Shown here: piece after piece, positions 1 through 64,000 of the stretch | Position numbering within the stretch: the first letter of the stretch is position 1 | Layout: each line of letters starts with the position of its first letter | Source: Mobula birostris | Lineage: Eukaryota | Reading direction: 5' to 3' | Assembly: GCF_030028105.1 (NCBI RefSeq) | Contig: NC_092376.1 | Span: 103,972,230 to 104,036,229, forward strand | Length of the DNA: 64,000 nucleotides | Notes under the pieces: model-generated | What the model was told of the DNA's origin: nothing | Databases searched by the model: none | What the model saw: the letters and a program-made list of their open reading frames with translations, nothing else | Translations under genes and position numbers: made by a program

Positions 1-1296
1 CCTTTGTCTATTTAAGAAATGTACAAGCATGCCATGTCCTTGAGAAGTATCAACACGCTGCCGAAAAAATCATAACATCAATTGTCCATTAAATAATGCC
101 GCCTTTGGTCACCATAGCAACTTATGAGCTGTTCGGTGCCGTCTCCAACTCAGCAGAAATCCAAAAGTTACTTCCAGTGCCTTAAAGTGACAGTCCAACA
201 GTTAGTCTTCGTCGCTGTCTCTCGCGCGCTTCAAAAGCACAGTTCATAGGGGTAATCGAGCATGGTTTACAGGGTAATTCAGGACCCCGTCACAGTTACT
301 TTAATTTTTTTTTTTGAAAAAGAACCATTTTCCCAATGAATATGTTGGTGGTAAAAGAGTAGCTAATGGCAGTCAGGCACTTGATCCATTCCGGTTCAAA
401 CTTTTACGAGCTCTTATTGATGCTTTTAAAATTGTGATACTGGCTTGTAGCAACTCGCAATCGAATGCATGTTGCAATACTTCATGTGAATTTCTAGCTG
501 TGTTTCTGCTAGGTTACATGCATGCATAACAATGTGCTTTTATTGCTTACTGGAAAGGTTGCTTCCTCAAAAGAAGGTTACTAATAGAAGATTGCACTTG
601 GCACCTTTTTTGAAGTGGAGTAGTTGTATATTAAGTAATCTCGAAACATTACCTGCAAATTTGTTCAGATGTCTAATGCCATCATTTTCACCTTCTGATG
701 CAATTCTGATACTTTAACAAATCTAGAAAAATGTGTTGTCCTATTCTTAAATTGCACCATGTTGTCTTACATTCAATTCTGTGGGGTTGTGCCTGATTTC
801 ATATTCAAATAAATATTACACATTTAACCAATTATTCACAAACCTAAAAACTGAGAAGAACTTGTGGTTGATAATAAAGGATGCTTAATGCTCTGTAGCC
901 TGACATAAATTGGCCTTAATATTTTGATTGGAGTGTAATCATATTAATTGTTGACTACCCTTTCACTGGTTAAAAGAAAAATGAACCACTGGATTTAGAT
1001 GCTGGTATTTTATGTCCATATATTTGAACAGCACACCTGACAATCAAAAATGCATAACCCAACTGACAAAGTATTTTCTCAAGCAGTAGAAAAAATGATT
1101 ATTTGTTTCATGTTCTACTGATCCCCAAGCTGGCAGTAATTCAAACGTTATTTGTTAAAGATGGCCACAAGAAAAAAGCTGCAAGAACAAATTGTGTTTT
1201 AACTTCTCAAGGTTAATATTCACTTGAGTGAATCAAGCTTGTTAAATTCATATTTCGGAGTTTGTTCCGGTTACAAACAAACTCCAAGATGTTGAG

Positions 1297-2565
1297 AATC
1301 AGAACCAATTTTACTATCACTGATGTACGTTGTGAAATTTGTTGTTCTGTGGCAGCAATGCAGTCTGTGCAAGACGCACAAAATTACCCTACATTACAAA
1401 AAAACCCTGTAAAAATAAGAGTAGCGAGGTGGTGTTCATAGACTTCAAAACTTTGGGGCAAGATGGTGCCAGTGTACCACACTCCCTCGGTTGATATCTT
1501 CCAGATAGCTCATGAAAATGTGTTTTTTTTTACTTTTTATGTTTGTTTTTCACCTATAAGTGTATTTCTGGAACTGTTAGAGTATGCAATTTGCTGTTTG
1601 GAGATTGTTTGAGTGATCCAGCGCTTTGCTGTTTCCGAGAAGATTCTGGGAAGTGAGTACGTACTTGGATGGCCTCGATGCGAAGAAACTTTGAGACGGA
1701 GAGTGAGCTGATGTTCGACACCCATTTTGCCAGTTAAAGCATCCAGTAATTGCCGATTAAACGCCAAGGAAGATTGAGACATCAAGGCGAATGCGGAAAG
1801 TGAGAGAGTGTTCACTGCCTGCCTGCCTTTTGATCACTGCCAGACAAGGAATCTGTGAGTGGCCCATTGCTGTGTGGTTTGCTTTGGCTGGCAGGTAGAC
1901 CTCTCTGCCTTGTGTGGTGTCCCTCTCTTTCGATGAATGTCGGTGATACTGGAGGATGGTATCGTGGTTCAGCATTTATGGATTGGACCATTGTGTTTAT
2001 GGACTGTGGAATTTTTCAGACATGTTTTTTATATTTTTTTTTATTGCCAGTTCTTTTTCCATTTTGTTGTGCAAGGGGAGGGTGTTTGGGAGTTGATGTT
2101 TTGTTGTGTTTGTTTTTTTCGGGATTAATGTTCCTAGTTCTGTTTTGTGCTGGGATTTGGGTGGATGATGATTGGGATGCCGTTTTTTTTTGTATGGGTT
2201 GGGTGGGTTTGATGTTTCTGAATGACTTTCATGTTCCTTCTTTGTTTGGTGGCTATCTGGAGAAGACAATTTCAGACTTGTATATGGATACAGGCTTTGA
2301 TAAGAATAGAACCTTTGGAATCTGTTCCTAAAGCATTGACTGTGGGTCTTATGTCATTTCTGATGCTAGTACTGAGAAGGAGATATGTCCTAGACAGTGA
2401 TGTTTTGAAATGATGGATGCTACCACCTTGAAGATGTCTTTGGTGGGGAGGCTTGTGCCTGTGATGGAGCTGGCTGAGTTCATAACCCTGTGCAACCTCC
2501 TTCAATCCTGTGCATTGAGCCTCCACACTAGGTGGTGGTACAACCAGGGAGAAGGCTCTCCACGA
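1297..2565 (-). mobile_element. Rex1/Babar-type LINE 3' fragment, interrupted by an insertion at about 1455-2322
   Basis: GAATCAGAA tail and 3'UTR at 1297-1450 resemble the other Rex1 tails here (5823, 26137, 38968). Degenerate RT C-terminal sequence resumes at 2323-2565. Confidence 0.65.
1455..2322 (+). mobile_element. Non-coding non-LTR-type element, about 0.87 kb (CAAGATGG start, LINE-like tail)
   Basis: Starts CAAGATGGTGCC (1459) and ends TTGTATATGGATACAGGCTTTGATAAGAATAGAACCTTTGG. Internal similarity to 19300-20045 and to 54760-55530 on the minus strand. Confidence 0.6.
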
Positions 2566-3067
2566 TATTTCTAACCCACCCCTCCAGACACACCCTATCT
2601 CTAACAGACACTCCTGTGCCTGGTGTCACTTTATGGACATACAGATCCTCACTGACATCAGAAAACACTGTTGGATTAGTCACTGCTCCATCTCAATGTT
2701 ATATCTCCTAATCTCTCTTTTCTTTTGGTCAGGAGGATTATCCAACTGACCAGAAATTCTTAAGTACTGTATCTGTAATTCGAAATTGGTGAACTTTGAT
2801 CAACTCTAAGCTCCAACCCTGAGCTTGCTTCATCAACTGGTGGTGTGCAATCTTGACCTGGATCTAAGCTTTTGACTATATGTTCGTCTTCCACACTGGT
2901 GTCCACCCTTGATACTCCCATCAATACTTTTATTGCTTTTAAACACAACTGTTCTAATAACTTCATGGCAGGACTCTCACTTGAGCTTACCCAAAACACT
3001 GCAACCTAATTTCGCAATCTATACAGGTTCATTCATTAATCAGTTGTGCTTGCTTATTTACTTCACT

Positions 3068-3340
3068 ACAAGATGGTGGAGCAACTCGGCAGGTCAGGCA
3101 GTATCTATGGAGAGGAATAAACAGTCAAGATTTTGGGCCGAGACTCTTCATCAGGACTGGGAAGGAAGGGGGAAGAAGCCACTATTAAGAAGATGTGTGG
3201 AGGGGAAGGAGTACAAGGTGGAAGGAGATGGATGAAGCCAGGTCAGTGGAAAAGTGGTGGATGAAGTGAAAAATTGGTATGTGATAGAGGGAAAAAGTAG
3301 AGGACTGAAGACGGAACTGATGGGTGAGGAGAGTGGACAC
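3068..3340 (-). mobile_element. Penelope-like element 3' end with degenerate hammerhead
   Basis: Minus strand reads AGTCCTGATGAAGAGTCTCGGCCCAAAATCTTGACT, with GAAACGUC decayed, next to a purine-rich UTR like 60710-61000. Confidence 0.7.
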
Positions 3341-5154
3341 CAAAAGTAAGTAGTTGCTTATTAATGTTGACAGTTTCAATATCTTTAATGGGATCTTTTC
3401 TCCCATTAAGGTAGATTGTGTGTAATCTCAATCAAAACTGTATTCATATTTTACTATCATTTGGTCATTAAAAGCCTATCTGTAATTCTAAAATTATTAA
3501 GTTGTGGTTTTGTTTGTGAGGGTGCCATCCTTGTGTTGCTTTTTTCATCTGGATGTGTTTCTTTCCTCTCCTGAATGAGCTAGCTGTGATTGTCACGTCT
3601 GCTTGTCCTAGTTTCCTCTGGCAGCACAATGTTTTTGTTCTCTCTCCTTATCTTTTATCAATTCATTTCAAAATATTAAATAGCTTAATCAAATCACTCA
3701 GTAATCTATAGAATCTACAAACTGGCTTAATGCAATTTCCTCATGATTTTAACTATTGGTGATTTGGAAATGTTTCAGTGAAGTTCCACTTCATTTTCCA
3801 AGGATAATCTGGTGCACTCAAGACTTTGATGCTGGATGGTCAGATACTTCTGGATTACTAGCCCAAAACATTTATAATTCTTTGGTTAGACATTACACAG
3901 TGGTGGAAAGAGGGCCCTGGTGTCTTTCAAGAGTTCCCGGGAAGAATCACCCGCTGAACTGGTGCGAAACCAACAGATTTGTCAAATAATCAGAGTGCAT
4001 TATCAGAGGCTTACTGTAATGTGACATATTGTTTTCCATAGAAGTTCCCAAAAAGGAAACTAATTGTTAAGTGATATTTCTATACAGGGAGCTAATCCAT
4101 TTAAATCTGTCTGAGCTCCATTTTGGGGTTATAGTTGAGAATATAAAGAAATTACTAATAGTGATTGCATGAAATCTATTAACTTTCAGTTGTGAGACTT
4201 TGTCAAACTTTCTATCCTTTCCTCAGAGTACTTGTTACATTGTGTCTATAGGTAGAGAAGATCCTCTAATTGTCCATTCTTTATTTGCCTTTGCCCCACC
4301 CCTCCCTTCATCTTATTCTATTTCCTTGTATCTGTAGATTCTTCATTCCGATATCTGGCTTTCTTTAAATGTGTATGCAGTTTATCTCAGCTACATCTTG
4401 AATCATGCATTTTGAATTAATTTCGTTGCATTACCTTTTCAAGTTCGTGGTCTCTAGTTTGGAGTTTTTAGTCCCTCCTACCTTACATGTAAACTTTTAT
4501 TTTAAAGATCCTTCAAGACCTTCTGTTGGCCTCCTCTCAATTATGGTTCAGCAGTTTAATGAAAAGGTGTGCCGTGCTGTGTGGCCTTGAGCCATGCATG
4601 TCAAAAGTGATTCAATTTTTTGTCTGTCAAAGCATGTTAATTTCTGCCTGGTTCCTCATTCTTTTGAGTATCCTATCAGATTTCCTGTGACAGCACTTTG
4701 ATAAATCTGGTCCTAAAATTTTGTAATCATCAGATATAGAAGACGTCATGAAAAGAATTTAGTCTCCCCTGCTTCAGGCCAAGAGTCCTGATTGTTTTTA
4801 CCTGTATGAGATAGACAAGACAGGTGAGAAACTGAGCCTTGGATTTAATTTATTTGCTCAAGACATTGGGCACTTAACCACTGGTAAGAAGTTTTATTTG
4901 TAATTTTAAAATTAGACATCACAAAGCTGTGCATATTTCAAAAGTTCAAAAAGTTTAGCCTATGAAGTAAAACCCAAAGCAAATTAATATCGCATGCAGC
5001 CTGACCTATTGCGTATTTCCACCATTTTCTGTTTTTTTAAATCTCTGCAGCATATGCAGTTGTTTTTTTTCCAGGATATTTCACTTCTGAATGGACAGCA
5101 TAAGATTTTAGAATGCATAATTTTAAGATGAGAATTTTATTCTGCTCTGTACAT

Positions 5155-5822
5155 GTGGACTGATCTTCATGCAAGTCACAATAATAGACAAACACAATCT
5201 GCCCAAACTAATAACACACAGACCATTGTACCACCTCTAATCATTTAAACAATCACAGTCTAGGTTCAAAAAAGTAAGTGGATTCTGGGGTCAGGTCATC
5301 TACAAAAACCATCTGGAGCCAGCTGTTCCAAACAATGAGATAAGATTGGAGTTGTGTGTGGGGTTGTAGAGGTGCCCTGTTCTATTCAGGTTACTGACAG
5401 CCTGCTCTTCTCAAGAAAGGTCAGTTTATGTGCATTATACCTCGATCACGAGGACTTCAGAAGAAGAATTGTGGAGATGCATGAATTGGAAAAGGCTACA
5501 AAAGCATTTCTAAAGACTGGAGTGTTCATCAGTCCACAGTAAGAGAAATTGTCTACAAATAGAGGAAACTCAGTACTGTTGCTACTTTCCCTGGGAGTGA
5601 GCATCCTGCAAAGATCACACCAAGAGCAGAAAGTGCAATCTCCAATCCTTGCTAGAGTCTCTGTTCATGTGTCATCCATAATAAGAAAAACACTAAACAA
5701 GAATGGTGTTCATGGAAGGACACCAAGGAAGAAATCACTGCTGTCCAAAAAAAAACATTGCTGAACATCTCAAGTTTGCAAAAGACCACCTGGATGTTCT
5801 ACAACACTTTTGGAACAATGTT
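5155..5822 (+). mobile_element. Tc1-like DNA transposon fragment (N-terminal DNA-binding half of transposase, frameshifted)
   Basis: Across frames: EDFRRRIVEMHE..KGYKSISK..VHQSTVREIVYK..HPAKITPRA..NKNGVHGRTPRKKSLLSKK..HLKFAKDHLD..FWNNV. Cut just before the DDE domain by a Rex1 tail. Confidence 0.85.
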
Positions 5823-6790
5823 CAGAATCAGAATCAGATTTATTATCACAGGCATGTGATGTGAAATTTGTTAACTGAGCAACAGCAGTTCAATGTAATA
5901 CCTAATCTAGCAGAGAATAAAAAATAATAAACCAAAAAGGTAAATCAATTACGTATATTGAACAGATTTTTAAAAGTGCAAAACCAGAAATATTGTATAT
6001 TTAAAAAAAGTGAAGTAGTGTCCAAAGATTCAATGTCCATTTAGGAATCGGATGGCAGAGGGGAAGAAGCTGTTCCTGAATCACTGAGTCTATGCCTTTG
6101 GGCTTCTGTACCTCCTGCCTGATGGTAACAGTGAGAAAAGGGCATACCCTGGGTGCTGGAGGTCCTTAATAATGGACGCTGCCTTTCTGAGATACTGCTT
6201 CCTAAAGATGACCTGGGTACTTTGTAGGCTAGTACCCAAGATGGAGCTAACTAAGTTTACAACATCCTTCAGCTTCTTTCGGTCCTGTTCTTTAGCCCCT
6301 CCATGCCACACAGTGATGCAGCTTGTCAGAATGCTCTCCATGGTACAACTATAGAAGTTTGAGTGTATTTGTTGACATGCCAAATCTCTCCAAACTCCTA
6401 ATGAAGTATAGCCATTGTCTTGCCATCAATATATTGGGACCAGGTTAGATCCTCAGCGATCGTGACACCCTTGAAGCTGCTCACTCTCTCCACTTCTGAT
6501 CCCTCTGAGGATTGGTATGTGTTCCTTTGTCTTACTCTTCCTGAAGACCACAATCAGCTCTTCTGTCTTACTAACGTTGAGTGCCAGGTTGTTGCTGTGG
6601 CACCCACTCCACTAGTTGGCATATCTGACTCCTGTACGCCCTGTCGTCATCACCTGAGATTCTACCAACAATGGTTGTATCGTCAGCAAATTTATAGATA
6701 GTATTTGAGCTATGCCTAGCCACACGGTCACGGGTATATTAGAGAGTAGAGCGGTGGGCTAAGCACACACCCCTGAGGTGCAGCAGTGTT
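5823..6790 (-). mobile_element. Rex1/Babar LINE, 5'-truncated (RT C-terminal part, 3'UTR, GAATCA tail)
   Basis: ORFs give APQGCVLSPPLYSL and FYSCTMESILTSCITVWHG..LFSLLPSGRRYRS; KFADD lies at about 6680. Tail CAGAATCAGAATCAG. Confidence 0.9.
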
Positions 6791-6826
6791 AGTCCTGACG
6801 AAGGGTCTCGGCCTGAAACGTCGACT
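6791..6826 (+). ncRNA. Minimal type I hammerhead ribozyme (PLE-associated), intact core
   Basis: Stem I AGTC/GACT, CUGACGA at 6795-6801, stem II GGGU-CUCG-GCCU, GAAA at 6815-6818, palindromic ACGU stem III, predicted cleavage after C6822. Confidence 0.8.
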
Positions 6827-6925
6827 GCACCTCTTCCTACAGGTGCTGCTCGGCCTGCTGCGTTCACCAGCAACTTTGATGTGTGTTGCTTGAATTTCCA
6901 GCATCTGCAGAATTCCTGTTGTCTT
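6791..6925 (+). mobile_element. PLE pseudo-LTR fragment (hammerhead plus 3' tail) abutting the 5' end of the Rex1 copy
   Basis: Near-identical to 18181-18279 and to the reverse complement of 60604-60708. Ends with the tail TGAATTTCCAGCATCTGCAGAATTCCTGTTG. Confidence 0.85.
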
Positions 6926-8469
6926 CATCCTGTTACTGTTTTACTTTGTTCTACCGGAATGCACTGATGTTAGGAATTGAGCTGTATGCGTGGTGTGTAA
7001 GGCATATTTTTCACTGTACCTCAGTACATGTGACAATAATAAATGAATTTACTGATTTATAGAGTTGTAGGGATATACAGCAACTATATGCCTGCACGCC
7101 TTGGTCCCTCTTTTCCACAGTTCTGCCACTTACTATGTAATTCCTGACCTATTTTGTCTTGTCAAAATTAAACACCTCGCATTTATCTGAATTAAACATC
7201 AGATACCATTCCTTGGCCTATTACATAGTTGGAATTGGAATTGATTTATTATTGTTACACATACTGAGATACGGTGAAAAGATCATCTTGCTGATCAAAT
7301 CATTACATAGTGCATTGAGGTAGAACAAGGTACAACAATAACACAATGCAAAATAATGTGTTACTCCTACAAAGAAGATGCAGTGCAGGTAACAGTAAGG
7401 TGTAAGATCACAACGAGGTAGATAGTGAGGTCAAGACAAGATCTTAACATACAAGGTTATATTTCAGTTGTATTATAGCAGTGGGTTAGCTGTCCTTGTG
7501 CATGGTGGTACATGTTTTCAAACTTTTGTATTTCTGCCTAAAGTGGGTAAGTTCTTTGATCAAGATCCTGTTTATAATTCATAAATCTTCGGTCATTAGT
7601 CGATAAAGGAATGGCATTACTGGCACAGATAAGATGAAATTGCTGTACAGTTTAATTTGGGCAGTTGCAATAGCATTTTCCATGGAGACACTTCTAAAGT
7701 TGTTTAAGGTCCATAAATTCTCTACATCCTGAGAAATTCAGTTGATTGTGTGTCTGATTAGATTTAGATTAATTTAAGAGACTTTATTGGGTTAAAAAGG
7801 GTAGTTGATCTTATTTTGATCACAGCGAAGCATTTCAGCTGAATAATGAGTCATCTAAGTGTTAGAAGTTTAGCTGCAGAAGGTCCACTGTGATGTAGTG
7901 GTAGTTGGTTCGATCCCATTCACCAAGATTGGCCTAGTCCCAGATAGATATAATTCTCCACATTAATTCGTAAAGCTAAGATGTAGTTTTGGATTAAAAA
8001 AGAGGTATCTGTAGTTTAAAAAAAAACAGCATTCAGATAAGAGCTTGGTTTCATCAAGCTCACTGACTTGTAATGTTCTCAGATGTTGCCTGATCTGAGC
8101 ATTTTCCAGCATCTGCTGCTTTTATTTCTTTTCAACATAATGTGTTGGCTAACAGCAGGGCACTTTAACAATGCTTATTCCTTCATGTGATCCATTTTCT
8201 CAGTATACTCCACTTTATTTCACATTCCATTTCATTGTTTCATCCCTTTTTTAAAAAAAAGTGTTATGAATTCTGTTGCAAAAAAAATTCCATGTCTATA
8301 GCCATCATTTGCAATTTTTTGCCATTATATTGCTATTGTCACATAAACTACCAGTTCTACACATTACTTATTGTAGAACTCAGACCAGTACAATATAGGA
8401 GCAGGCCATTCTGCCTATGATCTTTGTACTGACCAGAGCAATTCAGGCTAATGGTGATAGGGAATACAA

Positions 8470-9085
8470 TAGATAGGAGCTTCTGTGGATATGAAAGAGA
8501 CTCCTGGATGTATGTTGCCTCTTAGGTGAACAGGCAGACAGGAGCGATGGTCATCTGGCATTAAAAGGTTATGGATAAAAGAGGAAATGTGCGCCTGGAA
8601 TCAGAGGAAGTAGGGGATTTGCATTCACCGGTGAGGGGGTAAGACAGGCTGATATGCTGGAGCATGTCGCCATTAAAGAGGATGTGTTGGAACTTTTGGA
8701 AAAAGTGGATATACAAGTTACTGGGGCCATGGGGCCACATGGATATATTCCAGTTTACTATGGAGAGAATGGGAAGAGATTGCTGCACCTTGGTGATGAT
8801 CTTCACTGACCACAGGAGTACTGCCAGATGATTGGAGGGTGGCAAATGTCCTTCATTTGTTCAAGAAAGGACGTAAGAATAACCCTGGGAATTATAGACT
8901 AGTGAGTCTTCAGTGCTGGGCAAATTATTAGAGAATTTTTAGAGACAGGATTTGCAAACATTTGGGGAAGCATGTGAAGAGCAGGTCATGCCCCATGAGC
9001 CTGATTTTAATTATTTGAGTATTTGAGAATGTGACAACACACATTAATGAAGGTAGAGCAGTGTTGGAGCTTGTGGACTGGTGTA
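8470..9085 (+). mobile_element. Degenerate CR1 LINE fragments
   Basis: Similar to the CR1 at 14514-16812, e.g. CAAGAAAGG..AATAACCCTGGGAATTATAGACTAGTGAGTCTT (PGNYR.VSL). Confidence 0.7.
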
Positions 9086-9094
9086 AATACAATA

Positions 9095-9370
9095 CCTGAG
9101 TCTCAATGTGGACAAGACTAATGAGATGTTTGTGAACTTCAGGAAGGTGCAGGCTGACCATTCCCTATAATGGCCAACGGTGGCTTCTCCATGCACTGTC
9201 AGGAGCACCAATTTTCTAGGCATGCATATTACTGATCTCACCACTCTCTACCGGAGCATCATAGCGAGTATTCTAACCAGCTACATCACCACCCCATATG
9301 GGAATTGCAATACATCAGATCACAGGACCCTACACCTGATAGTGAGGACCGCTGACAATATCATTATCTT
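9095..9370 (+). mobile_element. Degenerate Rex1-type RT C-terminal fragment
   Basis: FLGMHIT..LTTLYRSIIASILTSYITTPYGNC. Confidence 0.7.
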
Positions 9371-9390
9371 GCCTTTCTAGTGTAGACATA

Positions 9391-9530
9391 CAGTGTGCTA
9401 GAAAGTTTGTGGACCCTTTAGAATTTTCTCTGTTTCTGAATAAATATGACCTAAAATGTGATCTTATCTTCACGCAAGTCCTAAAACTAGATAAAGACAG
9501 CAGAATTAAATAAATAACACAGAAACATTA
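9391..9530 (+). mobile_element. Tc1-like terminal inverted repeat end
   Basis: TA followed by CAGTGTGCTAGAAAGTTTGTGGACCC. ATCTTCACGCAAGTC..AATAACAC resembles the left arm of the Tc1 at 5155-5230. Confidence 0.55.
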
Positions 9531-9539
9531 TGCTTTGGC

Positions 9540-9855
9540 AGAAGGCGCTTAGCTGCTTGTTGAAGTGGTCTCCCAATCTATGTCGGGTCTCACAGGAGGT
9601 GTAGTGGCAGGTGTGGTACTGATGTAGGTGAGCACAAGAAGAATCCTATCACTGGTGTGGGGGCAGGAGGATGGGGAGAGGGCAGGCAGACCTGCGCGAA
9701 GTAAAAGAGATGTAGGTGAGGGCAGCGTTGATGGTGGAGGAAGGGACGCTCCTTTATTTGAAGGAGGACGTCATTTCCTTAGTTAATGTGGTTTCTCTTT
9801 TCATAGATGCTGTCTGATATGAGTATTTCAAGCATTTTGGTTTTGAATTCCAGCA
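9540..9855 (-). mobile_element. Old PLE fragment with inverted tail
   Basis: Resembles the PLE at 50401-51435 and is followed by CATAGATGCTGTCTG..AGCATTTTG..TTCCAGCA in the opposite orientation. Confidence 0.5.
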
Positions 9856-10329
9856 TATACACTGTTACAATTTTCGTTTACTGTGATGGAAACAAATCTG
9901 GAAGCAAGATTTTGGTTAATGAAGCAGTACTATTCAACATTGCTACAGGATTCCCTAATTCAGTTTTTCCTGGATAATGGGAATAGGAGTCGATTGTCGA
10001 AAGCAAAAATGCTATAAATGTAAAAGAGATAGGAGAAATGCTGGGAATACTCAGCAGTGTTCTTGCAGGTATTTGCAGAAAAATAATAAAATACAATAGA
10101 AACTATGCATAACAAAGACAATCAACTGATGTGTGAAAGAAGACCATTTATAAAAGATAAATAATACTGAGAACTGAGTTGCAGTGCTCTTGAGAACAAG
10201 TCTATAGATTGCGGAGTCAGTTCAGTGTTGAGGTGAGTGAAGTTATCCACACTGGTTTAAGAGCCTGTTGGTTTTAGGTTAATAACTGTTCCTGAATATG
10301 GTCATATGTTAACTAAGGCTCATGTCTCT

Positions 10330-10905
10330 TTCTGGCTATCCATCCCATAGGATGGTGATAGTTCCTTTCGTCAGTTAGTGGGGAACCCCACCCTGCGACT
10401 GGGCCTGTATACTCTGGAATTTAGAAGGCTGAGAGGGGATCTTATTGAAACATATAAGATTATTAAGGGATTGGACATGCTGCAGGCAGGAAGCATGTTC
10501 CCGCTGATGGGTGAGTCCAGAACCAGAGGCCACAGTTTCAGAATTAGGGGTAGGCCATTTAGAACAGAGTTGAGGGAAAACTTTTTCACCCAGAGAGTGG
10601 TGGTTATATGGAATGCTCTGCCCCAGAAGGCTGTGGAGGCCAAGTCTCTGGATGCTTTCAAAAAAGAGCTGTTAAAGATAGCGGAATCAAAGGTTATGGG
10701 GATAGGGCAGGAACTGGATACTGATCGTGGATGATCAGTCATGATCACAGTGAATGGCAGTGCTGGCTCGAAGAGCCGAATGGCCTACTCCTGCACCTAT
10801 TGTCTCAGAAAGGAGCAGCATGTGCGTGAATGGATTTTAGGTGAGTAGAGGGTTGCACAGGTCCAGACCCACCCTCTCGACATCCCCTCCCGGATCCAGC
10901 GGCAT
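10330..10905 (-). mobile_element. Probable RTE-tailed short element, itself split by a CR1
   Basis: Minus-strand end CACCATCCTATGGGATGGATAGCCAG resembles the RTE tail CCATCATCC..GGGATAGCCAC at 38293-38320. It interrupts the Rex1 sequence. Confidence 0.4.
10398..10805 (+). mobile_element. CR1 (HER1-like) LINE 3' end
   Basis: LGLYTLEFRRLRGDLIETYKI..TRGHSFRI..FFTQRVVVIWNALP, then 3'UTR ending GGCCTACTCCTGCACCTATTGTCT. Confidence 0.9.
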
Positions 10906-12942
10906 GTACCACCTGTCTGATGGTAGGAGTAAGAAGAATGCATGGCCTAGATGTCCTTAATGATGGATGCTGTATTCTTGTGGCAGAGTTCCTTGTAAAT
11001 GTGTTCTATGATGGGAGGGCTTTGCTTATAGTGGACTGTGTTGTATCCAATACTTTTTGTAGACTTATCCATTCTGGCATTGATGTTTCCATACCAGGCT
11101 GTGATGTCACCAGTCATGATGCTCTCCACTGTGCACTTAGAGATGTTTGTCAAAGTTTTGGATGATATGCGAAACATATGCAAACTTATAAGAAAGTGTA
11201 AACATTGTCATGTCTTTTTTGTGACCCCGGACAGATCCTTTGATATGATAATACCCAGGAATTTAAATTTATTAACCATTTCCAAAGTAATGTCATGTTG
11301 AATACAATGTTCCCTTTATGAATGAATGAACTTTATGTTCTCTAATCACAATCTGAATGTGTTCTTTTGGATCACATTTCCAAGACAAATCTCAAGGTTG
11401 TATACTATATACAAACTTCGATAATAAATGAACTTTGAACTGTGGGTTGCATAATGCAGCTTGTTGTTCTTGTTTGAACATCTGAGGCATTGTGGCCACT
11501 GTAATGTGGTTTGTATTGCATGTGAACCTCCACCACAAACCAAGTGGAGCCTCTCTGTGTAGAGTCAAGTGTCACAATTTGCAGGAGTTGGCACACGTTG
11601 GCATTTTATGATACAAATACTACAGGAAAGAAACAGTCTGGCACTATTTTGGACTTTAGTGTAAGACTGGCAGAAATGTGTTCAATATTGGATGTACTCC
11701 TATTAATGCCCCAAAATATTTCACTCATTTTTTTGTTTACATGTTATGTTGGAGCATTAAAAAAAATTCCAGTGAACCAAGTGTGTTTAAAGGTATAGTG
11801 AGAAACAGAACCCCTGTATGTTTAAACAGAGTGTGAGAAATGAGCGAGGTGCAAACAGATTTAGGATTGACTCTACGTTATTTCCTGAGATCACTCTGAT
11901 TTAGTTCAACAGCCCCCTGAGATGTTTTTAAATTTAAAAGAAAAGGAATTTGCCCTTGAAAGGGATTTTGTAAGTGAAAGAAGGAAATCCTCAACTTATA
12001 TTTTACCTTTCAGTGTATGGTCCCAGAATGGCAAGCACTTTATAGCTAGTGTAAAGAAATATACCAGTTGTACCTGGTGTTTAAGTGAGCAAATATTTAT
12101 CAAAACTGTAGTTCCATATTAAAAGGCAATGTTGTGTAAATTCATTTAAGGTACCTAATAAATAACATATTAGCATATTTGAAGGTAAATCACTGCATAT
12201 TCTGAATTTAAGTCAAAAGCAACCAGGTACTTTGTAATAATGAAATGAATAGAATGGACTTGAACAAGAAACTACTTGAACAAGTGTATGTGTTTTTATT
12301 TTAAAGCAGTTTCCCTTTTTGTATGTTCACACAATGTTAAAGGATGTGTCTTTGTTAAACATTATCATGGGTGCATAAGAGAAGTAGTCATATTGTATTT
12401 CCTTTGCTTAGTAAGGAAATCAATAGAGAGCTAGTTTCTTTTTATTCATAGCCATTAGAATTTTGTACTATAAGAACATCTTAGATGTTGCTGAATTTAT
12501 TCAATCAATGAAATTACATGATTATAGACACAAACTTCAGAAGCATTTTCATCTAAAACACTTCCATGACCATCACCTCAGTCTCATACACAAATCAGCA
12601 AGAAAGTTGACCAAAATGATATATTTGCATAAAGCAATAAGAAAGCCCAATAAGTGAAACAGAAACAATCCTAAGAATTGGGCATGGACTTGAAAGCTTC
12701 TTAAATGTGTTACCCCATTCAAAAATCATAACTTTTACAATTTACTCTTCTAACCTATCCCCACAAACCACTGATTTGTTTAAAAAAAAATCTTGAATAG
12801 ATTAACTGAACCATGCCTCAAATGTAAGCCTGATTAGACATGGGAAGCTCCCAAAAGCAACAATGTATTGAAAGTCAAGTAATTGACACTTCTGAAACTG
12901 AGGGAGAATTCACCATGTCATCAGAAATCATTATTTCCTGCA

Positions 12943-13507
12943 GAGCATGAAGAAAGCTCACCTCTGTTCCAGGATACTGTCGGACTTTTACCGCTGTACC
13001 ATTGAGAGCATACTCACCAACTGCATCTCAGTGTGGTATGGCACTTGTCCCGTATCAGACAGCAAAGCACTCCAGCGCGTGGTGAAAACTGCCTAGCGGA
13101 TTATTGGCACCCAATTGCCCACCTTTGAGAACATCTACCATAAACGCTGCCTGGGCAAGGCGAAAAGCATTATCAGGGATGCATCTCACCCTAACCATGG
13201 ACTTTTTACTCTCCTCCCATCTGGTAGGTGCTACAGGAGCCTCCGCTCCCACACCAGCAGGCACAGGAAGAACTTCTTCCCTGAGGCTGTGACACTGCTG
13301 AACCTCTCATCACAGCGTTAAGCAGTATTGCACCCATATTATACTGTCTCAGTACTTTTATATTTGTGTGCTGTAGCACTTTTTTTATTCGCAGTTATTT
13401 TGTAAATTACACTATTCTTTGCATTTCTGGTCAGATGCTAAATGTATTTCATTGGCTTTGTATCCGTACTCGGCACAATGACAATGAAGTTGAATCTAAT
13501 CTAATAA
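12943..13507 (+). mobile_element. Rex1/Babar LINE 3' fragment
   Basis: FYRCTIESILTNCISVWYG..HPNHGLFTLLPSGRCYRS, ending in the tail GTTGAATCTAATCTAAT. Confidence 0.88.
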
Positions 13508-14316
13508 TTGACCCTGGATTTGTATCCTTTGGACTCTTGAGTGGATTTGAAATCGGAATCTATTAACCTCATGAGAGCAGAGCCATTTGAAAGAAAACTG
13601 AAACATTAAAAAAAAACACTTGAATTTTCTAGCGATGCCATTGAGAAAAATGTATAATTGTTCAGGGTTTGTATTGGAAGCCTGAATTTGAACTTGGAGA
13701 GTGATTTATCATCTTCACCTTGTTTTCATGTGGACGAATGATTAGCATGGGTATATGAATGAATTAGGGTTAAAATTAATTTGATTAGATTGCATTTCAT
13801 ACTAATGCTTTTGTAAATTAAAACAATACCATAACAGGATATAATTTAAATTTTTAATTTCTGTGTTTTATTCCAATACAGTTAGTTGGGTTAGTTTGCC
13901 AAGGATGAGATGGCACATCAAAGACTTAAAGCATTAAAGTGTAGCTTCAATTTAAAGTAATGATTTGGAAGCTATATAAGCTATATTTCTTTTCTGACAA
14001 AGGGTGGATCATTGTGTAAGTTGCAACTTTTGATCTGTATTGGAAGGTATTACAAACATTCCAGCAGTAAGTGATGTTATTTCTGAATAACTGGTTTGGA
14101 TTCATCTTGCACTTCATTACTGAATTGGGTTTTTTGCATGCTGTTAACTGACTAATTTTAGAATATTGATTAGTCTTGCATATTCTGTAATTTGAGACAA
14201 ATATCTATGGAGTTCCTACACTCTGGTTTAAGTAGGTGAAAGTTATGCTGCTTTACAAAGCAGTACTGGTAATTGGATAACTTTCAAACAGAGCAAACCA
14301 AGTAATAAAACCTATT

Positions 14317-14497
14317 CAACAACACACAAAATGTTGGAGGAACTCAGCAGGCCAGGCAGCATCTATGGGGGGAGGGCTGGGAGGAGAAGAAAAAAAGTAC
14401 TTTTCTTCCATAGGTGCTGCCTGGCCTGCTAGGTTCCCCCAGCATTTTGTTTGTGTGTGTGTTGCTCAGATTTTCAGCATCTGCAGATTTTCTCTTT
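14317..14497. mobile_element. Inverted-repeat PLE mini-element (hammerhead deleted) with 15-bp TSD
   Basis: Arms GCAGGCCAGGCAGCATCTATGG and CCATAGGTGCTGCCTGGCCTGC. TSD GTAATAAAACCTATT (14302-14316) and GTAATTAAACCTATT (14498-14512). Confidence 0.75.
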
Positions 14498-14513
14498 GTA
14501 ATTAAACCTATTA

Positions 14514-16812
14514 TCATCTACCACTACAGGTCACAGTGGGTGAACATCTGGGGGACAGTGACCACCGCTCCCTGGCCCTTAACATTATCATGGAAGAGGA
14601 TAGAATCAGAGGGGACAGGAAAATTTTTAATTGGGGAGGGGCAAACAATGAGGCTATAAGGCTAGAACTTGCGGCTGTGAATTGGGATGATATTTTTGCA
14701 GGGAAGTGTTCTATGGACATGTGGTCGATGTTTAGGGATCTCTTGCAGGATGTTAGGGATAAATTTGTCCCAGTGAGGAAGATAAAGAATGGTAAGGTGA
14801 AGGAACCATGGGTGACAAGTGAGGTGGAGAATCTAGTCAGGTGGAAGAAGACAGCATACATGAGGTTTAGGAAGCAAGGATCAGATGGGTCTATTGAGGA
14901 ATATAGGGTAGCAAGAAAGGAGCTTAAGAAGGGGCTGAGGAGCAAGAAGGGGGTATGAGAAGGCCTTGGCAAGTAGGGTAAAGGAAAACCCCAAGGCATT
15001 CATTTATGTGAAGAACAAAAGGATGACAGGAGTGAAGATAGGACGGATTAGAGATAAAGATGGGAAAGTGTGCCTGGAGGCTGTGGAAGTGAGCGAGGTC
15101 CTCAATGAATACTTCTTCGGTATTCACCGATGAGAGGGAACTTGATGGTGGTGAGGACAATTCTTCGGTATTCACCGATGAGAGGGAACTTGATGATGAG
15201 TGAGGTTGATGTTCTGGAGCATGTTGATATTAAGGGAGGGGAGGTGTTGGGGTTGTTAAAATATATTCGGACGGATAAGTCCCCGGGGCCTGACGGAATA
15301 TTCCCTAGGCTGCTCCATGAGGCAAGGGAAGAGATTGCTGAGCCTCTGGTTAGGATCTTTATGTCCTCGTTGTCCACGGGAATGGTACCGGAAGATTGGA
15401 GGGAGGTGAATGTTATCCCCTTGTTCAAAAAAGGTGGTAGGGATAGTCCGGGTAATTATAGACCAGTGAGCCTCACGTTTGTGGTGGGAAAGCTGTTGGA
15501 AAAGATTCTTAGAGATAGGATCTATGGGCATTTAGAGAATCGTGGTCTGATCAGGGACAGTCAGCATGGCTTTGTGAAGGGCAGATCATGTCTAGCAAGC
15601 CTCATAGAGTTCTTTGAGGAGGTGACCAGGCATATAGATGAGGGTAGTGCAGTGGATGTGATCTACATGGATTTTAGTAAGGCATTTGACAAAGTTCCAC
15701 ACGGTAGGCTTATTCAGAAAGTCAGAAGGCATGGGATCCAGAGAAGTTTGGCCAGGTGGATTCAGAATTGGCTTGCCTGCAGAAAGCAGAGGGTCGTGGT
15801 GGAGGGAGTACATTCGGACTGGAGGGTTGTGACTAGTGGTGTCCCACAAGGGTTGGTTCTGGAACCTCTACTTTTCGTGATTTGTATTAACGACCTGGAT
15901 GTCGGGGTAGAAGGGTGGGTTGGCAAGTTTGCAGACGATACAAAGGTTGGTGGTGTTGTGGATAGTGTAGAGGATTGTCGAAGATTGCAGAGAGACATTG
16001 ATAGGATGCAGAAGTGGGCTGAGAAGTGGCAGATGGAGTTCAACCCGGAGAAGTGTGAGGTGGTACACCTTGGAAGGACAAACTCCAAGGCAGAGTACAA
16101 AGTAAATGGCAGGATACTTGGTAGTATGGAGGAGCAGAGGGATCTGGGGGTACATGTCCACAGATCCCTGAAAATTGCCTCACAGGTAGATAGGGTAGTT
16201 AAGAAAGCTTGTGGAGTGTTAGCTTTCATAAATCGAGGGATAGAGTTTGAGTCATAGGGTAATGATACAGCTCTGTAAAACTCTGGTGAGGCCACGCTAG
16301 GAGTACTGTGTCCATTTCTGGTCGCCTCATTATAGGAAGGATGTGGAAGCATTGGAAAAGGTACAGAGGAGATTTACCAGGATGCTGCTTGGATTAGAGA
16401 GTATGCATTATGATCAGAGATTAAGGGAACTAGGACTTTACTCTTTGGAGAGGAGGAGGATGAGAGGAGACATGATAGAGGTATACAAGGTATTAAGAGG
16501 AATAGATAGAGTGGACAGCCAGCGCCTCTTCCCCAGGGCACCACTGCTCAGTACAAGAGGACATGGCTTTAAGGTAAGGGGTGGGAAGTTCAAGGGGGAT
16601 ATTAGAGGAAGGTTTTTTACTCAAGAGAGTGGTTGGTGTGTGGAATGCACTGCCTGAGTCAGTGGTGGAGGCAGATACACTAGTGAAATTTAAGAGTCTA
16701 CTGGACAGGTATATGGAGGAATTTAAGGTGGGGGGGTTATACGGGAGGCAGGGTTTAAGGGTTGGCGCAACATTGTGGGCTGAAGGGCCTGTACTGTGCT
16801 GTACTGTTCTAT
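14514..16812 (+). mobile_element. CR1-clade LINE, 5'-truncated, 2.3 kb (end of APE endonuclease, RT, 3'UTR)
   Basis: HLGDSDH (endonuclease C-terminus), full RT, C-terminal RRMRGDMIEVYK..TRGH, tail GGGCCTGTACTGTGCTGTACTGTTCTAT. Several frameshifts. Confidence 0.95.
15130..16257 (+). pseudogene. CR1 ORF2 reverse transcriptase domain (frameshift-bounded fragment)
   Basis: KSPGPDGI, NYRPVSLT, QHGF, DFSKAFDKVPH, SGVPQG, KFADD, WQMEFNPEKC. Confidence 0.92.
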
Positions 16813-18041
16813 AATGTCTGAAAATATATGGAACAATAATGCCATTTTTATGCTTCTGTAATAGTTGCAGTGTCTTTTCAGTACTAGCTTAAAAACTAAA
16901 GGAATCAAAGGTAAAAGGGAGAATGGATTGAAGCAGTAGGTCTTGCGCCATGTATCTATTGGACTAATTTAAGAATGCAACTCATAGAGCAACATGGATA
17001 ATCTATTTCATGCAATGTACTTTAAGTCTTTGTAAGTGTGGTTTATATGGGGAAAAACAAGGGTCAAAGAAGAAATTAAATAATTGTGTTGAAAAGAGTC
17101 AGTAATTGGAAGTGGGCAGTAATACTATGACTTGTGGATTTCTGTGGGGTTTCAGCCTATGCTCTTTGTTTTCATAAGTGAACTGGACCAAAATTGTGCT
17201 TGGTATTCTCAGAAAATTATTAAATGAACATCTATGTTATGTAATAGGAATTGGACCCAGTTAAATTGATAATCTAAGGGTCAATTGATGAAATGGAGGA
17301 TTGTTTTCAGCAGGAAAAGAACATGATGAATATAATGTTGTGGTGGTTGGAAACTTACTTGGTGATCACTCTTTTAATCACTTCCTCCAGTTAAAGTAGA
17401 AAATACATTAATTACACCCCATGAAATATCTATCTGTGACATTGTGGGTTATGAGATGTATTATAAAGTCATTTTGCTGTTCGATTGTTATGAAGTATTC
17501 AAGCTTTAATGTCATTAAGAACATTTGAAATAAGTTTAATCAACACCTCTAGTTTGCATTATGCTTTTGTTTTACTTTGATGCTTGAGATACAAGAGTAG
17601 TCTATTTGAAATTATTGTGTATATCCCATTAACTGCATAATAAATGGATCTATTAATCAGGATAGCATGTTAAGCTAATTACGTTAAAATGGGATGCAAA
17701 GCAAGTTAGAAAATAGAATTCATCAAATTAGTTAAAGGCAAAGTTCTTTGAATATTCCACTAAATATGTTAATATATTAGCAGCAACTAATGAGCCTTGA
17801 TTTGTATTTGTGAATTTATAACAGGAATGTGCATTTTATAATATACTTTTTTATATTGATTAAGACACAAGCTGCAAAAACTATTGGCAGTGGGTATGCT
17901 GAGTTTATTTTTAAGTTAAATAGATTCAATGAAAGAACGTAATTGGCCTTAATTTAAGTAAATAGGTTTGAAAAATGTGTCAATTGCTCAGTCTTTACTG
18001 TGTCTCATTTGCAGTTAAGCAGTCAACAGGAGGAAGAGTGC

Positions 18042-18279
18042 AAACAACAAGAATTCTGCAGATGCTGGAAATTCAAGCAACACACATCAAAGTTGCTGGT
18101 GAACGCAGCAGGCCAGGCAGCATCTCTAGGAAGAGGTACAGTTGAAGTTTCAGGCCGAGACCCTTCGTCAGGACTAACGAAGTCCTGACGAAGGGTCTCG
18201 GCCTGAAACGTCGACTGTACCTCTTCCTAGAGATGCTGCCTGGCCTGCTGCGTTCACCAGCAACTTTGATGTGTGTTGC
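18042..18279. mobile_element. Inverted-repeat PLE mini-element with hammerheads on both arms and 15-bp TSD
   Basis: 99-bp arms 18077-18175 and 18181-18279 (2 mismatches), 5-nt spacer, 35-bp unpaired tail at 18042-18076. TSD CAGGAGGAAGAGTGC (18027-18041) and CAGGAAGAAGAGTGC (18279-18293). Confidence 0.9.
18181..18216 (+). ncRNA. Minimal type I hammerhead ribozyme, intact core
   Basis: AGTC-CTGACGA-AGGGTCTCGGCCT-GAAACGTC-GACT, predicted cleavage after 18212. Confidence 0.8.
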
Positions 18280-19299
18280 AGGAAGAAGAGTGCGATAGCT
18301 GAGCCCAACGTGGTGCTTAGGAATAGGCTGAACGATTCTCAGCCATTTTCAGCCTGATATACCAACCCCAACTGGTGATTGGCACTGACTAATTCCTGAG
18401 ATCCACACCACCATAGATTAATTTAAGCAATAGAACTCTGAATAGAACAGGCATGGGCCTGGTATTCTACCTGTGATTTTTATTTTAAAAAGCTGTTTCT
18501 TTATCAAACTGTTTGATAATGGTTACAACATGGAACTTTGCTTGTAAACTGCAAAATTTTCCAGGCCTGCCTAAACGTACAAATCATAAATCATGTTAAC
18601 CTGTTCACAGCCAAAAACTTGCTCTTGATCATTTGCAGTGTAGTGAAAGCTATCCAAGTGTCACATTGTGCTTAGCAGTAACTTCCTAATGTTCAGTTTG
18701 AGGTCAGTCTGAATCTCTCTGCTTCATATGTCATTACTTGTGGGGGAAAAACACTGACATCCGGAGAAGTAGAAAGGGTAGTTGTTGCTTTGACTAAGAT
18801 TAACTTCAAGGAACTGTAGTACAATTGAAAGTAATTGTGAGTTTGTACAAGTTTTATATTAACTGATGTTCAAAGGCTTACTGTTGTAATCCTGATAAAC
18901 AGAAAAAGTATGGGATGTGATATCAAAGAAATCTCAGCAGAATTGCAATGAATTACGTAACTTGCATGCATTATCCACTACTGACAATGGAGAAAGTGAA
19001 TGAGGCTGATGAAAAGTATTCAAAAGCCTTTGTGACAATGCCTCAAATGCTCCATTATAGTTCCTGTTTAATTCTCATCCAGTCAGCAAATCAGTTCTAT
19101 TAGAGGTGGCACCACAGTGTTTATAGATACCTACTTTCTTGATTTGAAAATAAATCATGATTTGTTAATGCTGGATCAAAATCTTAGACGAATTTTTTTT
19201 GGAGTATTTTACCATTCAGTCTAGTGTCTCATAACATGCATTTATGACAAATTGCAACAAGGTTTGAGTATTCAACATTGATCTTGACAAAGATATTAG

Positions 19300-20915
19300 T
19301 GACAAGATGGCACCAATGAACAACACTACCAATGGTGAGGTCTTGCAGACAGTTCATGAAACTAATTTCAAATATGATTCTACTACTAAGCTGTGCGTGA
19401 TTGGAACCTGTGGATTACATTTTGGTGTGTTTTTGGACCAATCTAGCAATCTGGTGTTTTGCAGTCTTGGAGGGAGTTCAGTGAGATTTGAAGCAGAGGA
19501 TGCGGCCTGGAAATCTGGATGATCAACTCTGTTGCTACTCTGTTGGCATTGAGCAAGGTTGATGATGAGAGTGGATGATGGGTGGGTGTTTGGAGCTGTC
19601 TGCTTGTGTTTGACTGGTCTTCCTTTTCCTCTTGATAGCTGCTGTCGGAGGAAAGTACAGGAGCCTTGGGTTCTATGATGCAAGGATTGATTGGCGAGGA
19701 TATGGCCTTGATTTGGGGGACTTTGAGGTTAATGGTGCATGCATTTCTGGATTCTGGTTAAATTTTTTTGCTGCTTTTGATCGGGGTGATTGATACAGAT
19801 TAGGGCGCTTCACTGAAGAGTGGCTCTGGGTGCAGCCTGCAGTAGGCTAGCAGCATGACGCTGAACTGAATACAACTGGACTCTTGGTTTAATGTTTGAT
19901 ATTCTGTGTTGGCTCACTTTTTGCCATTTGTGCAATTTGTTCCTTTTTTGTACGTTGGATGTTTGATTTGTTAAACGGGTTCCATGGTTTTTCTTTGTTT
20001 TGTGGCTGTCTGCTGGAGGACGAATCTCAAAGTTGTATTCTGTGTTTCAAAGGTACATTTAATGTCGGAGAAATGTGTACAATATACATCCTGAAGTGCT
20101 TTTTCTTCACAGCCATCTATAAAAACAGAGGCGTGCTCCAAAGAATGAATGACAGTTAAATGTTAGAACCCCAAAGCCCGCCAGCTCCCCCCCCACCACG
20201 TGTTAGCAGCAGCAAAGCAACGATTCTCCCCTCCTCCACCAGCCAAAAAAAAAGCATTGGCACTCCCCCACCGAACACTCAAGCTTGCAGCAAAACATCA
20301 ATAAAGACAAACTTTGCAGTACCCCAAAGACTACTTGTTCATCCAGTAATTCAGCATACCACAGGCAATCTCTCTCTTTCCCTAATAAAGGAAAAAGAGT
20401 TGTCTCTGTTTCACAGCGAGAGGGGAGACATAACAAACAACTCGCTGATTTACAATGTTAAAAGTTCATTGCATCATATTTTTTTGAGCTTTGTGCCCGA
20501 AGAACTTGGGTATCTGGGCACACAGCCAGCAGCCAGCTCGCTGCTTTCGATCTTCCATCTCTCACGCCACACCGATTTCTTGCAGAGGCACTGACCTCGA
20601 ATCGGCTTGCTTCCAGAACCACGAAATCCTGAAACTCCGAAGGCGTGCTAATCTTCTAGGCCGCGTCCTTGGTGTATCGAATACCGGCCAGTGGTGAGAC
20701 CCGGACAGCAGGTCCCATTCCCGCAAAGAACTAAAGTCAGTGTGTCACTTCAGCTCAGGGTCTTCAAAAAAAAAAACACCCTGAAAGGAAAATATAAAGA
20801 TATTGAAGATAGAAATAGAGCTGTTTCTGAAGAAACAAGCAAAGAAGTTGCCGTTAGGCGCCTTTGTCTCCTAAGCTCTACCCCCTTTGATAATGAATGT
20901 ACTTTGAATCTTTTG
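19300..20915 (+). mobile_element. Non-coding CAAGATGG-initiated element, tail interrupted by a related element
   Basis: Starts CAAGATGGCACC (19303). The tail GACGAATCTCAAAGTTGTATT breaks at about 20045 and resumes at about 20880 as CTTTGATAATGAATGTACTTTGAATC. Confidence 0.6.
20046..20878 (-). mobile_element. Younger, CpG-retaining non-coding element, about 0.83 kb
   Basis: Minus strand begins GAGCTTAGGAGACAAAGGCGCCTAACGG and ends CACTTCAGGATGTATATTG..CATTAAATGTACCTTTGAAA, the same tail type as its host. Confidence 0.6.
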
Positions 20916-21194
20916 AATGTCAACGTTCCACAAATGAATGAGATATTGGGAATTCAAAAGCCCAAAATGAGTTGATCAAATGCTGAGATCCTTTCAAACA
21001 GGAAGAGAGTGATATCGATTGGAATTATTAAAGGATCTATAAGTAAGTAAAATTACACCACGTAAAGTGTTACGTAGCTAAAGGTAGAACTAGGATTGAA
21101 GGGCTGTCAGCGGAGCGAAATTTGGAGAACTAAAGGAAAGATTTTGTTATTTGGTTATAAAACTTAGGACATATACACTTTTTTTGAAGTATAA

Positions 21195-21512
21195 TAGTCA
21201 TACCACACAAAATCACGTCCAGTAGCCCACTGAGATGGCATCAAACATGAGACACAGTTTGCAGGAATCCTGTTCTTTTTATTTTCACCACTCCCATCAA
21301 TCCTCACTAATTGTACCATTCATCTACATACCTGGATAATTTATAGTGCTCAATTAACCTACCAGTTTTCACAGCTTTGTGATGTGGAGAAAACTGAGCA
21401 CCCAGAGCAAATCCTCATGGTCACATAGAGCACATGCAAATTTCATTCAGACGGCACTGGAGGTTGGGATTGGAGTTGCAGGAACCAAGGTAGTAGCTCT
21501 ATGAGATCTACT
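21195..21512 (-). mobile_element. V-SINE (HE1-like), degenerate
   Basis: V-domain-like CTTTGTGATGTGGAGAAAACTGAGCACCCAGAGCAAATCC..GGTCACA..ATGCAAA. Confidence 0.7.
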
Positions 21513-21540
21513 GAGGGAAATTTTAGTATATTAAGAAAAC

Positions 21541-21791
21541 TTCCACAAAGAGTACTGTAACAATTAAGCACTTTTAATAATTTTGTGGATAATTTTTCAC
21601 TAGAGCATTGAAGGTAACTTTCTGTCTTTTCCAAAGAGGTTGTATCTTTTACATCAACCTCATGAGAGCAGAAGTGTACTGCATTGAAGTGAGTCTGATT
21701 TTTGTGCTTGGTTCTTTGTAGTGAAACTTGTACTAAAACTTGTACTGATCTCCTGCTTGACAGAGTGCATCCTACTGAGCCACTTCAACAC
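21541..21791 (-). mobile_element. DeuSINE (SacSINE1/AmnSINE1-like), degenerate
   Basis: ATCTTTTACATCAACCT..GAGAGCAGA..GTACTGCATTGAAGTG..GATTTTTGTGCT..AGAGTGC..ACTGAGCCAC follows the antisense Deu domain and tRNA-like head as recalled. Confidence 0.6.
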
Positions 21792-22576
21792 GTAGTAGTT
21801 TTAAACTAAAGAAACTGGAAGATATGAAGGAGCAATGGTGTTTTTGAATCTTTATTGAATCTAAGCAATCAGTCAATGAAATTATACTGCAGTAAAGTAC
21901 CCTTAGTTAAGTAGAATTCTATACTTGCCATATGAACATGTTCTTTACTTTAGCCAGGCTGCATTCTGAATTGTGCATCGTATCGGTTTAGTCAGTAAAG
22001 TAGAGGCTATTTGTTGAACAGCCAATTTCCCAATGCTGAATTACATTAAACATGAAATGGATGTCTCACATCCTCTCACGAACTTAATCATTTGGCAGGA
22101 TCACAATCTTGACTCTAAATTTCAAAAGATCTATTGACCTTACCCTTGAACTTTTTCAATTAATCATAAACATTCCTTCGGGATGGCGAGTTGCGGAACT
22201 TCACAATTCCAAGTTAAGAATTGCTCTTAATGTTGGTCTCAAATGTCTGAGCCTCTTAATCCTGATACTATATTCCTGAGCTATAGGTTCTGTAGCGTAT
22301 AAAAATGGCATTCAGCCATCAATTTTATCAGTTGTGGGTAACAGTTCTCTATGACTGACTTCTTCCACTCTTGTTTCTCATTTGGAATAAAAGTAATCAT
22401 AGTTTTTCTGTTTGCTTACTATCTGCATCCTAACTTTATACTACTCATGGGTGAAGATACCAAGATTCTTTGATAAAGAGTATTTAATAATCACTCACTT
22501 TTCAATCAAGATCACTAACTTCACATTAATGTGCCTATTCTGCACTCTTTGTGTTCATCTGCTTTACTTGTCTATA

Positions 22577-23488
22577 CAGTTGGCCCTCCTTATCCGCGAG
22601 TTCCGCAGGCGCGAATTCAACCAACCGCGAATCGAGAAAACCCGGAAGTGCTCTTCCAGCNNNNNNNNNNNNNNNNNNNNNNNNNNNNNNNNNNNNNNNN
22701 NNNNNNNNNNNNNNNNNNNNNNNNNNNNNNNNNNNNNNNNNNNNNNNNNNNNNNNNNNNNNNNNNNNNNNNNNNNNNNNNNNNNNNNNNNNNNNNNNNNN
22801 NNNNNNNNNNNNNNNNNNNNNNNNNNCGAAAAAAAACCGGAAGTTCTCTTACTAAGCAAGTCGGAACAGGTACATCCGGTATTATTTAGCGTCAGTTAGT
22901 CAAACGTTTGTCTTAGTATATAGTGTATATTTTACCTTTCTGTGCATATAAAACACTTAAGAAATGTATGTCTCAGCGCCGGACTCGGGAACAGAAGTTC
23001 CCGAGTTTGATCCAGTGACAGACACTCCCGAGCACGCTGTCCATCCATGCCAGGTTGATGTGGAGGATCAAAAACCCAAAACCCAGTAATTAAACCACTG
23101 CGTTGCTTAGTAATAATTGTAGCTTTCATCGGGGCAGGGCCTTTCTCAGTTTATTCTTTAAAATTGTTCTGACCGTTGACCGACTGTAGCCTAACACTTT
23201 TCCAACGACCAATGGCGTTTCACCTCTTTCCGATTGCTTCATTATTTCTATTTTGTTTTCAATCATGATCGTGATTATTTTTGTGAACAGGAACACTGCC
23301 GATTCAGAGCTTCGCCACTGGGTCCTAATGTCCACCGCAATGAGACAGGTTAAATAAGGTCAGGGGTTCCACTGGGTCCTAAGGTCCACCGCATTGACCA
23401 GGTTGAATAAGGGACTTGAGCATCCGTGTTTTTTGGTATCCGCGAGGGGTTCTGGAACCAATCCCTCGCAGATAAGGAGGGCCGACTG
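22577..23488 (-). mobile_element. Tigger/pogo (MER2-like) internally deleted DNA transposon
   Basis: TA duplication at 22575-22576 and 23489-23490. TIRs CAGTTGGCCCTCCTTATCCGCG and CGCAGATAAGGAGGGCCGACTG. HTH remnant IENKIEIMKQSERGE..VGKVLGYSRSTVRTILKNK. Confidence 0.88.
22661..22826. other. Assembly gap (166 N)
   Basis: Run of N. Both flanks carry a similar CGA..AAAAC(C)CGGAAGT.CTCTT motif. Confidence 0.99.
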
Positions 23489-26136
23489 TATTCCTTCTCA
23501 ATACTTTTTGTTCCTTCTATGACTTGGCTTTGCATTGTTTGTTGGAAAATGAAAGAATTAGTACCTTCAACTAAGTCACCATGTAGATTGTAAATATGAG
23601 ATCATAACACTGATTCCTGCAGCAGTATGTTGGTTGCAGCTTATCAACTCATCATTTAAATTTGTTTTCTGCCCTTTATCAAGTCTGTATCCATGTTAAT
23701 ATTACTCCAAGCTTACAGGATCTTATGTAATGCCTTTCATGTGGCACCTTATCAAATGCCTCATTTAAATGTATGTCCTTGCTGTCATTATTTGCATCCT
23801 TTATGCAGGCTCTTAAGTTTGCCATAACATGATTTGGTTTTCACAAGATCATGTTGACTTTGCCTAATCGTATCCTTTAAGTGCCTGTTACCATTTTCTT
23901 AATAATATACTCCAGCATTTTCTGACAACCATTGACAGGCTATAACTAGCCAGTAGTTTCATTACATTCTGCTTTTTCCTGAATAATATTGTTGTATTTG
24001 CTGTTTAAAATTTGCTGAAACTATTTTAGAATCCCAAAGAATTTTGGTTGATCACAACTATTGCATTTGTTGCAAACATTTTTTTTAGGACTCCAGGATT
24101 TGAGTTCTAAATGTCAGGGGATTTGTTGGCTTTTCAATAGCTTTTCCTTGTCCTTTACTTTGTTTCTCATTTTTAATTGCTTGACGGTTCCTATTGCATT
24201 TGGAATCCCCTGCTGTGAAAACAGATACCTGCTAATCTACTAACTGACTATTCAAATCCCAATGGTTCAGCATCTGGCTCATGAGTGATAGTTACCACTC
24301 TGTCCTGATGCTGTGTAGGATTCCCAGTTTGGAGAAATGTTGTTTAACGGTATACATGTATGTAGTTAGTTGACAATAAACTTGACTTGATTTAACTTGA
24401 CAGTGATACCCATTAAAAGAAAGTAATTAGAAGGCAACTTAACATGTAGGTTTAAAAGCAGAAATCAGCAATCCTTTGGCCAAATTATTCTGCAAATATC
24501 CACTAAATCCACCCGTTCTGGTGTGTATACTATGAATACTTAAATGCCTCTTTCCAGTGGCGAAAAAGCTTCTGAAAAAATGATAATCCATTCAGAAGCA
24601 CAGATATGATTTTCAGTCTGTGAGAAATGCAAAAAAAAATTGGAGCAGAGTACCAATACTGTTTGGACTTTTTTCCCCACTGTCAGTAAAGGCTTTAACT
24701 CTAAGGCATGTAAATTCATCTCTAATTTGCATTTGTTTCTTGTGTGCAAACCATGATCTGAAAGTATAAAAGCAGACTGGATGCAAGTCGTTTTTAATCC
24801 CAAGGAACTGCCTCAGAAATATGTATACAATGATTTTGGGAGCCAACTGAATTTAAGGATAAACCTAACTTTCTATAATTGTTGAGTCTCATTCTTTAAT
24901 ATTTCAGTTTTCTAAATTTGAGTTCCTGACTTGGAACAATAAATCTCTCTGCATTTTTCCCTTTATTTTGCTTTGTGTGATTTCAATTAAGAAAGCTAAA
25001 TTGCTTAGAGTAAATGCCATGAGTCCTTGTCAGTTTTATGTATTGGTCTGGCCTGTGTTGGAAATGATACTAACACAAGTAAGAATGACAAGTTTTCATT
25101 GCTGAAGTATTGATGTGACAACTGACTTTTATTCTCATGTTTTGCTGAATTTGACTTGAATTCTGCTTGGTACATTCCATGTACAGGAATATTTAGTATA
25201 GTATTGGTTATACTTCATGTTGATTAGGAAATGGGGTTTGAACTTTGTGATCCTAGTTGGAATGTTTGGAATTGCCTGAAAACCAGGATTATTGAAGCAT
25301 TGGATTAAGGTACAAAAATGACATCCTCAAGTGTTGTTTATGAAACAAAGCTATGTAACTTACAAGATTCTTTGCTTTTATGATTAATGAAGTGAACTAG
25401 AGCCTGGTTACCTAACGAGACCTGATCATATTAAGGTGTTTTCTCTGATTAACTATTTAGACTTCTGTCTATTTGGATAGTATCACACTGGGAAGCTGCA
25501 GCACATAGTTTATGTTAGGATGCTTGGTTCGTTGTCACTGCCCGTGTCCTGTCCTTGGATCAATGCCTGTGTCCTCTGTCTTAGATCAGTATTTGGTGTT
25601 TCATCATCAAACATATCAATAATATGTTTGGTATTGTTATATTTAGGATGATGGTTGGGTTAGGTATGGAGAGGTTTATACATAATCTGACTTGGATCTG
25701 GTTTGGATTGTTATTGAATTCTTTACCTAAGCAATTCTATAAACTAAACCACAGTTAGTTTTAAAAGCTGTTCAATTCATAACATTGTTAATGGACAGCA
25801 CCTGGAAGCCAAAATGTACATTATATAATATTTCTACATTTCAAATTTTGTCAACATGGAAAATAAATAATAATTGTCCTATTTTCCCTTGTATCTATAT
25901 TATCAGTCTAAAATGCAGTTAAGGTACAAAGATCCAAAGTTACAAATTAAAATTAGCATATTAACTAACATAATCATTAAAAGTGGTTACTGGACTTTGG
26001 TTAGAAAAGAATGGAATTCAAAAGTAGCAAGTTTGTCCAGCTACTTGGAAAATATGCCTGTTTTTAAAGGGGAAAAACCCCACATAGTAGAGTTTCACTA
26101 ATGTGATACTAGAAATAAAAAGTTTTATCTCTCTTA

Positions 26137-27370
26137 AGAATCAGAATCAGGTTTAATATCACCAGCATATGTCATGAAATTTGTTAACTTAATGGCAGCA
26201 GTACAATGCAATACATGATAAATGTAGAAAAAAATTACACTAAGTATGTATGTTAAATGTTTAAATTTAAGAATAGTAGTGCATAGACTGAAATAGTAAA
26301 AAAAAAGTGAGGTAGTGTTCATGGGTTGAATGTACATTTAGGAATTGGATGTCAGAAGAATTTGCTGATGATACAACTGTTGTTGGTAGAATCTCAGCTG
26401 GTGACAAGAGCGCGTACAGGAGTGAGATATGCTAATTAGTGGAATGGTGCCGCAGCAACAACCTGGCACTCACCGTCAGTAAGACGAAAGAGCTGATTGT
26501 GGAATTCAGGAAGTGTAAGGCAAAGGAGCACATACCAATCGTCATAGAGGGATCAGAAGTGGAGAGAGTGAATGGCTTCAAGTTCCTGGGTGTCAAGATC
26601 TTTGAGGATCTAATCTGGTCCCAACATATCGATATAGTTCTAAAGAAAGCAAGACAGCGGCTATACTTTGTTAGGAATTTGAAGAGATTTGGCATGTCAA
26701 CAAATACACTCAAACTTCTATAGTTGTACCATGGAGAGCATTCTGACAGGCTGCATCACTGTCTGGTATGGAGGGGCTACTGCACAGGACTGAAAGAAGC
26801 TGCAGAAGATTGTAAATCTAGTTGTCTCAATCTTGGGCACTAGCCTACAAAGTACCCAGCACATCTTTAGGGTCTCAGAAAGGCAACGTCTATTATAAAG
26901 GACCTCCAGCACCCAGGGCATGCCCTTTTCTCACTGTTACCATCAGGTAGGAGGTACAGTAGCCTGAAGGCACACACTCAGTGATTCAGGAACAGCTTCT
27001 TCCCCTCTGCCATCAGATTCCTGAATGGACATTGAAGCTTTGAACACTACCTCTTTTTTTAATATACAGTATTTCTGTTTTTGCATTTTTTTAAATCTAT
27101 TCAATATATGTAATTGATTTACTTATTATTTTATTTATTATTATATTTTATCTCTGCTAGATTATGTATTGTATTGAACTGCTACTGCTAAGTTAACAAA
27201 TTTCACGTCACATGCCGATGATCGATGATAATAAACCTGATTCTGATTCTGAAGAAGCTGTCCCTGAATCGCTGAATGTGTGCCTTCAAACTTCTGTAGC
27301 TCCTTACCAACAGTAACAATGAGAAGAGGGCATACCCTGGGTGACAGGGGTCCTTAATAATGGACACCCC
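26137..27370 (-). mobile_element. Rex1 3' fragment split by a younger Rex1
   Basis: AGAATCAGAATCAGG tail at 26137. The sequence breaks at about 26358 and resumes at 27251 (GAAGAAGCTGTCCCTGAATCGCTG). Confidence 0.8.
26359..27250 (+). mobile_element. Rex1 LINE, 5'-truncated at FADD
   Basis: FADDTTVVGRIS..WCRSNNLALTVSKTKELIVEFRK..FKFLGVKI..KKARQRLYF, tail AAACCTGATTCTGATTCT. Confidence 0.9.
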
Positions 27371-27734
27371 AGAATAAGACTGAACAGACTGGGATACATT
27401 TATCAAAAGGAGGGTAAGAAAGACCCTTTCTGAAAGTCTTTTGAATCATGAGTTTGCATGAGTGTAAGCATAGATAAACTGTAAATATTTTTTTTTGTTA
27501 CCTTGCTGAAATTTAGGGAAATCTTTACTGAGATAGCTGGGAATGAGAAGCTTATTGCTATAAGTAGTGGTTGTAGCCTTTTGCATTGATACAGTTATAA
27601 TCTAAATAATTATGTAGAAGGTAAGAGGCTTAAAAAGTTGTGCTGTTAAGATTGGTTAAAGCCAGGTGGATTGAAAAGATGCATTTAGTATAGAAAAGCA
27701 GATGAGACTGGACAATAGGTGCTTAGCATTACAC

Positions 27735-29650
27735 CACTCCCCTCCCTCCGCTCTGTAGCAACCTCCTGTCTAATGTGCAGGCAATAGAAAACAAGATAGA
27801 GGAGGATTTGGGCGCAAGATTGCTATATCAGAGAGACATGAGGAACTGCTTTGTATTATTTCAAAGACACTGCTTGTTCTCAACTCTCCTAGTATGGTGC
27901 TTCAGTCTTAAAGGACCAGACAGTGGTGTCAGGTAAGGGAAAAGACATTTGTATCTGCTTTATGATCAACTCGTGCTCAGACATGGCAGTCTTGTACCAT
28001 TCCTTCTCCCCCCCCCCCCACCCCCGCAGAACATCATCAACTGAAGTGTTCTCTGCTGCCATCCTGACTACTGTCTACATCTCACCTCAGGTAGACATTA
28101 AACTAGCAGTTGAGGAACTAAGTGCCATCGTCAACAAGGAAGCAACATGCCCGAACACCTGTCATATTGTGGCAGGGAACTTCATTTAGACTAGCTTGAA
28201 TTCTGTGTCTTAAGTACTATTAGCATATCACCTGTAACACTACAGTACCTAACACACTCTACCATTGCTGTGCAACTATCAAGAATGTCTGTCACTTGCC
28301 TATACTTGGTAAATCTAACCATCTGACTGTGCAACTTCTCACTGTGTACAGATAGTCTGAAAAGCACGGCGCCAGTGAAGAGGACTGTGAAGAGCTGTAC
28401 GGGAGAGGTACAGGAGTGAATTCAAGGTTGCTTCAAGTTGATGGCTTGAACTATGTTCAAGGATCTGTCAAGGGGACCTAAGGACATGTGTGTACCCACA
28501 AAAATATTCAAAGTTCCCCAATGGGAAGCTGTAGATGATTTAGGTGATTCATAATTAACTAAAGATTAATCTCTGGCATTTAGGGCTGCATCCTTGAGTT
28601 GTATAAATCCAGGTATGACCTCCAGGGGACCTTTATGAGCGTTATGAGGCAGTTTCAGACTAAACTGGCCTTACAGAAGGACACTTGACAACTGGCACGG
28701 CATGTTAGTATAAAGTGGCAATGACCTGTCACTCCAGCATGAGTGTGAGCTCAATGCCTTTTATGCATGCTTTGATAAAGAGAACTATGATATATCCACA
28801 CTAGCTCGTACATCTCCAGATGACCCTGTAATCTCAGTTTTGGGGCCAACATCCAGGTACCAAGGTGGCGAACCCACAACAACAGCACATTTAGTGGAGT
28901 ACTAAAGATCTGTTTGGATCAACTGGCTGGAGTATTAATGGATATTCAGCCTCTCACTTCTGCGGTCTGAGGTTTCCACTTCAAAAAGGTATCTGTTTTA
29001 CCAATGCCCAAGAAGTGTTTAGTAATCTGACTCAATGACTGCTATCCGGTAGCGCTTATGTCAATTGTAATGCAGCGTTTTGAGAGCTTGGTTTCAACTG
29101 CCTCAGATGACCTGAATCCACTTCAGTTTGCCAGCCACCACAACAGATCAATAGCAGATGTTATTTCTGTGGCCCTTCACTCTGCTCTTATGTATCTAAA
29201 CAGGAACACCTGAGTTGGGCTGATGTTCATTGACTACAGCTCAGATGGCAACAGTTATCTAAATTTAACTCGCTACCTCCCTCTGCAGCTGGATCCTTGA
29301 CTTATTGGCAGATCTTAATCACAAGAAGCTGCAGAGAGTACTGGACACAGCCCAGTACGTCATGGATACATCCCTCCCTATCATTGGTGGTATCTGTAGG
29401 TTGCACCGCCTGAAGAAGGCAAGCAGTATCATCAAGGACCCTCACCAATAGATAAATGCCATCTCCTTGCAGGTACCATAGCTGAAGTCTCACAACACTA
29501 GGTTCAAGAGCAGCTATTTCCCATTGATCATTGTGTTCTTGATCAAATTGCATAACTTTAATCACTGCCTCAGTATCACAATAATATGATAATTTTGTAC
29601 TAAAATTGACATTCCTTATGCTAATATTCTTTCTTATGTGATTTTTTGTA
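27735..29650 (+). mobile_element. Old Rex1-type LINE spanning APE endonuclease to RT, with deletions
   Basis: LLSNVQAIENKI..RLLYQRDMRNC, AILTTVYISPQ..IVAGNF, YPVALMSIVM, DLNPLQFA, MFIDYSS, KKASSIIKDP. Confidence 0.75.
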
Positions 29651-30404
29651 ATTTATCTTTAATTATTCTGGGTTACTAAATGACAATTTTAGGTGAATAA
29701 TTTCCAGCTAAATATGAAACCAGGATTTGGGGGATATATTTTATTGTGTTTAATAAATTCTGGCATATTTGATTTTGGAATGCAGTTATATTACACAGGT
29801 CTTTTACCATGCCAAGACATTGCTGAGTTGTCTGTTTTACAAGTCTGAGTAAATTCTTTTTAGTCATTTCAATCTACCCACAGTGATCCTCTATTAACAA
29901 TATAACATTTTTCAATAAATTTTTAATTCAAGTTTTTGGCAAAGTTATTTTCAGCTCCACTTGAAAGGAACATGAAGTTGAAATCTTAGTGATCTTTTTG
30001 TTGCTTCTACTGCATTATCAAGATCCTTTGAGCAGAATGCAGATAGGCTGAATTATGTTTAAGGAAAGTAGTTTTATGGATTGTGCAAGATTTGAGAATT
30101 GGAAGTTAGTTCAAGGTTTTGTTAAATATGTTCTTGTTATAGTGAGCTAAAACAACCAATGCCTATTGCAGGCAGCCCATTCCAGGCTGACTTTCACTGA
30201 TTGGTCATTGCTCTGATCATTGTCTTGAATGTTCTTGAGTAAACCATTTAAACAATCGTGCTTTAGGATGTATAGTTCAGGTTTGAGATTTTGTAGTTGT
30301 GTGATTTTACTAAGTAAAAGAGTATTTCAAGTTCTGACACATAGCCTTTGTGATGATTTTCAATCAGAACACTTGTATTGAAATATTTCAAGTGTCATTT
30401 CAGC

Positions 30405-30560
30405 AGGAAATGGAAATATTCACCATGTCAGGCAACATCTGTGGAACCGAAACAGTTAATATTTTGGCTATAATACCCTTCATCAGAATGTGAAGTTAAA
30501 TGTTTCTTCTTCCATAGTTAAGGCATGACCTGCTGAATGTTTCCAAAATTTGTTTTGCTA
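30405..30560. mobile_element. Old inverted-repeat PLE remnant
   Basis: GTCAGGCAACATCTGTGG..CCCTTCATCAGAA, followed by the inverted TTCTCTTCCATAG..GACCTGCTGAATGTTTCCA. Confidence 0.55.
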
Positions 30561-31454
30561 AGCATTGCTGTTCGGTTTTGATTTCTGGTTATGCTTTTGA
30601 TTTGCAGATAATGTTAATGTTAATTTAATTATGGAAACTGGAAAGTGCAGATGTGAGAAGTAAAAACTAAAGCAAAATGCAATTACAAACCAGATAAAAA
30701 GACAAGGCGCATTAGAACTGGAAGAAGTGTATTGGAATCATTTGTAGGCTGACTAAGCATTAGGAGGTTAAAATCTGGTTTTGTTTCTAAATGCCCTTTG
30801 GGAGTTTCAATAAGGTGCTGGGGTATAATGGCCTGCCACATCAATAATCCTTGCCCCTTTTCTCAGCTCACTGCGTAAATATAGGAGCTTTGTGGTAATG
30901 TAAGTAGAGTGCAAGAATAATACTTTGCTGACTTTTCCAACCAGTTAACCAAAGACAGTGAGTTTAATTATAGAACTACATATCCCCCAGAAGAGACCAT
31001 TAATTCTGGTGTGAATTAAAGCTTGAACTTTAGGAATTTTCTAATTACAAAGACCAACCATCTTTACGACCAAAAAAAAATTATCTGAAGTGTTGATATT
31101 CTCACAACTTTTGTTTTAATTAACTGAGACAGTTTTACTTCCCACCTGGCAGTTTAAGTATTCACAACAGAAACTATCTAGTTATATTAATCTTTGGAAG
31201 AAGCATTGTCTCATATTCTTATTGTCTGCATTTTCCTTTGTGCAGCTGTTTGCACTCACTTTTGAAACTGTAAGATCTATCAGATATTGTAATTAACATA
31301 TTAAAATTCCATTAATGGGGCGTTCAACAAGAGTACAATGTGTATTGTATTACTCTTCAGATGTGTTAAGGAATGTGTCATATGTCTAAGGAATTTAATC
31401 TTACTCTGTTTTGGAGATTTGAGGATAAAATATCCAGCTGTAACCCAGCCCAGT

Positions 31455-31727
31455 TTAGAAATACATCGTGGGACAGGTCCTTCCGTCCTAAAGAACTGCA
31501 CCGCCCGGCATCCCACCTATTTAACCCTAGCTTAATCACAGGACAATTTACAATGACCAACTAACCTAATGACCGATACATCTTTGGAATGTTGGAGGAA
31601 TCCAGAGCACCTGGAGGAAATCCACATGCTCACAGGAAGGAAGTACAAACTTCTTGCAGATGGCATTGTAATTGAACTCTGAACTCCAATGTCCTGAGCT
31701 ATAATAGCATGATGCTATCTGCTACGT
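31455..31727 (-). mobile_element. V-SINE (HE1-like) with CR1-type tail
   Basis: GGACAATTTACAATGACCAA..TCTTTGGAATGTTGGAGGAATCCAGAGCACCTGGAGGAAATCCAC..GTACAAACT. Confidence 0.8.
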
Positions 31728-31728
31728 G

Positions 31729-31998
31729 TCTGTTTACTCTCTCTTTGGTGTAAAGGGTGCCATGTTGTTGTTTGAAGAACAGCAGGGCTGTTGTGAATTG
31801 GCCAATATTTAATCTGTCATCAACATCATGAGAGGGTTTTCCAGTCATTATTTCAGTTTGTGGGAGTTTGTAATGTGCAAGTTGGCTGTCCTACATTGGT
31901 TTCAACATTGGCTCCACTTCAAGACATACTCAATTAACTATAATGTTTCACTGATGTCCAGAGATTATGGAATGCACTATGTGCAATTTATTTTATTT
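31729..31998 (+). mobile_element. DeuSINE (SacSINE1/AmnSINE1-like) Deu domain and 3' part
   Basis: CCATG..TTTGAAGAACAGCAGGG..TGGCCAATATTTA..CAACATCA..GTCATTAT..GTTTGTGGGA..GTGCAAGTTGGCTG..CCTACATT..CACTTCAA. Confidence 0.7.
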
Positions 31999-32452
31999 AA
32001 ATAATAGGGAAATAAAACTGGTGTGGATTTAGTAACGTTGCCTATAAAATGCTTTCCTTCCATAGGGAACGATTCAACTTTAGTTTGCTTTAATAAAAGC
32101 AATTATTTAACTGCTTGGTATAAAGGTGAGGTGCTATTTATCAATTGACAAGAACCTTACTAATGACGCTGGGCATATCTTGTACATCCTCTTAGGAACT
32201 TAATGTTCTAAAAGACAAATTCCCTAGAAGTTAAAAGCATATTGCATGACATAATCACAAGCCAATCATAAATGTGCATCAATCATAATGTGCTCCATTT
32301 ATATATTTAGAATGTTAATCAATCATCTGATGACATTGCCTAAACACACCATTGTTTTCCTAACTACATTCTTGTCCTTCAAATAAAAAATTGAAGCAAT
32401 GCTAGTAACATCATGCAGTAGAATAAAGCTTAGCTCACAAGTCTAAATGTAA

Positions 32453-33030
32453 CACTGGACGACAAAGATTTTGCTTCCTGAATACTTTTGGGTGTATCTT
32501 ATGGATTTTGGGCTGCTGATCATGAAAATCACAATGAAGTTTCCCTATCACGTATAATTTTTGAAATCTTCTATATTTATCATTTCAATTTATAATTCAA
32601 GTCAATTAAAACGTTGGCCACAATGTAAGCTGAAAAGTTCCTTATCTTGTCCAGGCATGCCTGGGTGTGCTTAGGCAGGGCAGATGCTACGTGGCAGGAC
32701 AGGTTTTAGTAATAATTATTGGGTTCAGGACTGTAAGGATTTGCTATCACCAGGCACAGAAGTTTCTATGAAGGATTTTGATATTTGAGACAGATGCTTC
32801 CCAGAATAACTGATGCCAAGATTAAGGAAAGCATTTTTGTTGGTCCACAAATCAAACAGGTTATCAATGACAGGCAATTTGAAGAATTTCTAGTGGGACT
32901 GGAGAAAATCACATGGAAGGCGTTCAAGGGAGTTGTTGAAATTTTTCTCAACACTACAGAGCACCAAACTACATGCAGCTGGTTGAAAGCATACTTCAAG
33001 CATATAAAACCATGAAGTGCAACATTTCAT
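32453..33030 (+). mobile_element. Chapaev3 (CMC) DNA transposon, internally deleted
   Basis: CACTG start. LRQMLPRITDAKIKESIFVGPQIKQVIND..WKAFKGVVE..YRAPNYMQLV..LQAYKTMKCN matches Chapaev3-type transposases as recalled. Confidence 0.75.
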
Positions 33031-33914
33031 GGTTTTATATGCTTGCCTTTATTGCCTTTATTTCATTTATAATCAGAAATACTGCTATTAAAGGACAAGG
33101 ATATTGCTTCTATACAAATTTGAGGTTTCTCCGCCTCCATTATTTTGGGGGTAAATCTAGTAATTATTTCCATTCTATTGTATTAACATTTGACATGGCG
33201 TTCTTAACATTGCTGTAAAATGCAAAATAGAAACATTAATGATGTCTGGAATGTCATGGTTGAAGCTGGATTTGGATGGTATTTTTATTGACAAAGTAAT
33301 GGAAATTTTATAAAAGTATGAGAGAAGTTGCTAAGAAAATTTGAGTGTGAAGGCATAACAATGGTTTTTTGTTTAAAAAAAAGTAAAAGATCACTTGATT
33401 TCAAATAAAATTAAGCCAGTAAAACCTGATATGTGGAGTTAGGAAAGGTTAATGAAGAGTGGAATATTCCAGACAGCTTGAAATGATTTGAGAAACTGGT
33501 GTGAGGTACCAAACCTTCACTTTTGCTTAATAGATCTTCTACCACTTGCTATTAAACTAGGGGACAGCACTGGCCCAGTGAGGAATGCAGAAGTACCAAG
33601 CAGACCCAAATCTGGTAAAGCAGAACCACAAGCATTGTAAACACATGGAATGCAACATGCAAAGCAAAACACTGTAGTCTTGCTGAATCTGTTAAGCAGA
33701 TAAGGAGAGAGTATGCTACAAATACATTACCATCCTCAGTGGTGGTACGACCCACCAAAAGTGCTAAAGGCAAAGTTGATGTATTTGTAATCATTATCTA
33801 GCATGAGGGGCCTATGTGGGTGATCCATCAATGCTTCCACCTGGAATACCCACCTTCAGAGGTCAGTCTTGCGCTAGATACAACAAAGAACTAAGGACAG
33901 TTATTGAGCTGTAA

Positions 33915-34250
33915 TGTCATACAGCACAGAAACAGGGCCTTTGGCCCAACTGGTACATGGTGACAAAAACGTTTATCTGAGCTAGTACCATTTTCTTGTG
34001 TTTGACCATATCCCTTTTTTTTTCTATGCATGTACCTGCCCAAATATTTTTAAATATAGTTGAAACTACCTGAGCTCCTTACTCAGGCAGATCATTCCAT
34101 GTATCCACCACTCTCTATGTGGGAAAAGTTGCCCTTCAAGTCCCCTTTCAAATCTTTCCCCTCTCTCATCTTAAACTTGTGTTCTTTAATTTTATACTCC
34201 CTTACCCTGGAAGAAAGACCATTCATTCACCTTACCTGCACCCCTCATTT
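33915..34250 (-). mobile_element. Degenerate CR1 3' end
   Basis: CATACAGCACAGAAACAGGGCCTTTGGCCCAAC tail and CACCACTCTCTATGTGGGAAAAGTTGCCC. Confidence 0.7.
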
Positions 34251-35106
34251 AATTACATGAATTTAAAACTCCCCAGCTGTGATTATTGGGTTTAAACTCA
34301 CATCCATAAACATAATCGTCTTCACCTAATCTGAATACTTCACAAAATGCATCTCAAGCCAGGTGCAAAGCCATTCTTTCACTTGATTTCTGAATATAGG
34401 TATCTGTGGCAAGAGCAGACCTGGATTTCCTCTATATACTCTTGCTTAACTTGAGGTCTAAAATTTTTTATTGGCTTCAGATGTGTTCCTCATAACCAAA
34501 AAGAGCCAAAGAGGGAGAATGTCTACTGCAGGGATAAAACACAAGGAAAGACGGTGCCTGAAGTGCAACCATCTTGGCTGCTTCACTAGTAAGATGTACT
34601 CCATTCAAAGGTCATTCACTGATGTTCATTTCCATTGTGCATGACTCAGCAAATGAAGCACTCCATGCCTGAGTACAATGAGACTTAGGCAGTTTTCATG
34701 GAAGGGATGGTATGTAACGAGTGGCACTCGTGCCACTTAAAGAGCGAGATGATCATTTTCAGTTGGAAAAAGAATTTGACTAACTAATCTTGATATTCGG
34801 TGGTAAAACCATTGAATCCCTGATTATCCCTATGGTGTATATAGCACAGAAAATTCATTTGGATCAGCCGCATCAACTGACTATAAAGGCAGGTGCTGGC
34901 TAGATACCCGGGTAGGTGATGCCCAGGAACCTTTCTGACATCTGCAAGGCACATGTAAAAATTGTGTTGAAATAATTTCCCTGTTTACGGTTCCCGATCT
35001 ACCACCCCAAGCATCCACACCCTGCTCTACATGCCTTGAGCACACTGTAATCACTTGCCTATGCTACTCTGACTGTACATCCCCTGGCATGATCCTCTAC
35101 CACCAA

Positions 35107-37900
35107 AGATTCAAGGTTACTTAATGTCATTTTCAGCGCACAAGTGTACAGGAGAATGAAATAATTTGTTTTCTTGGATCTGATGCAGTACAAAAAATCA
35201 CAATAAGATGAAGAACACAATAATTTAAAATAAACAAATATAAATATCTATGATAGCTTAAATATGTAGGTTGTATGTCCATAAAGTGACACTAGGCACA
35301 GGAGTGACTATACATAAGGTGATTGACAGGAAGTGATAACTAATGGTGGTTAGGGATGTGGAGGGGTTGGTTATTGGGTGGAGGTGTTAATCATCCTTAC
35401 TGCTTGGGGAAAATAGCTGTTTTTGAGTCTCATGGTCCTGGCATGAATGCTACGTAGTTTTCTCCCTGATGGGAGTGGGTCAAGCAGTCCATGAGTAGAG
35501 TGTGTGGGATTCTTCATGATGTTACTGGCCCTTTTCTGGCACCTTTCTTGATAGTGGGTAAGTTGGTGCTGGTGATACATTGGGCAGTTTTGACTACCTG
35601 TTGTAAAGGCTTACTGTCCAGCACAGTGCAGTTTTCATTCCTGCAGAGATGCAGCTTGTTAGGATGCTCTACACTGCACATCTGTAGAATGACATGAGTA
35701 TAGATGTGAATAATCAAGCTCTCTTCTGCTATCTCAGAAAGTAGAGGCATTGGTGAGTTTTCCTGATTGTGTATAATATGTTCTGGGATCATGAGAGGTT
35801 GTGCAAGGTGTGTACTCACAAGAGTTTGAAACTGCTCACAGCTTCCATAGCTGTGCCACAATGTAAAGAGAAGTGCGAGTGGTGCAGTTTTTCCTGAAAT
35901 CGATTACCATCTCCTTTGCTTTGACATTGTGGAAGAGGTTGTTTGCCTGCCACCAGGCCTAGAATTCTTCCACCTCCTCTTGGTGATGGAGCCCCACTAC
36001 TGTCGTGTCATCAGCAATCTTGACAATGTTTTTACATGGATGTGTCCATACAGTTGTGTGCGAGCAAAGTATACAGCACAGAACACTAGGGAGTACCTGT
36101 ATTGAAGATGATGGGGAAGGAGGAGCGGTTATGCCTTTCTACCTGACTATCTGAAGTCGAGCAGCATTTAGACCAAGGTGTTCAAGGTCTCTGGGACAAC
36201 AAGGTCTCTGGGACAACAGTGTTAAATGCTGATCTGAAATCCATAAACAGCATTCTGACACGACTGTCCTTGTTTTCTAAGTGTGTCAGGGCCAGGTGCA
36301 TGACAGATGCTATACCATCTGTGGCAGGATTGGAGTTTCTGATATGTGCCATTACCAGCTTTTCAGTGCCACATGGCAGTAGTTGTTTATGGCAGGTGTA
36401 GCGTTCTTTGGTACAAGTATGATGATGGCTGATTTGAAGCACGTAGGGACAGCAGCCTGGATGAGTGCAGTGTTGAAGACGTCCATTAAGTTGGCAGTAA
36501 GCTGGTGTGCACACTCTGAGTTCTCGATTTGGGAAGTTATTTGGCCCAGTCACCTTACGGAAGGGGTCCCCAACCTTTTTTGCACTGTGGACCGGTTTAT
36601 CATTGACAATATTCTTGCGGACTGGCCAACCGGGGTGGGGGGGGGGGGGTGTGTGGTAGGGTTGCCAATGGACAAGAGTAACCGTCAAATATGTTATGTT
36701 TACCCTGAGAAGACTACATTTACCATGAAGCCTTGCGTGGGCACCTGTGCGCATTTGTGTACGTGCCGATTTTTTTTTTTTTTGATTTTTTTTTTACAAA
36801 TCGTTTTTGGAAATTCTGTTCGGGGGTGGGGGGTTAATCACGACCGGAATATAGAAGGTCAGTCAACTATAAGTCACTTTTTAGTGGGTAATACACTCAA
36901 TTTCGTTTCTAAAAGGGTTTATATTAAATTCGTTAGATTAAACACAGCGCATATTTTCCTTGCATGAATATAGTGATATACAGTAATTGACTTAAGTCAC
37001 TTATAAGTCAATAGCATCATAACATTAAGTAATGTTTGGATATTAAACACACAGCACATAGTTTCCCCGTATGAACATATAAAATCATTGCAACAGACCA
37101 ATATCGCTGAATCAATGGGAGCCCTGTGGCTGGGGACTGCTGCCTTACGGGGGTTGACTCTCAGCAGAGTCTTTCTCATGTCTGCTTCTGTTACAGACAG
37201 TGGCTGTCTCTGGAAGAGGAATAGCTTTCATGGCTGCCATTGTGACATGCTTCAAAGTGTGCATAAAAGTTGTTTAGAGTATTAGGGAGAGAGTCGTTAC
37301 TTGTACAGTTGACGCTGTTTTTCCTTGCTTGGTCAGTAACGCCCTTGATGCCCAACCACATACACTAGAGATCATTATTGGGCAGAAGTTCCTGAATTTT
37401 TTGAGCGTAGGTGGTATTGATGACTACAATGAGGTTTTTCCTGGCTGCTCTAAGAGCAGTTCAGTCGTCAAACTGGAAGACAGCAATCTGTCACCTCAGC
37501 GTTCAGCCTGGTGAGATGACTATTCTTGAGGTACCAATGGTGTTTACTAAAGTAGCCGGTGACAGATAAGGCATATCTGTTGAAGTTTTGTGTCTTTTCC
37601 GTTTGTGGCGGTCTCCTTGAACTTCTCCCAGTTACACTGTGTTCAAAACAGCCCTAAGGTATAGAGATTGCTTTATTAGGCCATACATTGATGGTCCTCT
37701 TGTCTGTTTTCTCCATTTTCAGCAGCAGTCAGAATGCTGGGATTAATATTATGGACATGTGCTCAGATAGGCCAAGAATAAGGCATGGGATGGTTTTGTA
37801 AAAACTGTGTCTTTTTGTATAAACATGATAGAGTCTGTAGGATATTGTAAGGAGTTGCTGAAATTATAAAGCTCGCTCTCAGTGCGTTCTTGGTGTTTGT
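35107..37900 (-). mobile_element. Rex1-type LINE (second family), degenerate, split by a hAT element
   Basis: HGLLDPLPSGRKLRSI, HLALTHLENKDSRVRMLFMDFRSAFNTV. RVNPRK and VTGPNNFP join across the hAT insertion. Confidence 0.8.
36561..37142. mobile_element. hAT-type non-autonomous element
   Basis: Perfect 8-bp TSD CCTTACGG (36553-36560 and 37143-37150). Imperfect TIRs AAGGGGTCCCCAACC and GGCTGGGGACTGCTG. Confidence 0.88.
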
Positions 37901-38292
37901 GCTTGGTGGGGTGGGGGGGGGGGGGAATTTAGATTGCATGATGCACCTGTCCCTCAGCAGGTAACGTGGCTGGCATTTAATTGTAAGATGTTCATTTGCC
38001 CCAGAACAATGACTGCTAACTACTAATGAGTTTGTGTGTCTACCTTGTTAATATACACACAGATTCCATCCCCTTTGGATTTCTTCAGTAGGGAGTTTCT
38101 GTCTGCATTGAACAGCGTCATCCTGTTGCCTTGAAACACTGATTCAGGCTTGTTGTTTCGCCATGTTTCGATGAAAATTAGAATGCAGCAGTTTCTCATC
38201 TCATTGTCCTCATCAAAAGTGACAAGGTTTTCAAATGTGTTTCTTTTAAAAAAAAAAATACATATTTGTTTAATTTGTTTTTCTTATGAATG

Positions 38293-38762
38293 TGGCTTGT
38301 GGCTATCCCTCGAGGTCAAGGATGATGGTCTTCATTCTGTTGATCTACTTATGGGCTCTCAAGTGGCTTACGAGTCCAATCTTGGCTTTGAAAGTTCTTC
38401 CACATTCAGGTCAGGTAGTTCTAGATGGCAGATCGGGCTTTAGTTGTTGCTGCCTCTCTTTCCATTTTCTTGTTTTTTCTTGTAATTCTGCACATCTGTT
38501 GGCTTCGGAAGTTGCTTTTCCTTCTCGGATGATGGCTTGCCAGAGTTTCCTGGCCTTGGCATTGGTTTCTCTATTGATGTCGATGTTACATTTCTTCATG
38601 TTGGCTTTTAAGACGTCTTTGAATCTCTTCTGTTGTCCACCTCTTTTACGTTTGCCTTCTTTAAGCTGGGAGTAGAAGATTTGTTTTGGCAGACATTTGT
38701 CTTTCATCCGAACAACATGACCGCTCCATCTTAGTTGGTTCTTGATGACGTAGGCTTCAATG
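38293..38762 (-). mobile_element. RTE-clade (BovB-like) LINE 3' end
   Basis: IEAYVIKNQLRWSGHVVRMKDKCLPKQIFYSQLKEGKRKRGGQQKRFKDVLK, then PECGRTFKAKIGLVSHLRAHK-stop (C-terminal zinc finger remnant). Confidence 0.85.
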
Positions 38763-38967
38763 CATGTACCTAGTAAGACTCATGTCCCCATGTACCTGGT
38801 ATATGGCAATAAGCTCAACTTTGGTTTTGCCTTTAAGAGAAATGCTGTTGCTTCAGCCATGTGATTTGATGCTTTGATATCGCACATGCCCCGTTATTTT
38901 TATAAAACCTTTTTTTAAAAAAAAAGGCTCAACAGTAATTAGTACTGTGCAGTCTGGCAGTCAGGAA

Positions 38968-40820
38968 AATCAGAATCAGGTTTATTATCACTGGCATGTG
39001 TTGTGAAATTTGTTAACTTAGCAGCAGCAGTTCAATGCAATTCAATACAATTAAAAATTGTGCAAAAACAGAAATAATACATATTGAAAAAGTGAGGTAG
39101 TGTTCATGCATTCAAAGTCCATTTGGGAATTGGATGGTAGAGGGGAAGAAGCTGTTCCTGCATTGCTGAGTGTGTGCCTTCAGGCTTCTGTACCTCCTAC
39201 TTGATGGTAACAATGAGAAAAAGGCATGCCCTGGGTGCTGGGGTTCCTTAATAATGGATGCTGCTTTTCTGTGACACTGCTCCTTGAAGATGTCCTGGGT
39301 ACTTTGTAGCTTAGTGCCCAAGATGAAGCCAACTAAATTTATGACCCTCTGCAGCTTCTTTTGGTTCCGTGCAGTAGCTGTCTTTCCCATCATTCCCCCC
39401 CCCCCCGCCCCAATACCAGACCGTGATGCAGCCTGTCAGATGCTCTCCGTGGTACACCAATAGAAGTTTTTGAGTGTTTTTGTTGACACACCAAATCATT
39501 TCAAACTCCTAATGAAGTGCAGTTGCTATCTTGCCTTCTTTATTGCTGCATTGATATGTTGGGACCAGGTTAGATCCTCAGAGATCTTGACACCCAGGAA
39601 CTTGAAACTGCTCACTCTCTCTACTTCTGATCTCTGAGGATTGGTATGTGTTCCTTCGTCTTACTCTTCCTGAAGTCCACAATCAGCTCTTTCGTCTTAA
39701 TGACGAGCACAAGGTTGTTGCTGCAGCAGCACTGCACTAGTCGGCATCTCTCACTCCTGTGCGCCCCCTCATCTCCATCTGAGATTTTACCAACAATGGT
39801 TGTATCATCAGCAAATTTATAGATGGTATTTGAGCTATGCCTAGCCACACAGTCATGGGTATAGAGAGAGTAGAACGGTGGGCTAAGCACACACCCCTGA
39901 GGTGCACCAGTCTTGATCGTCAGCGAGGAGGAGATATTATCACCAATCTCACAGATTGTAGTCTTCTGGTTAGGAAGTTGAAGATCCAATTGCAGAAGGA
40001 AGTACAGAGGCCCAGGTTCTGTAACTTTGCAGTCAGGATTGTGGGAATGATGGCATTAAATGCTGAGTTATAGTCGATGAACAGCATCCTGACATAGGTG
40101 CTTGTATTGTCCAGGTGGTCTAAGGCCATATGACGAGCCATTGAGATTGTGTCGGTTGTTGTGGTGATAGGCAAATTGCAGTAGGTCCAGGTCCTTGCTG
40201 AGGCAGAAGTTCAGACTTGTCATGACCAACCTCTCAAAGCATTTCATCACTGTAGATGTTAGTGCTGTTGGGCGATGGTCATTAAGGCAGCTCACATTAT
40301 TCTTCTTAGGCACTGGTATAATTGTTGCTTTTCTGAAGCAAGTGAGAACTTTCACCCATAGCAGTGGGAGGTTGAAAATGTCCTTGGGTACTCAAGGCAG
40401 TTGGTTGGCATAAGTTTTTAGGGCCTTACTAAGTACTCTGTCGGGTCCTTCTGCCTAACGAGGGTTCACCCTCTTTAAAGACAGTCTGACGTCAGACAGA
40501 GATCACAGGGTCACTGGGTGCAGCAGGGACTTCACAGCTGTTGTTATATTCTCCTTTTCAAAGTGGGCATAGAAGGTGTTGAGTTCATCTGGTACTGAAG
40601 CGCCACTGCTTTTCATGTTAACAACAGGAATTCTGCAGATGCTGGAAATTCAAGCAATACACATCAAAGTTGCTGGTGAACGCAGCTCCGTCCTGACGAA
40701 GGGTCTCGGCCTGAAATGTCGACTGCACCTCTTCCTACAGATGCTGCCTGGCCTGCTGCGTTCACCAGCAACTTTGATGTGTGTTGCTGCCTTTCATGTT
40801 GTTGGGTTTTGCTTTGTAGG
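38968..40820 (-). mobile_element. Rex1 LINE (RT domain to tail), frameshifted
   Basis: [60 protein letters not shown], tail AATCAGAATCAGG. Confidence 0.92.
40620..40787. mobile_element. Inverted-repeat PLE mini-element with hammerhead variant and 14-bp TSD
   Basis: Same termini as 18042-18279, with the left arm shortened. GTCCTGACGAAGGGTCTCGGCCTGAAATGTCGAC starts at 40690. TSD CTGCTTTTCATGTT (40606-40619) and CTGCCTTTCATGTT (40787-40800). Confidence 0.85.
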
Positions 40821-41544
40821 CATTACATTTTATATTGCAATCAGATGTAGCAATATTGTGTTGTTACTGATATTTATGTAGTCCCTGCTCTAGATTGCTA
40901 AGTGGCATGAAGGTCAGAGGACCTTCTTGACTACTTAAATTTTGATATTTTTTAAGAAATAAAAGACATTTGATGGCCATCACAATCTGAGGAGCTGAAT
41001 TTAAAACAACAATAAATTAATTTGAAGTCTAAAGTATTCCTGAGGCTGTGTGGATTTAGAACATAATGCAAGCTAGAACTTGGAGTTTAGCAATGCTGTG
41101 GAAGAAGTTACAGCATTCAGAGATGTTTCACCAGAGAAGCTAATTTGTTGGAAGGCAGCAGTAAATGGTTTAGATTATGTTGAACATCAATTAATGGGTC
41201 AGTTCCAGGATATTTAAAGCACTTGCCTCACATTGCTATAGAAACACATTTCTTCTAACCCATGAGTTGTTCTAGATGAAATTCTAGAACATAGTAAATC
41301 CAGAGTCCCTACTTATATAGATTTAATACTTTCCTTCTAGTTTGCAGTTTTTAAGGCACCAATGGTAGAATTCATTAAAGCCTTTAGGCATGAGAACAAA
41401 AGTAGACTATTTAGCCTCTTAAACCTGTAACTCCATTCAGTAAGATTATAGCTGGTCCGTCCTTTGGCATGAGGCTATATGAGCTTGCAGAGGTTGATTG
41501 GAGTAGGCAAGTGGATGGCTTATAAAGGTATAGTAGTTAAGAGT

Positions 41545-43335
41545 TCAAGGTCTGCATGTTCCTGAGTGAAATCCATGGCTGGTATGTGTAGGGAACCCTG
41601 AGTGATGAGAGCTGTGCCCTGGACAGAAAAAAAGAGGCATGGGTGAGATATGGGCTGCTGGGATCGAGCAAATTTCATGAGTATATGAGATGGAAGACTG
41701 TACTCCAGAGGGAAATCAGGTGGTCAAAAGGGGGTATGAGATAACTTTGCCAGACAAGATTAAAATCCAAAGAGATTGTATATTTTAGAAAGAATAGAGA
41801 GAAAAGATCAAAGGGAACACTGTTAGTGTGGAGCTAAAGGAGATGAAGTTTCTTAAAGAACACTTCCCCTCTAATAACTGTGGAGAAAGACGTGAACACA
41901 TCAAAAGTTAGAAGTAAATGGGAAGGTGTTGGTGGTAATCCACGTTACAGAAGAATAGGTGCTGAATGTCTTAAAAGGTATGAAGGTAGATAAATTTCCA
42001 GGGCTTAACAAGCTATTTCCAAGAGCACTGTGGGAGGCAAGAGAAGAAATTGTGGGAGCCCTGGCTGAGATATTTGCATCATCCTTAGCCACAGTCAAAG
42101 TGCCAGTGGAAGGTAGCAATGTTGTATCTTTATTTAAGAAAGGTGGCCAAAAAAAAACATGGGATCTGTTGGCCATTGAGAACATCTGTGGTATGCAAGT
42201 TACCGGAGCAGATTCTAAGGGATAAGGTAGACTTACTTCCAGAAAGAAAGGTATTGATTACAGGGGTTGATTTGGGGTAGTTGGCATGAATTTGTGCATG
42301 GACGATTTTGTTTTATGAACTTGAGATTTTTTTGAAGCGACAAAGAAAGTTGATGAGGACAAGGCAGCAGGTGTGGTGTATATGGAAATTGGCTTGAAGA
42401 TAAAAAGCAGAGGTGATTGAAGTTTGTTTTGCCAGCTAGATGCTCGTGACTAGTGGTGTGCCTCGGGCTGATGCTCAGCCCATTCTTGTTTGCCATCTAT
42501 ATAAACCGTTTGGATAAGTATGTATATAGCATGGTTGATGTGATTGCAGATGATAGTGTAGTGGACAATGAAGAAGGTTATCAGAAATTATGGAGTTCCT
42601 GAGTAGTTGGGCTGAGGAATAATAATGGAGTTCAATTCAAATAAATGTGAGGTGTTGCATTTTGGGAAGTCAAATCCAAATAGAACTTTCACAGTGAATG
42701 GCAGGTCCCTGAGGAGTGTTGTAGACAGAGTGACCTCTGAGTACAAGTACATGGTTCACTGAAAGTGGAGTCACAGGCAGACACGGGGTTTGGCACATTG
42801 CCCTTTGTACGTCAGGATATGAGTGTAAAAGTTGAGAGGTCACAGTGCAGTTGTACAGGATGCTCGTGAGACCACACTTGGAGTGTTGTGTTCAGTTTAT
42901 GTGCCCTGCTATGGGAAAGATATTGTTAAACTGGAAAAAGTATAGAAAAGATTTACAAGGATGCTGCCAGTTATAGAGAGAGATTGGACAGGCTTGGACT
43001 TTATTCCTTGAGAGTGTAAGAGATTGAAGAGTAATCTTATAGAGGTGTATAAAATCATGAGGGGAAATCAAGAACTAGAGGACACAGGTTTAAGGTATGG
43101 GGGGAAACATTTAATCAGAATTTGAGGGACAACTTTTTTTAACACAAAAGGAGGTATCGGTGTGGGATTGGTTGCCAGTGGAAGGGTTGATACAAGTACA
43201 ATAGCAACTTTGAAGGCTGTCTTAATTGTTTCATGGATTGGAGAGGTTTAGAAGGTTACAAGTCAAACACTGGTAAATGGGGGCATCTTGATTGGCGTGA
43301 ATCACTTGGGCTAAAGGGCCAGTTTACATGTTCTG
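41545..43335 (+). mobile_element. Degenerate CR1 LINE
   Basis: KVDKFPGL..FPRALWEAREEIVGALAEIF, TSGVP, IADD, MEFNSNKCEVLHFG, tail GGGCTAAAGGGCC. Confidence 0.8.
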
Positions 43336-43337
43336 CA

Positions 43338-44149
43338 CAGTGGATTCTGGTTAATGGGATAAATTTGTAAATTTGGGACAGCCACTTATTTGGGATAACT
43401 CTTGAAGAGCAAAAACTAGATGGAGAAAATAGCTGGGATTCCCTTTGTTCATTTGGGCCATTACGCCACTTAGTTTAAGACAGGAGACTTGCTGAACAGC
43501 TTCTAACTAGCGTCAATTGCGTGTACTTGTGTGGCCTTGCCATAGAAGACACTACCCCATGCTTAGAGTGATTTTTTAAAATAGTGTCAGTTGTGTGTGT
43601 TTGAGTTTTAAAAGCTGTGATTTTTGTCACTGATAGTTGGCAAGCAATAAGGCCATTTGGAATTGTTTTGTTCAACCCAATTTCAAGCATTAAGGCTTGG
43701 AGATGTCAGAAATGGCTGGAAGTGAAAATGAAACGATTTCACTACTTCAACTTAGGAAATGTGAAGCATTTGAAGGTATCAGCAACAATGACCTTGAATG
43801 CTACAATGAAAGTGAAGATTTGGAGGTTGCAATCATATTAAGCATTTTATGAAAGCAGTAAATGTCTGCTGATTTTGTTCGTCTTCAGTCAATCAAATGA
43901 AAACATGACATGAATTCCTCTATCAATAACTATTAGGAACTAATGCAGTGATGTCATATTGTAGAGGTATTGGTAGTGTTCTAATTTGTTCTATATTTCA
44001 TTTATATACATAAATTGATACTCGGTTAAACAGTAGTTTGTCATTTTTGTAGTTAACTATTTCCATGAATCTTAAGCTAATTGAATTAGCCATTTAATTG
44101 GACCGAAATCTACTGGTCCCAATATGTCCCAGTTAACTGGAATCCACTG
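43338..44149. mobile_element. Tc1/mariner-superfamily (Tigger-like) MITE, copy 1
   Basis: TIRs CAGTGGATTCTGGTTAATGGGA and TCCCAGTTAACTGGAATCCACTG. Internal sequence shared with 45226-45969. Confidence 0.75.
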
Positions 44150-45225
44150 TTTTTTTAAAAAGCTGAACTGTCAGCAGTAGCCAAACTTCACACCCGTATG
44201 CTCTGTGTTCGCTCTCATACCCTTGTTTGCATGCACTTTCACTCTCTCTCTTGCCTGCACCTTCTAGCGATTTCTGGTTGTGAATGCTCTGGTTGCTCGA
44301 AATATAGTTAGGATGATTGACAGACTTGTGTTTTCCAACTGACCTCCATAAGATATTACAAATTTGCTATATGTTATCAACTCCACGTAGCTTTTATACT
44401 GATGTCATCTTTAGACAGTTTGCTTATCACAAATTAACAAGTAGGCCACAGATGCAAAGGTAGCAGAGGCAAAGGCCTCTCAATGAGAGAGTTTTGCACA
44501 ATTTTGAGAAATGCAGCTTACAATTGACTAAAGTACCTTTAAGCACAATGCTTTGCCACATATAATGGGGGGGAGGGGGAATATCTTATTTTACTGTGCG
44601 TGCAATGCCATCTTCCTTTTAAGCTGCTCCTTGATATGGAAGACTTCTACAGTGCAAGGATTCTAAGGTGGCTGCTGAGTGTTATATGACATGTATACAT
44701 GGTTACAGGTGGAGTACGTGGATGGGTTATATGATATTGTATGTACTTTTTTCCCCTGATGTTTGCACTTGGCCTCCATCAGTTCCTTCGTAGAGCAAGT
44801 TGACCAAGGTTCACTAAGTTGAATTCTGGGTTGGTGAACTACCATTTGAAGAGATAATAGAGCAACTGTATTTGTGGTGACTGGAGTTTGGAACAGAGTT
44901 GTACAACATTGATCTGGTGTGTTGAAGGGCCTGTTTCTATGCCAACCATGATGCCTGTCTATAGTTCCACTAATTTGCATCAATTCTATGTTCTTCTGCC
45001 CTATTCATTCAAACACCTGTCAAATTGCCTCAAATATTGCTGCTTTTCTTGTTTCTATCGTCTCTGGCTGCTTATTCCATAAACAAGCTACTTTGTGTGG
45101 AAAAGTTTATCCCTCAGATCTCCTTTAAATGCCTTCCCTGTCACCTTGAATGTAGGTGTAGACATCCCTCTCAAGTGAAACGCACTGGCTATCTACCCTG
45201 TCTATGCCTTTCATAATCTTATATC

Positions 45226-45969
45226 CAGTAGATTCCAGATAATTAGGGCAGTTTATTTCAGAACACTTAAAGAACAAAAACAATGAGAAAATAGCCGGCT
45301 CACAACACGCTGGAGGAACTCAGCAAGTCAGGCAGCATCCGTGGAAAAGATCGGTCAACGTTTCGGGCCGGAACCCTTCGTCAGGACTGGTGAAGGATTC
45401 CGGCCCGAAACGTCGACTGATCTTTTCCACGGATGCTGCCCGACCTGCTGAGTTCCTCCAGCGTGTTGTGAGTATTGCTTTGACCCCAGCATCTGCAGAT
45501 TATTTTGTATTTGAGAAAATAGCTGGGATTTCCTTTGTTTATTTGAGACACTTTGCATCTTAATTGGGATGGGGGACTGTTGTCAAACAGTTTCTAGTGG
45601 TCACGTGCACAGAGTGAACTGTTTTTAAACAGTTATGTGTGTTTGTGTTCTAAAAGCACTAATTTTTGTCACTGATGGTTGATGAGAAATAAGAAGTAAG
45701 ACATTTCAAAATTGTTTTGCTCAACCCAGTTTCAAGCATTGAGGCTTGGAGATGCCAGCAATGGCTAGGAGAAAAATTTCACCACTTCAAGTTAGGAAAT
45801 ATGGAGAAGTTGAAGGTATCAAAACTCATCTTGAATGTTACAATAAATTCAACATTGGATGATTTGGAGAATGCAATCATTTAATGCATTGTATGAAGGC
45901 AGTCTATTTCTCTGCGCTAGGTGCGCTGATTTTATTCGTTTACAGTCAATGGATGATAGAAATCCACTG
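45226..45969. mobile_element. Tigger-like MITE, copy 2 (contains a PLE mini-element)
   Basis: Ends CAGTAGATTCC and AATCCACTG. Shares GAGAAAATAGCTGGGATT, TTTTTGTCACTGAT and TTTCAAGCATT.AGGCTTGGAGATG with copy 1. Confidence 0.75.
45299..45511. mobile_element. Inverted-repeat PLE mini-element (different subfamily) with 15-bp TSD
   Basis: Arms about 45299-45379 and 45392-45472, tail on the right. Minus-strand hammerhead GTC-CTGACGA-AGGGTTCCGGCCC-GAAACGTT-GAC. TSD TGAGAAAATAGCCGG (45284-45298) and TGAGAAAATAGCTGG (45512-45526). Confidence 0.88.
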
Positions 45970-46612
45970 TCACCTCTCAGCCTTCATTGCCTTCTTTAAA
46001 CCTAGCTTATCCAATCTATGCTGATATCTCAAGCCCTGCAATCTAGGTATCATCCTTGTGAATCTTCCAGTTTAAGCATGCCCATTCTACAGTGTGGATC
46101 TGCACATAGCATTCCCATGTGCAGTCTAACCTACATTTGGAACAACCTACACGGACTGCCAACTCTTATACCTGTACATTTTAATAAAAGGTTTGGAAAG
46201 AATGTGATGCAGGAAGGATATTTCTCCAAATTGAAGAGGGGCATCGTTAGAGCATAAGGGCTGAGAAGGGGGTGGGGAAAGCTATCTTCATTCAGAGAGA
46301 TGGCAGTGAAGCTTTGGAATTCACTACCCTGGAGGCTCAGTCATGCCATTTAAACAAAACAGGTCAATGAGTTTTGGACATCAATGAATAGAGGAAGAAT
46401 GCTGGAAGTGCTGGAAGAATGCGGAGGTTCAGAAATCTGCTATGAACTTAGCAAGCAATAGAGCAAACTTAGAGGTGAATGTAGCCTGTTCTCGCTGCTG
46501 CTTATGCTCTGATGTGCTGTTTTCAGTCAACAATATTGCATCAGCAAATACATTGTGCATAAGTATGTTACTTAATGTACTGTATATAGACTGGCATGTC
46601 CTTTTCAGGCAA

Positions 46613-46924
46613 CAAAGTCCAGAACGGGGGGCCACAGTTTGAGGATAGAGGGGAAGCCTTTTAGGACCGAGATTAGGAAAAACTTCTTCACACAGAGACT
46701 GGTGAATCTGTGGAATTCTCTGCCACAGGAAACAGTTGAGGCCAGTTCATTGGCTATATTTAAGAGGGAGTTAGATATGGCCCTTGTGGCTATGGGGGTC
46801 GGGGTATGCAGGGAAGGCTGGGGCGGGGTTCTGAGTTGGATGATCAGCCATGATCATAATAAGTGGCGGTGCAGGCTCGAAGGGCCGAATGGCCTACTCC
46901 TGCACCTATTTTCTATGTTTCTAT
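46613..46924 (+). mobile_element. Young CR1 3' end
   Basis: RIEGKPFRTEIRKNFFTQRLVNLWNSLP, tail GGCCTACTCCTGCACCTATTTTCTATGTTTCTAT. Confidence 0.9.
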
Positions 46925-47809
46925 CATTGAGCAACTTAAATATGTTAATACCAGGTAGAGTTGGTTGCAAAGTGAAAGTCAATGTTCCTTTGTTCCAAGT
47001 ATATTTAAATGAGAGTGTGTTGAATTTCACATTATTTATGATTATAATCTAAGTTGGATCAATGGACTTTCCAATCATTTTCTTTTTCTGGAGGGGGAAG
47101 AGGACATGCAGTGTCAGGGTGTTTATTATTTCAGCATGTACAATGCTAGACACTTCCTAGTGGCTAAAAAAACACATTGGATTAGGTTTCATGGCATGGC
47201 ATTAGATCAGGAAAAAGTAATGTGTCATTGGAACAAATTACGTGGAAGTCTTAGCAATTTTTAACACTTAGTTTTTGGTTTACTTGTAGTCCATAAGTAC
47301 ATGCATTATATTGGTAAAAGAGAACAACCGAAAACTTGGCACGTTCATCTCTTAATGTTTAGAATGAAAGTGGGTAGCTTCTGAAACTAGCATGCCAGAT
47401 TGCAGAAATCCTCTGAAGTGGGTTTTTGTCAGGGGTTTGTTACAGCACACCATTGTGAACTTGTAATTGATGGAGATAAAAACAGTAATTTGCCCTTTTG
47501 AAAATGTTGATTTTTTTAATAGTGCTTTCTTATCTGTCCATTTCAAAACAGCAATGCTTTTACAGCAATTTCCCTAATGGAAGTAATATTTCTGTTACTT
47601 CGTGAATTTAGCTTTGTACCTTCTTTTGTGTGATAGAATTGATGCTGTAGTAATTTTGCTGTCAATTCGATTGCCTCCAATTTTGCAGTTTTTAGCATCA
47701 GGGAATATTAACTGTGCCCTCAAAAACAATAGTCAGATGGACATTAGCTTTAAGATGTTGTTTTGATTCTTTTGTTTGCCAAGCAAAGATTGGGAGGTTA
47801 GAAACTAAA

Positions 47810-48180
47810 GAAACTGCAGATGCTGGTAAAGTTCAGGCAGCACCTGTGGGGAGAAAGACAGTTTGGTTTACATAGTAGAGAAGGTGGGTAAGAATGGGCG
47901 AAACAAAGCAAATTTGACCAATAAAGTGAAATAATGTAGAAGTAGTGGTTAACCTATTTTTTTTATAAGTGTTGCAAATATGTATTCCCAGCAGGTTGGT
48001 GGGGGGGGGAGGATAAGTTGGAAGAAAGGATGCAGGCAACAGTGACCTGTTCTGATACAAAGAGAAGGAAGGAGCAAGTCATCTAAAGTTTAAGAATTTT
48101 GCTGAACTTTTCCCATGTATCTACAAGGGATATAATACTGGATCTTTTTGACACTTCTCTTCCCACCATTCAGGGCCCCA
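47810..48180. mobile_element. Old PLE remnant
   Basis: AAACTGCAGATGCTGG..CAGGCAGCACCTGTGG start with a purine-rich UTR. Confidence 0.45.
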
Positions 48181-48199
48181 AAAAAAAGAACTTTAATTG

Positions 48200-49030
48200 T
48201 AAAGACGGAAAGTCAAGATTATTGTCATATGCGCAGGTGTATATCAGTGAAAAAACTTACTTGCAACAGTATCACAGGCATAAAGCGTCATATAAACAGC
48301 ATTCAGTAAAAACATAAATCATGCACAATGTTTTACAAGAGGAACAGAACAAAAAAAAAGTCCATTTTAGTGCAAAGTGATCAAAATGGTCATAGTGTTG
48401 TTAAGCTGTAGTGTTTATAGCTGTTCTTGAGCATGTTGTTGTGTGACTTCAGGCTTATATACCTCCTGTCTGTGGGTAGCTGTGAGAAGATTGCAGGGTC
48501 CAGATGGTGGATATGTTTGGATGTTTGCAGAGCCTGAACCCACACTCAACAATTCAGTAAAAGCTCTCTTTCTATCATCAGATTTGTATACAGTCCATGA
48601 GCTCATTATTCCTTTTGTCTTTCAATATTTCTTTATTTTTATAATTTATGATAATATGTGTGGCATTGTACTGCTGCTGCAAAACAAATTTCAGTTCATA
48701 TGTCACTGATGGTAAATTTGATTCTGATTCTGCCTTCTCAAGTCAATACCTCCTGTAGATAGTACTGACAGGGAAGATTGTGCCCATGATGTATTGGACT
48801 GAGTCCAGTCAGCTTATGCTCCTGTGCATTTGAATTACTGTACCAGACAACAATGCAACCAGATACTTTCAGACATTTATAAACGTTAGAGAGCTTGGTG
48901 ATGAGCAGAGCCTCCTACAAAAGGTACAGGCACGCCTTCATTGTGATTGCATCTATGTGCTGGGCTCAGAGCAGGTCACTCAATATTTTAATACCCAGGA
49001 ATTTAAAGCTGTTGACTCTCCTCCACCATT
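48200..49030. mobile_element. Nested Rex1 3' remnants in both orientations
   Basis: Minus-strand tail from about 48210, plus-strand tail ending TTTGATTCTGATTCT at about 48731, then minus-strand RT remnants continue. Confidence 0.55.
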
Positions 49031-49212
49031 GCCAAGTTGTGATTTATTTGTAGTACTATCAATTTTGTTTTCAATAAAAAAAAATTACCCCTCTCTTTGA
49101 GAAAATCAAACGTGGATTTGGTGTTTTGCATTGTGGGACACGTACTCAGTTCACAAGCATTGCCCTGAGTTTCCAATCACATCATTTTATCTTTTTTGTT
49201 CTCGCCTATACC

Positions 49213-50400
49213 TAGAAACATGGAAAACCTACAGCACAATACAGGTCCTTTGGCTCACAAAGCTGTGTCAAACAGGTCCTTACTTTAGAAATTACCTAGG
49301 GTTACCCATAGTCCTCTATTTTTCTGAGCTCCATGTACCTGTCCAGGAGTCTCTTAAAAGACCCAATTGTATCCACCTCCACCACCGTCACCGGCAGCCC
49401 ATTCCACGCACTCGCTTCTCTTTGCGTTTTTAAAAAAAAACAGCAACTTACCCCAACATCATCTCTGTACCTACTTCCAAGCACCTGAAAACTGTGCCCT
49501 CTCGTGCTAGCCATTCCAGCCCTGGGAAGAAGCCTCTGGCTATCCACATGATCAATGCCTCTCATCATCTTATACACCTCTATCAGGTCACCACTCATCC
49601 TCCGTTGCTCCAAGGAAAAAAGAGTGAGTTCACTCAAGCTATTCTCATAAGGCATGCTCCCCAATCGAAGCAACATCCTTGTAAATCTCCTCTGCACCCT
49701 TTCTATGGTTTCCTTTCATCCTTCGTATAGTGAGGCGACCAAATCTGAGCATAGTACTCCAAATGAGGTCTGACCAGGATCCTATATAGCTACAATATTA
49801 CCTCTTGGCTCCTAAACTCAATCCCACGATTGATGAAGGCTAATGCACCGTATGGTTTCTTAACCACTGCGCAACAACTTTGAGTGTCCTATGGACTCGG
49901 ATCCTAAGATCCCTCTGATCCTCCAGACTGCCAAGAGTCTTACCATTAATACTATATTCTGCCATCATATTTGACCTACCAAAATGAGCCCCCTCACACT
50001 TACCTGGGTTGAACTCCATTTGCCACTTCTCAGCCCAGTTTTGCATCCTATCAATGTCCCGCTGTAACCTCTGACAGCCCTTCACACTATCCACAACACC
50101 CTCAACCTTTGTGTCATCAGCAAACTTACCAGCCCATCCCCCCACTAATGAAGTGCAACCCAGATAAGTGTGAGGTGGTTCATTCAGGTCATTTATAAAA
50201 ATCACACAGTGTAGGGGTCCCAGATCAGATTCTTGAGGCACACCACTGGTGCATGACCTCCATGCAGAATATGACCCGTCTACAACCACTCTTTGTCTTC
50301 TGTGGGGAAGCCAGTTCTTGATCCACAAAACAATGTCCCCTTGGATCCCATGCCTCCTTACTTTCTTGCATGGGGTATCTTGTCAAATGCCTTGCTGAAA
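49213..50400 (-). mobile_element. CR1 LINE 3' half
   Basis: WIKNWL..SGVPQ..KFADD..WQMEFNPGKC and QRRFTRML..GDLIEVYK..TRGH. Tail TAGAAACATGGAAAAC. Confidence 0.9.
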
Positions 50401-51435
50401 TAGCAGGTCGGGCAGCATAATTGGAAATGAATGATCAATCAATGTGTTGGGCCAAAACCTTCCTTTCAGACTGGCAAAGAAGGGGAAGATGCCAGATGAA
50501 ATAGGTGGTGTGAGAGGAAGAAGGATAGCTCGAAGGTGGCAGGTTGAAGCCAGTTGGGTCTGAAAGGTAAAGAGCTGGAGAAGAGGGAATCTGATGGGAG
50601 AAGAGAGTGGACCATAGGAGAAAGGGAAGGAGGCACCATGGGGAGGTGAATGGCAGGTAAGAAGAGTGGGAAATTGAAGAAGGAGGGATGGGGAGGGAAT
50701 TTTTCTTTACCAGAAGGAGAAATCGATATTCATGCCATCAAGTTGGAGGCTACCGAGATGGAATATATGGTGTTGCTCTTCTGTCCTGAGGATCGTCTTA
50801 TCGTCACTCAAGAGGAGGCCACAACAGACGTGTCGGAACAGTAATGGGAATCAGAATTAAAATCTTCAGCCATCGGAATGTACCAGTTTTGGTGGATGGA
50901 GCAGAGGCGCTTGATGAAGTGGTCTGCCACAGGTCTCACCAATGTTGAAGAGGCTGCATCAGGAGCACCAATACAATAGATGGTAAGGGAGCAGGTGAAT
51001 AGCACTTTGGCTCTTTGCAAGGATAAGTGCCAGAAGGGAGATTAGTGGGGAGAGAGAGAAATGGACCAGAGAATCATGGAGAGAGCGATCCCTGTGGAAA
51101 GTTGGGGGTGGGGATGTTGGGGGAAGGTGTTGCCTTGGAAAGGAAATCCTCAACCTGGGAACAGATGTGGCGGAGGTGAAAGAATTGAGAAAAGAAAATA
51201 GCATATTTATAGGTGACGGTGGGAAGAGGTATTGTCAAAGATAGCTGTGGGAATTGGTAGGTTTAGAAAAGTTGTCTGTTAACAGTTTGCCTCCAGAAAT
51301 GCAGGCAGAAAGATGGGGGGAAAAAGAAGGGAGGTGTCAGAAATGGACCAAATGAATTTAAGTTTAGGGTGTAAGTTGGAGGCAAAGTTGAGGCAAGTTC
51401 AGCATGGGTGGAGGAAACTGCACCAATGCAGTCAT
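50401..51435 (-). mobile_element. Degenerate PLE (RT C-terminus, GIY-YIG, 3'UTR, decayed hammerhead)
   Basis: FHRDRSLHDSLVH, HFIKRLCSI..DFNSDSH, and GAAATCGATATTCATGCCATC as at 61018-61040. Confidence 0.75.
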
Positions 51436-53185
51436 CAACACAGGCTGCGGCAGAAATTGAACCCCAGTCGGTTAAAGATGGCTCTGTAAAGCAATGTTCT
51501 AACTGATAAACTACATTACTCCGCTTATGAAACACATCTGTATTGAATTGATGTGATTGAAGTGAATTTCAAAAGTGAAGTAGATATGAAATGCAACTTT
51601 TTTGCAGTTTTATCCTCTATGGATATTGATTTGTTGAATTTCTATTTCTTCTTTCTCCCCTGCCCCAAGTCAAGGTATCAAATTAGACAGCAAAGTAAAA
51701 GCTCCTGGTTGATGATCTCTGCTGATTTAAATTTGCCCAAGTACCACTGGCCTCTGGTGTTTTATTTTAAAGTAGTAGTAACATCAGGAAACTGGAGCAA
51801 GCATTATGCAAACCGATTGCTGTATGTCACATACCTTGCGTAATTTCCTTTACTGGTGAAGTAAATAATTGAATAACTTCCTCTGCAGTTAAATCGATCA
51901 CACTAGCATGTAATAAATTTTTTATAATTACACTTTTGTTCCAAGTTTTCATTTTGGCCATGGCTGAAGCTGCATTAGAAATTAGTGCTCCAGCTCAACT
52001 GTAGTCAACTACAACAAGGATTTAAAAAAAAAATTCACCTGCCAGTCCCTCTCAAATTTCAACTAATGAGGATTGACTGTACAGGAGGCAGCACTCAGTT
52101 CTATGCCTGAGAGATTGTTTCATTTCCCACCCCACCATGACTCTTTTTGTTGTATGTACACCAATTATTCTTCCCAGTTCCAGTGCTGCAGAATGGTGGA
52201 CTAACTATTAAAATTTCATTCTAGTGAATGTGCTTCCCCCTTATTCCTAATATTTAATGGCATAAGTAATTTACAGGTGTTTGATTTACTGTATTTTTTG
52301 TATATGAAAAAACTAGATTACCAGAATGGCCCCATGATGAGATAAAGTATTGGTAGCTGGCCTTGTACTACCCTGCAGCTTCACCTTATGATTCTTATTC
52401 CCCCCCTCCCACCCCCTGTGTTTTCTTCCACACATGCTTCCCTTCTCTTTCGCTGTCTGCTTTAAAAGTTAATGAACCTGGACAGTGTTGATGCTATTAA
52501 TAATTTAGTGGTGCACTGTTACTTTGCTTCTGTTTTGAAAAGAACTATCCACTTTAGGTGCTCTGTAAAACAAAAGGCTGAAGTATTAGACTTTGTCTTT
52601 TTAGAGCAGTTTGCTGCTCCTGAAAAATAATGTAGTTATTTAATGTATGGAAATAATAGGCCTAAATATTTTAACTTCCATATTTTGTTTAATATACTTC
52701 ATAAAGCCATTTCAGCACTTTAGTAATTTATCATGAACATTATAACTTCTGTCCTTCATGTTTGATGTTGACATTTGATAATTACCAGAGCAAGATCATA
52801 TTAGTGATGTCATCTACTGAGGGTATTTCTTTACTTTATACTTCATTGTCACCAAACAATTGATACTAGAACGTACAATCATCAAAGCGATGTTTGATTC
52901 TGTGCTTTCCACTCCCTGGATTCTTTAATAGCCTGATCAGTGGTTTCTTCAGAGAATCAAATATAGATTATGTGCACTGTACAGGGAAGAAGAAATGCAT
53001 GAATGCTAAAGGCCCAATGGTATATGTGTGTACTTAGGCAAAAGAGCCAGGGTCATTCTTTCATTTTGAGTTGCTGTTTAGGGGGTTTGGAGAAACTGAC
53101 TATCCTGAAGAGGAGGATGTGGGAATCTGCAAAATGTGATTGCTGGAGTTACTCAACTTTTTCATTTGAATTAAGAATACAATAA

Positions 53186-54013
53186 ATGGGAATCAGATCT
53201 GAATATTAATATTGATGAAACAAATTGGTCAAGACTGTCTTGACAGTATGACAAATACAATAAACGTATGACTTAGATTAGTACAATATAATTTTTTATG
53301 CCAATTATATGTTACACTGCAAAAAATAAATAGATTAAATTTAACTTATCTGATCAATGCTTTCAATGTAATCAAGAAATTGGTACTTTCTTACATTCTA
53401 CTTGGTCTTGTTCCAAAATTCAGTCTTTTTGGATAAATTTAAGGGTTTTATTGGAACAAATTACTGGAACTCAACTTCCACATAACCCTATATTATTTCT
53501 ATTAGGTGATATTGAAGGAATAAAACCGAAACTTAAACTGAATAAATATCAGAAAGAATATATAAAAATTGCATTGGCAGTAGCCAAGAAGGCTATAGCA
53601 GTTACTTGGAAATTGGATTCGTATTTAAGTATGGATCGTTGGAATAATGAAATTTCTAGTTGTATTCCACTCGAAAAAAGTACTTATAATTTAAGAGATA
53701 AATATGATACATTTTTGAATATTTGGCACCCATATTTACAAAAGATAGGATGGCATATTTAGTTGCTCCGATGATAAAGATGTTGGTCCCTTGGGGAAAG
53801 TAATAAATATACTAAATTTATGTTGAATTCCATGGAGCATGTGGAAATTTTCCAATATCCAGACAGTTCTTCTTTCTTTTTCTTTTCTTTTTTTTTCTTT
53901 TTTTTCAGGTAGGGGTATATATCGACTGGAAGGGTTAAGGGGAAGGGGGAGGGTAGATATTATCTTTCTATGTAATCTTTTCAAAAACTCAATAAAAAAT
54001 TATATTAAAATAA
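53186..54013 (+). mobile_element. L1-clade LINE 3' end with 13-bp TSD
   Basis: C-terminal CCHC motif CFQCNQEIGTFLHSTWSCSKIQSFW, then AKKAIAVTWK..F..IW.PY, AATAAA and A-rich tail. TSD AAGAATACAATAA (53173-53185 and 54014-54026) at a TT/AAGA site. Confidence 0.88.
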
Positions 54014-54759
54014 AAGAATACAATAATATTGGAGAAGGTGTGAAATCTTCAATTACAAATTACAGTTTGTTCAGATTTGCTGAATGTACAAAATACATAG
54101 TTGTGAATTGTAATGAGTTAGTGGTAGCAAATATATGCTGCTTTATGCTTGGAATATGAATGAAGGCAGACTTTGACCAGCTATTTAACTAGATTTCCCA
54201 ACTGAACTTGAAGTCATTTTTGGTTGATTCCTTTCTCACTTAATGTGTACAAGCTAGTAGGGCTAACTGAGCAGTTGAATATTCAGGAAAGCTCCTGCTT
54301 GATGGTTGTTTAGGTAACAGAAATTTACCCTTACAGAATTCACAAATAGCTACCCAAAACTGATAAATTAAATGAAATTCATAATTTATGTGAAGTGAAA
54401 GAAGAGAAATAAATTTTGTTTCAACTTTTGTTTCCTGACACTTGTACGCTGATGACATGAATTCACATTACAAAAAGTCATTAAATGGATGATTTTCTAG
54501 GAATGTAACCATCCCTTTCTGTAATGTGGGAGTCACCTGTATAATTTCTTGCTACTTGTGTAATGAAGGTTTATTGCAAAATGTAATTTTTACATTTGAC
54601 CAAAGCACACAACTACAGGCAAGTTACAAAATGATTACCAGAGATACAGAAGGCCAGAACTGTGCATATTTGTTGCATTATCTTTGAATTTACTACTGAA
54701 GTTCTAGGTTTTAACAATGGAGAGTTGTTGTAATTTGTCGGCATGCTCCATTGTATCAA

Positions 54760-55530
54760 GGATTCAAAGTACACTTATTGTCAACATATGTATGCAGTGT
54801 ACAATCCTGAGGTACGTCTTCCTACAGATAGCTGTGAAACATAGAAAACCATGGAACCTATTCAAAGAAATTCATCAAACCCCTAACATGCAAAAAAAAA
54901 GAACAAATTTTGAAAACAGCAAAAAAACCCAAAAAACATTGAATGTGAAACAACAAACCACAAAGTCATGGAAAGAATCCAGGCATATTCAGTTCTGTTC
55001 AGTCTAGCACTGTCACCTGTTACGTGAAGGCTGTTGGGCCAATCTGCCCCGATCAAAATCACACAAAATAGCAACAAAAGAATGAGTGACCAGAAACGCA
55101 TCATAATGTGAGCTAGAGGCCAATTCACAAATTGTGTCAATTATAACTTGCCCAAGACCCAGGGCTCCGGCACCATCCTCCGCGAGCATTGGTGGGGGGG
55201 GGGGGTGCGGGGAGACCATTCAAAGGCAGGGACCTTCCTCCGGGAGCAATGAGAGAGAGCGAGAGAGGCTGTCACACGCAGACACCTTCCTCTGGCAGCA
55301 GGAAGGAAGGTACTGCTCAACATTCATTTGCCTTCTGCCTTCACCTTGATTATTTCAATCTTTCTCGATGCTTTAATCAGCGAGATCTGTGAGAAATGAG
55401 GTCAGTCATGGGCTCAGCCTGTTTTCAGGCTTCTTGGCCTTGAGGCCACGCGTTTTGCTCAGAACCTCACCAAACCCCCCTCAGAGACAGCAAAGCTCCA
55501 GATAGCTCAATTGGCCTGAAAACACACCAA
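54760..55530 (-). mobile_element. Third copy of the non-coding element family (5' end missing)
   Basis: Antisense tail GATTCAAAGTACACTTATTGTCAA..TACAATCCTGAG. Reverse complement GGTGTGTTTTCAGGCCAATT..ATCTGGAGCTTTGCTGTCT matches 19424-19470. Confidence 0.6.
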
Positions 55531-57489
55531 TAAGCATTAGTTAATCTCTTTTGCATTAGTTGGATTTAATTCCTTCAATAATTTAGAGGCAAAAAAGTAA
55601 CATTTCTTAAGTGATTTTTTTTGTGTGTGATTTTAAGTGATTATTTACAATTTTCTAGCTAAAGTGGAGAAACTTGAAATGTTGCTGCCAACTAGTTCTA
55701 GTACAATACTTCTACAGAAAATTTTAATTTCTAATGTTCTTAGTGTTGGGTATATGGTTGAAGGCTATTTTGTGTTGCCAATATCCATATTTTTAATATC
55801 GGATTTGTGATTTAAGTGAACAGAATAGATTGTGATCTCTGGGCACTACAATGAAACTAGGGCTGGACAGTTGATGGGGAAAAGCGGAACATGAGAGGGG
55901 GTGGAGGAGGGAAAGTGATTTTATAGCTATTCAGACAATTGTATATATGCTGATGGTCATGTAAAATGTTATACCAACATCTTTGTTACTTATTTAATCT
56001 AGTGCTGTATCTTCCATTGTTCTTAATGTTCAAAATGCTTATGCTGCAGTTAAATTTGTTTTTTTTTAAACTGTGTAATGCTACTTTCAAATCCTGAGCA
56101 CATTGCTGAAGTGCAACTATGAAAATGTAATTCTTTAATGTACTTTATCAAAGTAGAAAATGTTAAATATTGGATTCAATTTGATGCATCTGAACAGACA
56201 AGTGTTGTTGCCATTGTGGAATTTCTCTCCCCTCAGGCAAAATGACTACCTAACTCAAACTCCTAGGTGATTCACAGATTTGCTGGTGCCAACTTTTTTT
56301 TCCTGTGGTAATGAAACCTGCTCCAGTGGTTCAGTGATTCTGCTGTAATTACATGGCTGACAGTAACGTGGGAAAGTGTTGTTATGTTTTCATTTAGTTA
56401 TTCTCTCCAGTGAAGATGCCAATACTATTTCCATGATGTTCACTATTGTGCATGCTGTTCATTTTGCTGGTTCATTTGCCATCCCACAGTGAAAATTGAA
56501 TACCTCCCATACCAAGTGGGATATTAGATGTTGCAGCCATTGTGAAAAAGATTATATCTCATTTATCAAAAAAACCCTGACCTACTTGTATGATGAAAAC
56601 AGATGTAGCCCTCGTCAGTCGAAATCTATTAATTTCTGTATTCATGAGCGGTTTTCCTGTTGTAAAAGTGTAAACTTGATCCAAAACAGCTTGTGCAGAA
56701 ATATTTTATTAAATTAAAAAAAATTATATTTCAATGGCTTTTACCGGTGATTTGATTTGCTATGCCCAATACAGAACAAGAACTCCAAGGATGGGAAGTG
56801 GGGAAGAATGATAGGACACCTGAGATCAACTGACTGATAAGAGAAGATAATTTATTGTCATTCTTGTTTTTCTTTAGTGAATGGAATATGTAGGTGAAGA
56901 AAAGATTAAAGGGAAAAAAGAAGCATTTTCCATCATCCATTGCCCTTTTTTTAAAAACCTTAAATAGCTTGCAATTTGTGTGAGAAATAGTTAAGTTGAG
57001 AGGGTTTGGTGCATCTGTTATAACATGATTTTGACATTTACTCACACAACTGTAAAGTTAGGATCAATAATTTAATCATGTTTGTTCAGTTGCTATGGAT
57101 AAACTCTTGACAGAGGAAATAGTAATCAATGGATTGATACATTGCTGAGCATGTCAGTAAATCAACACATTAATTTAATTTGAGTAGATTATCGCAAGCA
57201 GGATGTATATTTATTTAAACCAAGTCCTATATTGACTTTCAGTACCCATACCCTTACTCACATTCCAGATCTTTCATGTAATTCATGGAGTTCCATGCTA
57301 CCTCTGTTTTCTGTGCTTTTGATTTGTCTCATGTTAGGTAGCTGTAATATTAACCCATACAAGAAAATCCCTCTAGGCTTTTCTATCTCATACATTGTAA
57401 TTGCCAATTTCCTTCACTCTTTCCCCCTCCCCAACCCTAGAAGTAGAGCACAATCGAAGCTGAATAGTTACCATTGCTTACTGTTGGTC

Positions 57490-58420
57490 CAATAGATAAA
57501 CTCTCTTAATCTGAGGATGTAGAGAATGTACAGGGCTAGAGGATGTATGAAATTTTTACAGGGCTACATGGTTCAATGTGGTATCAGGGACCAGGCCACC
57601 GTCAGAATAGGTCTTATTCAGATCTAAGATGAAAAGAAATTTCTTAAGGGGAGGTGAATTTTAAAAATTCTCTGTTCAAAGTCACTTAAAGTTTGGGTGA
57701 TGAGAATATTTAAAACTGACATCAGTAGTTGTTTAGGTAAAAAGAAAATTTATGGATATAGTTTATTGTAGGAGAATTTCACTAAAGTAAAATGTTGGCC
57801 ATTTTGTTATTGAATAGCTAAACAGGCTTGAAGGATGGAATGACCACCACCTTGTATGCTCTTTAGGTTGGGCTAAGTGATAATGAGACATTGTAAAAGT
57901 AAAAAAAAACTTGAGAAACCACACCTGGAGTATTGAATATGGTTGTGGCCTACTGCCAAGCAAAGGACACACTTGCCTCAGAGGGAATATCACAAAGATT
58001 TTGTAGACTGCTTTTGGGAAAGTGGAGGAAAAAAATCTTTTCAATTAAGCCTTTATTCCCTAGATTTTAGAATGAAAATTAATTTAATGAAATATACCAA
58101 ATTCATAAATGACTTGACACTGTGGATGATGCTTTATCCTGTTTGTACAATTTAAAGCAAGAGCAACTGGTTTTATTCTCAGAATGAAGGTTTGACTAAT
58201 TTAGCCAAAGAAAGGAGAAATTTTTATAACTTATGTACCTTTGGGATTGCGAGTACTTAGTTTTTGACGAAATTCAGCATTAGAGATCATAGAATTTTGA
58301 CTACTGAGAAAATCAATGCAATTGGGGAAAAGTGCAGGAAGGTGGAGTTAAGGTAAAAGGTCAAAAAAGACCTTAAAATAATATTGGATTAGGTTCAAAA
58401 GGACCAGCTTGCCTACTCAT
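57490..58420 (+). mobile_element. Two ancient CR1 3' remnants
   Basis: CCACACCTGGAGTATTG motif and decayed GAAGG..CCTACTC-type tails. Confidence 0.5.
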
Positions 58421-58444
58421 ACAAATCTTTACTGTGTTCTTAGA

Positions 58445-59250
58445 AAATGCCCAAAAAGAGCTTGATAGGCCAGACAGCATCTTTTGAAGGAGAACTAATT
58501 AATATATCCACTTGAAGCCCCTTTATCAGAACTGGGAAAGAGAGAAAACAAGTTATTTATAACTTGCTGAGAGAGTTGGTTATAGAGCATATAAGGAGAG
58601 ACAAAGGTTGCTATGAGGGGAAGTTGATTGTTATAATGGGAGTAGGTAGAGAAAGTTCAAAGGAACGTGAAAGCTGGGAAATGCAGAGCTGCAAGAAATG
58701 TCCAGTGTTTGACCAAATTAGCACAGAGAGAAAAAATAGCTCATATTATAGGTAGGTAGTCTAGACAGATTCTGATGGTTACAGTACGCCTAGACAGATG
58801 ATTTAAGTACTATTTATCAAGCTTACCTTGGGTCTCCTTATATATTAAAAAAACAAATGTAATGCTGTTGTTTCAGAACCTGCTATTTCTGCTGTAGGTC
58901 ATCCATCTATAATATTAGCTCAGTTTTTTTTTCTGTCCTCTTGTAGCCTCATCTACAAGACATTTCTTATGGTTCTGACTTCTGCAGATTTTACTTTCGT
59001 TAGTGTCTTTTGTTTTTTTCTGTGCCCTTATTTTTTGGCCCTCTACCTTGTTCCACAGAAATCCTGGTCTTGCCCTCTCAGAGAGATTTCCTTTATTCTA
59101 TCCAATCCTCTTTGCAACTGGGAACTAACTTGTTTTCTTTCCTCCATGGTGATGTTAGGTCTTTGGCCACATACATTACCCTTTTCTCTTTCCATGGACC
59201 TGCATGCTTACATGATTTTTGTTTTTAATTTCAAATTTCCAGAGTTTGTG
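58445..59250. mobile_element. Ancient PLE remnants with inverted parts
   Basis: AGGCCAGACAGCATCT..CCCTTTATCAGAACTGGGAAAG, then oppositely oriented TTCTGCAGATTTT and AAATTTCCAG tails. Confidence 0.45.
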
Positions 59251-60014
59251 TGATTTTGATTTTTATCATTGGCATTTCAGTGTTATGACCAGAACATTAA
59301 TTGAAGAAGAAATCAAATAGAAAATCTTGTTGCTTGGACATTTCTATTTAATTTCCAATGTACGCTCAAGGCACACTTTAAAACAGAAGGTTTTTTTTTG
59401 TGTTGAATGTATTCCTTTGAATCAAGAATTAAGTCATCATGTAGCATATTGGGATGTGACAATCCCATTGAAATTATTATTGGTTGTCTTTTATCCATTC
59501 CATAGTGAGCATAAAAGCTTATTCAGTATTTAGTAAACCATGACACTGGAAATGCTACAGGATGAAAAAATACTGATGAGCAAAGTAACTGGAGTGTATT
59601 GATAAGGTAAAGTTAAAAGGATCCTTTGCTGTGCAATAATAGCTGAGATTAAGATTTGAGCTCATGTTGACTTTAAACAGTCATCAAATTTTGAACATTT
59701 TACAATCATGGTTACCTGTTCTGTAGCAAAGACCTTGAGAATTATTGAGACAAATACCTACTTTTTTAAAAAAACTAGTAGCCAGATATTTCTGACTAAT
59801 GCTTTGCAGAATATATTGGCTAAGGATACAATGGACCAGTCGCAAAAGGTGTTTGTTGATTGAAACAATTTAGTTCAATTCATTCATTCATTTAACAATT
59901 CTCTGTTTTGGGGAACTTGTGCTATAAGTATCCTAGAAGAAGGGTGATTCAAACTATGGTGCACTTTTATATTTAAAAAAAACTTGGCAAAAATGTATAG
60001 GCATAAATCAAATG

Positions 60015-60324
60015 TTGGGGGCCAGCTGGTGGCGCAATGACATCAGTGCCGGACTCCACAACAGAGATTCCCGGGTTCAAACCCAGTCGGGTCCACTCCT
60101 GAGTACGCTTTCCATCTGTGCCAGGTTGAGTGTCGAGATCACAACTCGACCTCGTAAACTAAAGGGAAGAATGCTGCGAAATGTCTGTGTGGGGGGTGGT
60201 GCGCCACACATTCTCTCTCTCTCTCGCCCCGTGCCTTGTAAAGGCATGAAAAAGACATCGTCCCACCAGCATCGCACGCGCACGAACGCATGCATGCAGA
60301 CGCGCACGCACATGCCAAAAAAAA
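60015..60324 (+). mobile_element. tRNA-derived SINE with oligo-A end and TSD
   Basis: A box TGGCGCAATG (60030), B box GGTTCAAACCC (60074-60084), A8 tail. TSD AAATCAAATG (60005-60014 and 60322-60331). Confidence 0.8.
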
Positions 60325-60603
60325 TCAAATGCTGGATTACAAAAACTTTGAGGATGCTTCGGATTTTTTAAAGAATAAATCTATAGTGTAAATGTTAATG
60401 TTTAAAAATAATTTGAGTTGTGCTTTTGACTCATTCTGTCTTATGTCTGTGATGTGTAATCCTGATCACTGTGCTCTACATTTAAGAAACTGATCCTTGC
60501 TATTGACGTCAAGAATTAAAAATGTTAAACGCAGTTGAGCTAGTATGAACTGATCATACTGGATCATATCTTTTGTTGGGTCCATATAATGGCAATAGTT
60601 GTT

Positions 60604-61216
60604 ATTCAAGCAACACACATCAAAGTTGCTGGTGAACGCAGCAGGCCAGGCAGCATCTGTAGGAAGAGGTGCAGTCGACGTTTCAGGCCGAGACCCTTCG
60701 TCAGGACTAACTGAAGGAAGAGTGAGTAAGGGATTTGAAAGTTGGAGGGGGAGGGGGAGATCCAAAATGATAGGAGGAGACAGGAGGGGGAGGGATGGAG
60801 CCAAGAGCTGGACAGGTGATTGGCAAAAGGGGATACGAGAGGATCATGGGACAGGAGGTCCGGGAAGAAAGACGGGGTGGGGGGGAACCCAAAGGATGGG
60901 CAAGAGGTATATTCAGAGGGACAGAGGGAGAAAAAGGAGAGTGAGAGAAAGAATGTGTGCATAAAAATAAGTAACAGATGGGGTACGAGGGGGAGGTGGG
61001 GCCTAGCGGAAGTTAGAGAAGTCGATGTTCATGCCATCAGGTTGGAGGCTACCCAGGTGGAATATAAGGTGTTGTTCCTCCAACCTGAGTGTGGCTTCAT
61101 CTTTACAGTAGAGGAGGCAGTGGATAGACATGTCAGAATGGGAATGGGATGTGGAATTAAAATGTGTGGCCACTGGGAGATCCTGCTTTCTCTGGCGGAC
61201 AGAGCGTAGATGTTCA
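60604..61216 (-). mobile_element. Young PLE 3' fragment: GIY-YIG C-terminus, 3'UTR and hammerhead
   Basis: EHLRSVRQRKQDLPVATHFNSTSHSHSDM..RLEEQHLIFHLGSLQPDGMNIDFSNFR-stop (61003), followed downstream by the hammerhead unit. Confidence 0.9.
60673..60708 (-). ncRNA. Minimal type I hammerhead ribozyme, intact, sense to the PLE ORF
   Basis: Reverse complement is AGTCCTGACGAAGGGTCTCGGCCTGAAACGTCGACT, identical to 6791-6826 and 18181-18216. Confidence 0.8.
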
Positions 61217-63029
61217 GATTGATTTGAACTAAAATCAGTCTCATATGTTTTCTGTGTACTTGCATGCATTTCTCAAGTTTTCTTGCTAATCGCAAAGGCA
61301 TGTTTTTTTAATTCACTTTTGGGATTAGGCATTACTGGCAAGGCGAGCACTTATTACCCATCCCCAATTACCTCTCTGCAGTTCCCTTTAGAAGGTGGTG
61401 ATGAGCTGCTGCCTTAAACAGCTGCTAACCATCTTGGGGGCTCTACATTACAACTATCTTATCAGTTATCGATTATTTTTGGTATTGGAAAGGAAATTCC
61501 AGAATTTGGCTCCAGCAGCTACAAGCGATGGAAACTTGCAGCTGGTGATGCTATCTTGCTCTTGCTGACCTTGTCCTTGATGGTATATGTCATGGCTGTA
61601 GGAGTGTGCTGTCAGAGTAGTCTGGATGAGTACTTTGTAGGATTTAAAGAATTTAAAATGCTAAACACAGTTGAGGCAGCATACACTGATCATACTGGAT
61701 CATCTCTTTTGTTGGGACTATATAATGGCAACAGTTATTGGTCGGATTGATTTGAACTAAAATCAGTCTCGTGCTTGCTTGCATTTCTGAGTTTTCATGC
61801 TAATAATCATGGATGATTTTTTAAATTCGCTTTTGGGATTGGGCATAATCCCAATTAACAAAAGCACAGTGATATATTTCTGAGGCAGAATGGTATGTGG
61901 CCTGGAGCATTGTGTGCTAGTAATGGAGGCAAGGAATATTTTGGTTTATTGATAAGGTGCCAATTAAACAATCAATGCTTCAATGATCCAACAGGAATTT
62001 TGAAATGCAAACTCAAAGTTAAGTACTAATATTTCAAATATATCCTAACTAAAGAACATGTAACTCCAAAATGGACGATTCCATAGTTTTGCTGCTATTG
62101 AGACTCCTCCCTTCTTTCCTCCTCTAAGTGTCTCATCGTAATCTTCTATTTATTTTGTCAATGCATGTCCAAGCTCCCCTAATTGTTTCTATGTGTTAAG
62201 CCTTCCTCATGTTAATGAGTTCCATATTTTCACCGTGAATGTAGAATACAGAATGACTCCAGCTCGAAGCAACCAAATCAATTTTTCTAAAATCACGTGG
62301 CAGTAGCATGGCTTCAAACCAATAGCAGTATACCCCAACTATCGAGAATAGTAGTTTGTAAACTTTAACTTCAGTACGATTCAAATCTTTGAAGTTTTTA
62401 ATTATTGGAAAAAGCACATTGTCACGTCAAGTTTCTGGTTCTTTTAATTAGAACCAGAATTCTCTCAACAGAGAACAGAAAACTGTATATGCTTTACTTC
62501 TAATTTTACATCGTGCTGTGTATTGCCTTTAGGGTCTATTTATTACAATTATCCATTAGTTACCTTTTTTTGTTGTTAGGCATATGACACGTGGAAATCC
62601 ATCATTATCATGCTTTGCTGTTTTGGATTACCTGTGATAAGATATTGAGAATTTAATACAAAAAAATCCATCTGCTAGATTTGGACTGCATGCTTGGTTT
62701 CTATAGCAACTACCATCAATTTAGTTTGGTGAAAGGAAAGTTTTAAGTATGGTCAGGTGTAAGTGGGGGCACTGTGTAGTTTGCTATCAGTGTTTGCTGC
62801 TTTCACAGTACAGGCATTTTCTTATGTATTTCCTGAAACCAAGGACAGAATACCAGTGTGAAATGTTTTCTAACATCAGGTGGGTTGCTAAGTTATTAAT
62901 CATACTATGTCACTAGCCCATTTTTATTGTATTTAAGTTTATCAGTGTCATGACTCATGTTAATTTCTTGGTTATTACCACTTGGACTTTCCCCATGCTC
63001 TTCAATGCCCCCCTATTTAACTTTATTGT

Positions 63030-63990
63030 CATTATCTACACCAGACTACAGTTACATTGAAGAGTTCAAGGCAACTGCCCAGGCTGAATTTCAGAGATGA
63101 GATGGGAGTGCTGCATCGTTTAGTGTGGCACCAATAAGTGTTGATAAAACTGAAGTCATTGGGAATCAAGAAGGAACACTGTTGGAGGTGTATCTTGCAC
63201 AAGGGAAAATGGTTGAGATTATTTGAGGTCAGTCAACCAAAAACCAGAACATCATTGCTGGAGATGTTTGGATGTCATCTTCAGGTGCATTATCTAGGTC
63301 AAAAGCTGGTGAATTTGCAGATGATTGCACAAAGTTCAATGTATTTATGACTCCTCAACAAATGAAGTTGTCATACATACCTGGATACAAGAAGACATGG
63401 GCATCATTTTGGCATGGCTGATAACTGGCACATAACATTTTTGCCACAAAAGTGTCTGCCAGTGACCATCTCCAAACTATCTACTATTGACATCTAATGG
63501 AATTACCATCACTGGGTCCTTTGTGAATAACATCCTGGAGGAGTCACCCTTGATCAACTGCATAAATACAATGGCTACAAGAGAAGACCAGAAGCTGGGC
63601 ATCCTGTGGCAAGTGACATACCTCCTGACATTTGACGCTTCATCTATTATCACTTACAGTGGCTGTATGTACCATCTGTAAATTACAGTACAATGCTTAG
63701 CCCAGCACATATCAATGGCTCTATGAACTTGACATAATATATTATCACCAAAGATAAGGCTACAGGCACATGGGAGCACTACTATCCGGGGGTTTCCCTC
63801 CAGGCCACGTATCATTCTGCCTCAGAAATATATCACTGTGCTTTTGCTACCTCAGGTTCTAAACCTTGTATTTGTTCTAATGGCACAGTTGAAGTACTTT
63901 TGTTGGAAAGACTCTAGCACTTCCAAGAAGGTAGCTCAGCACCAAGGGCAATGAGAGATGAGCAATAAATAATCTTGCCAGCAATTCCTG
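63030..63990 (+). mobile_element. Ancient CR1/L2-group LINE remnant
   Basis: FADD at about 63314 and GGCTACAAGAGAAGACCAGAAGCTGGGCATCCTG. Tail GCAATAAATAATCTTGCCAGCAAT, with an antisense relative at 61315-61640. Confidence 0.55.
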
Positions 63991-64000
63991 AATAATAAAA

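What the first reader, a model, noticed from the sequence alone, without database searches (positions are those of the whole stretch)
18027..18293. ORF-less palindromic hammerhead mini-retroelement with a 15-bp TSD: best example of a recurring unit
Seen: a 238-bp insert made of two 99-bp inverted arms (97/99 identical), a 5-nt spacer and a 35-bp one-sided tail, flanked by a 15-bp duplication. Each arm holds a hammerhead; the right one is intact and the left has two substitutions. The same layout with 14-15 bp TSDs recurs at 14317, 40620 and 45299, from two or three sequence subfamilies. Known: PLEs form inverted pseudo-LTRs with a short tail and carry minimal hammerheads. Inference: these are either extreme, stereotyped truncation products of PLE integration or a non-autonomous hairpin retroelement mobilised in trans by PLE RT/GIY-YIG. 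The different hairpin centres favour independent creation at each insertion, which would make them a direct record of the PLE integration mechanism. The parts are known; novelty would lie in the consistency and abundance.
Basis: partly seen in the sequence, partly recalled or inferred. Interest (0 to 1): 0.8.

Follow-up and report, generated by a model that had tools for sequence, protein, structure and literature searches.

The report
Twin-primed Penelope retrotransposon hairpin stub
This 237-base hairpin is a real insertion made of two back-to-back copies of the ribozyme-bearing end of an abundant Penelope-like jumping gene; it is not a self-spreading mini-family but is likely built anew at each site, when both cut DNA strands each start a copy from one of two fixed points on the element's RNA.

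Summary
In detail: 99-bp arms (97/99), 5-nt centre, 35-nt one-sided tail, 15-bp duplication (14/15). A related organism has the empty site, lacking exactly insert plus one 15-mer. The insert is 96-97% identical to the end of full-length RT + GIY-YIG Penelope-like elements (Neptune-type linker) in this genome. It is the short end of a continuum of inverted insertions, a layout already published. It is not a mini-family: 71 different centres in 78 hairpins, and recurrent centres occur in both polarities and on several subfamilies. Inverted insertions carry one tailed and one tail-less end (31 of 31, 30 of 30, 69 of 71), and either arm can reach further 5'. Best reading: both target nicks prime cDNA, one from each of the two known RT start sites, and the cDNA ends are joined head to head. 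Two minor routes also appear: unique junctions shared by neighbours 0.4-2.2 Mb apart (five pairs), and one insertion likely copied from an edited hairpin RNA. The scan reached the same main reading, and both minor routes, on other DNA. Known kind; useful mechanistic record.

The parts
18027..18041 (.). Left target-site duplication copy (matches the empty allele)
18042..18076 (-). 35-nt tail: parent positions about +99 to +133, between the two inferred RT start sites; 2-nt microhomology with the target
18077..18175 (-). Tailed arm: parent 3' end, positions 0 to +98 (0 = first base of hammerhead stem I)
   Evidence: 96% to full-length copy L185
18140..18175 (-). Minimal type I hammerhead with two substitutions; predicted unable to form dimer stem III
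18176..18180 (.). Centre: 3 nt of parent upstream sequence on the tailed arm plus 2 nt that fit a short fold-back of the cDNA end; same centre at 12 places genome-wide
   Evidence: fold-back is inference
18181..18279 (+). Tail-less arm: parent positions 0 to +98; last base shared with the duplication
18181..18216 (+). Intact minimal type I hammerhead motif (stem I 4 bp, bulged stem II, palindromic loop-less stem III)
   Evidence: motif as in PMC4209133 passages
18279..18293 (.). Right target-site duplication copy (one substitution)
14302..14512 (.). Older-subfamily hairpin insertion, 181 bp, 15-bp duplication, tail on right, hammerheads lost
40606..40800 (.). Young-family asymmetric hairpin, 167 bp, 14-bp duplication; junction unique in the genome
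45284..45526 (.). Second-subfamily hairpin, 213 bp, 15-bp duplication, tail on right
6788..6922 (+). Single (non-inverted) tailed stub of the young family; no duplication found
60604..61217 (-). 5'-truncated parent copy: broken GIY-YIG C-terminus, 3' UTR, hammerhead, tail-less end
   Evidence: 97% to L185

Best explanation
The hairpin is a doubly 5'-truncated, head-to-head insertion of an endonuclease-bearing Penelope-like element, likely built at this site by twin target-primed reverse transcription. Inferred steps: (1) the element's protein, probably a dimer, nicks both strands about 14 bp apart; (2) each 3'-OH primes an antisense cDNA, one from the start site near +97 and the other from the site near +133, so exactly one arm has the tail; (3) both cDNAs stop near the front of the hammerhead, probably at the 5' end of the RNA; (4) the two 3' ends are joined by microhomology end joining, often with short fold-back inserts, or one cDNA folds back and is then annealed to the other; (5) gap filling gives the duplication. 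The product is a passive stub whose transcript would fold into a long hairpin that masks both ribozyme motifs. A minority of centres were later or concurrently copied from a neighbouring inverted copy at the DNA level.
For: Shown: parent with RT and GIY-YIG in one open frame and the same end; empty site; both arms read as antisense from the target 3' ends (sequence). One tailed plus one tail-less end in 31 of 31 centre-blind inverted insertions (p about 3e-10 if each end chose freely at the 21:16 ratio of single copies), 30 of 30 and 69 of 71, none with two tails. The same two end points occur in single and full-length copies. The tail-less arm reaches further 5' in 16 and the tailed arm in 12 of 31; 14 vs 13 of 71 minis; 22 vs 8 at one recurrent junction. 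71 distinct centres in 78. 11 of 28 inserts of 6 nt or more match nearby arm sequence. Outer-junction microhomology 1.4 and 0.8 nt vs 0.46 and 0.30 in controls (42 of 65 cleanly mapped). Published in vitro: the anole Poseidon protein nicks and extends both strands, starts at two sites that delimit the tail, and is predicted to be a dimer (PMC11167929).
Against: Arm lengths are strongly coupled (15 short/short, 12 long/long, 2 mixed of 29) and mini arms mostly share subfamily alleles (20 discordant of 303 cells vs 115 expected): plain joining of two independent cDNAs does not predict this, a fold-back step or one shared RNA does. Long insertions are more often discordant (9 of 19 vs 13 of 69), which one shared RNA does not predict. 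In vitro, no difference in start site between strands was reported, and strand-start coupling was not examined in the text I read. Why cDNAs stop at the hammerhead front is not shown: a cap-G test was negative (20 of 50, p 0.2) and RNA contigs showed no clear splice joint. L016 has two tails, from different subfamilies, without a duplication.
Confidence: 0.68

Rival explanations
1. Single priming with fold-back: one cDNA (or a self-primed antisense template, as proposed for rotifer Penelopes) snaps back and copies itself; the second outer end is only an end-joining point.
For: Coupled arm lengths; concordant alleles in minis; fold-back-like inserts; published self-priming proposal (PMC3846280 passages).
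Against: A fold-back copy cannot reach further 5' than its template nor gain a tail, yet the tail-less arm is the longer one in 16 of 31 and 22 of 30 cases. The tail-less end is fixed near +97, the same point at which single and full-length copies end. A fold-back step inside a twin-primed reaction is not excluded and is counted under the best explanation.
Confidence: 0.12
2. A non-autonomous hairpin family: hairpin RNAs from a few masters are reverse-transcribed whole in trans.
For: Recurrent centres (12 and 92 copies). One compound insertion with a 14-bp duplication has 12 T-to-C of 18 differences on one arm, as expected if an A-to-I edited hairpin RNA was the template (L062/L287).
Against: 71 distinct centres in 78; recurrent centres in both polarities (8:4 and 22:8) and on three or more allele backgrounds; continuum to kilobase arms; the edited case is 1 of 603 arm alignments.
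Confidence: 0.04
3. Minis are remnants of longer inverted insertions whose centres were deleted after insertion because palindromes are unstable.
For: Coupled arm lengths; evidence that centres are rewritten by local copying.
Against: 5' ends pile up at -10 to +1 also in single copies (19 of 81 anchor arms, about ten times the hazard further upstream), which random central deletion does not give; no arm-to-arm homogenisation after insertion (shared CpG decays 11 vs 9.1 expected).
Confidence: 0.12
4. A miniature inverted-repeat DNA transposon moved by a cut-and-paste transposase.
For: Terminal-looking inverted arms and a target duplication.
Against: Ends are asymmetric by a 35-nt tail, duplications vary (mostly 12-15 bp), and arms are the 3' end of an RT-encoding element.
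Confidence: 0.02

Closest known systems
Inverted insertion units of EN+ Penelope-like elements (pLTR, adjacent inverted 5'-truncated copy, 30-40 bp one-sided tail; PMC8557442, PMC3846280, PMC2377424, passages)
   Same: Head-to-head inverted copy, one-sided tail, target duplication, minimal hammerhead, partial tandems (L185, L187, L191).
   Different: Both copies are cut to about 100-135 bp so no ORF is left; duplications centre on 14 bp (8-10 bp in the rotifer examples); thousands of cases allow counting.
Poseidon of Anolis carolinensis in vitro (PMC11167929; parts 1-2 of 4 and passages)
   Same: Two RT start sites delimiting the tail, both strands nicked and extended, hammerhead just upstream.
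   Different: Parent here has the CX4CxxC linker of Neptune/Nematis type; the text read does not link the two strands to the two start sites or to inverted insertions.
L1 twin priming (PMC11702581 and 10.1101/2024.08.27.596794, passages)
   Same: Second target end primes a second cDNA; discrete 12-18 bp duplication; junction closed by end joining with microhomology.
   Different: In L1 the two cDNAs copy adjacent parts of the RNA and one starts at poly(A); here both copy the same part from two fixed internal sites, giving a palindrome.
Animal non-LTR retrozymes (10.64898/2026.07.22.740005 part 1 of 5; PMC7229834 listing only)
   Same: Non-coding, PLE-derived, type I hammerhead.
   Different: Retrozymes are direct tandem repeats with their own consensus; these are inverted, with one sense hammerhead per strand and no shared centre.

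Membership tests
EN+ Penelope-like element insertion | Sequence is the pLTR end of an element with RT and C-terminal GIY-YIG in one ORF | tested here: met
   96-97% to both pLTRs of L185; open frame of 1116 codons; Pfam RVT_1 E 3e-5 and GIY-YIG E 1e-3, both below curated cut-offs; GIY-YIG above cut-off in another copy
EN+ Penelope-like element insertion | CCHH motif with two cysteines between GIY and YIG; DKG motif | tested here: met
   Read in the L185 translation against the description in PMC8557442
EN+ Penelope-like element insertion | Inverted 5'-truncated copy and 30-40 bp tail at one end | tested here: met
EN+ Penelope-like element insertion | Target-site duplication | tested here: met
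   64 of 71 vs 4 of 208 controls; empty site
EN+ Penelope-like element insertion | Minimal type I hammerhead in the pLTR | tested here: met
   Motif by inspection and dimer duplex; no Rfam hit
EN+ Penelope-like element insertion | Hammerhead self-cleavage | not testable with these tools
   Needs an assay; a transcript of the locus is predicted to be one long hairpin
Neptune clade | CX2-5CxxC zinc-finger linker between RT and EN | tested here: met
   CX4CxxC in L184-L186 translations; shared with Nematis per PMC8557442
Neptune clade | Placement in the RT tree | not tested
   No reference PLE proteins were fetched; Nematis not excluded
Self-propagating non-autonomous hairpin family | One inherited centre with fixed polarity and own diagnostic alleles | tested here: not met
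Non-LTR retrozyme | Direct tandem repeats with a hammerhead in each unit | tested here: not met
   Arms are inverted
MITE / TIR DNA transposon | Symmetric terminal inverted repeats and fixed short duplication | tested here: not met
   35-nt asymmetry; duplication 10-20 bp, mode 14
Existing Dfam/Repbase entry | Match to a curated repeat consensus | not testable with these tools
   No such library is offered

The most novel reading that the evidence does not exclude
Coupled twin priming is the normal Penelope integration mode: one complex assigns the two RT start sites to the two target strands, so every inverted insertion has one tailed and one tail-less end, and the free cDNA ends (or the fragile palindrome centre) are sometimes repaired by copying the junction of another inverted copy up to about 2 Mb away. 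Thousands of ray hairpin stubs would then be an in vivo read-out of both steps.
Probability: 0.5. Interest if true: 0.65.

Novelty: new member of a known kind. Interest (0 to 1): 0.42.

Why it matters
How Penelope-like elements form inverted repeats and one-sided tails is stated as open in the papers read (PMC8557442, PMC11167929). The counts here turn it into a sharp test: one tailed and one tail-less end per inverted insertion, with either arm longer. That favours twin priming over the published self-priming idea. The shared junctions between neighbours would show short-patch copying between repeat copies over megabase distances in a vertebrate germ line. For annotation, these hairpins should be filed as PLE ends, not as MITEs, retrozymes or regulatory RNAs. 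The single locus is ordinary.

Tried and rejected
Rfam scan of the window: no hit. Cap-derived G before the common 5' ends: not significant (20 of 50 and 6 of 11; the script stopped at its last line after printing these). 3' splice site just before the hammerhead (branch-point-like motif, pyrimidine tract, AG; prompted by PMC4209133): no clear splice joint among the 15 of 146 joints shown for four RNA-guessed contig runs; inconclusive. No RNA holder listed for the locus. Arm-to-arm conversion after insertion: rejected by CpG test. Gradient of arm discordance from centre to end in long insertions: none (19/67, 18/73, 22/86; that tally included some mis-paired arms). Target motif at the nicks: only a mild AT bias (65% AT). 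Local clustering of the 92-copy microhomology junction: none (6 pairs within 1.6 Mb vs 4.3 expected, with some contig lengths estimated). Local twin for the 40620 junction: none; none for the finding's own centre. One search returned nothing (no positions in file headers) and was redone. Host gene context was not determined.

Full report
Observation. The insert lies between two 15-mers at 18027-18041 and 18279-18293 that match at 14 of 15 positions. It holds a 35-nt tail, a 99-bp arm, a 5-nt centre and the inverted arm, 97 of 99 complementary. One contig of organism E joins window 18032 to 18285 and so lacks 252 bases, the insert plus one 15-mer; contigs of organism B enter the insert from both sides. 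The duplication is therefore real. Organisms D and F gave no bridging contig.

Parent. The window is part of a 4.0-Gb genome. An exact 36-nt hammerhead word occurs at 21,387 places. Copies extend upstream into a GIY-YIG and RT frame. A protein search scored 140 of 74,179 candidates and listed open frames up to 1116 codons. L185 is pLTR-ORF-pLTR with a 15-bp duplication; its protein has RT, DKG, a CX4CxxC linker and a CCHH-type GIY-YIG. The hairpin arms are 96-97% identical to its ends. By the description in PMC8557442 (passages) the linker points to Neptune or Nematis; no tree was built.

Is it a family? A pattern that fixes both hammerhead fronts and leaves up to 30 free bases matches 851 places; a variant with one CpG decay matches 301. 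I analysed 49 of the first 50 places (one was already held as L027) and 29 of the first 30 (one duplicate dropped): 71 distinct centres in 78. Seven belong to other subfamilies and were set aside for arm counts. Of 71 young-family hairpins, 64 have a duplication (mode 14 bp; control 4 of 208) and 69 have one tailed and one tail-less arm; the other two are compound. The finding's own centre occurs 12 times, 8 with one polarity and 4 with the other, on several allele backgrounds. The most frequent junction I met, resting on a 3-nt microhomology, occurs 92 times; in the first 30 it is 22:8 in polarity, on three main allele backgrounds, 28 with a duplication. These patterns miss centres that delete into both hammerheads.

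Continuum. From the first 11 Mb of contig C1, 81 of 82 hammerhead-bearing loci could be mapped: 31 inverted, 37 single, 13 cut by the fetch or complex. Fourteen of the 31 are minis; scaled to 21,387 this suggests a few thousand (inference from one chromosome end). All 31 have one end near +133 and one near +97; 27 have a duplication. Single copies end at either point (21 and 16). Six long inverted copies with arms up to 3.4 kb follow the same rule. If each end chose freely, 31 of 31 has p about 3e-10. The tail-less arm reaches further 5' in 16 cases, the tailed arm in 12.

Mechanism. Both arms read as antisense from the target's 3' ends, the geometry expected if both nicks prime cDNA. In PMC11167929 (parts 1-2 of 4 and passages) the anole Poseidon protein nicks and extends both strands, starts at two sites that bound the tail, uses uncut RNA and is predicted to be a dimer; the text read does not derive inverted insertions from this. 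PMC3846280 (passages) proposes self-priming on an antisense template. A fold-back copy cannot exceed its template at the 5' side or gain a tail, so the polarity counts argue against it as the sole route. End joining is suggested by short microhomologies and by locally templated inserts (11 of 28), as for L1 twin priming (PMC11702581, passages). Against a plain two-cDNA join: arm lengths are coupled (2 mixed of 29, after dropping two junction twins) and mini arms share alleles (20 discordant of 303 cells in 83 hairpins, 115 expected), not through later conversion (shared CpG decays 11 vs 9.1). One shared RNA, or a fold-back step within the twin-primed reaction, would explain this. Long insertions are discordant more often (9 of 19 vs 13 of 69, p 0.017; random 72%), which is unexplained. 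5' ends pile up at -10 to +1 (19 of 81). A transcription start there is the simplest cause, but the cap and splice tests gave no support.

Shared junctions between neighbours. Three junctions noticed twice in the C1 samples occur exactly twice in the genome, 0.60, 0.39 and 2.15 Mb apart. A fourth occurs six times: a C1 pair 2.2 Mb apart, an unselected C21 pair 1.4 Mb apart (chance about 0.004) and two singles. Each member has its own duplication; two pairs have opposite polarity; outer ends and subfamily alleles differ, and sharing fades within roughly 30-100 nt of the junction. Among 73 C1 hairpins, 3 of 16 like-centre pairs lie within 3 Mb against 0.46 expected (p 0.011); within 1 Mb the excess is not significant. 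The first four pairs were picked from locally dense samples. The 92-copy junction shows no clustering, and the window's 40620 junction is unique. Short-patch DNA copying from a neighbour fits best; whether at insertion or later is open.

One edited case. L287 is a compound insertion with a 14-bp duplication in which one arm has 12 T-to-C among 18 differences, the only such case in 603 arm alignments. It fits reverse transcription of an A-to-I edited hairpin RNA, so trans mobilisation may happen rarely.

Ribozyme. The right motif matches the minimal type I form that needs a dimer (PMC4209133, passages). Each strand carries only one sense motif and the predicted transcript is a single hairpin of -210 kcal/mol, so activity at this locus is unlikely (prediction).

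What is known. The inverted copy, tail and duplication are published (PMC8557442, PMC3846280, PMC2377424; passages). Retrozymes are tandem, not inverted (10.64898/2026.07.22.740005, part 1 of 5). Ten searches listed no paper that states strand-start coupling or local junction sharing for these elements; the library lacks most subscription papers, older Penelope reviews were not seen, no supplements were read, and Dfam and Repbase could not be searched. Earlier notes of this scan give the same main reading, the neighbour sharing and an edited hairpin on other DNA; I read them after forming and testing these points, except that the editing note prompted the L062 check.

Verdict. Real, well-formed, ordinary as a locus; a new member of a known kind with value as a mechanistic record. 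Interest 0.42.

Noticed in passing
L244/L245, L246/L247, L248/L249, L250/L251, L254/L255: Separately inserted inverted copies 0.4-2.2 Mb apart share a rare junction but differ in duplication, ends and sometimes polarity; fits short-patch DNA copying between neighbours.
   Followed up: partly
L287:2068-2735: Compound insertion with one arm showing 12 T-to-C of 18 differences and an 8-nt tail-end stub before the right duplication; likely from an edited hairpin RNA.
   Followed up: partly
window 60708-60735 (- strand) and parent positions -25 to +1: Branch-point-like motif, pyrimidine tract and AG directly before the hammerhead, also in older subfamilies; could be a 3' splice site or initiator. 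Not shown in RNA contigs.
   Followed up: partly
L188 (G000:C3:231673500-231683400): Tandem array of a 3027-bp unit holding a 5'-truncated parent copy, 99% identical units; looks like a local duplication rather than a PLE tandem.
   Followed up: no
L185, L186, L187: Some full-length copies carry an internal 211-bp in-frame duplication in the proline-rich N-terminal part of the ORF.
   Followed up: no
L016: Hairpin with a tail on both arms, from two subfamilies, without a visible duplication.
   Followed up: no
L191:6002-6549: Contigs of one RNA-guessed run (X19) cover the 5' ORF start in three overlapping pieces at even depth near 360; may be one expressed copy, RNA status unproven.
   Followed up: no
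window 50717-51436, 9624-9778, 3070-3168: Older, 71-76% similar fragments of related Penelope-like elements.
   Followed up: no
window 26132-27365 and 7008-7280: Further inverted repeats at 80-93% complementarity, unrelated to the hammerhead end; probably inverted pieces of other repeats.
   Followed up: no
window 14506-16654: Long LINE reverse-transcriptase remnant (382-codon open stretch at 15109-16254) starting right after the 14317 hairpin.
   Followed up: no

What the first reader, a model, noticed from the sequence alone, without database searches (positions are those of the whole stretch)
60673..61216. Hammerhead sits about 300 nt downstream of a GIY-YIG stop codon, linking all ribozyme copies to an autonomous PLE
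Seen: the same 36-nt hammerhead occurs at 6791(+), 18181(+) and 60673(-). Here it is in the sense 3'UTR of a PLE GIY-YIG C-terminus. Stem III is reduced to GAA-ACGU-C, too short to fold as a monomer, but ACGU is self-complementary. There also appears to be an extra A after CUGACGA. Known: minimal PLE hammerheads are thought to cleave as dimers. Inference: this family was recently active and processes its RNA by dimeric self-cleavage.
Basis: partly seen in the sequence, partly recalled or inferred. Interest (0 to 1): 0.7.

Follow-up and report, generated by a model that had tools for sequence, protein, structure and literature searches.

The report
Penelope hammerhead: start and cut fossils
This is a cut-short copy of a very abundant Penelope-type jumping gene carrying a known kind of tiny self-cutting RNA motif; the ends of its sister copies suggest that the element's RNA likely starts at the motif's front edge and is probably cut there only rarely, while the proposed pairwise (dimer) cutting remains untested.

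Summary
Observation confirmed. The 36-mer is exact at 6791(+), 18181(+) and 60673(-), about 295 nt after the stop of an endonuclease tail. The window copy (about 61213-60604, minus) is a 5'-truncated fragment with neither RT nor the GIY-YIG motif. It is 96.9% identical to an intact copy elsewhere (pLTR, 1089-aa RT+GIY-YIG ORF, pLTR; hammerhead in both). The genome holds 34,387 exact core matches. Minimal type I hammerheads with an extra base and palindromic loop 3 in Penelope pLTRs are published (PMC4209133).

Corrections: in the tandem layout the motif lies 138 nt upstream of the ATG, so it acts as a leader. Copies are 96-98% alike, so not brand new.

Extra evidence: 20 of 100 copies start at helix I (-34..-30) and 1 of 100 at the cut. 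Of 99 head-to-tail stutters, 32 join exactly at the scissile bond and 27 at +5..+7. None of 52 examined upstream pieces passes -36, against 57 of 93 ordinary copies passing -37. This suggests an RNA starting at -32/-36, mostly copied uncut and occasionally cleaved. Dimer cleavage was not testable. This scan noted the same family and both signals before in other windows.

The parts
60604..61213 (-). 5'-truncated copy of a young Neptune/Nematis-type Penelope-like element (ends uncertain by about 4 nt)
   Evidence: 96.9% to intact copy L229 over 606 nt; flanks rejoin against a local empty paralogue at 61647-61882
61003..61218 (-). last ~70 codons and stop of the ORF: C-terminal half of the GIY-YIG endonuclease, without the GIY/YIG motifs
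   Evidence: tblastn 97% to residues 1019-1088; no Pfam hit on the fragment itself
60709..61002 (-). pyrimidine-rich spacer of the pLTR, between stop codon and ribozyme
60705..60714 (-). two overlapping initiator-like hexamers (label recalled) whose A residues are at -36 (60712) and -32 (60708); inferred RNA start sites
   Evidence: 5' ends of copies pile at -34..-30; stutter units start at -32 and -36
60673..60708 (-). minimal type I hammerhead: helix I 60708-60705 with 60676-60673; core CUGACGA 60704-60698; extra A 60697; helix II 60696-60693 with 60688-60685; GAAA 60684-60681; palindromic ACGU 60681-60678; predicted cut between 60677 and 60676
60604..60672 (-). leader downstream of the cut, ending at the first of two 3'-end clusters (the PLE 'tail')
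   Evidence: 3' ends: 48 of 100 at +58..+75 and 49 of 100 at +92..+112
6788..6922 (+). short sister copy starting at about -35
18040..18284 (.). head-to-head inverted pair of short sister copies; the plus arm starts at -32
40620..40788 (.). inverted pair of short sister copies; the plus arm starts at -31
45299..45472 (.). inverted pair from an older subfamily (loop II UUCCGG, C11.1)

Best explanation
The locus is a 5'-truncated copy of a high-copy endonuclease-bearing Penelope-like retrotransposon whose pseudo-LTR carries a minimal type I hammerhead motif; the element's RNA likely starts at the motif's 5' edge, is likely reverse-transcribed mostly uncut, and is probably cleaved after GUC only occasionally, which is predicted to need a partner copy or protein help. 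Shown by sequence: family, intact copy, motif anatomy, positions of copy ends. Inferred steps: (1) transcription from the upstream pLTR starts at -32 (minor -36) and runs through the ORF (ATG at +138) to the second hammerhead 3.7 kb on; (2) RT starts internally at about +66 or +102; from the downstream unit this gives 5'-truncated copies like this one, and from the first unit it gives ~100-135-nt run-off copies ending at -32; (3) cleavage releases a 32-nt leader whose free 3' end is now and then used in a template jump, leaving GUC|AGUC stutters; (4) helix III would form between two copies through ACGU, probably protein-assisted.
For: Intact element with both hammerheads. 5' ends of copies chosen only by a downstream motif: 20 of 100 at -34..-30, 1 of 100 at 0..+4; 12 of 80 further copies also at -34..-30. 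8 of 13 non-inverted peak copies have a TSD-like repeat of 8 nt or more. Two 3'-end clusters about 35 nt apart (97 of 100) match the two internal RT starts and the 'tail' of PAc (PMC11167929). Stutters (hand count of the 99 rows): 32 rows (30 loci) end exactly at the cut, the largest single position; in 21 of these rows the joint is GUC|AGUC with no microhomology. Upstream pieces never pass -36 (0 of 30; 0 of 22), against 57 of 93 ordinary copies passing -37. G precedes the -32 A in 59 of 100 listed purine cases, against about 44% expected from base composition, a hint of cap reading. PAc uses uncut RNA and its hammerhead cleaves only with protein (PMC11167929).
Against: A second joint cluster at +5..+7 (27 of 99 rows, 21 loci) has no ribozyme explanation, so the null is not uniform, and ends beyond +8 were not visible to the pattern. 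Copies starting at the cut are not enriched. Part of the G excess comes from microhomology with inverted arms, and 3 of 30 loci were long copies with a point change. Predicted competing folds are stronger: core-pairing hairpin -12.2 against -7.7 kcal/mol for helices I+II; GUCGAC self-duplex -7.5 against -1.7 for ACGU. The youngest subfamily has a G.U at 10.1-11.1. There is no compensatory change in helices I or II among subfamily majorities. The first-100 samples come from one end of one contig.
Confidence: 0.62

Rival explanations
1. One reading: the ribozyme efficiently processes the element's RNA by dimeric self-cleavage as a regular step, giving unit-length or circular templates.
For: Two identical cores 3.7 kb apart in intact copies. 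The palindromic ACGU is kept across subfamilies. 32 of 99 stutter joints fall at the cut. This model is proposed in PMC4209133.
Against: Copies starting at the cut are at background (1 of 100). Stutters are 99 rows against 34,387 cores. A circular template does not explain a hard 5' limit at -32/-36. Published minimal hammerheads cleave slowly even as dimers (PMC4209133), and PAc inserts from uncut RNA (PMC11167929).
Confidence: 0.15
2. The end clusters are structural or transcriptional artefacts, not cleavage: RT or nucleases stop at the base of the ~37-nt hairpin, or paused polymerase leaves short RNAs ending at -1 and +6; the motif is a near-inactive passenger.
For: The -32 peak coincides with the base of helix I. 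The +5/+6 joints lie just past its 3' strand. A misfolded hairpin is the predicted ground state. PMC8557442 raises the idea that hammerheads may simply parasitise PLEs.
Against: The cDNA hairpin is weak (-3.1 kcal/mol). The sharpest joint position is the bond predicted beforehand. Starts at -36 lie outside the hairpin. The core is retained across subfamilies while N7, 11.1, loop II and the flanks change.
Confidence: 0.2
3. The short copies are a separate non-autonomous SINE or retrozyme family, or come from an RNA spliced at the AG next to helix I.
For: Many 100-135-nt copies with a fixed start and TSDs. A pyrimidine tract plus AG precedes helix I, as the D. virilis intron end does (PMC4209133). 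Retrozymes derive from pLTRs (10.64898/2026.07.22.740005).
Against: Lengths are continuous up to full size. Short copies show the same downstream subfamily variants as long ones. Of 87 copies breaking off near helix I, none joined a donor-like upstream site by exact 13-mer match; the 2 matches were an internal deletion and a stutter.
Confidence: 0.05

Closest known systems
Minimal hammerheads (min-HHR) in pLTRs of metazoan PLEs (Cervera and De la Pena 2014, PMC4209133; read parts 1-2 of 4: abstract, results, discussion)
   Same: Type I motif, 4-5-bp helix I, unpaired base between 9 and 10.1, palindromic 15.2-16.2/loop 3, present in both pLTRs about 3-4 kb apart, thousands of dispersed single or inverted copies, dimer model.
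   Different: Helix II is short (3-4 bp plus loop, against 7-8 bp in Schistosoma). The youngest subfamily has G.U instead of the conserved G10.1-C11.1. 34,387 exact cores exceed the ~4,000 and ~9,000 motifs quoted there for coelacanth and Xenopus. The parts read do not mention cartilaginous fish.
Neptune/Nematis-type EN+ Penelope-like elements (Craig et al. 2021, PMC8557442; passages)
   Same: [quoted passage not shown]
   Different: Neptune against Nematis was not resolved (no labelled references on hand). The ORF has a long proline/serine-rich N-terminal part with a ~207-nt duplication in some copies.
PAc, Poseidon of Anolis carolinensis (Frangieh et al. 2024, PMC11167929; read parts 1-2 of 4: main text)
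   Same: Hammerhead at the pLTR-ORF junction; two internal RT start sites downstream of it that define the tail; uncut RNA as template.
   Different: In PAc the ORF starts inside the hammerhead (cut 26 nt after the start codon); here the ATG is 138 nt after the cut. PAc RNA-seq showed no ends at the cut, whereas genomic joints here favour it. Poseidon lacks the Zn linker.
Non-LTR retrozymes (bioRxiv 10.64898/2026.07.22.740005; read part 1 of 5 and passages)
   Same: Type I hammerhead, pLTR-derived, reported in one chondrichthyan.
   Different: Retrozymes are tandem arrays of non-coding units. Here the copies are truncations of a coding element; only rare 28-40-nt micro-tandems occur.

Membership tests
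EN+ Penelope-like element | single ORF with RT and C-terminal GIY-YIG endonuclease | tested here: met
   L229, 1089 aa: RVT_1 E=2.8e-5 and GIY-YIG E=0.0011, both below Pfam's cut-off; GIY-YIG reaches the cut-off in L031 and L032; all 11 motif checks met. The window copy itself lacks both domains' signatures.
EN+ Penelope-like element | pLTRs from partial tandems, inverted truncated partners, 30-40-bp tail | tested here: met
   tandems and inversions; two 3'-end clusters about 35 nt apart
Neptune/Nematis clade | CX2-5CxxC linker before the EN and two cysteines inside GIY-YIG | tested here: met
   L229 protein shows C-x4-C-x2-C and VIYC..C..C..LYIG; definition from PMC8557442
Neptune/Nematis clade | RT phylogeny places it in Neptune rather than Nematis | not tested
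   homologues carry no clade names; no tree was built
minimal type I hammerhead of PLEs | CUGANGA and GAAA cores, NUH cut triplet, helices I and II | tested here: met
minimal type I hammerhead of PLEs | unpaired base between 9 and 10.1; palindromic stem/loop III | tested here: met
   older majority A-GGG...CCC; ACGU self-duplex -1.7 kcal/mol
minimal type I hammerhead of PLEs | G10.1-C11.1 pair | tested here: not met
   Not met in this copy and in the youngest subfamily (G.U, or A-U in the other register); met in older subfamilies
minimal type I hammerhead of PLEs | compensatory changes in the helices | tested here: inconclusive
   Helices are invariant in subfamily majorities within this genome apart from 11.1; other species not compared
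minimal type I hammerhead of PLEs | self-cleavage, as a dimer | not testable with these tools
   only indirect genomic joints
Rfam hammerhead families | match to a curated model | tested here: not met
   no hammerhead family at E<=1 in the window
non-LTR retrozyme | tandem non-coding units each with a hammerhead | tested here: not met
   copies are truncations of the coding element

The most novel reading that the evidence does not exclude
The genome keeps a fossil record of the PLE RNA's life cycle. Transcription starts on the first bases of the hammerhead, the ribozyme clips off its own capped 32-nt leader in germ-line cells, and the telomerase-like RT captures and even reiterates that released leader. 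This would be in vivo evidence for cleavage by a minimal PLE hammerhead, acting as a self-decapping switch rather than a unit-length processor.
Probability: 0.4. Interest if true: 0.6.

Novelty: new member of a known kind. Interest (0 to 1): 0.35.

Why it matters
The finding as written is a known feature in a further host group. What could matter is the side result. Whether PLE hammerheads cut in cells, and what for, is described as open in PMC4209133, PMC8557442 and PMC11167929. With tens of thousands of copies, insertion ends give position-level predictions (RNA start at -32/-36, free 3' ends at -1 and +6, RT starts near +66 and +102) that CAGE, cyclic-phosphate sequencing or a PAc-style in vitro assay can test directly.

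Tried and rejected
Rfam scan: no hammerhead hit; the microRNA-like hits are mostly inverted PLE pairs.

Intact copies: the first candidates L069 and L070 have long open frames but carry out-of-frame stretches and changed catalytic residues. Of 20 further candidates only L229 passed all motif checks. Only 85 of 129,413 and 150 of 6,372 first-look candidates were scored, so the number of intact copies is unknown.

Expression: no RNA holder is on record and only assembled contigs were offered. Two layings gave no end clusters and no GT..AG joint among the rows shown; many rows were hidden. This is no evidence either way.

Splicing at the AG before helix I: no spliced genomic copy found.

A second 5'-end bump at -24..-20 (8 of 100) did not recur in 80 further copies (0 of 80); in the cases read it follows microhomology with the inverted arm.

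The 5'-end count was selected on the core and is biased; one search held duplicates; one search replaces both. The 3'-end column was faulty and was redone. Selection on the downstream motif forbids 3' ends before +49, so cannot show copies that end at the cut. The base counts include purine-selected loci and were not used.

Literature: Lunse et al. (dimer cleavage of PLE hammerheads) was not held and was seen only as cited in PMC6765202. Supplements of PMC4209133 and PMC11167929 were not opened and may list chondrichthyan motifs or 5'-end profiles. No covariance model and no tree were built.

Full report
Numbering: position 0 is the first base after the predicted cut (window 60676, minus strand); -1 is the C of GUC.

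1. Observation. The 36-mer is exact at 6791(+), 18181(+) and 60673(-), and five more diverged copies lie in the window. The reading frame upstream ends at 61003-61005, about 295 nt before the motif. A 31-nt core pattern has 34,387 exact matches in the 4.0-Gb genome, control 0; a downstream 30-mer has 83,165. Rfam gives no hammerhead hit. The closest named protein relatives are from rays and sharks (92% to a Mobula hypostoma record), so the host is likely a ray.

2. What the locus is. The copy runs from about 61213 to 60604 and interrupts one of two local paralogous repeats; the other, at 61647-61882, shows the empty site. It holds only the last ~70 codons of the endonuclease, past the YIG motif, and no RT. 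The 40 best-scored sisters (of 4,962 candidates) are 97-100% identical, the window copy itself included. Two protein searches of the genome led to 40 long copies. L069 and L070 are open but damaged. Of the 20 copies, one, L229 (G000:C16:43233000-43242900, minus), has a 525-nt upstream pLTR with the hammerhead, a 1089-aa ORF with all 11 motifs checked, and a second hammerhead about 300 nt after the stop. The window copy is 96.9% identical to it. The linker C-x4-C-x2-C and the cysteines inside GIY-YIG fit the Neptune/Nematis type as defined in PMC8557442 (passages). The ATG is at +138, so in the tandem layout the ribozyme heads the RNA. The two pLTRs of one element are 96.2-98.2% alike in 10 of 10 pairs: young, but with no sign of current activity in what I saw.

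3. The ribozyme. Helix I is (U)AGUC/GACU(G). Helices I+II score -7.7 kcal/mol with the extra-A register and -6.3 with the A-U register; the minimum-energy fold (-12.2) pairs the core with the cut triplet. ACGU self-pairs at -1.7, while the GUCGAC palindrome across the cut self-pairs at -7.5. Among 110 older copies (of 340 aligned) the majority keeps both cores and both helices. It differs from the young copy at N7, at 11.1 (C against U) and at 6 of 42 downstream positions. The contrast between core and flank is modest, and there are no compensatory changes. PMC4209133 (parts 1-2 of 4) already describes the extra base, the palindrome, the dimer idea and low activity. PMC6765202 (passages) reviews the same.

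4. Copy ends. I took the first 100 exact hits of the downstream motif, a selection that ignores the ribozyme. Twenty have 5' ends at -34..-30 (20 of 47 ends within -59..+19, p=2e-12 against uniform) and one at 0..+4; in 80 further copies 12 fall in the peak and 2 at 0..+4. Thirteen of the 20 are not in inverted pairs, and 8 of these show a TSD-like repeat of 8 nt or more. 3' ends form two clusters, 48 at +58..+75 and 49 at +92..+112, like the two RT start sites of PAc (PMC11167929, parts 1-2 of 4). G stands before the -32 A in 59 of the 100 listed purine cases (2,041 in all), against about 44% from composition. Inverted-arm microhomology explains part of this, so cap reading is only hinted.

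5. Stutter joints. Earlier notes of this scan pointed to rare joints at the cut, and I tested this. A gapped pattern found 99 places where a piece ending between -4 and +8 is followed by a unit starting at or before -31. My hand count of the 99 rows: 32 end exactly at -1 (30 loci; 21 rows are GUC|AGUC without microhomology); 5 at -1 or 0; 11 at -2 (8 followed by a G); 3 ambiguous through the repeated GUC; 13 at +2..+4; 27 at +5..+7 (21 loci); 8 other or ambiguous. In the 52 rows with flanks in hand, no upstream piece extends past -36, whereas 57 of 93 ordinary copies pass -37. The pieces therefore derive from an RNA whose 5' end is at -32 or -36, both the A of an initiator-like hexamer (label recalled). 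D. virilis Penelope also starts inside its pLTR from an internal promoter (PMC2377424, passages). The -1 peak is what cleavage predicts. The +5..+7 cluster shows that other free ends exist, so cleavage is suggested, not shown. Nothing here bears on monomer against dimer.

6. Mechanism. Most likely (0.62): RNA starts at the ribozyme's edge, is mostly copied uncut from internal RT starts, and is sometimes cut, probably with partner or protein help. Rivals: routine dimeric processing (0.15), structural or pausing artefact with an idle motif (0.2), separate short family or spliced template (0.05).

7. Novelty. The motif and its link to PLEs are known; this is a new member in a likely ray genome. 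Searches for Penelope+hammerhead+shark, for truncated copies with cleavage site and for template jump with transcription start listed no paper whose title, abstract start or read passages report such end clusters; subscription papers and supplements were not seen. PMC6155905 and PMC3846280 were seen as passages and add nothing on this point. This scan has 183 notes fitting these words in the same genome, and the eight shown already report the family, the front-edge starts or the joints at the cut. Those notes are not independent support.

Noticed in passing
window 50384-51439 (-): An older, decayed PLE fragment (71-76% DNA identity to L229) with thumb, linker and EN remnants followed by a degenerate hammerhead near 50438-50472: the same layout as the finding, from an older subfamily.
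   Followed up: partly
window 14313-14490, 3067-3168, 30401-30444, 9624-9783: Further old PLE pieces: an inverted pair lacking most of the ribozyme, two decayed hammerhead copies, and an RT-thumb remnant.
   Followed up: partly
window 15109-16257 (+) and 49840-50382 (-): RVT_1 reading frames (E=7e-34 and 3e-9) that do not match the PLE protein; probably LINE fragments, 77% alike in inverted orientation.
   Followed up: no
window 60511-60600 with 61214-61378, and 61647-61882: A local duplication of host sequence, about 86% alike; the PLE sits in one copy only, so the other shows the empty site.
   Followed up: yes
L269-L272 (G000:C4:178772333-178772486), L288, L294: Micro-tandems of the ribozyme leader with periods of 40, 32 and 36 nt, suggesting reiterated copying of a short RNA.
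   Followed up: partly
L229, L231, L237 and others against L031, L070: Two length variants of the ORF that differ by a ~207-nt tandem duplication in the proline/serine-rich N-terminal region.
   Followed up: no
window 60657-60610 (-): A short upstream ATG frame (about 16 codons) lies between the cut and the main ATG, in another frame.
   Followed up: no
window 5818-6738, 26131-27365, 38960-39863: Another dispersed repeat family in several copies, 80-90% alike, not identified.
   Followed up: no
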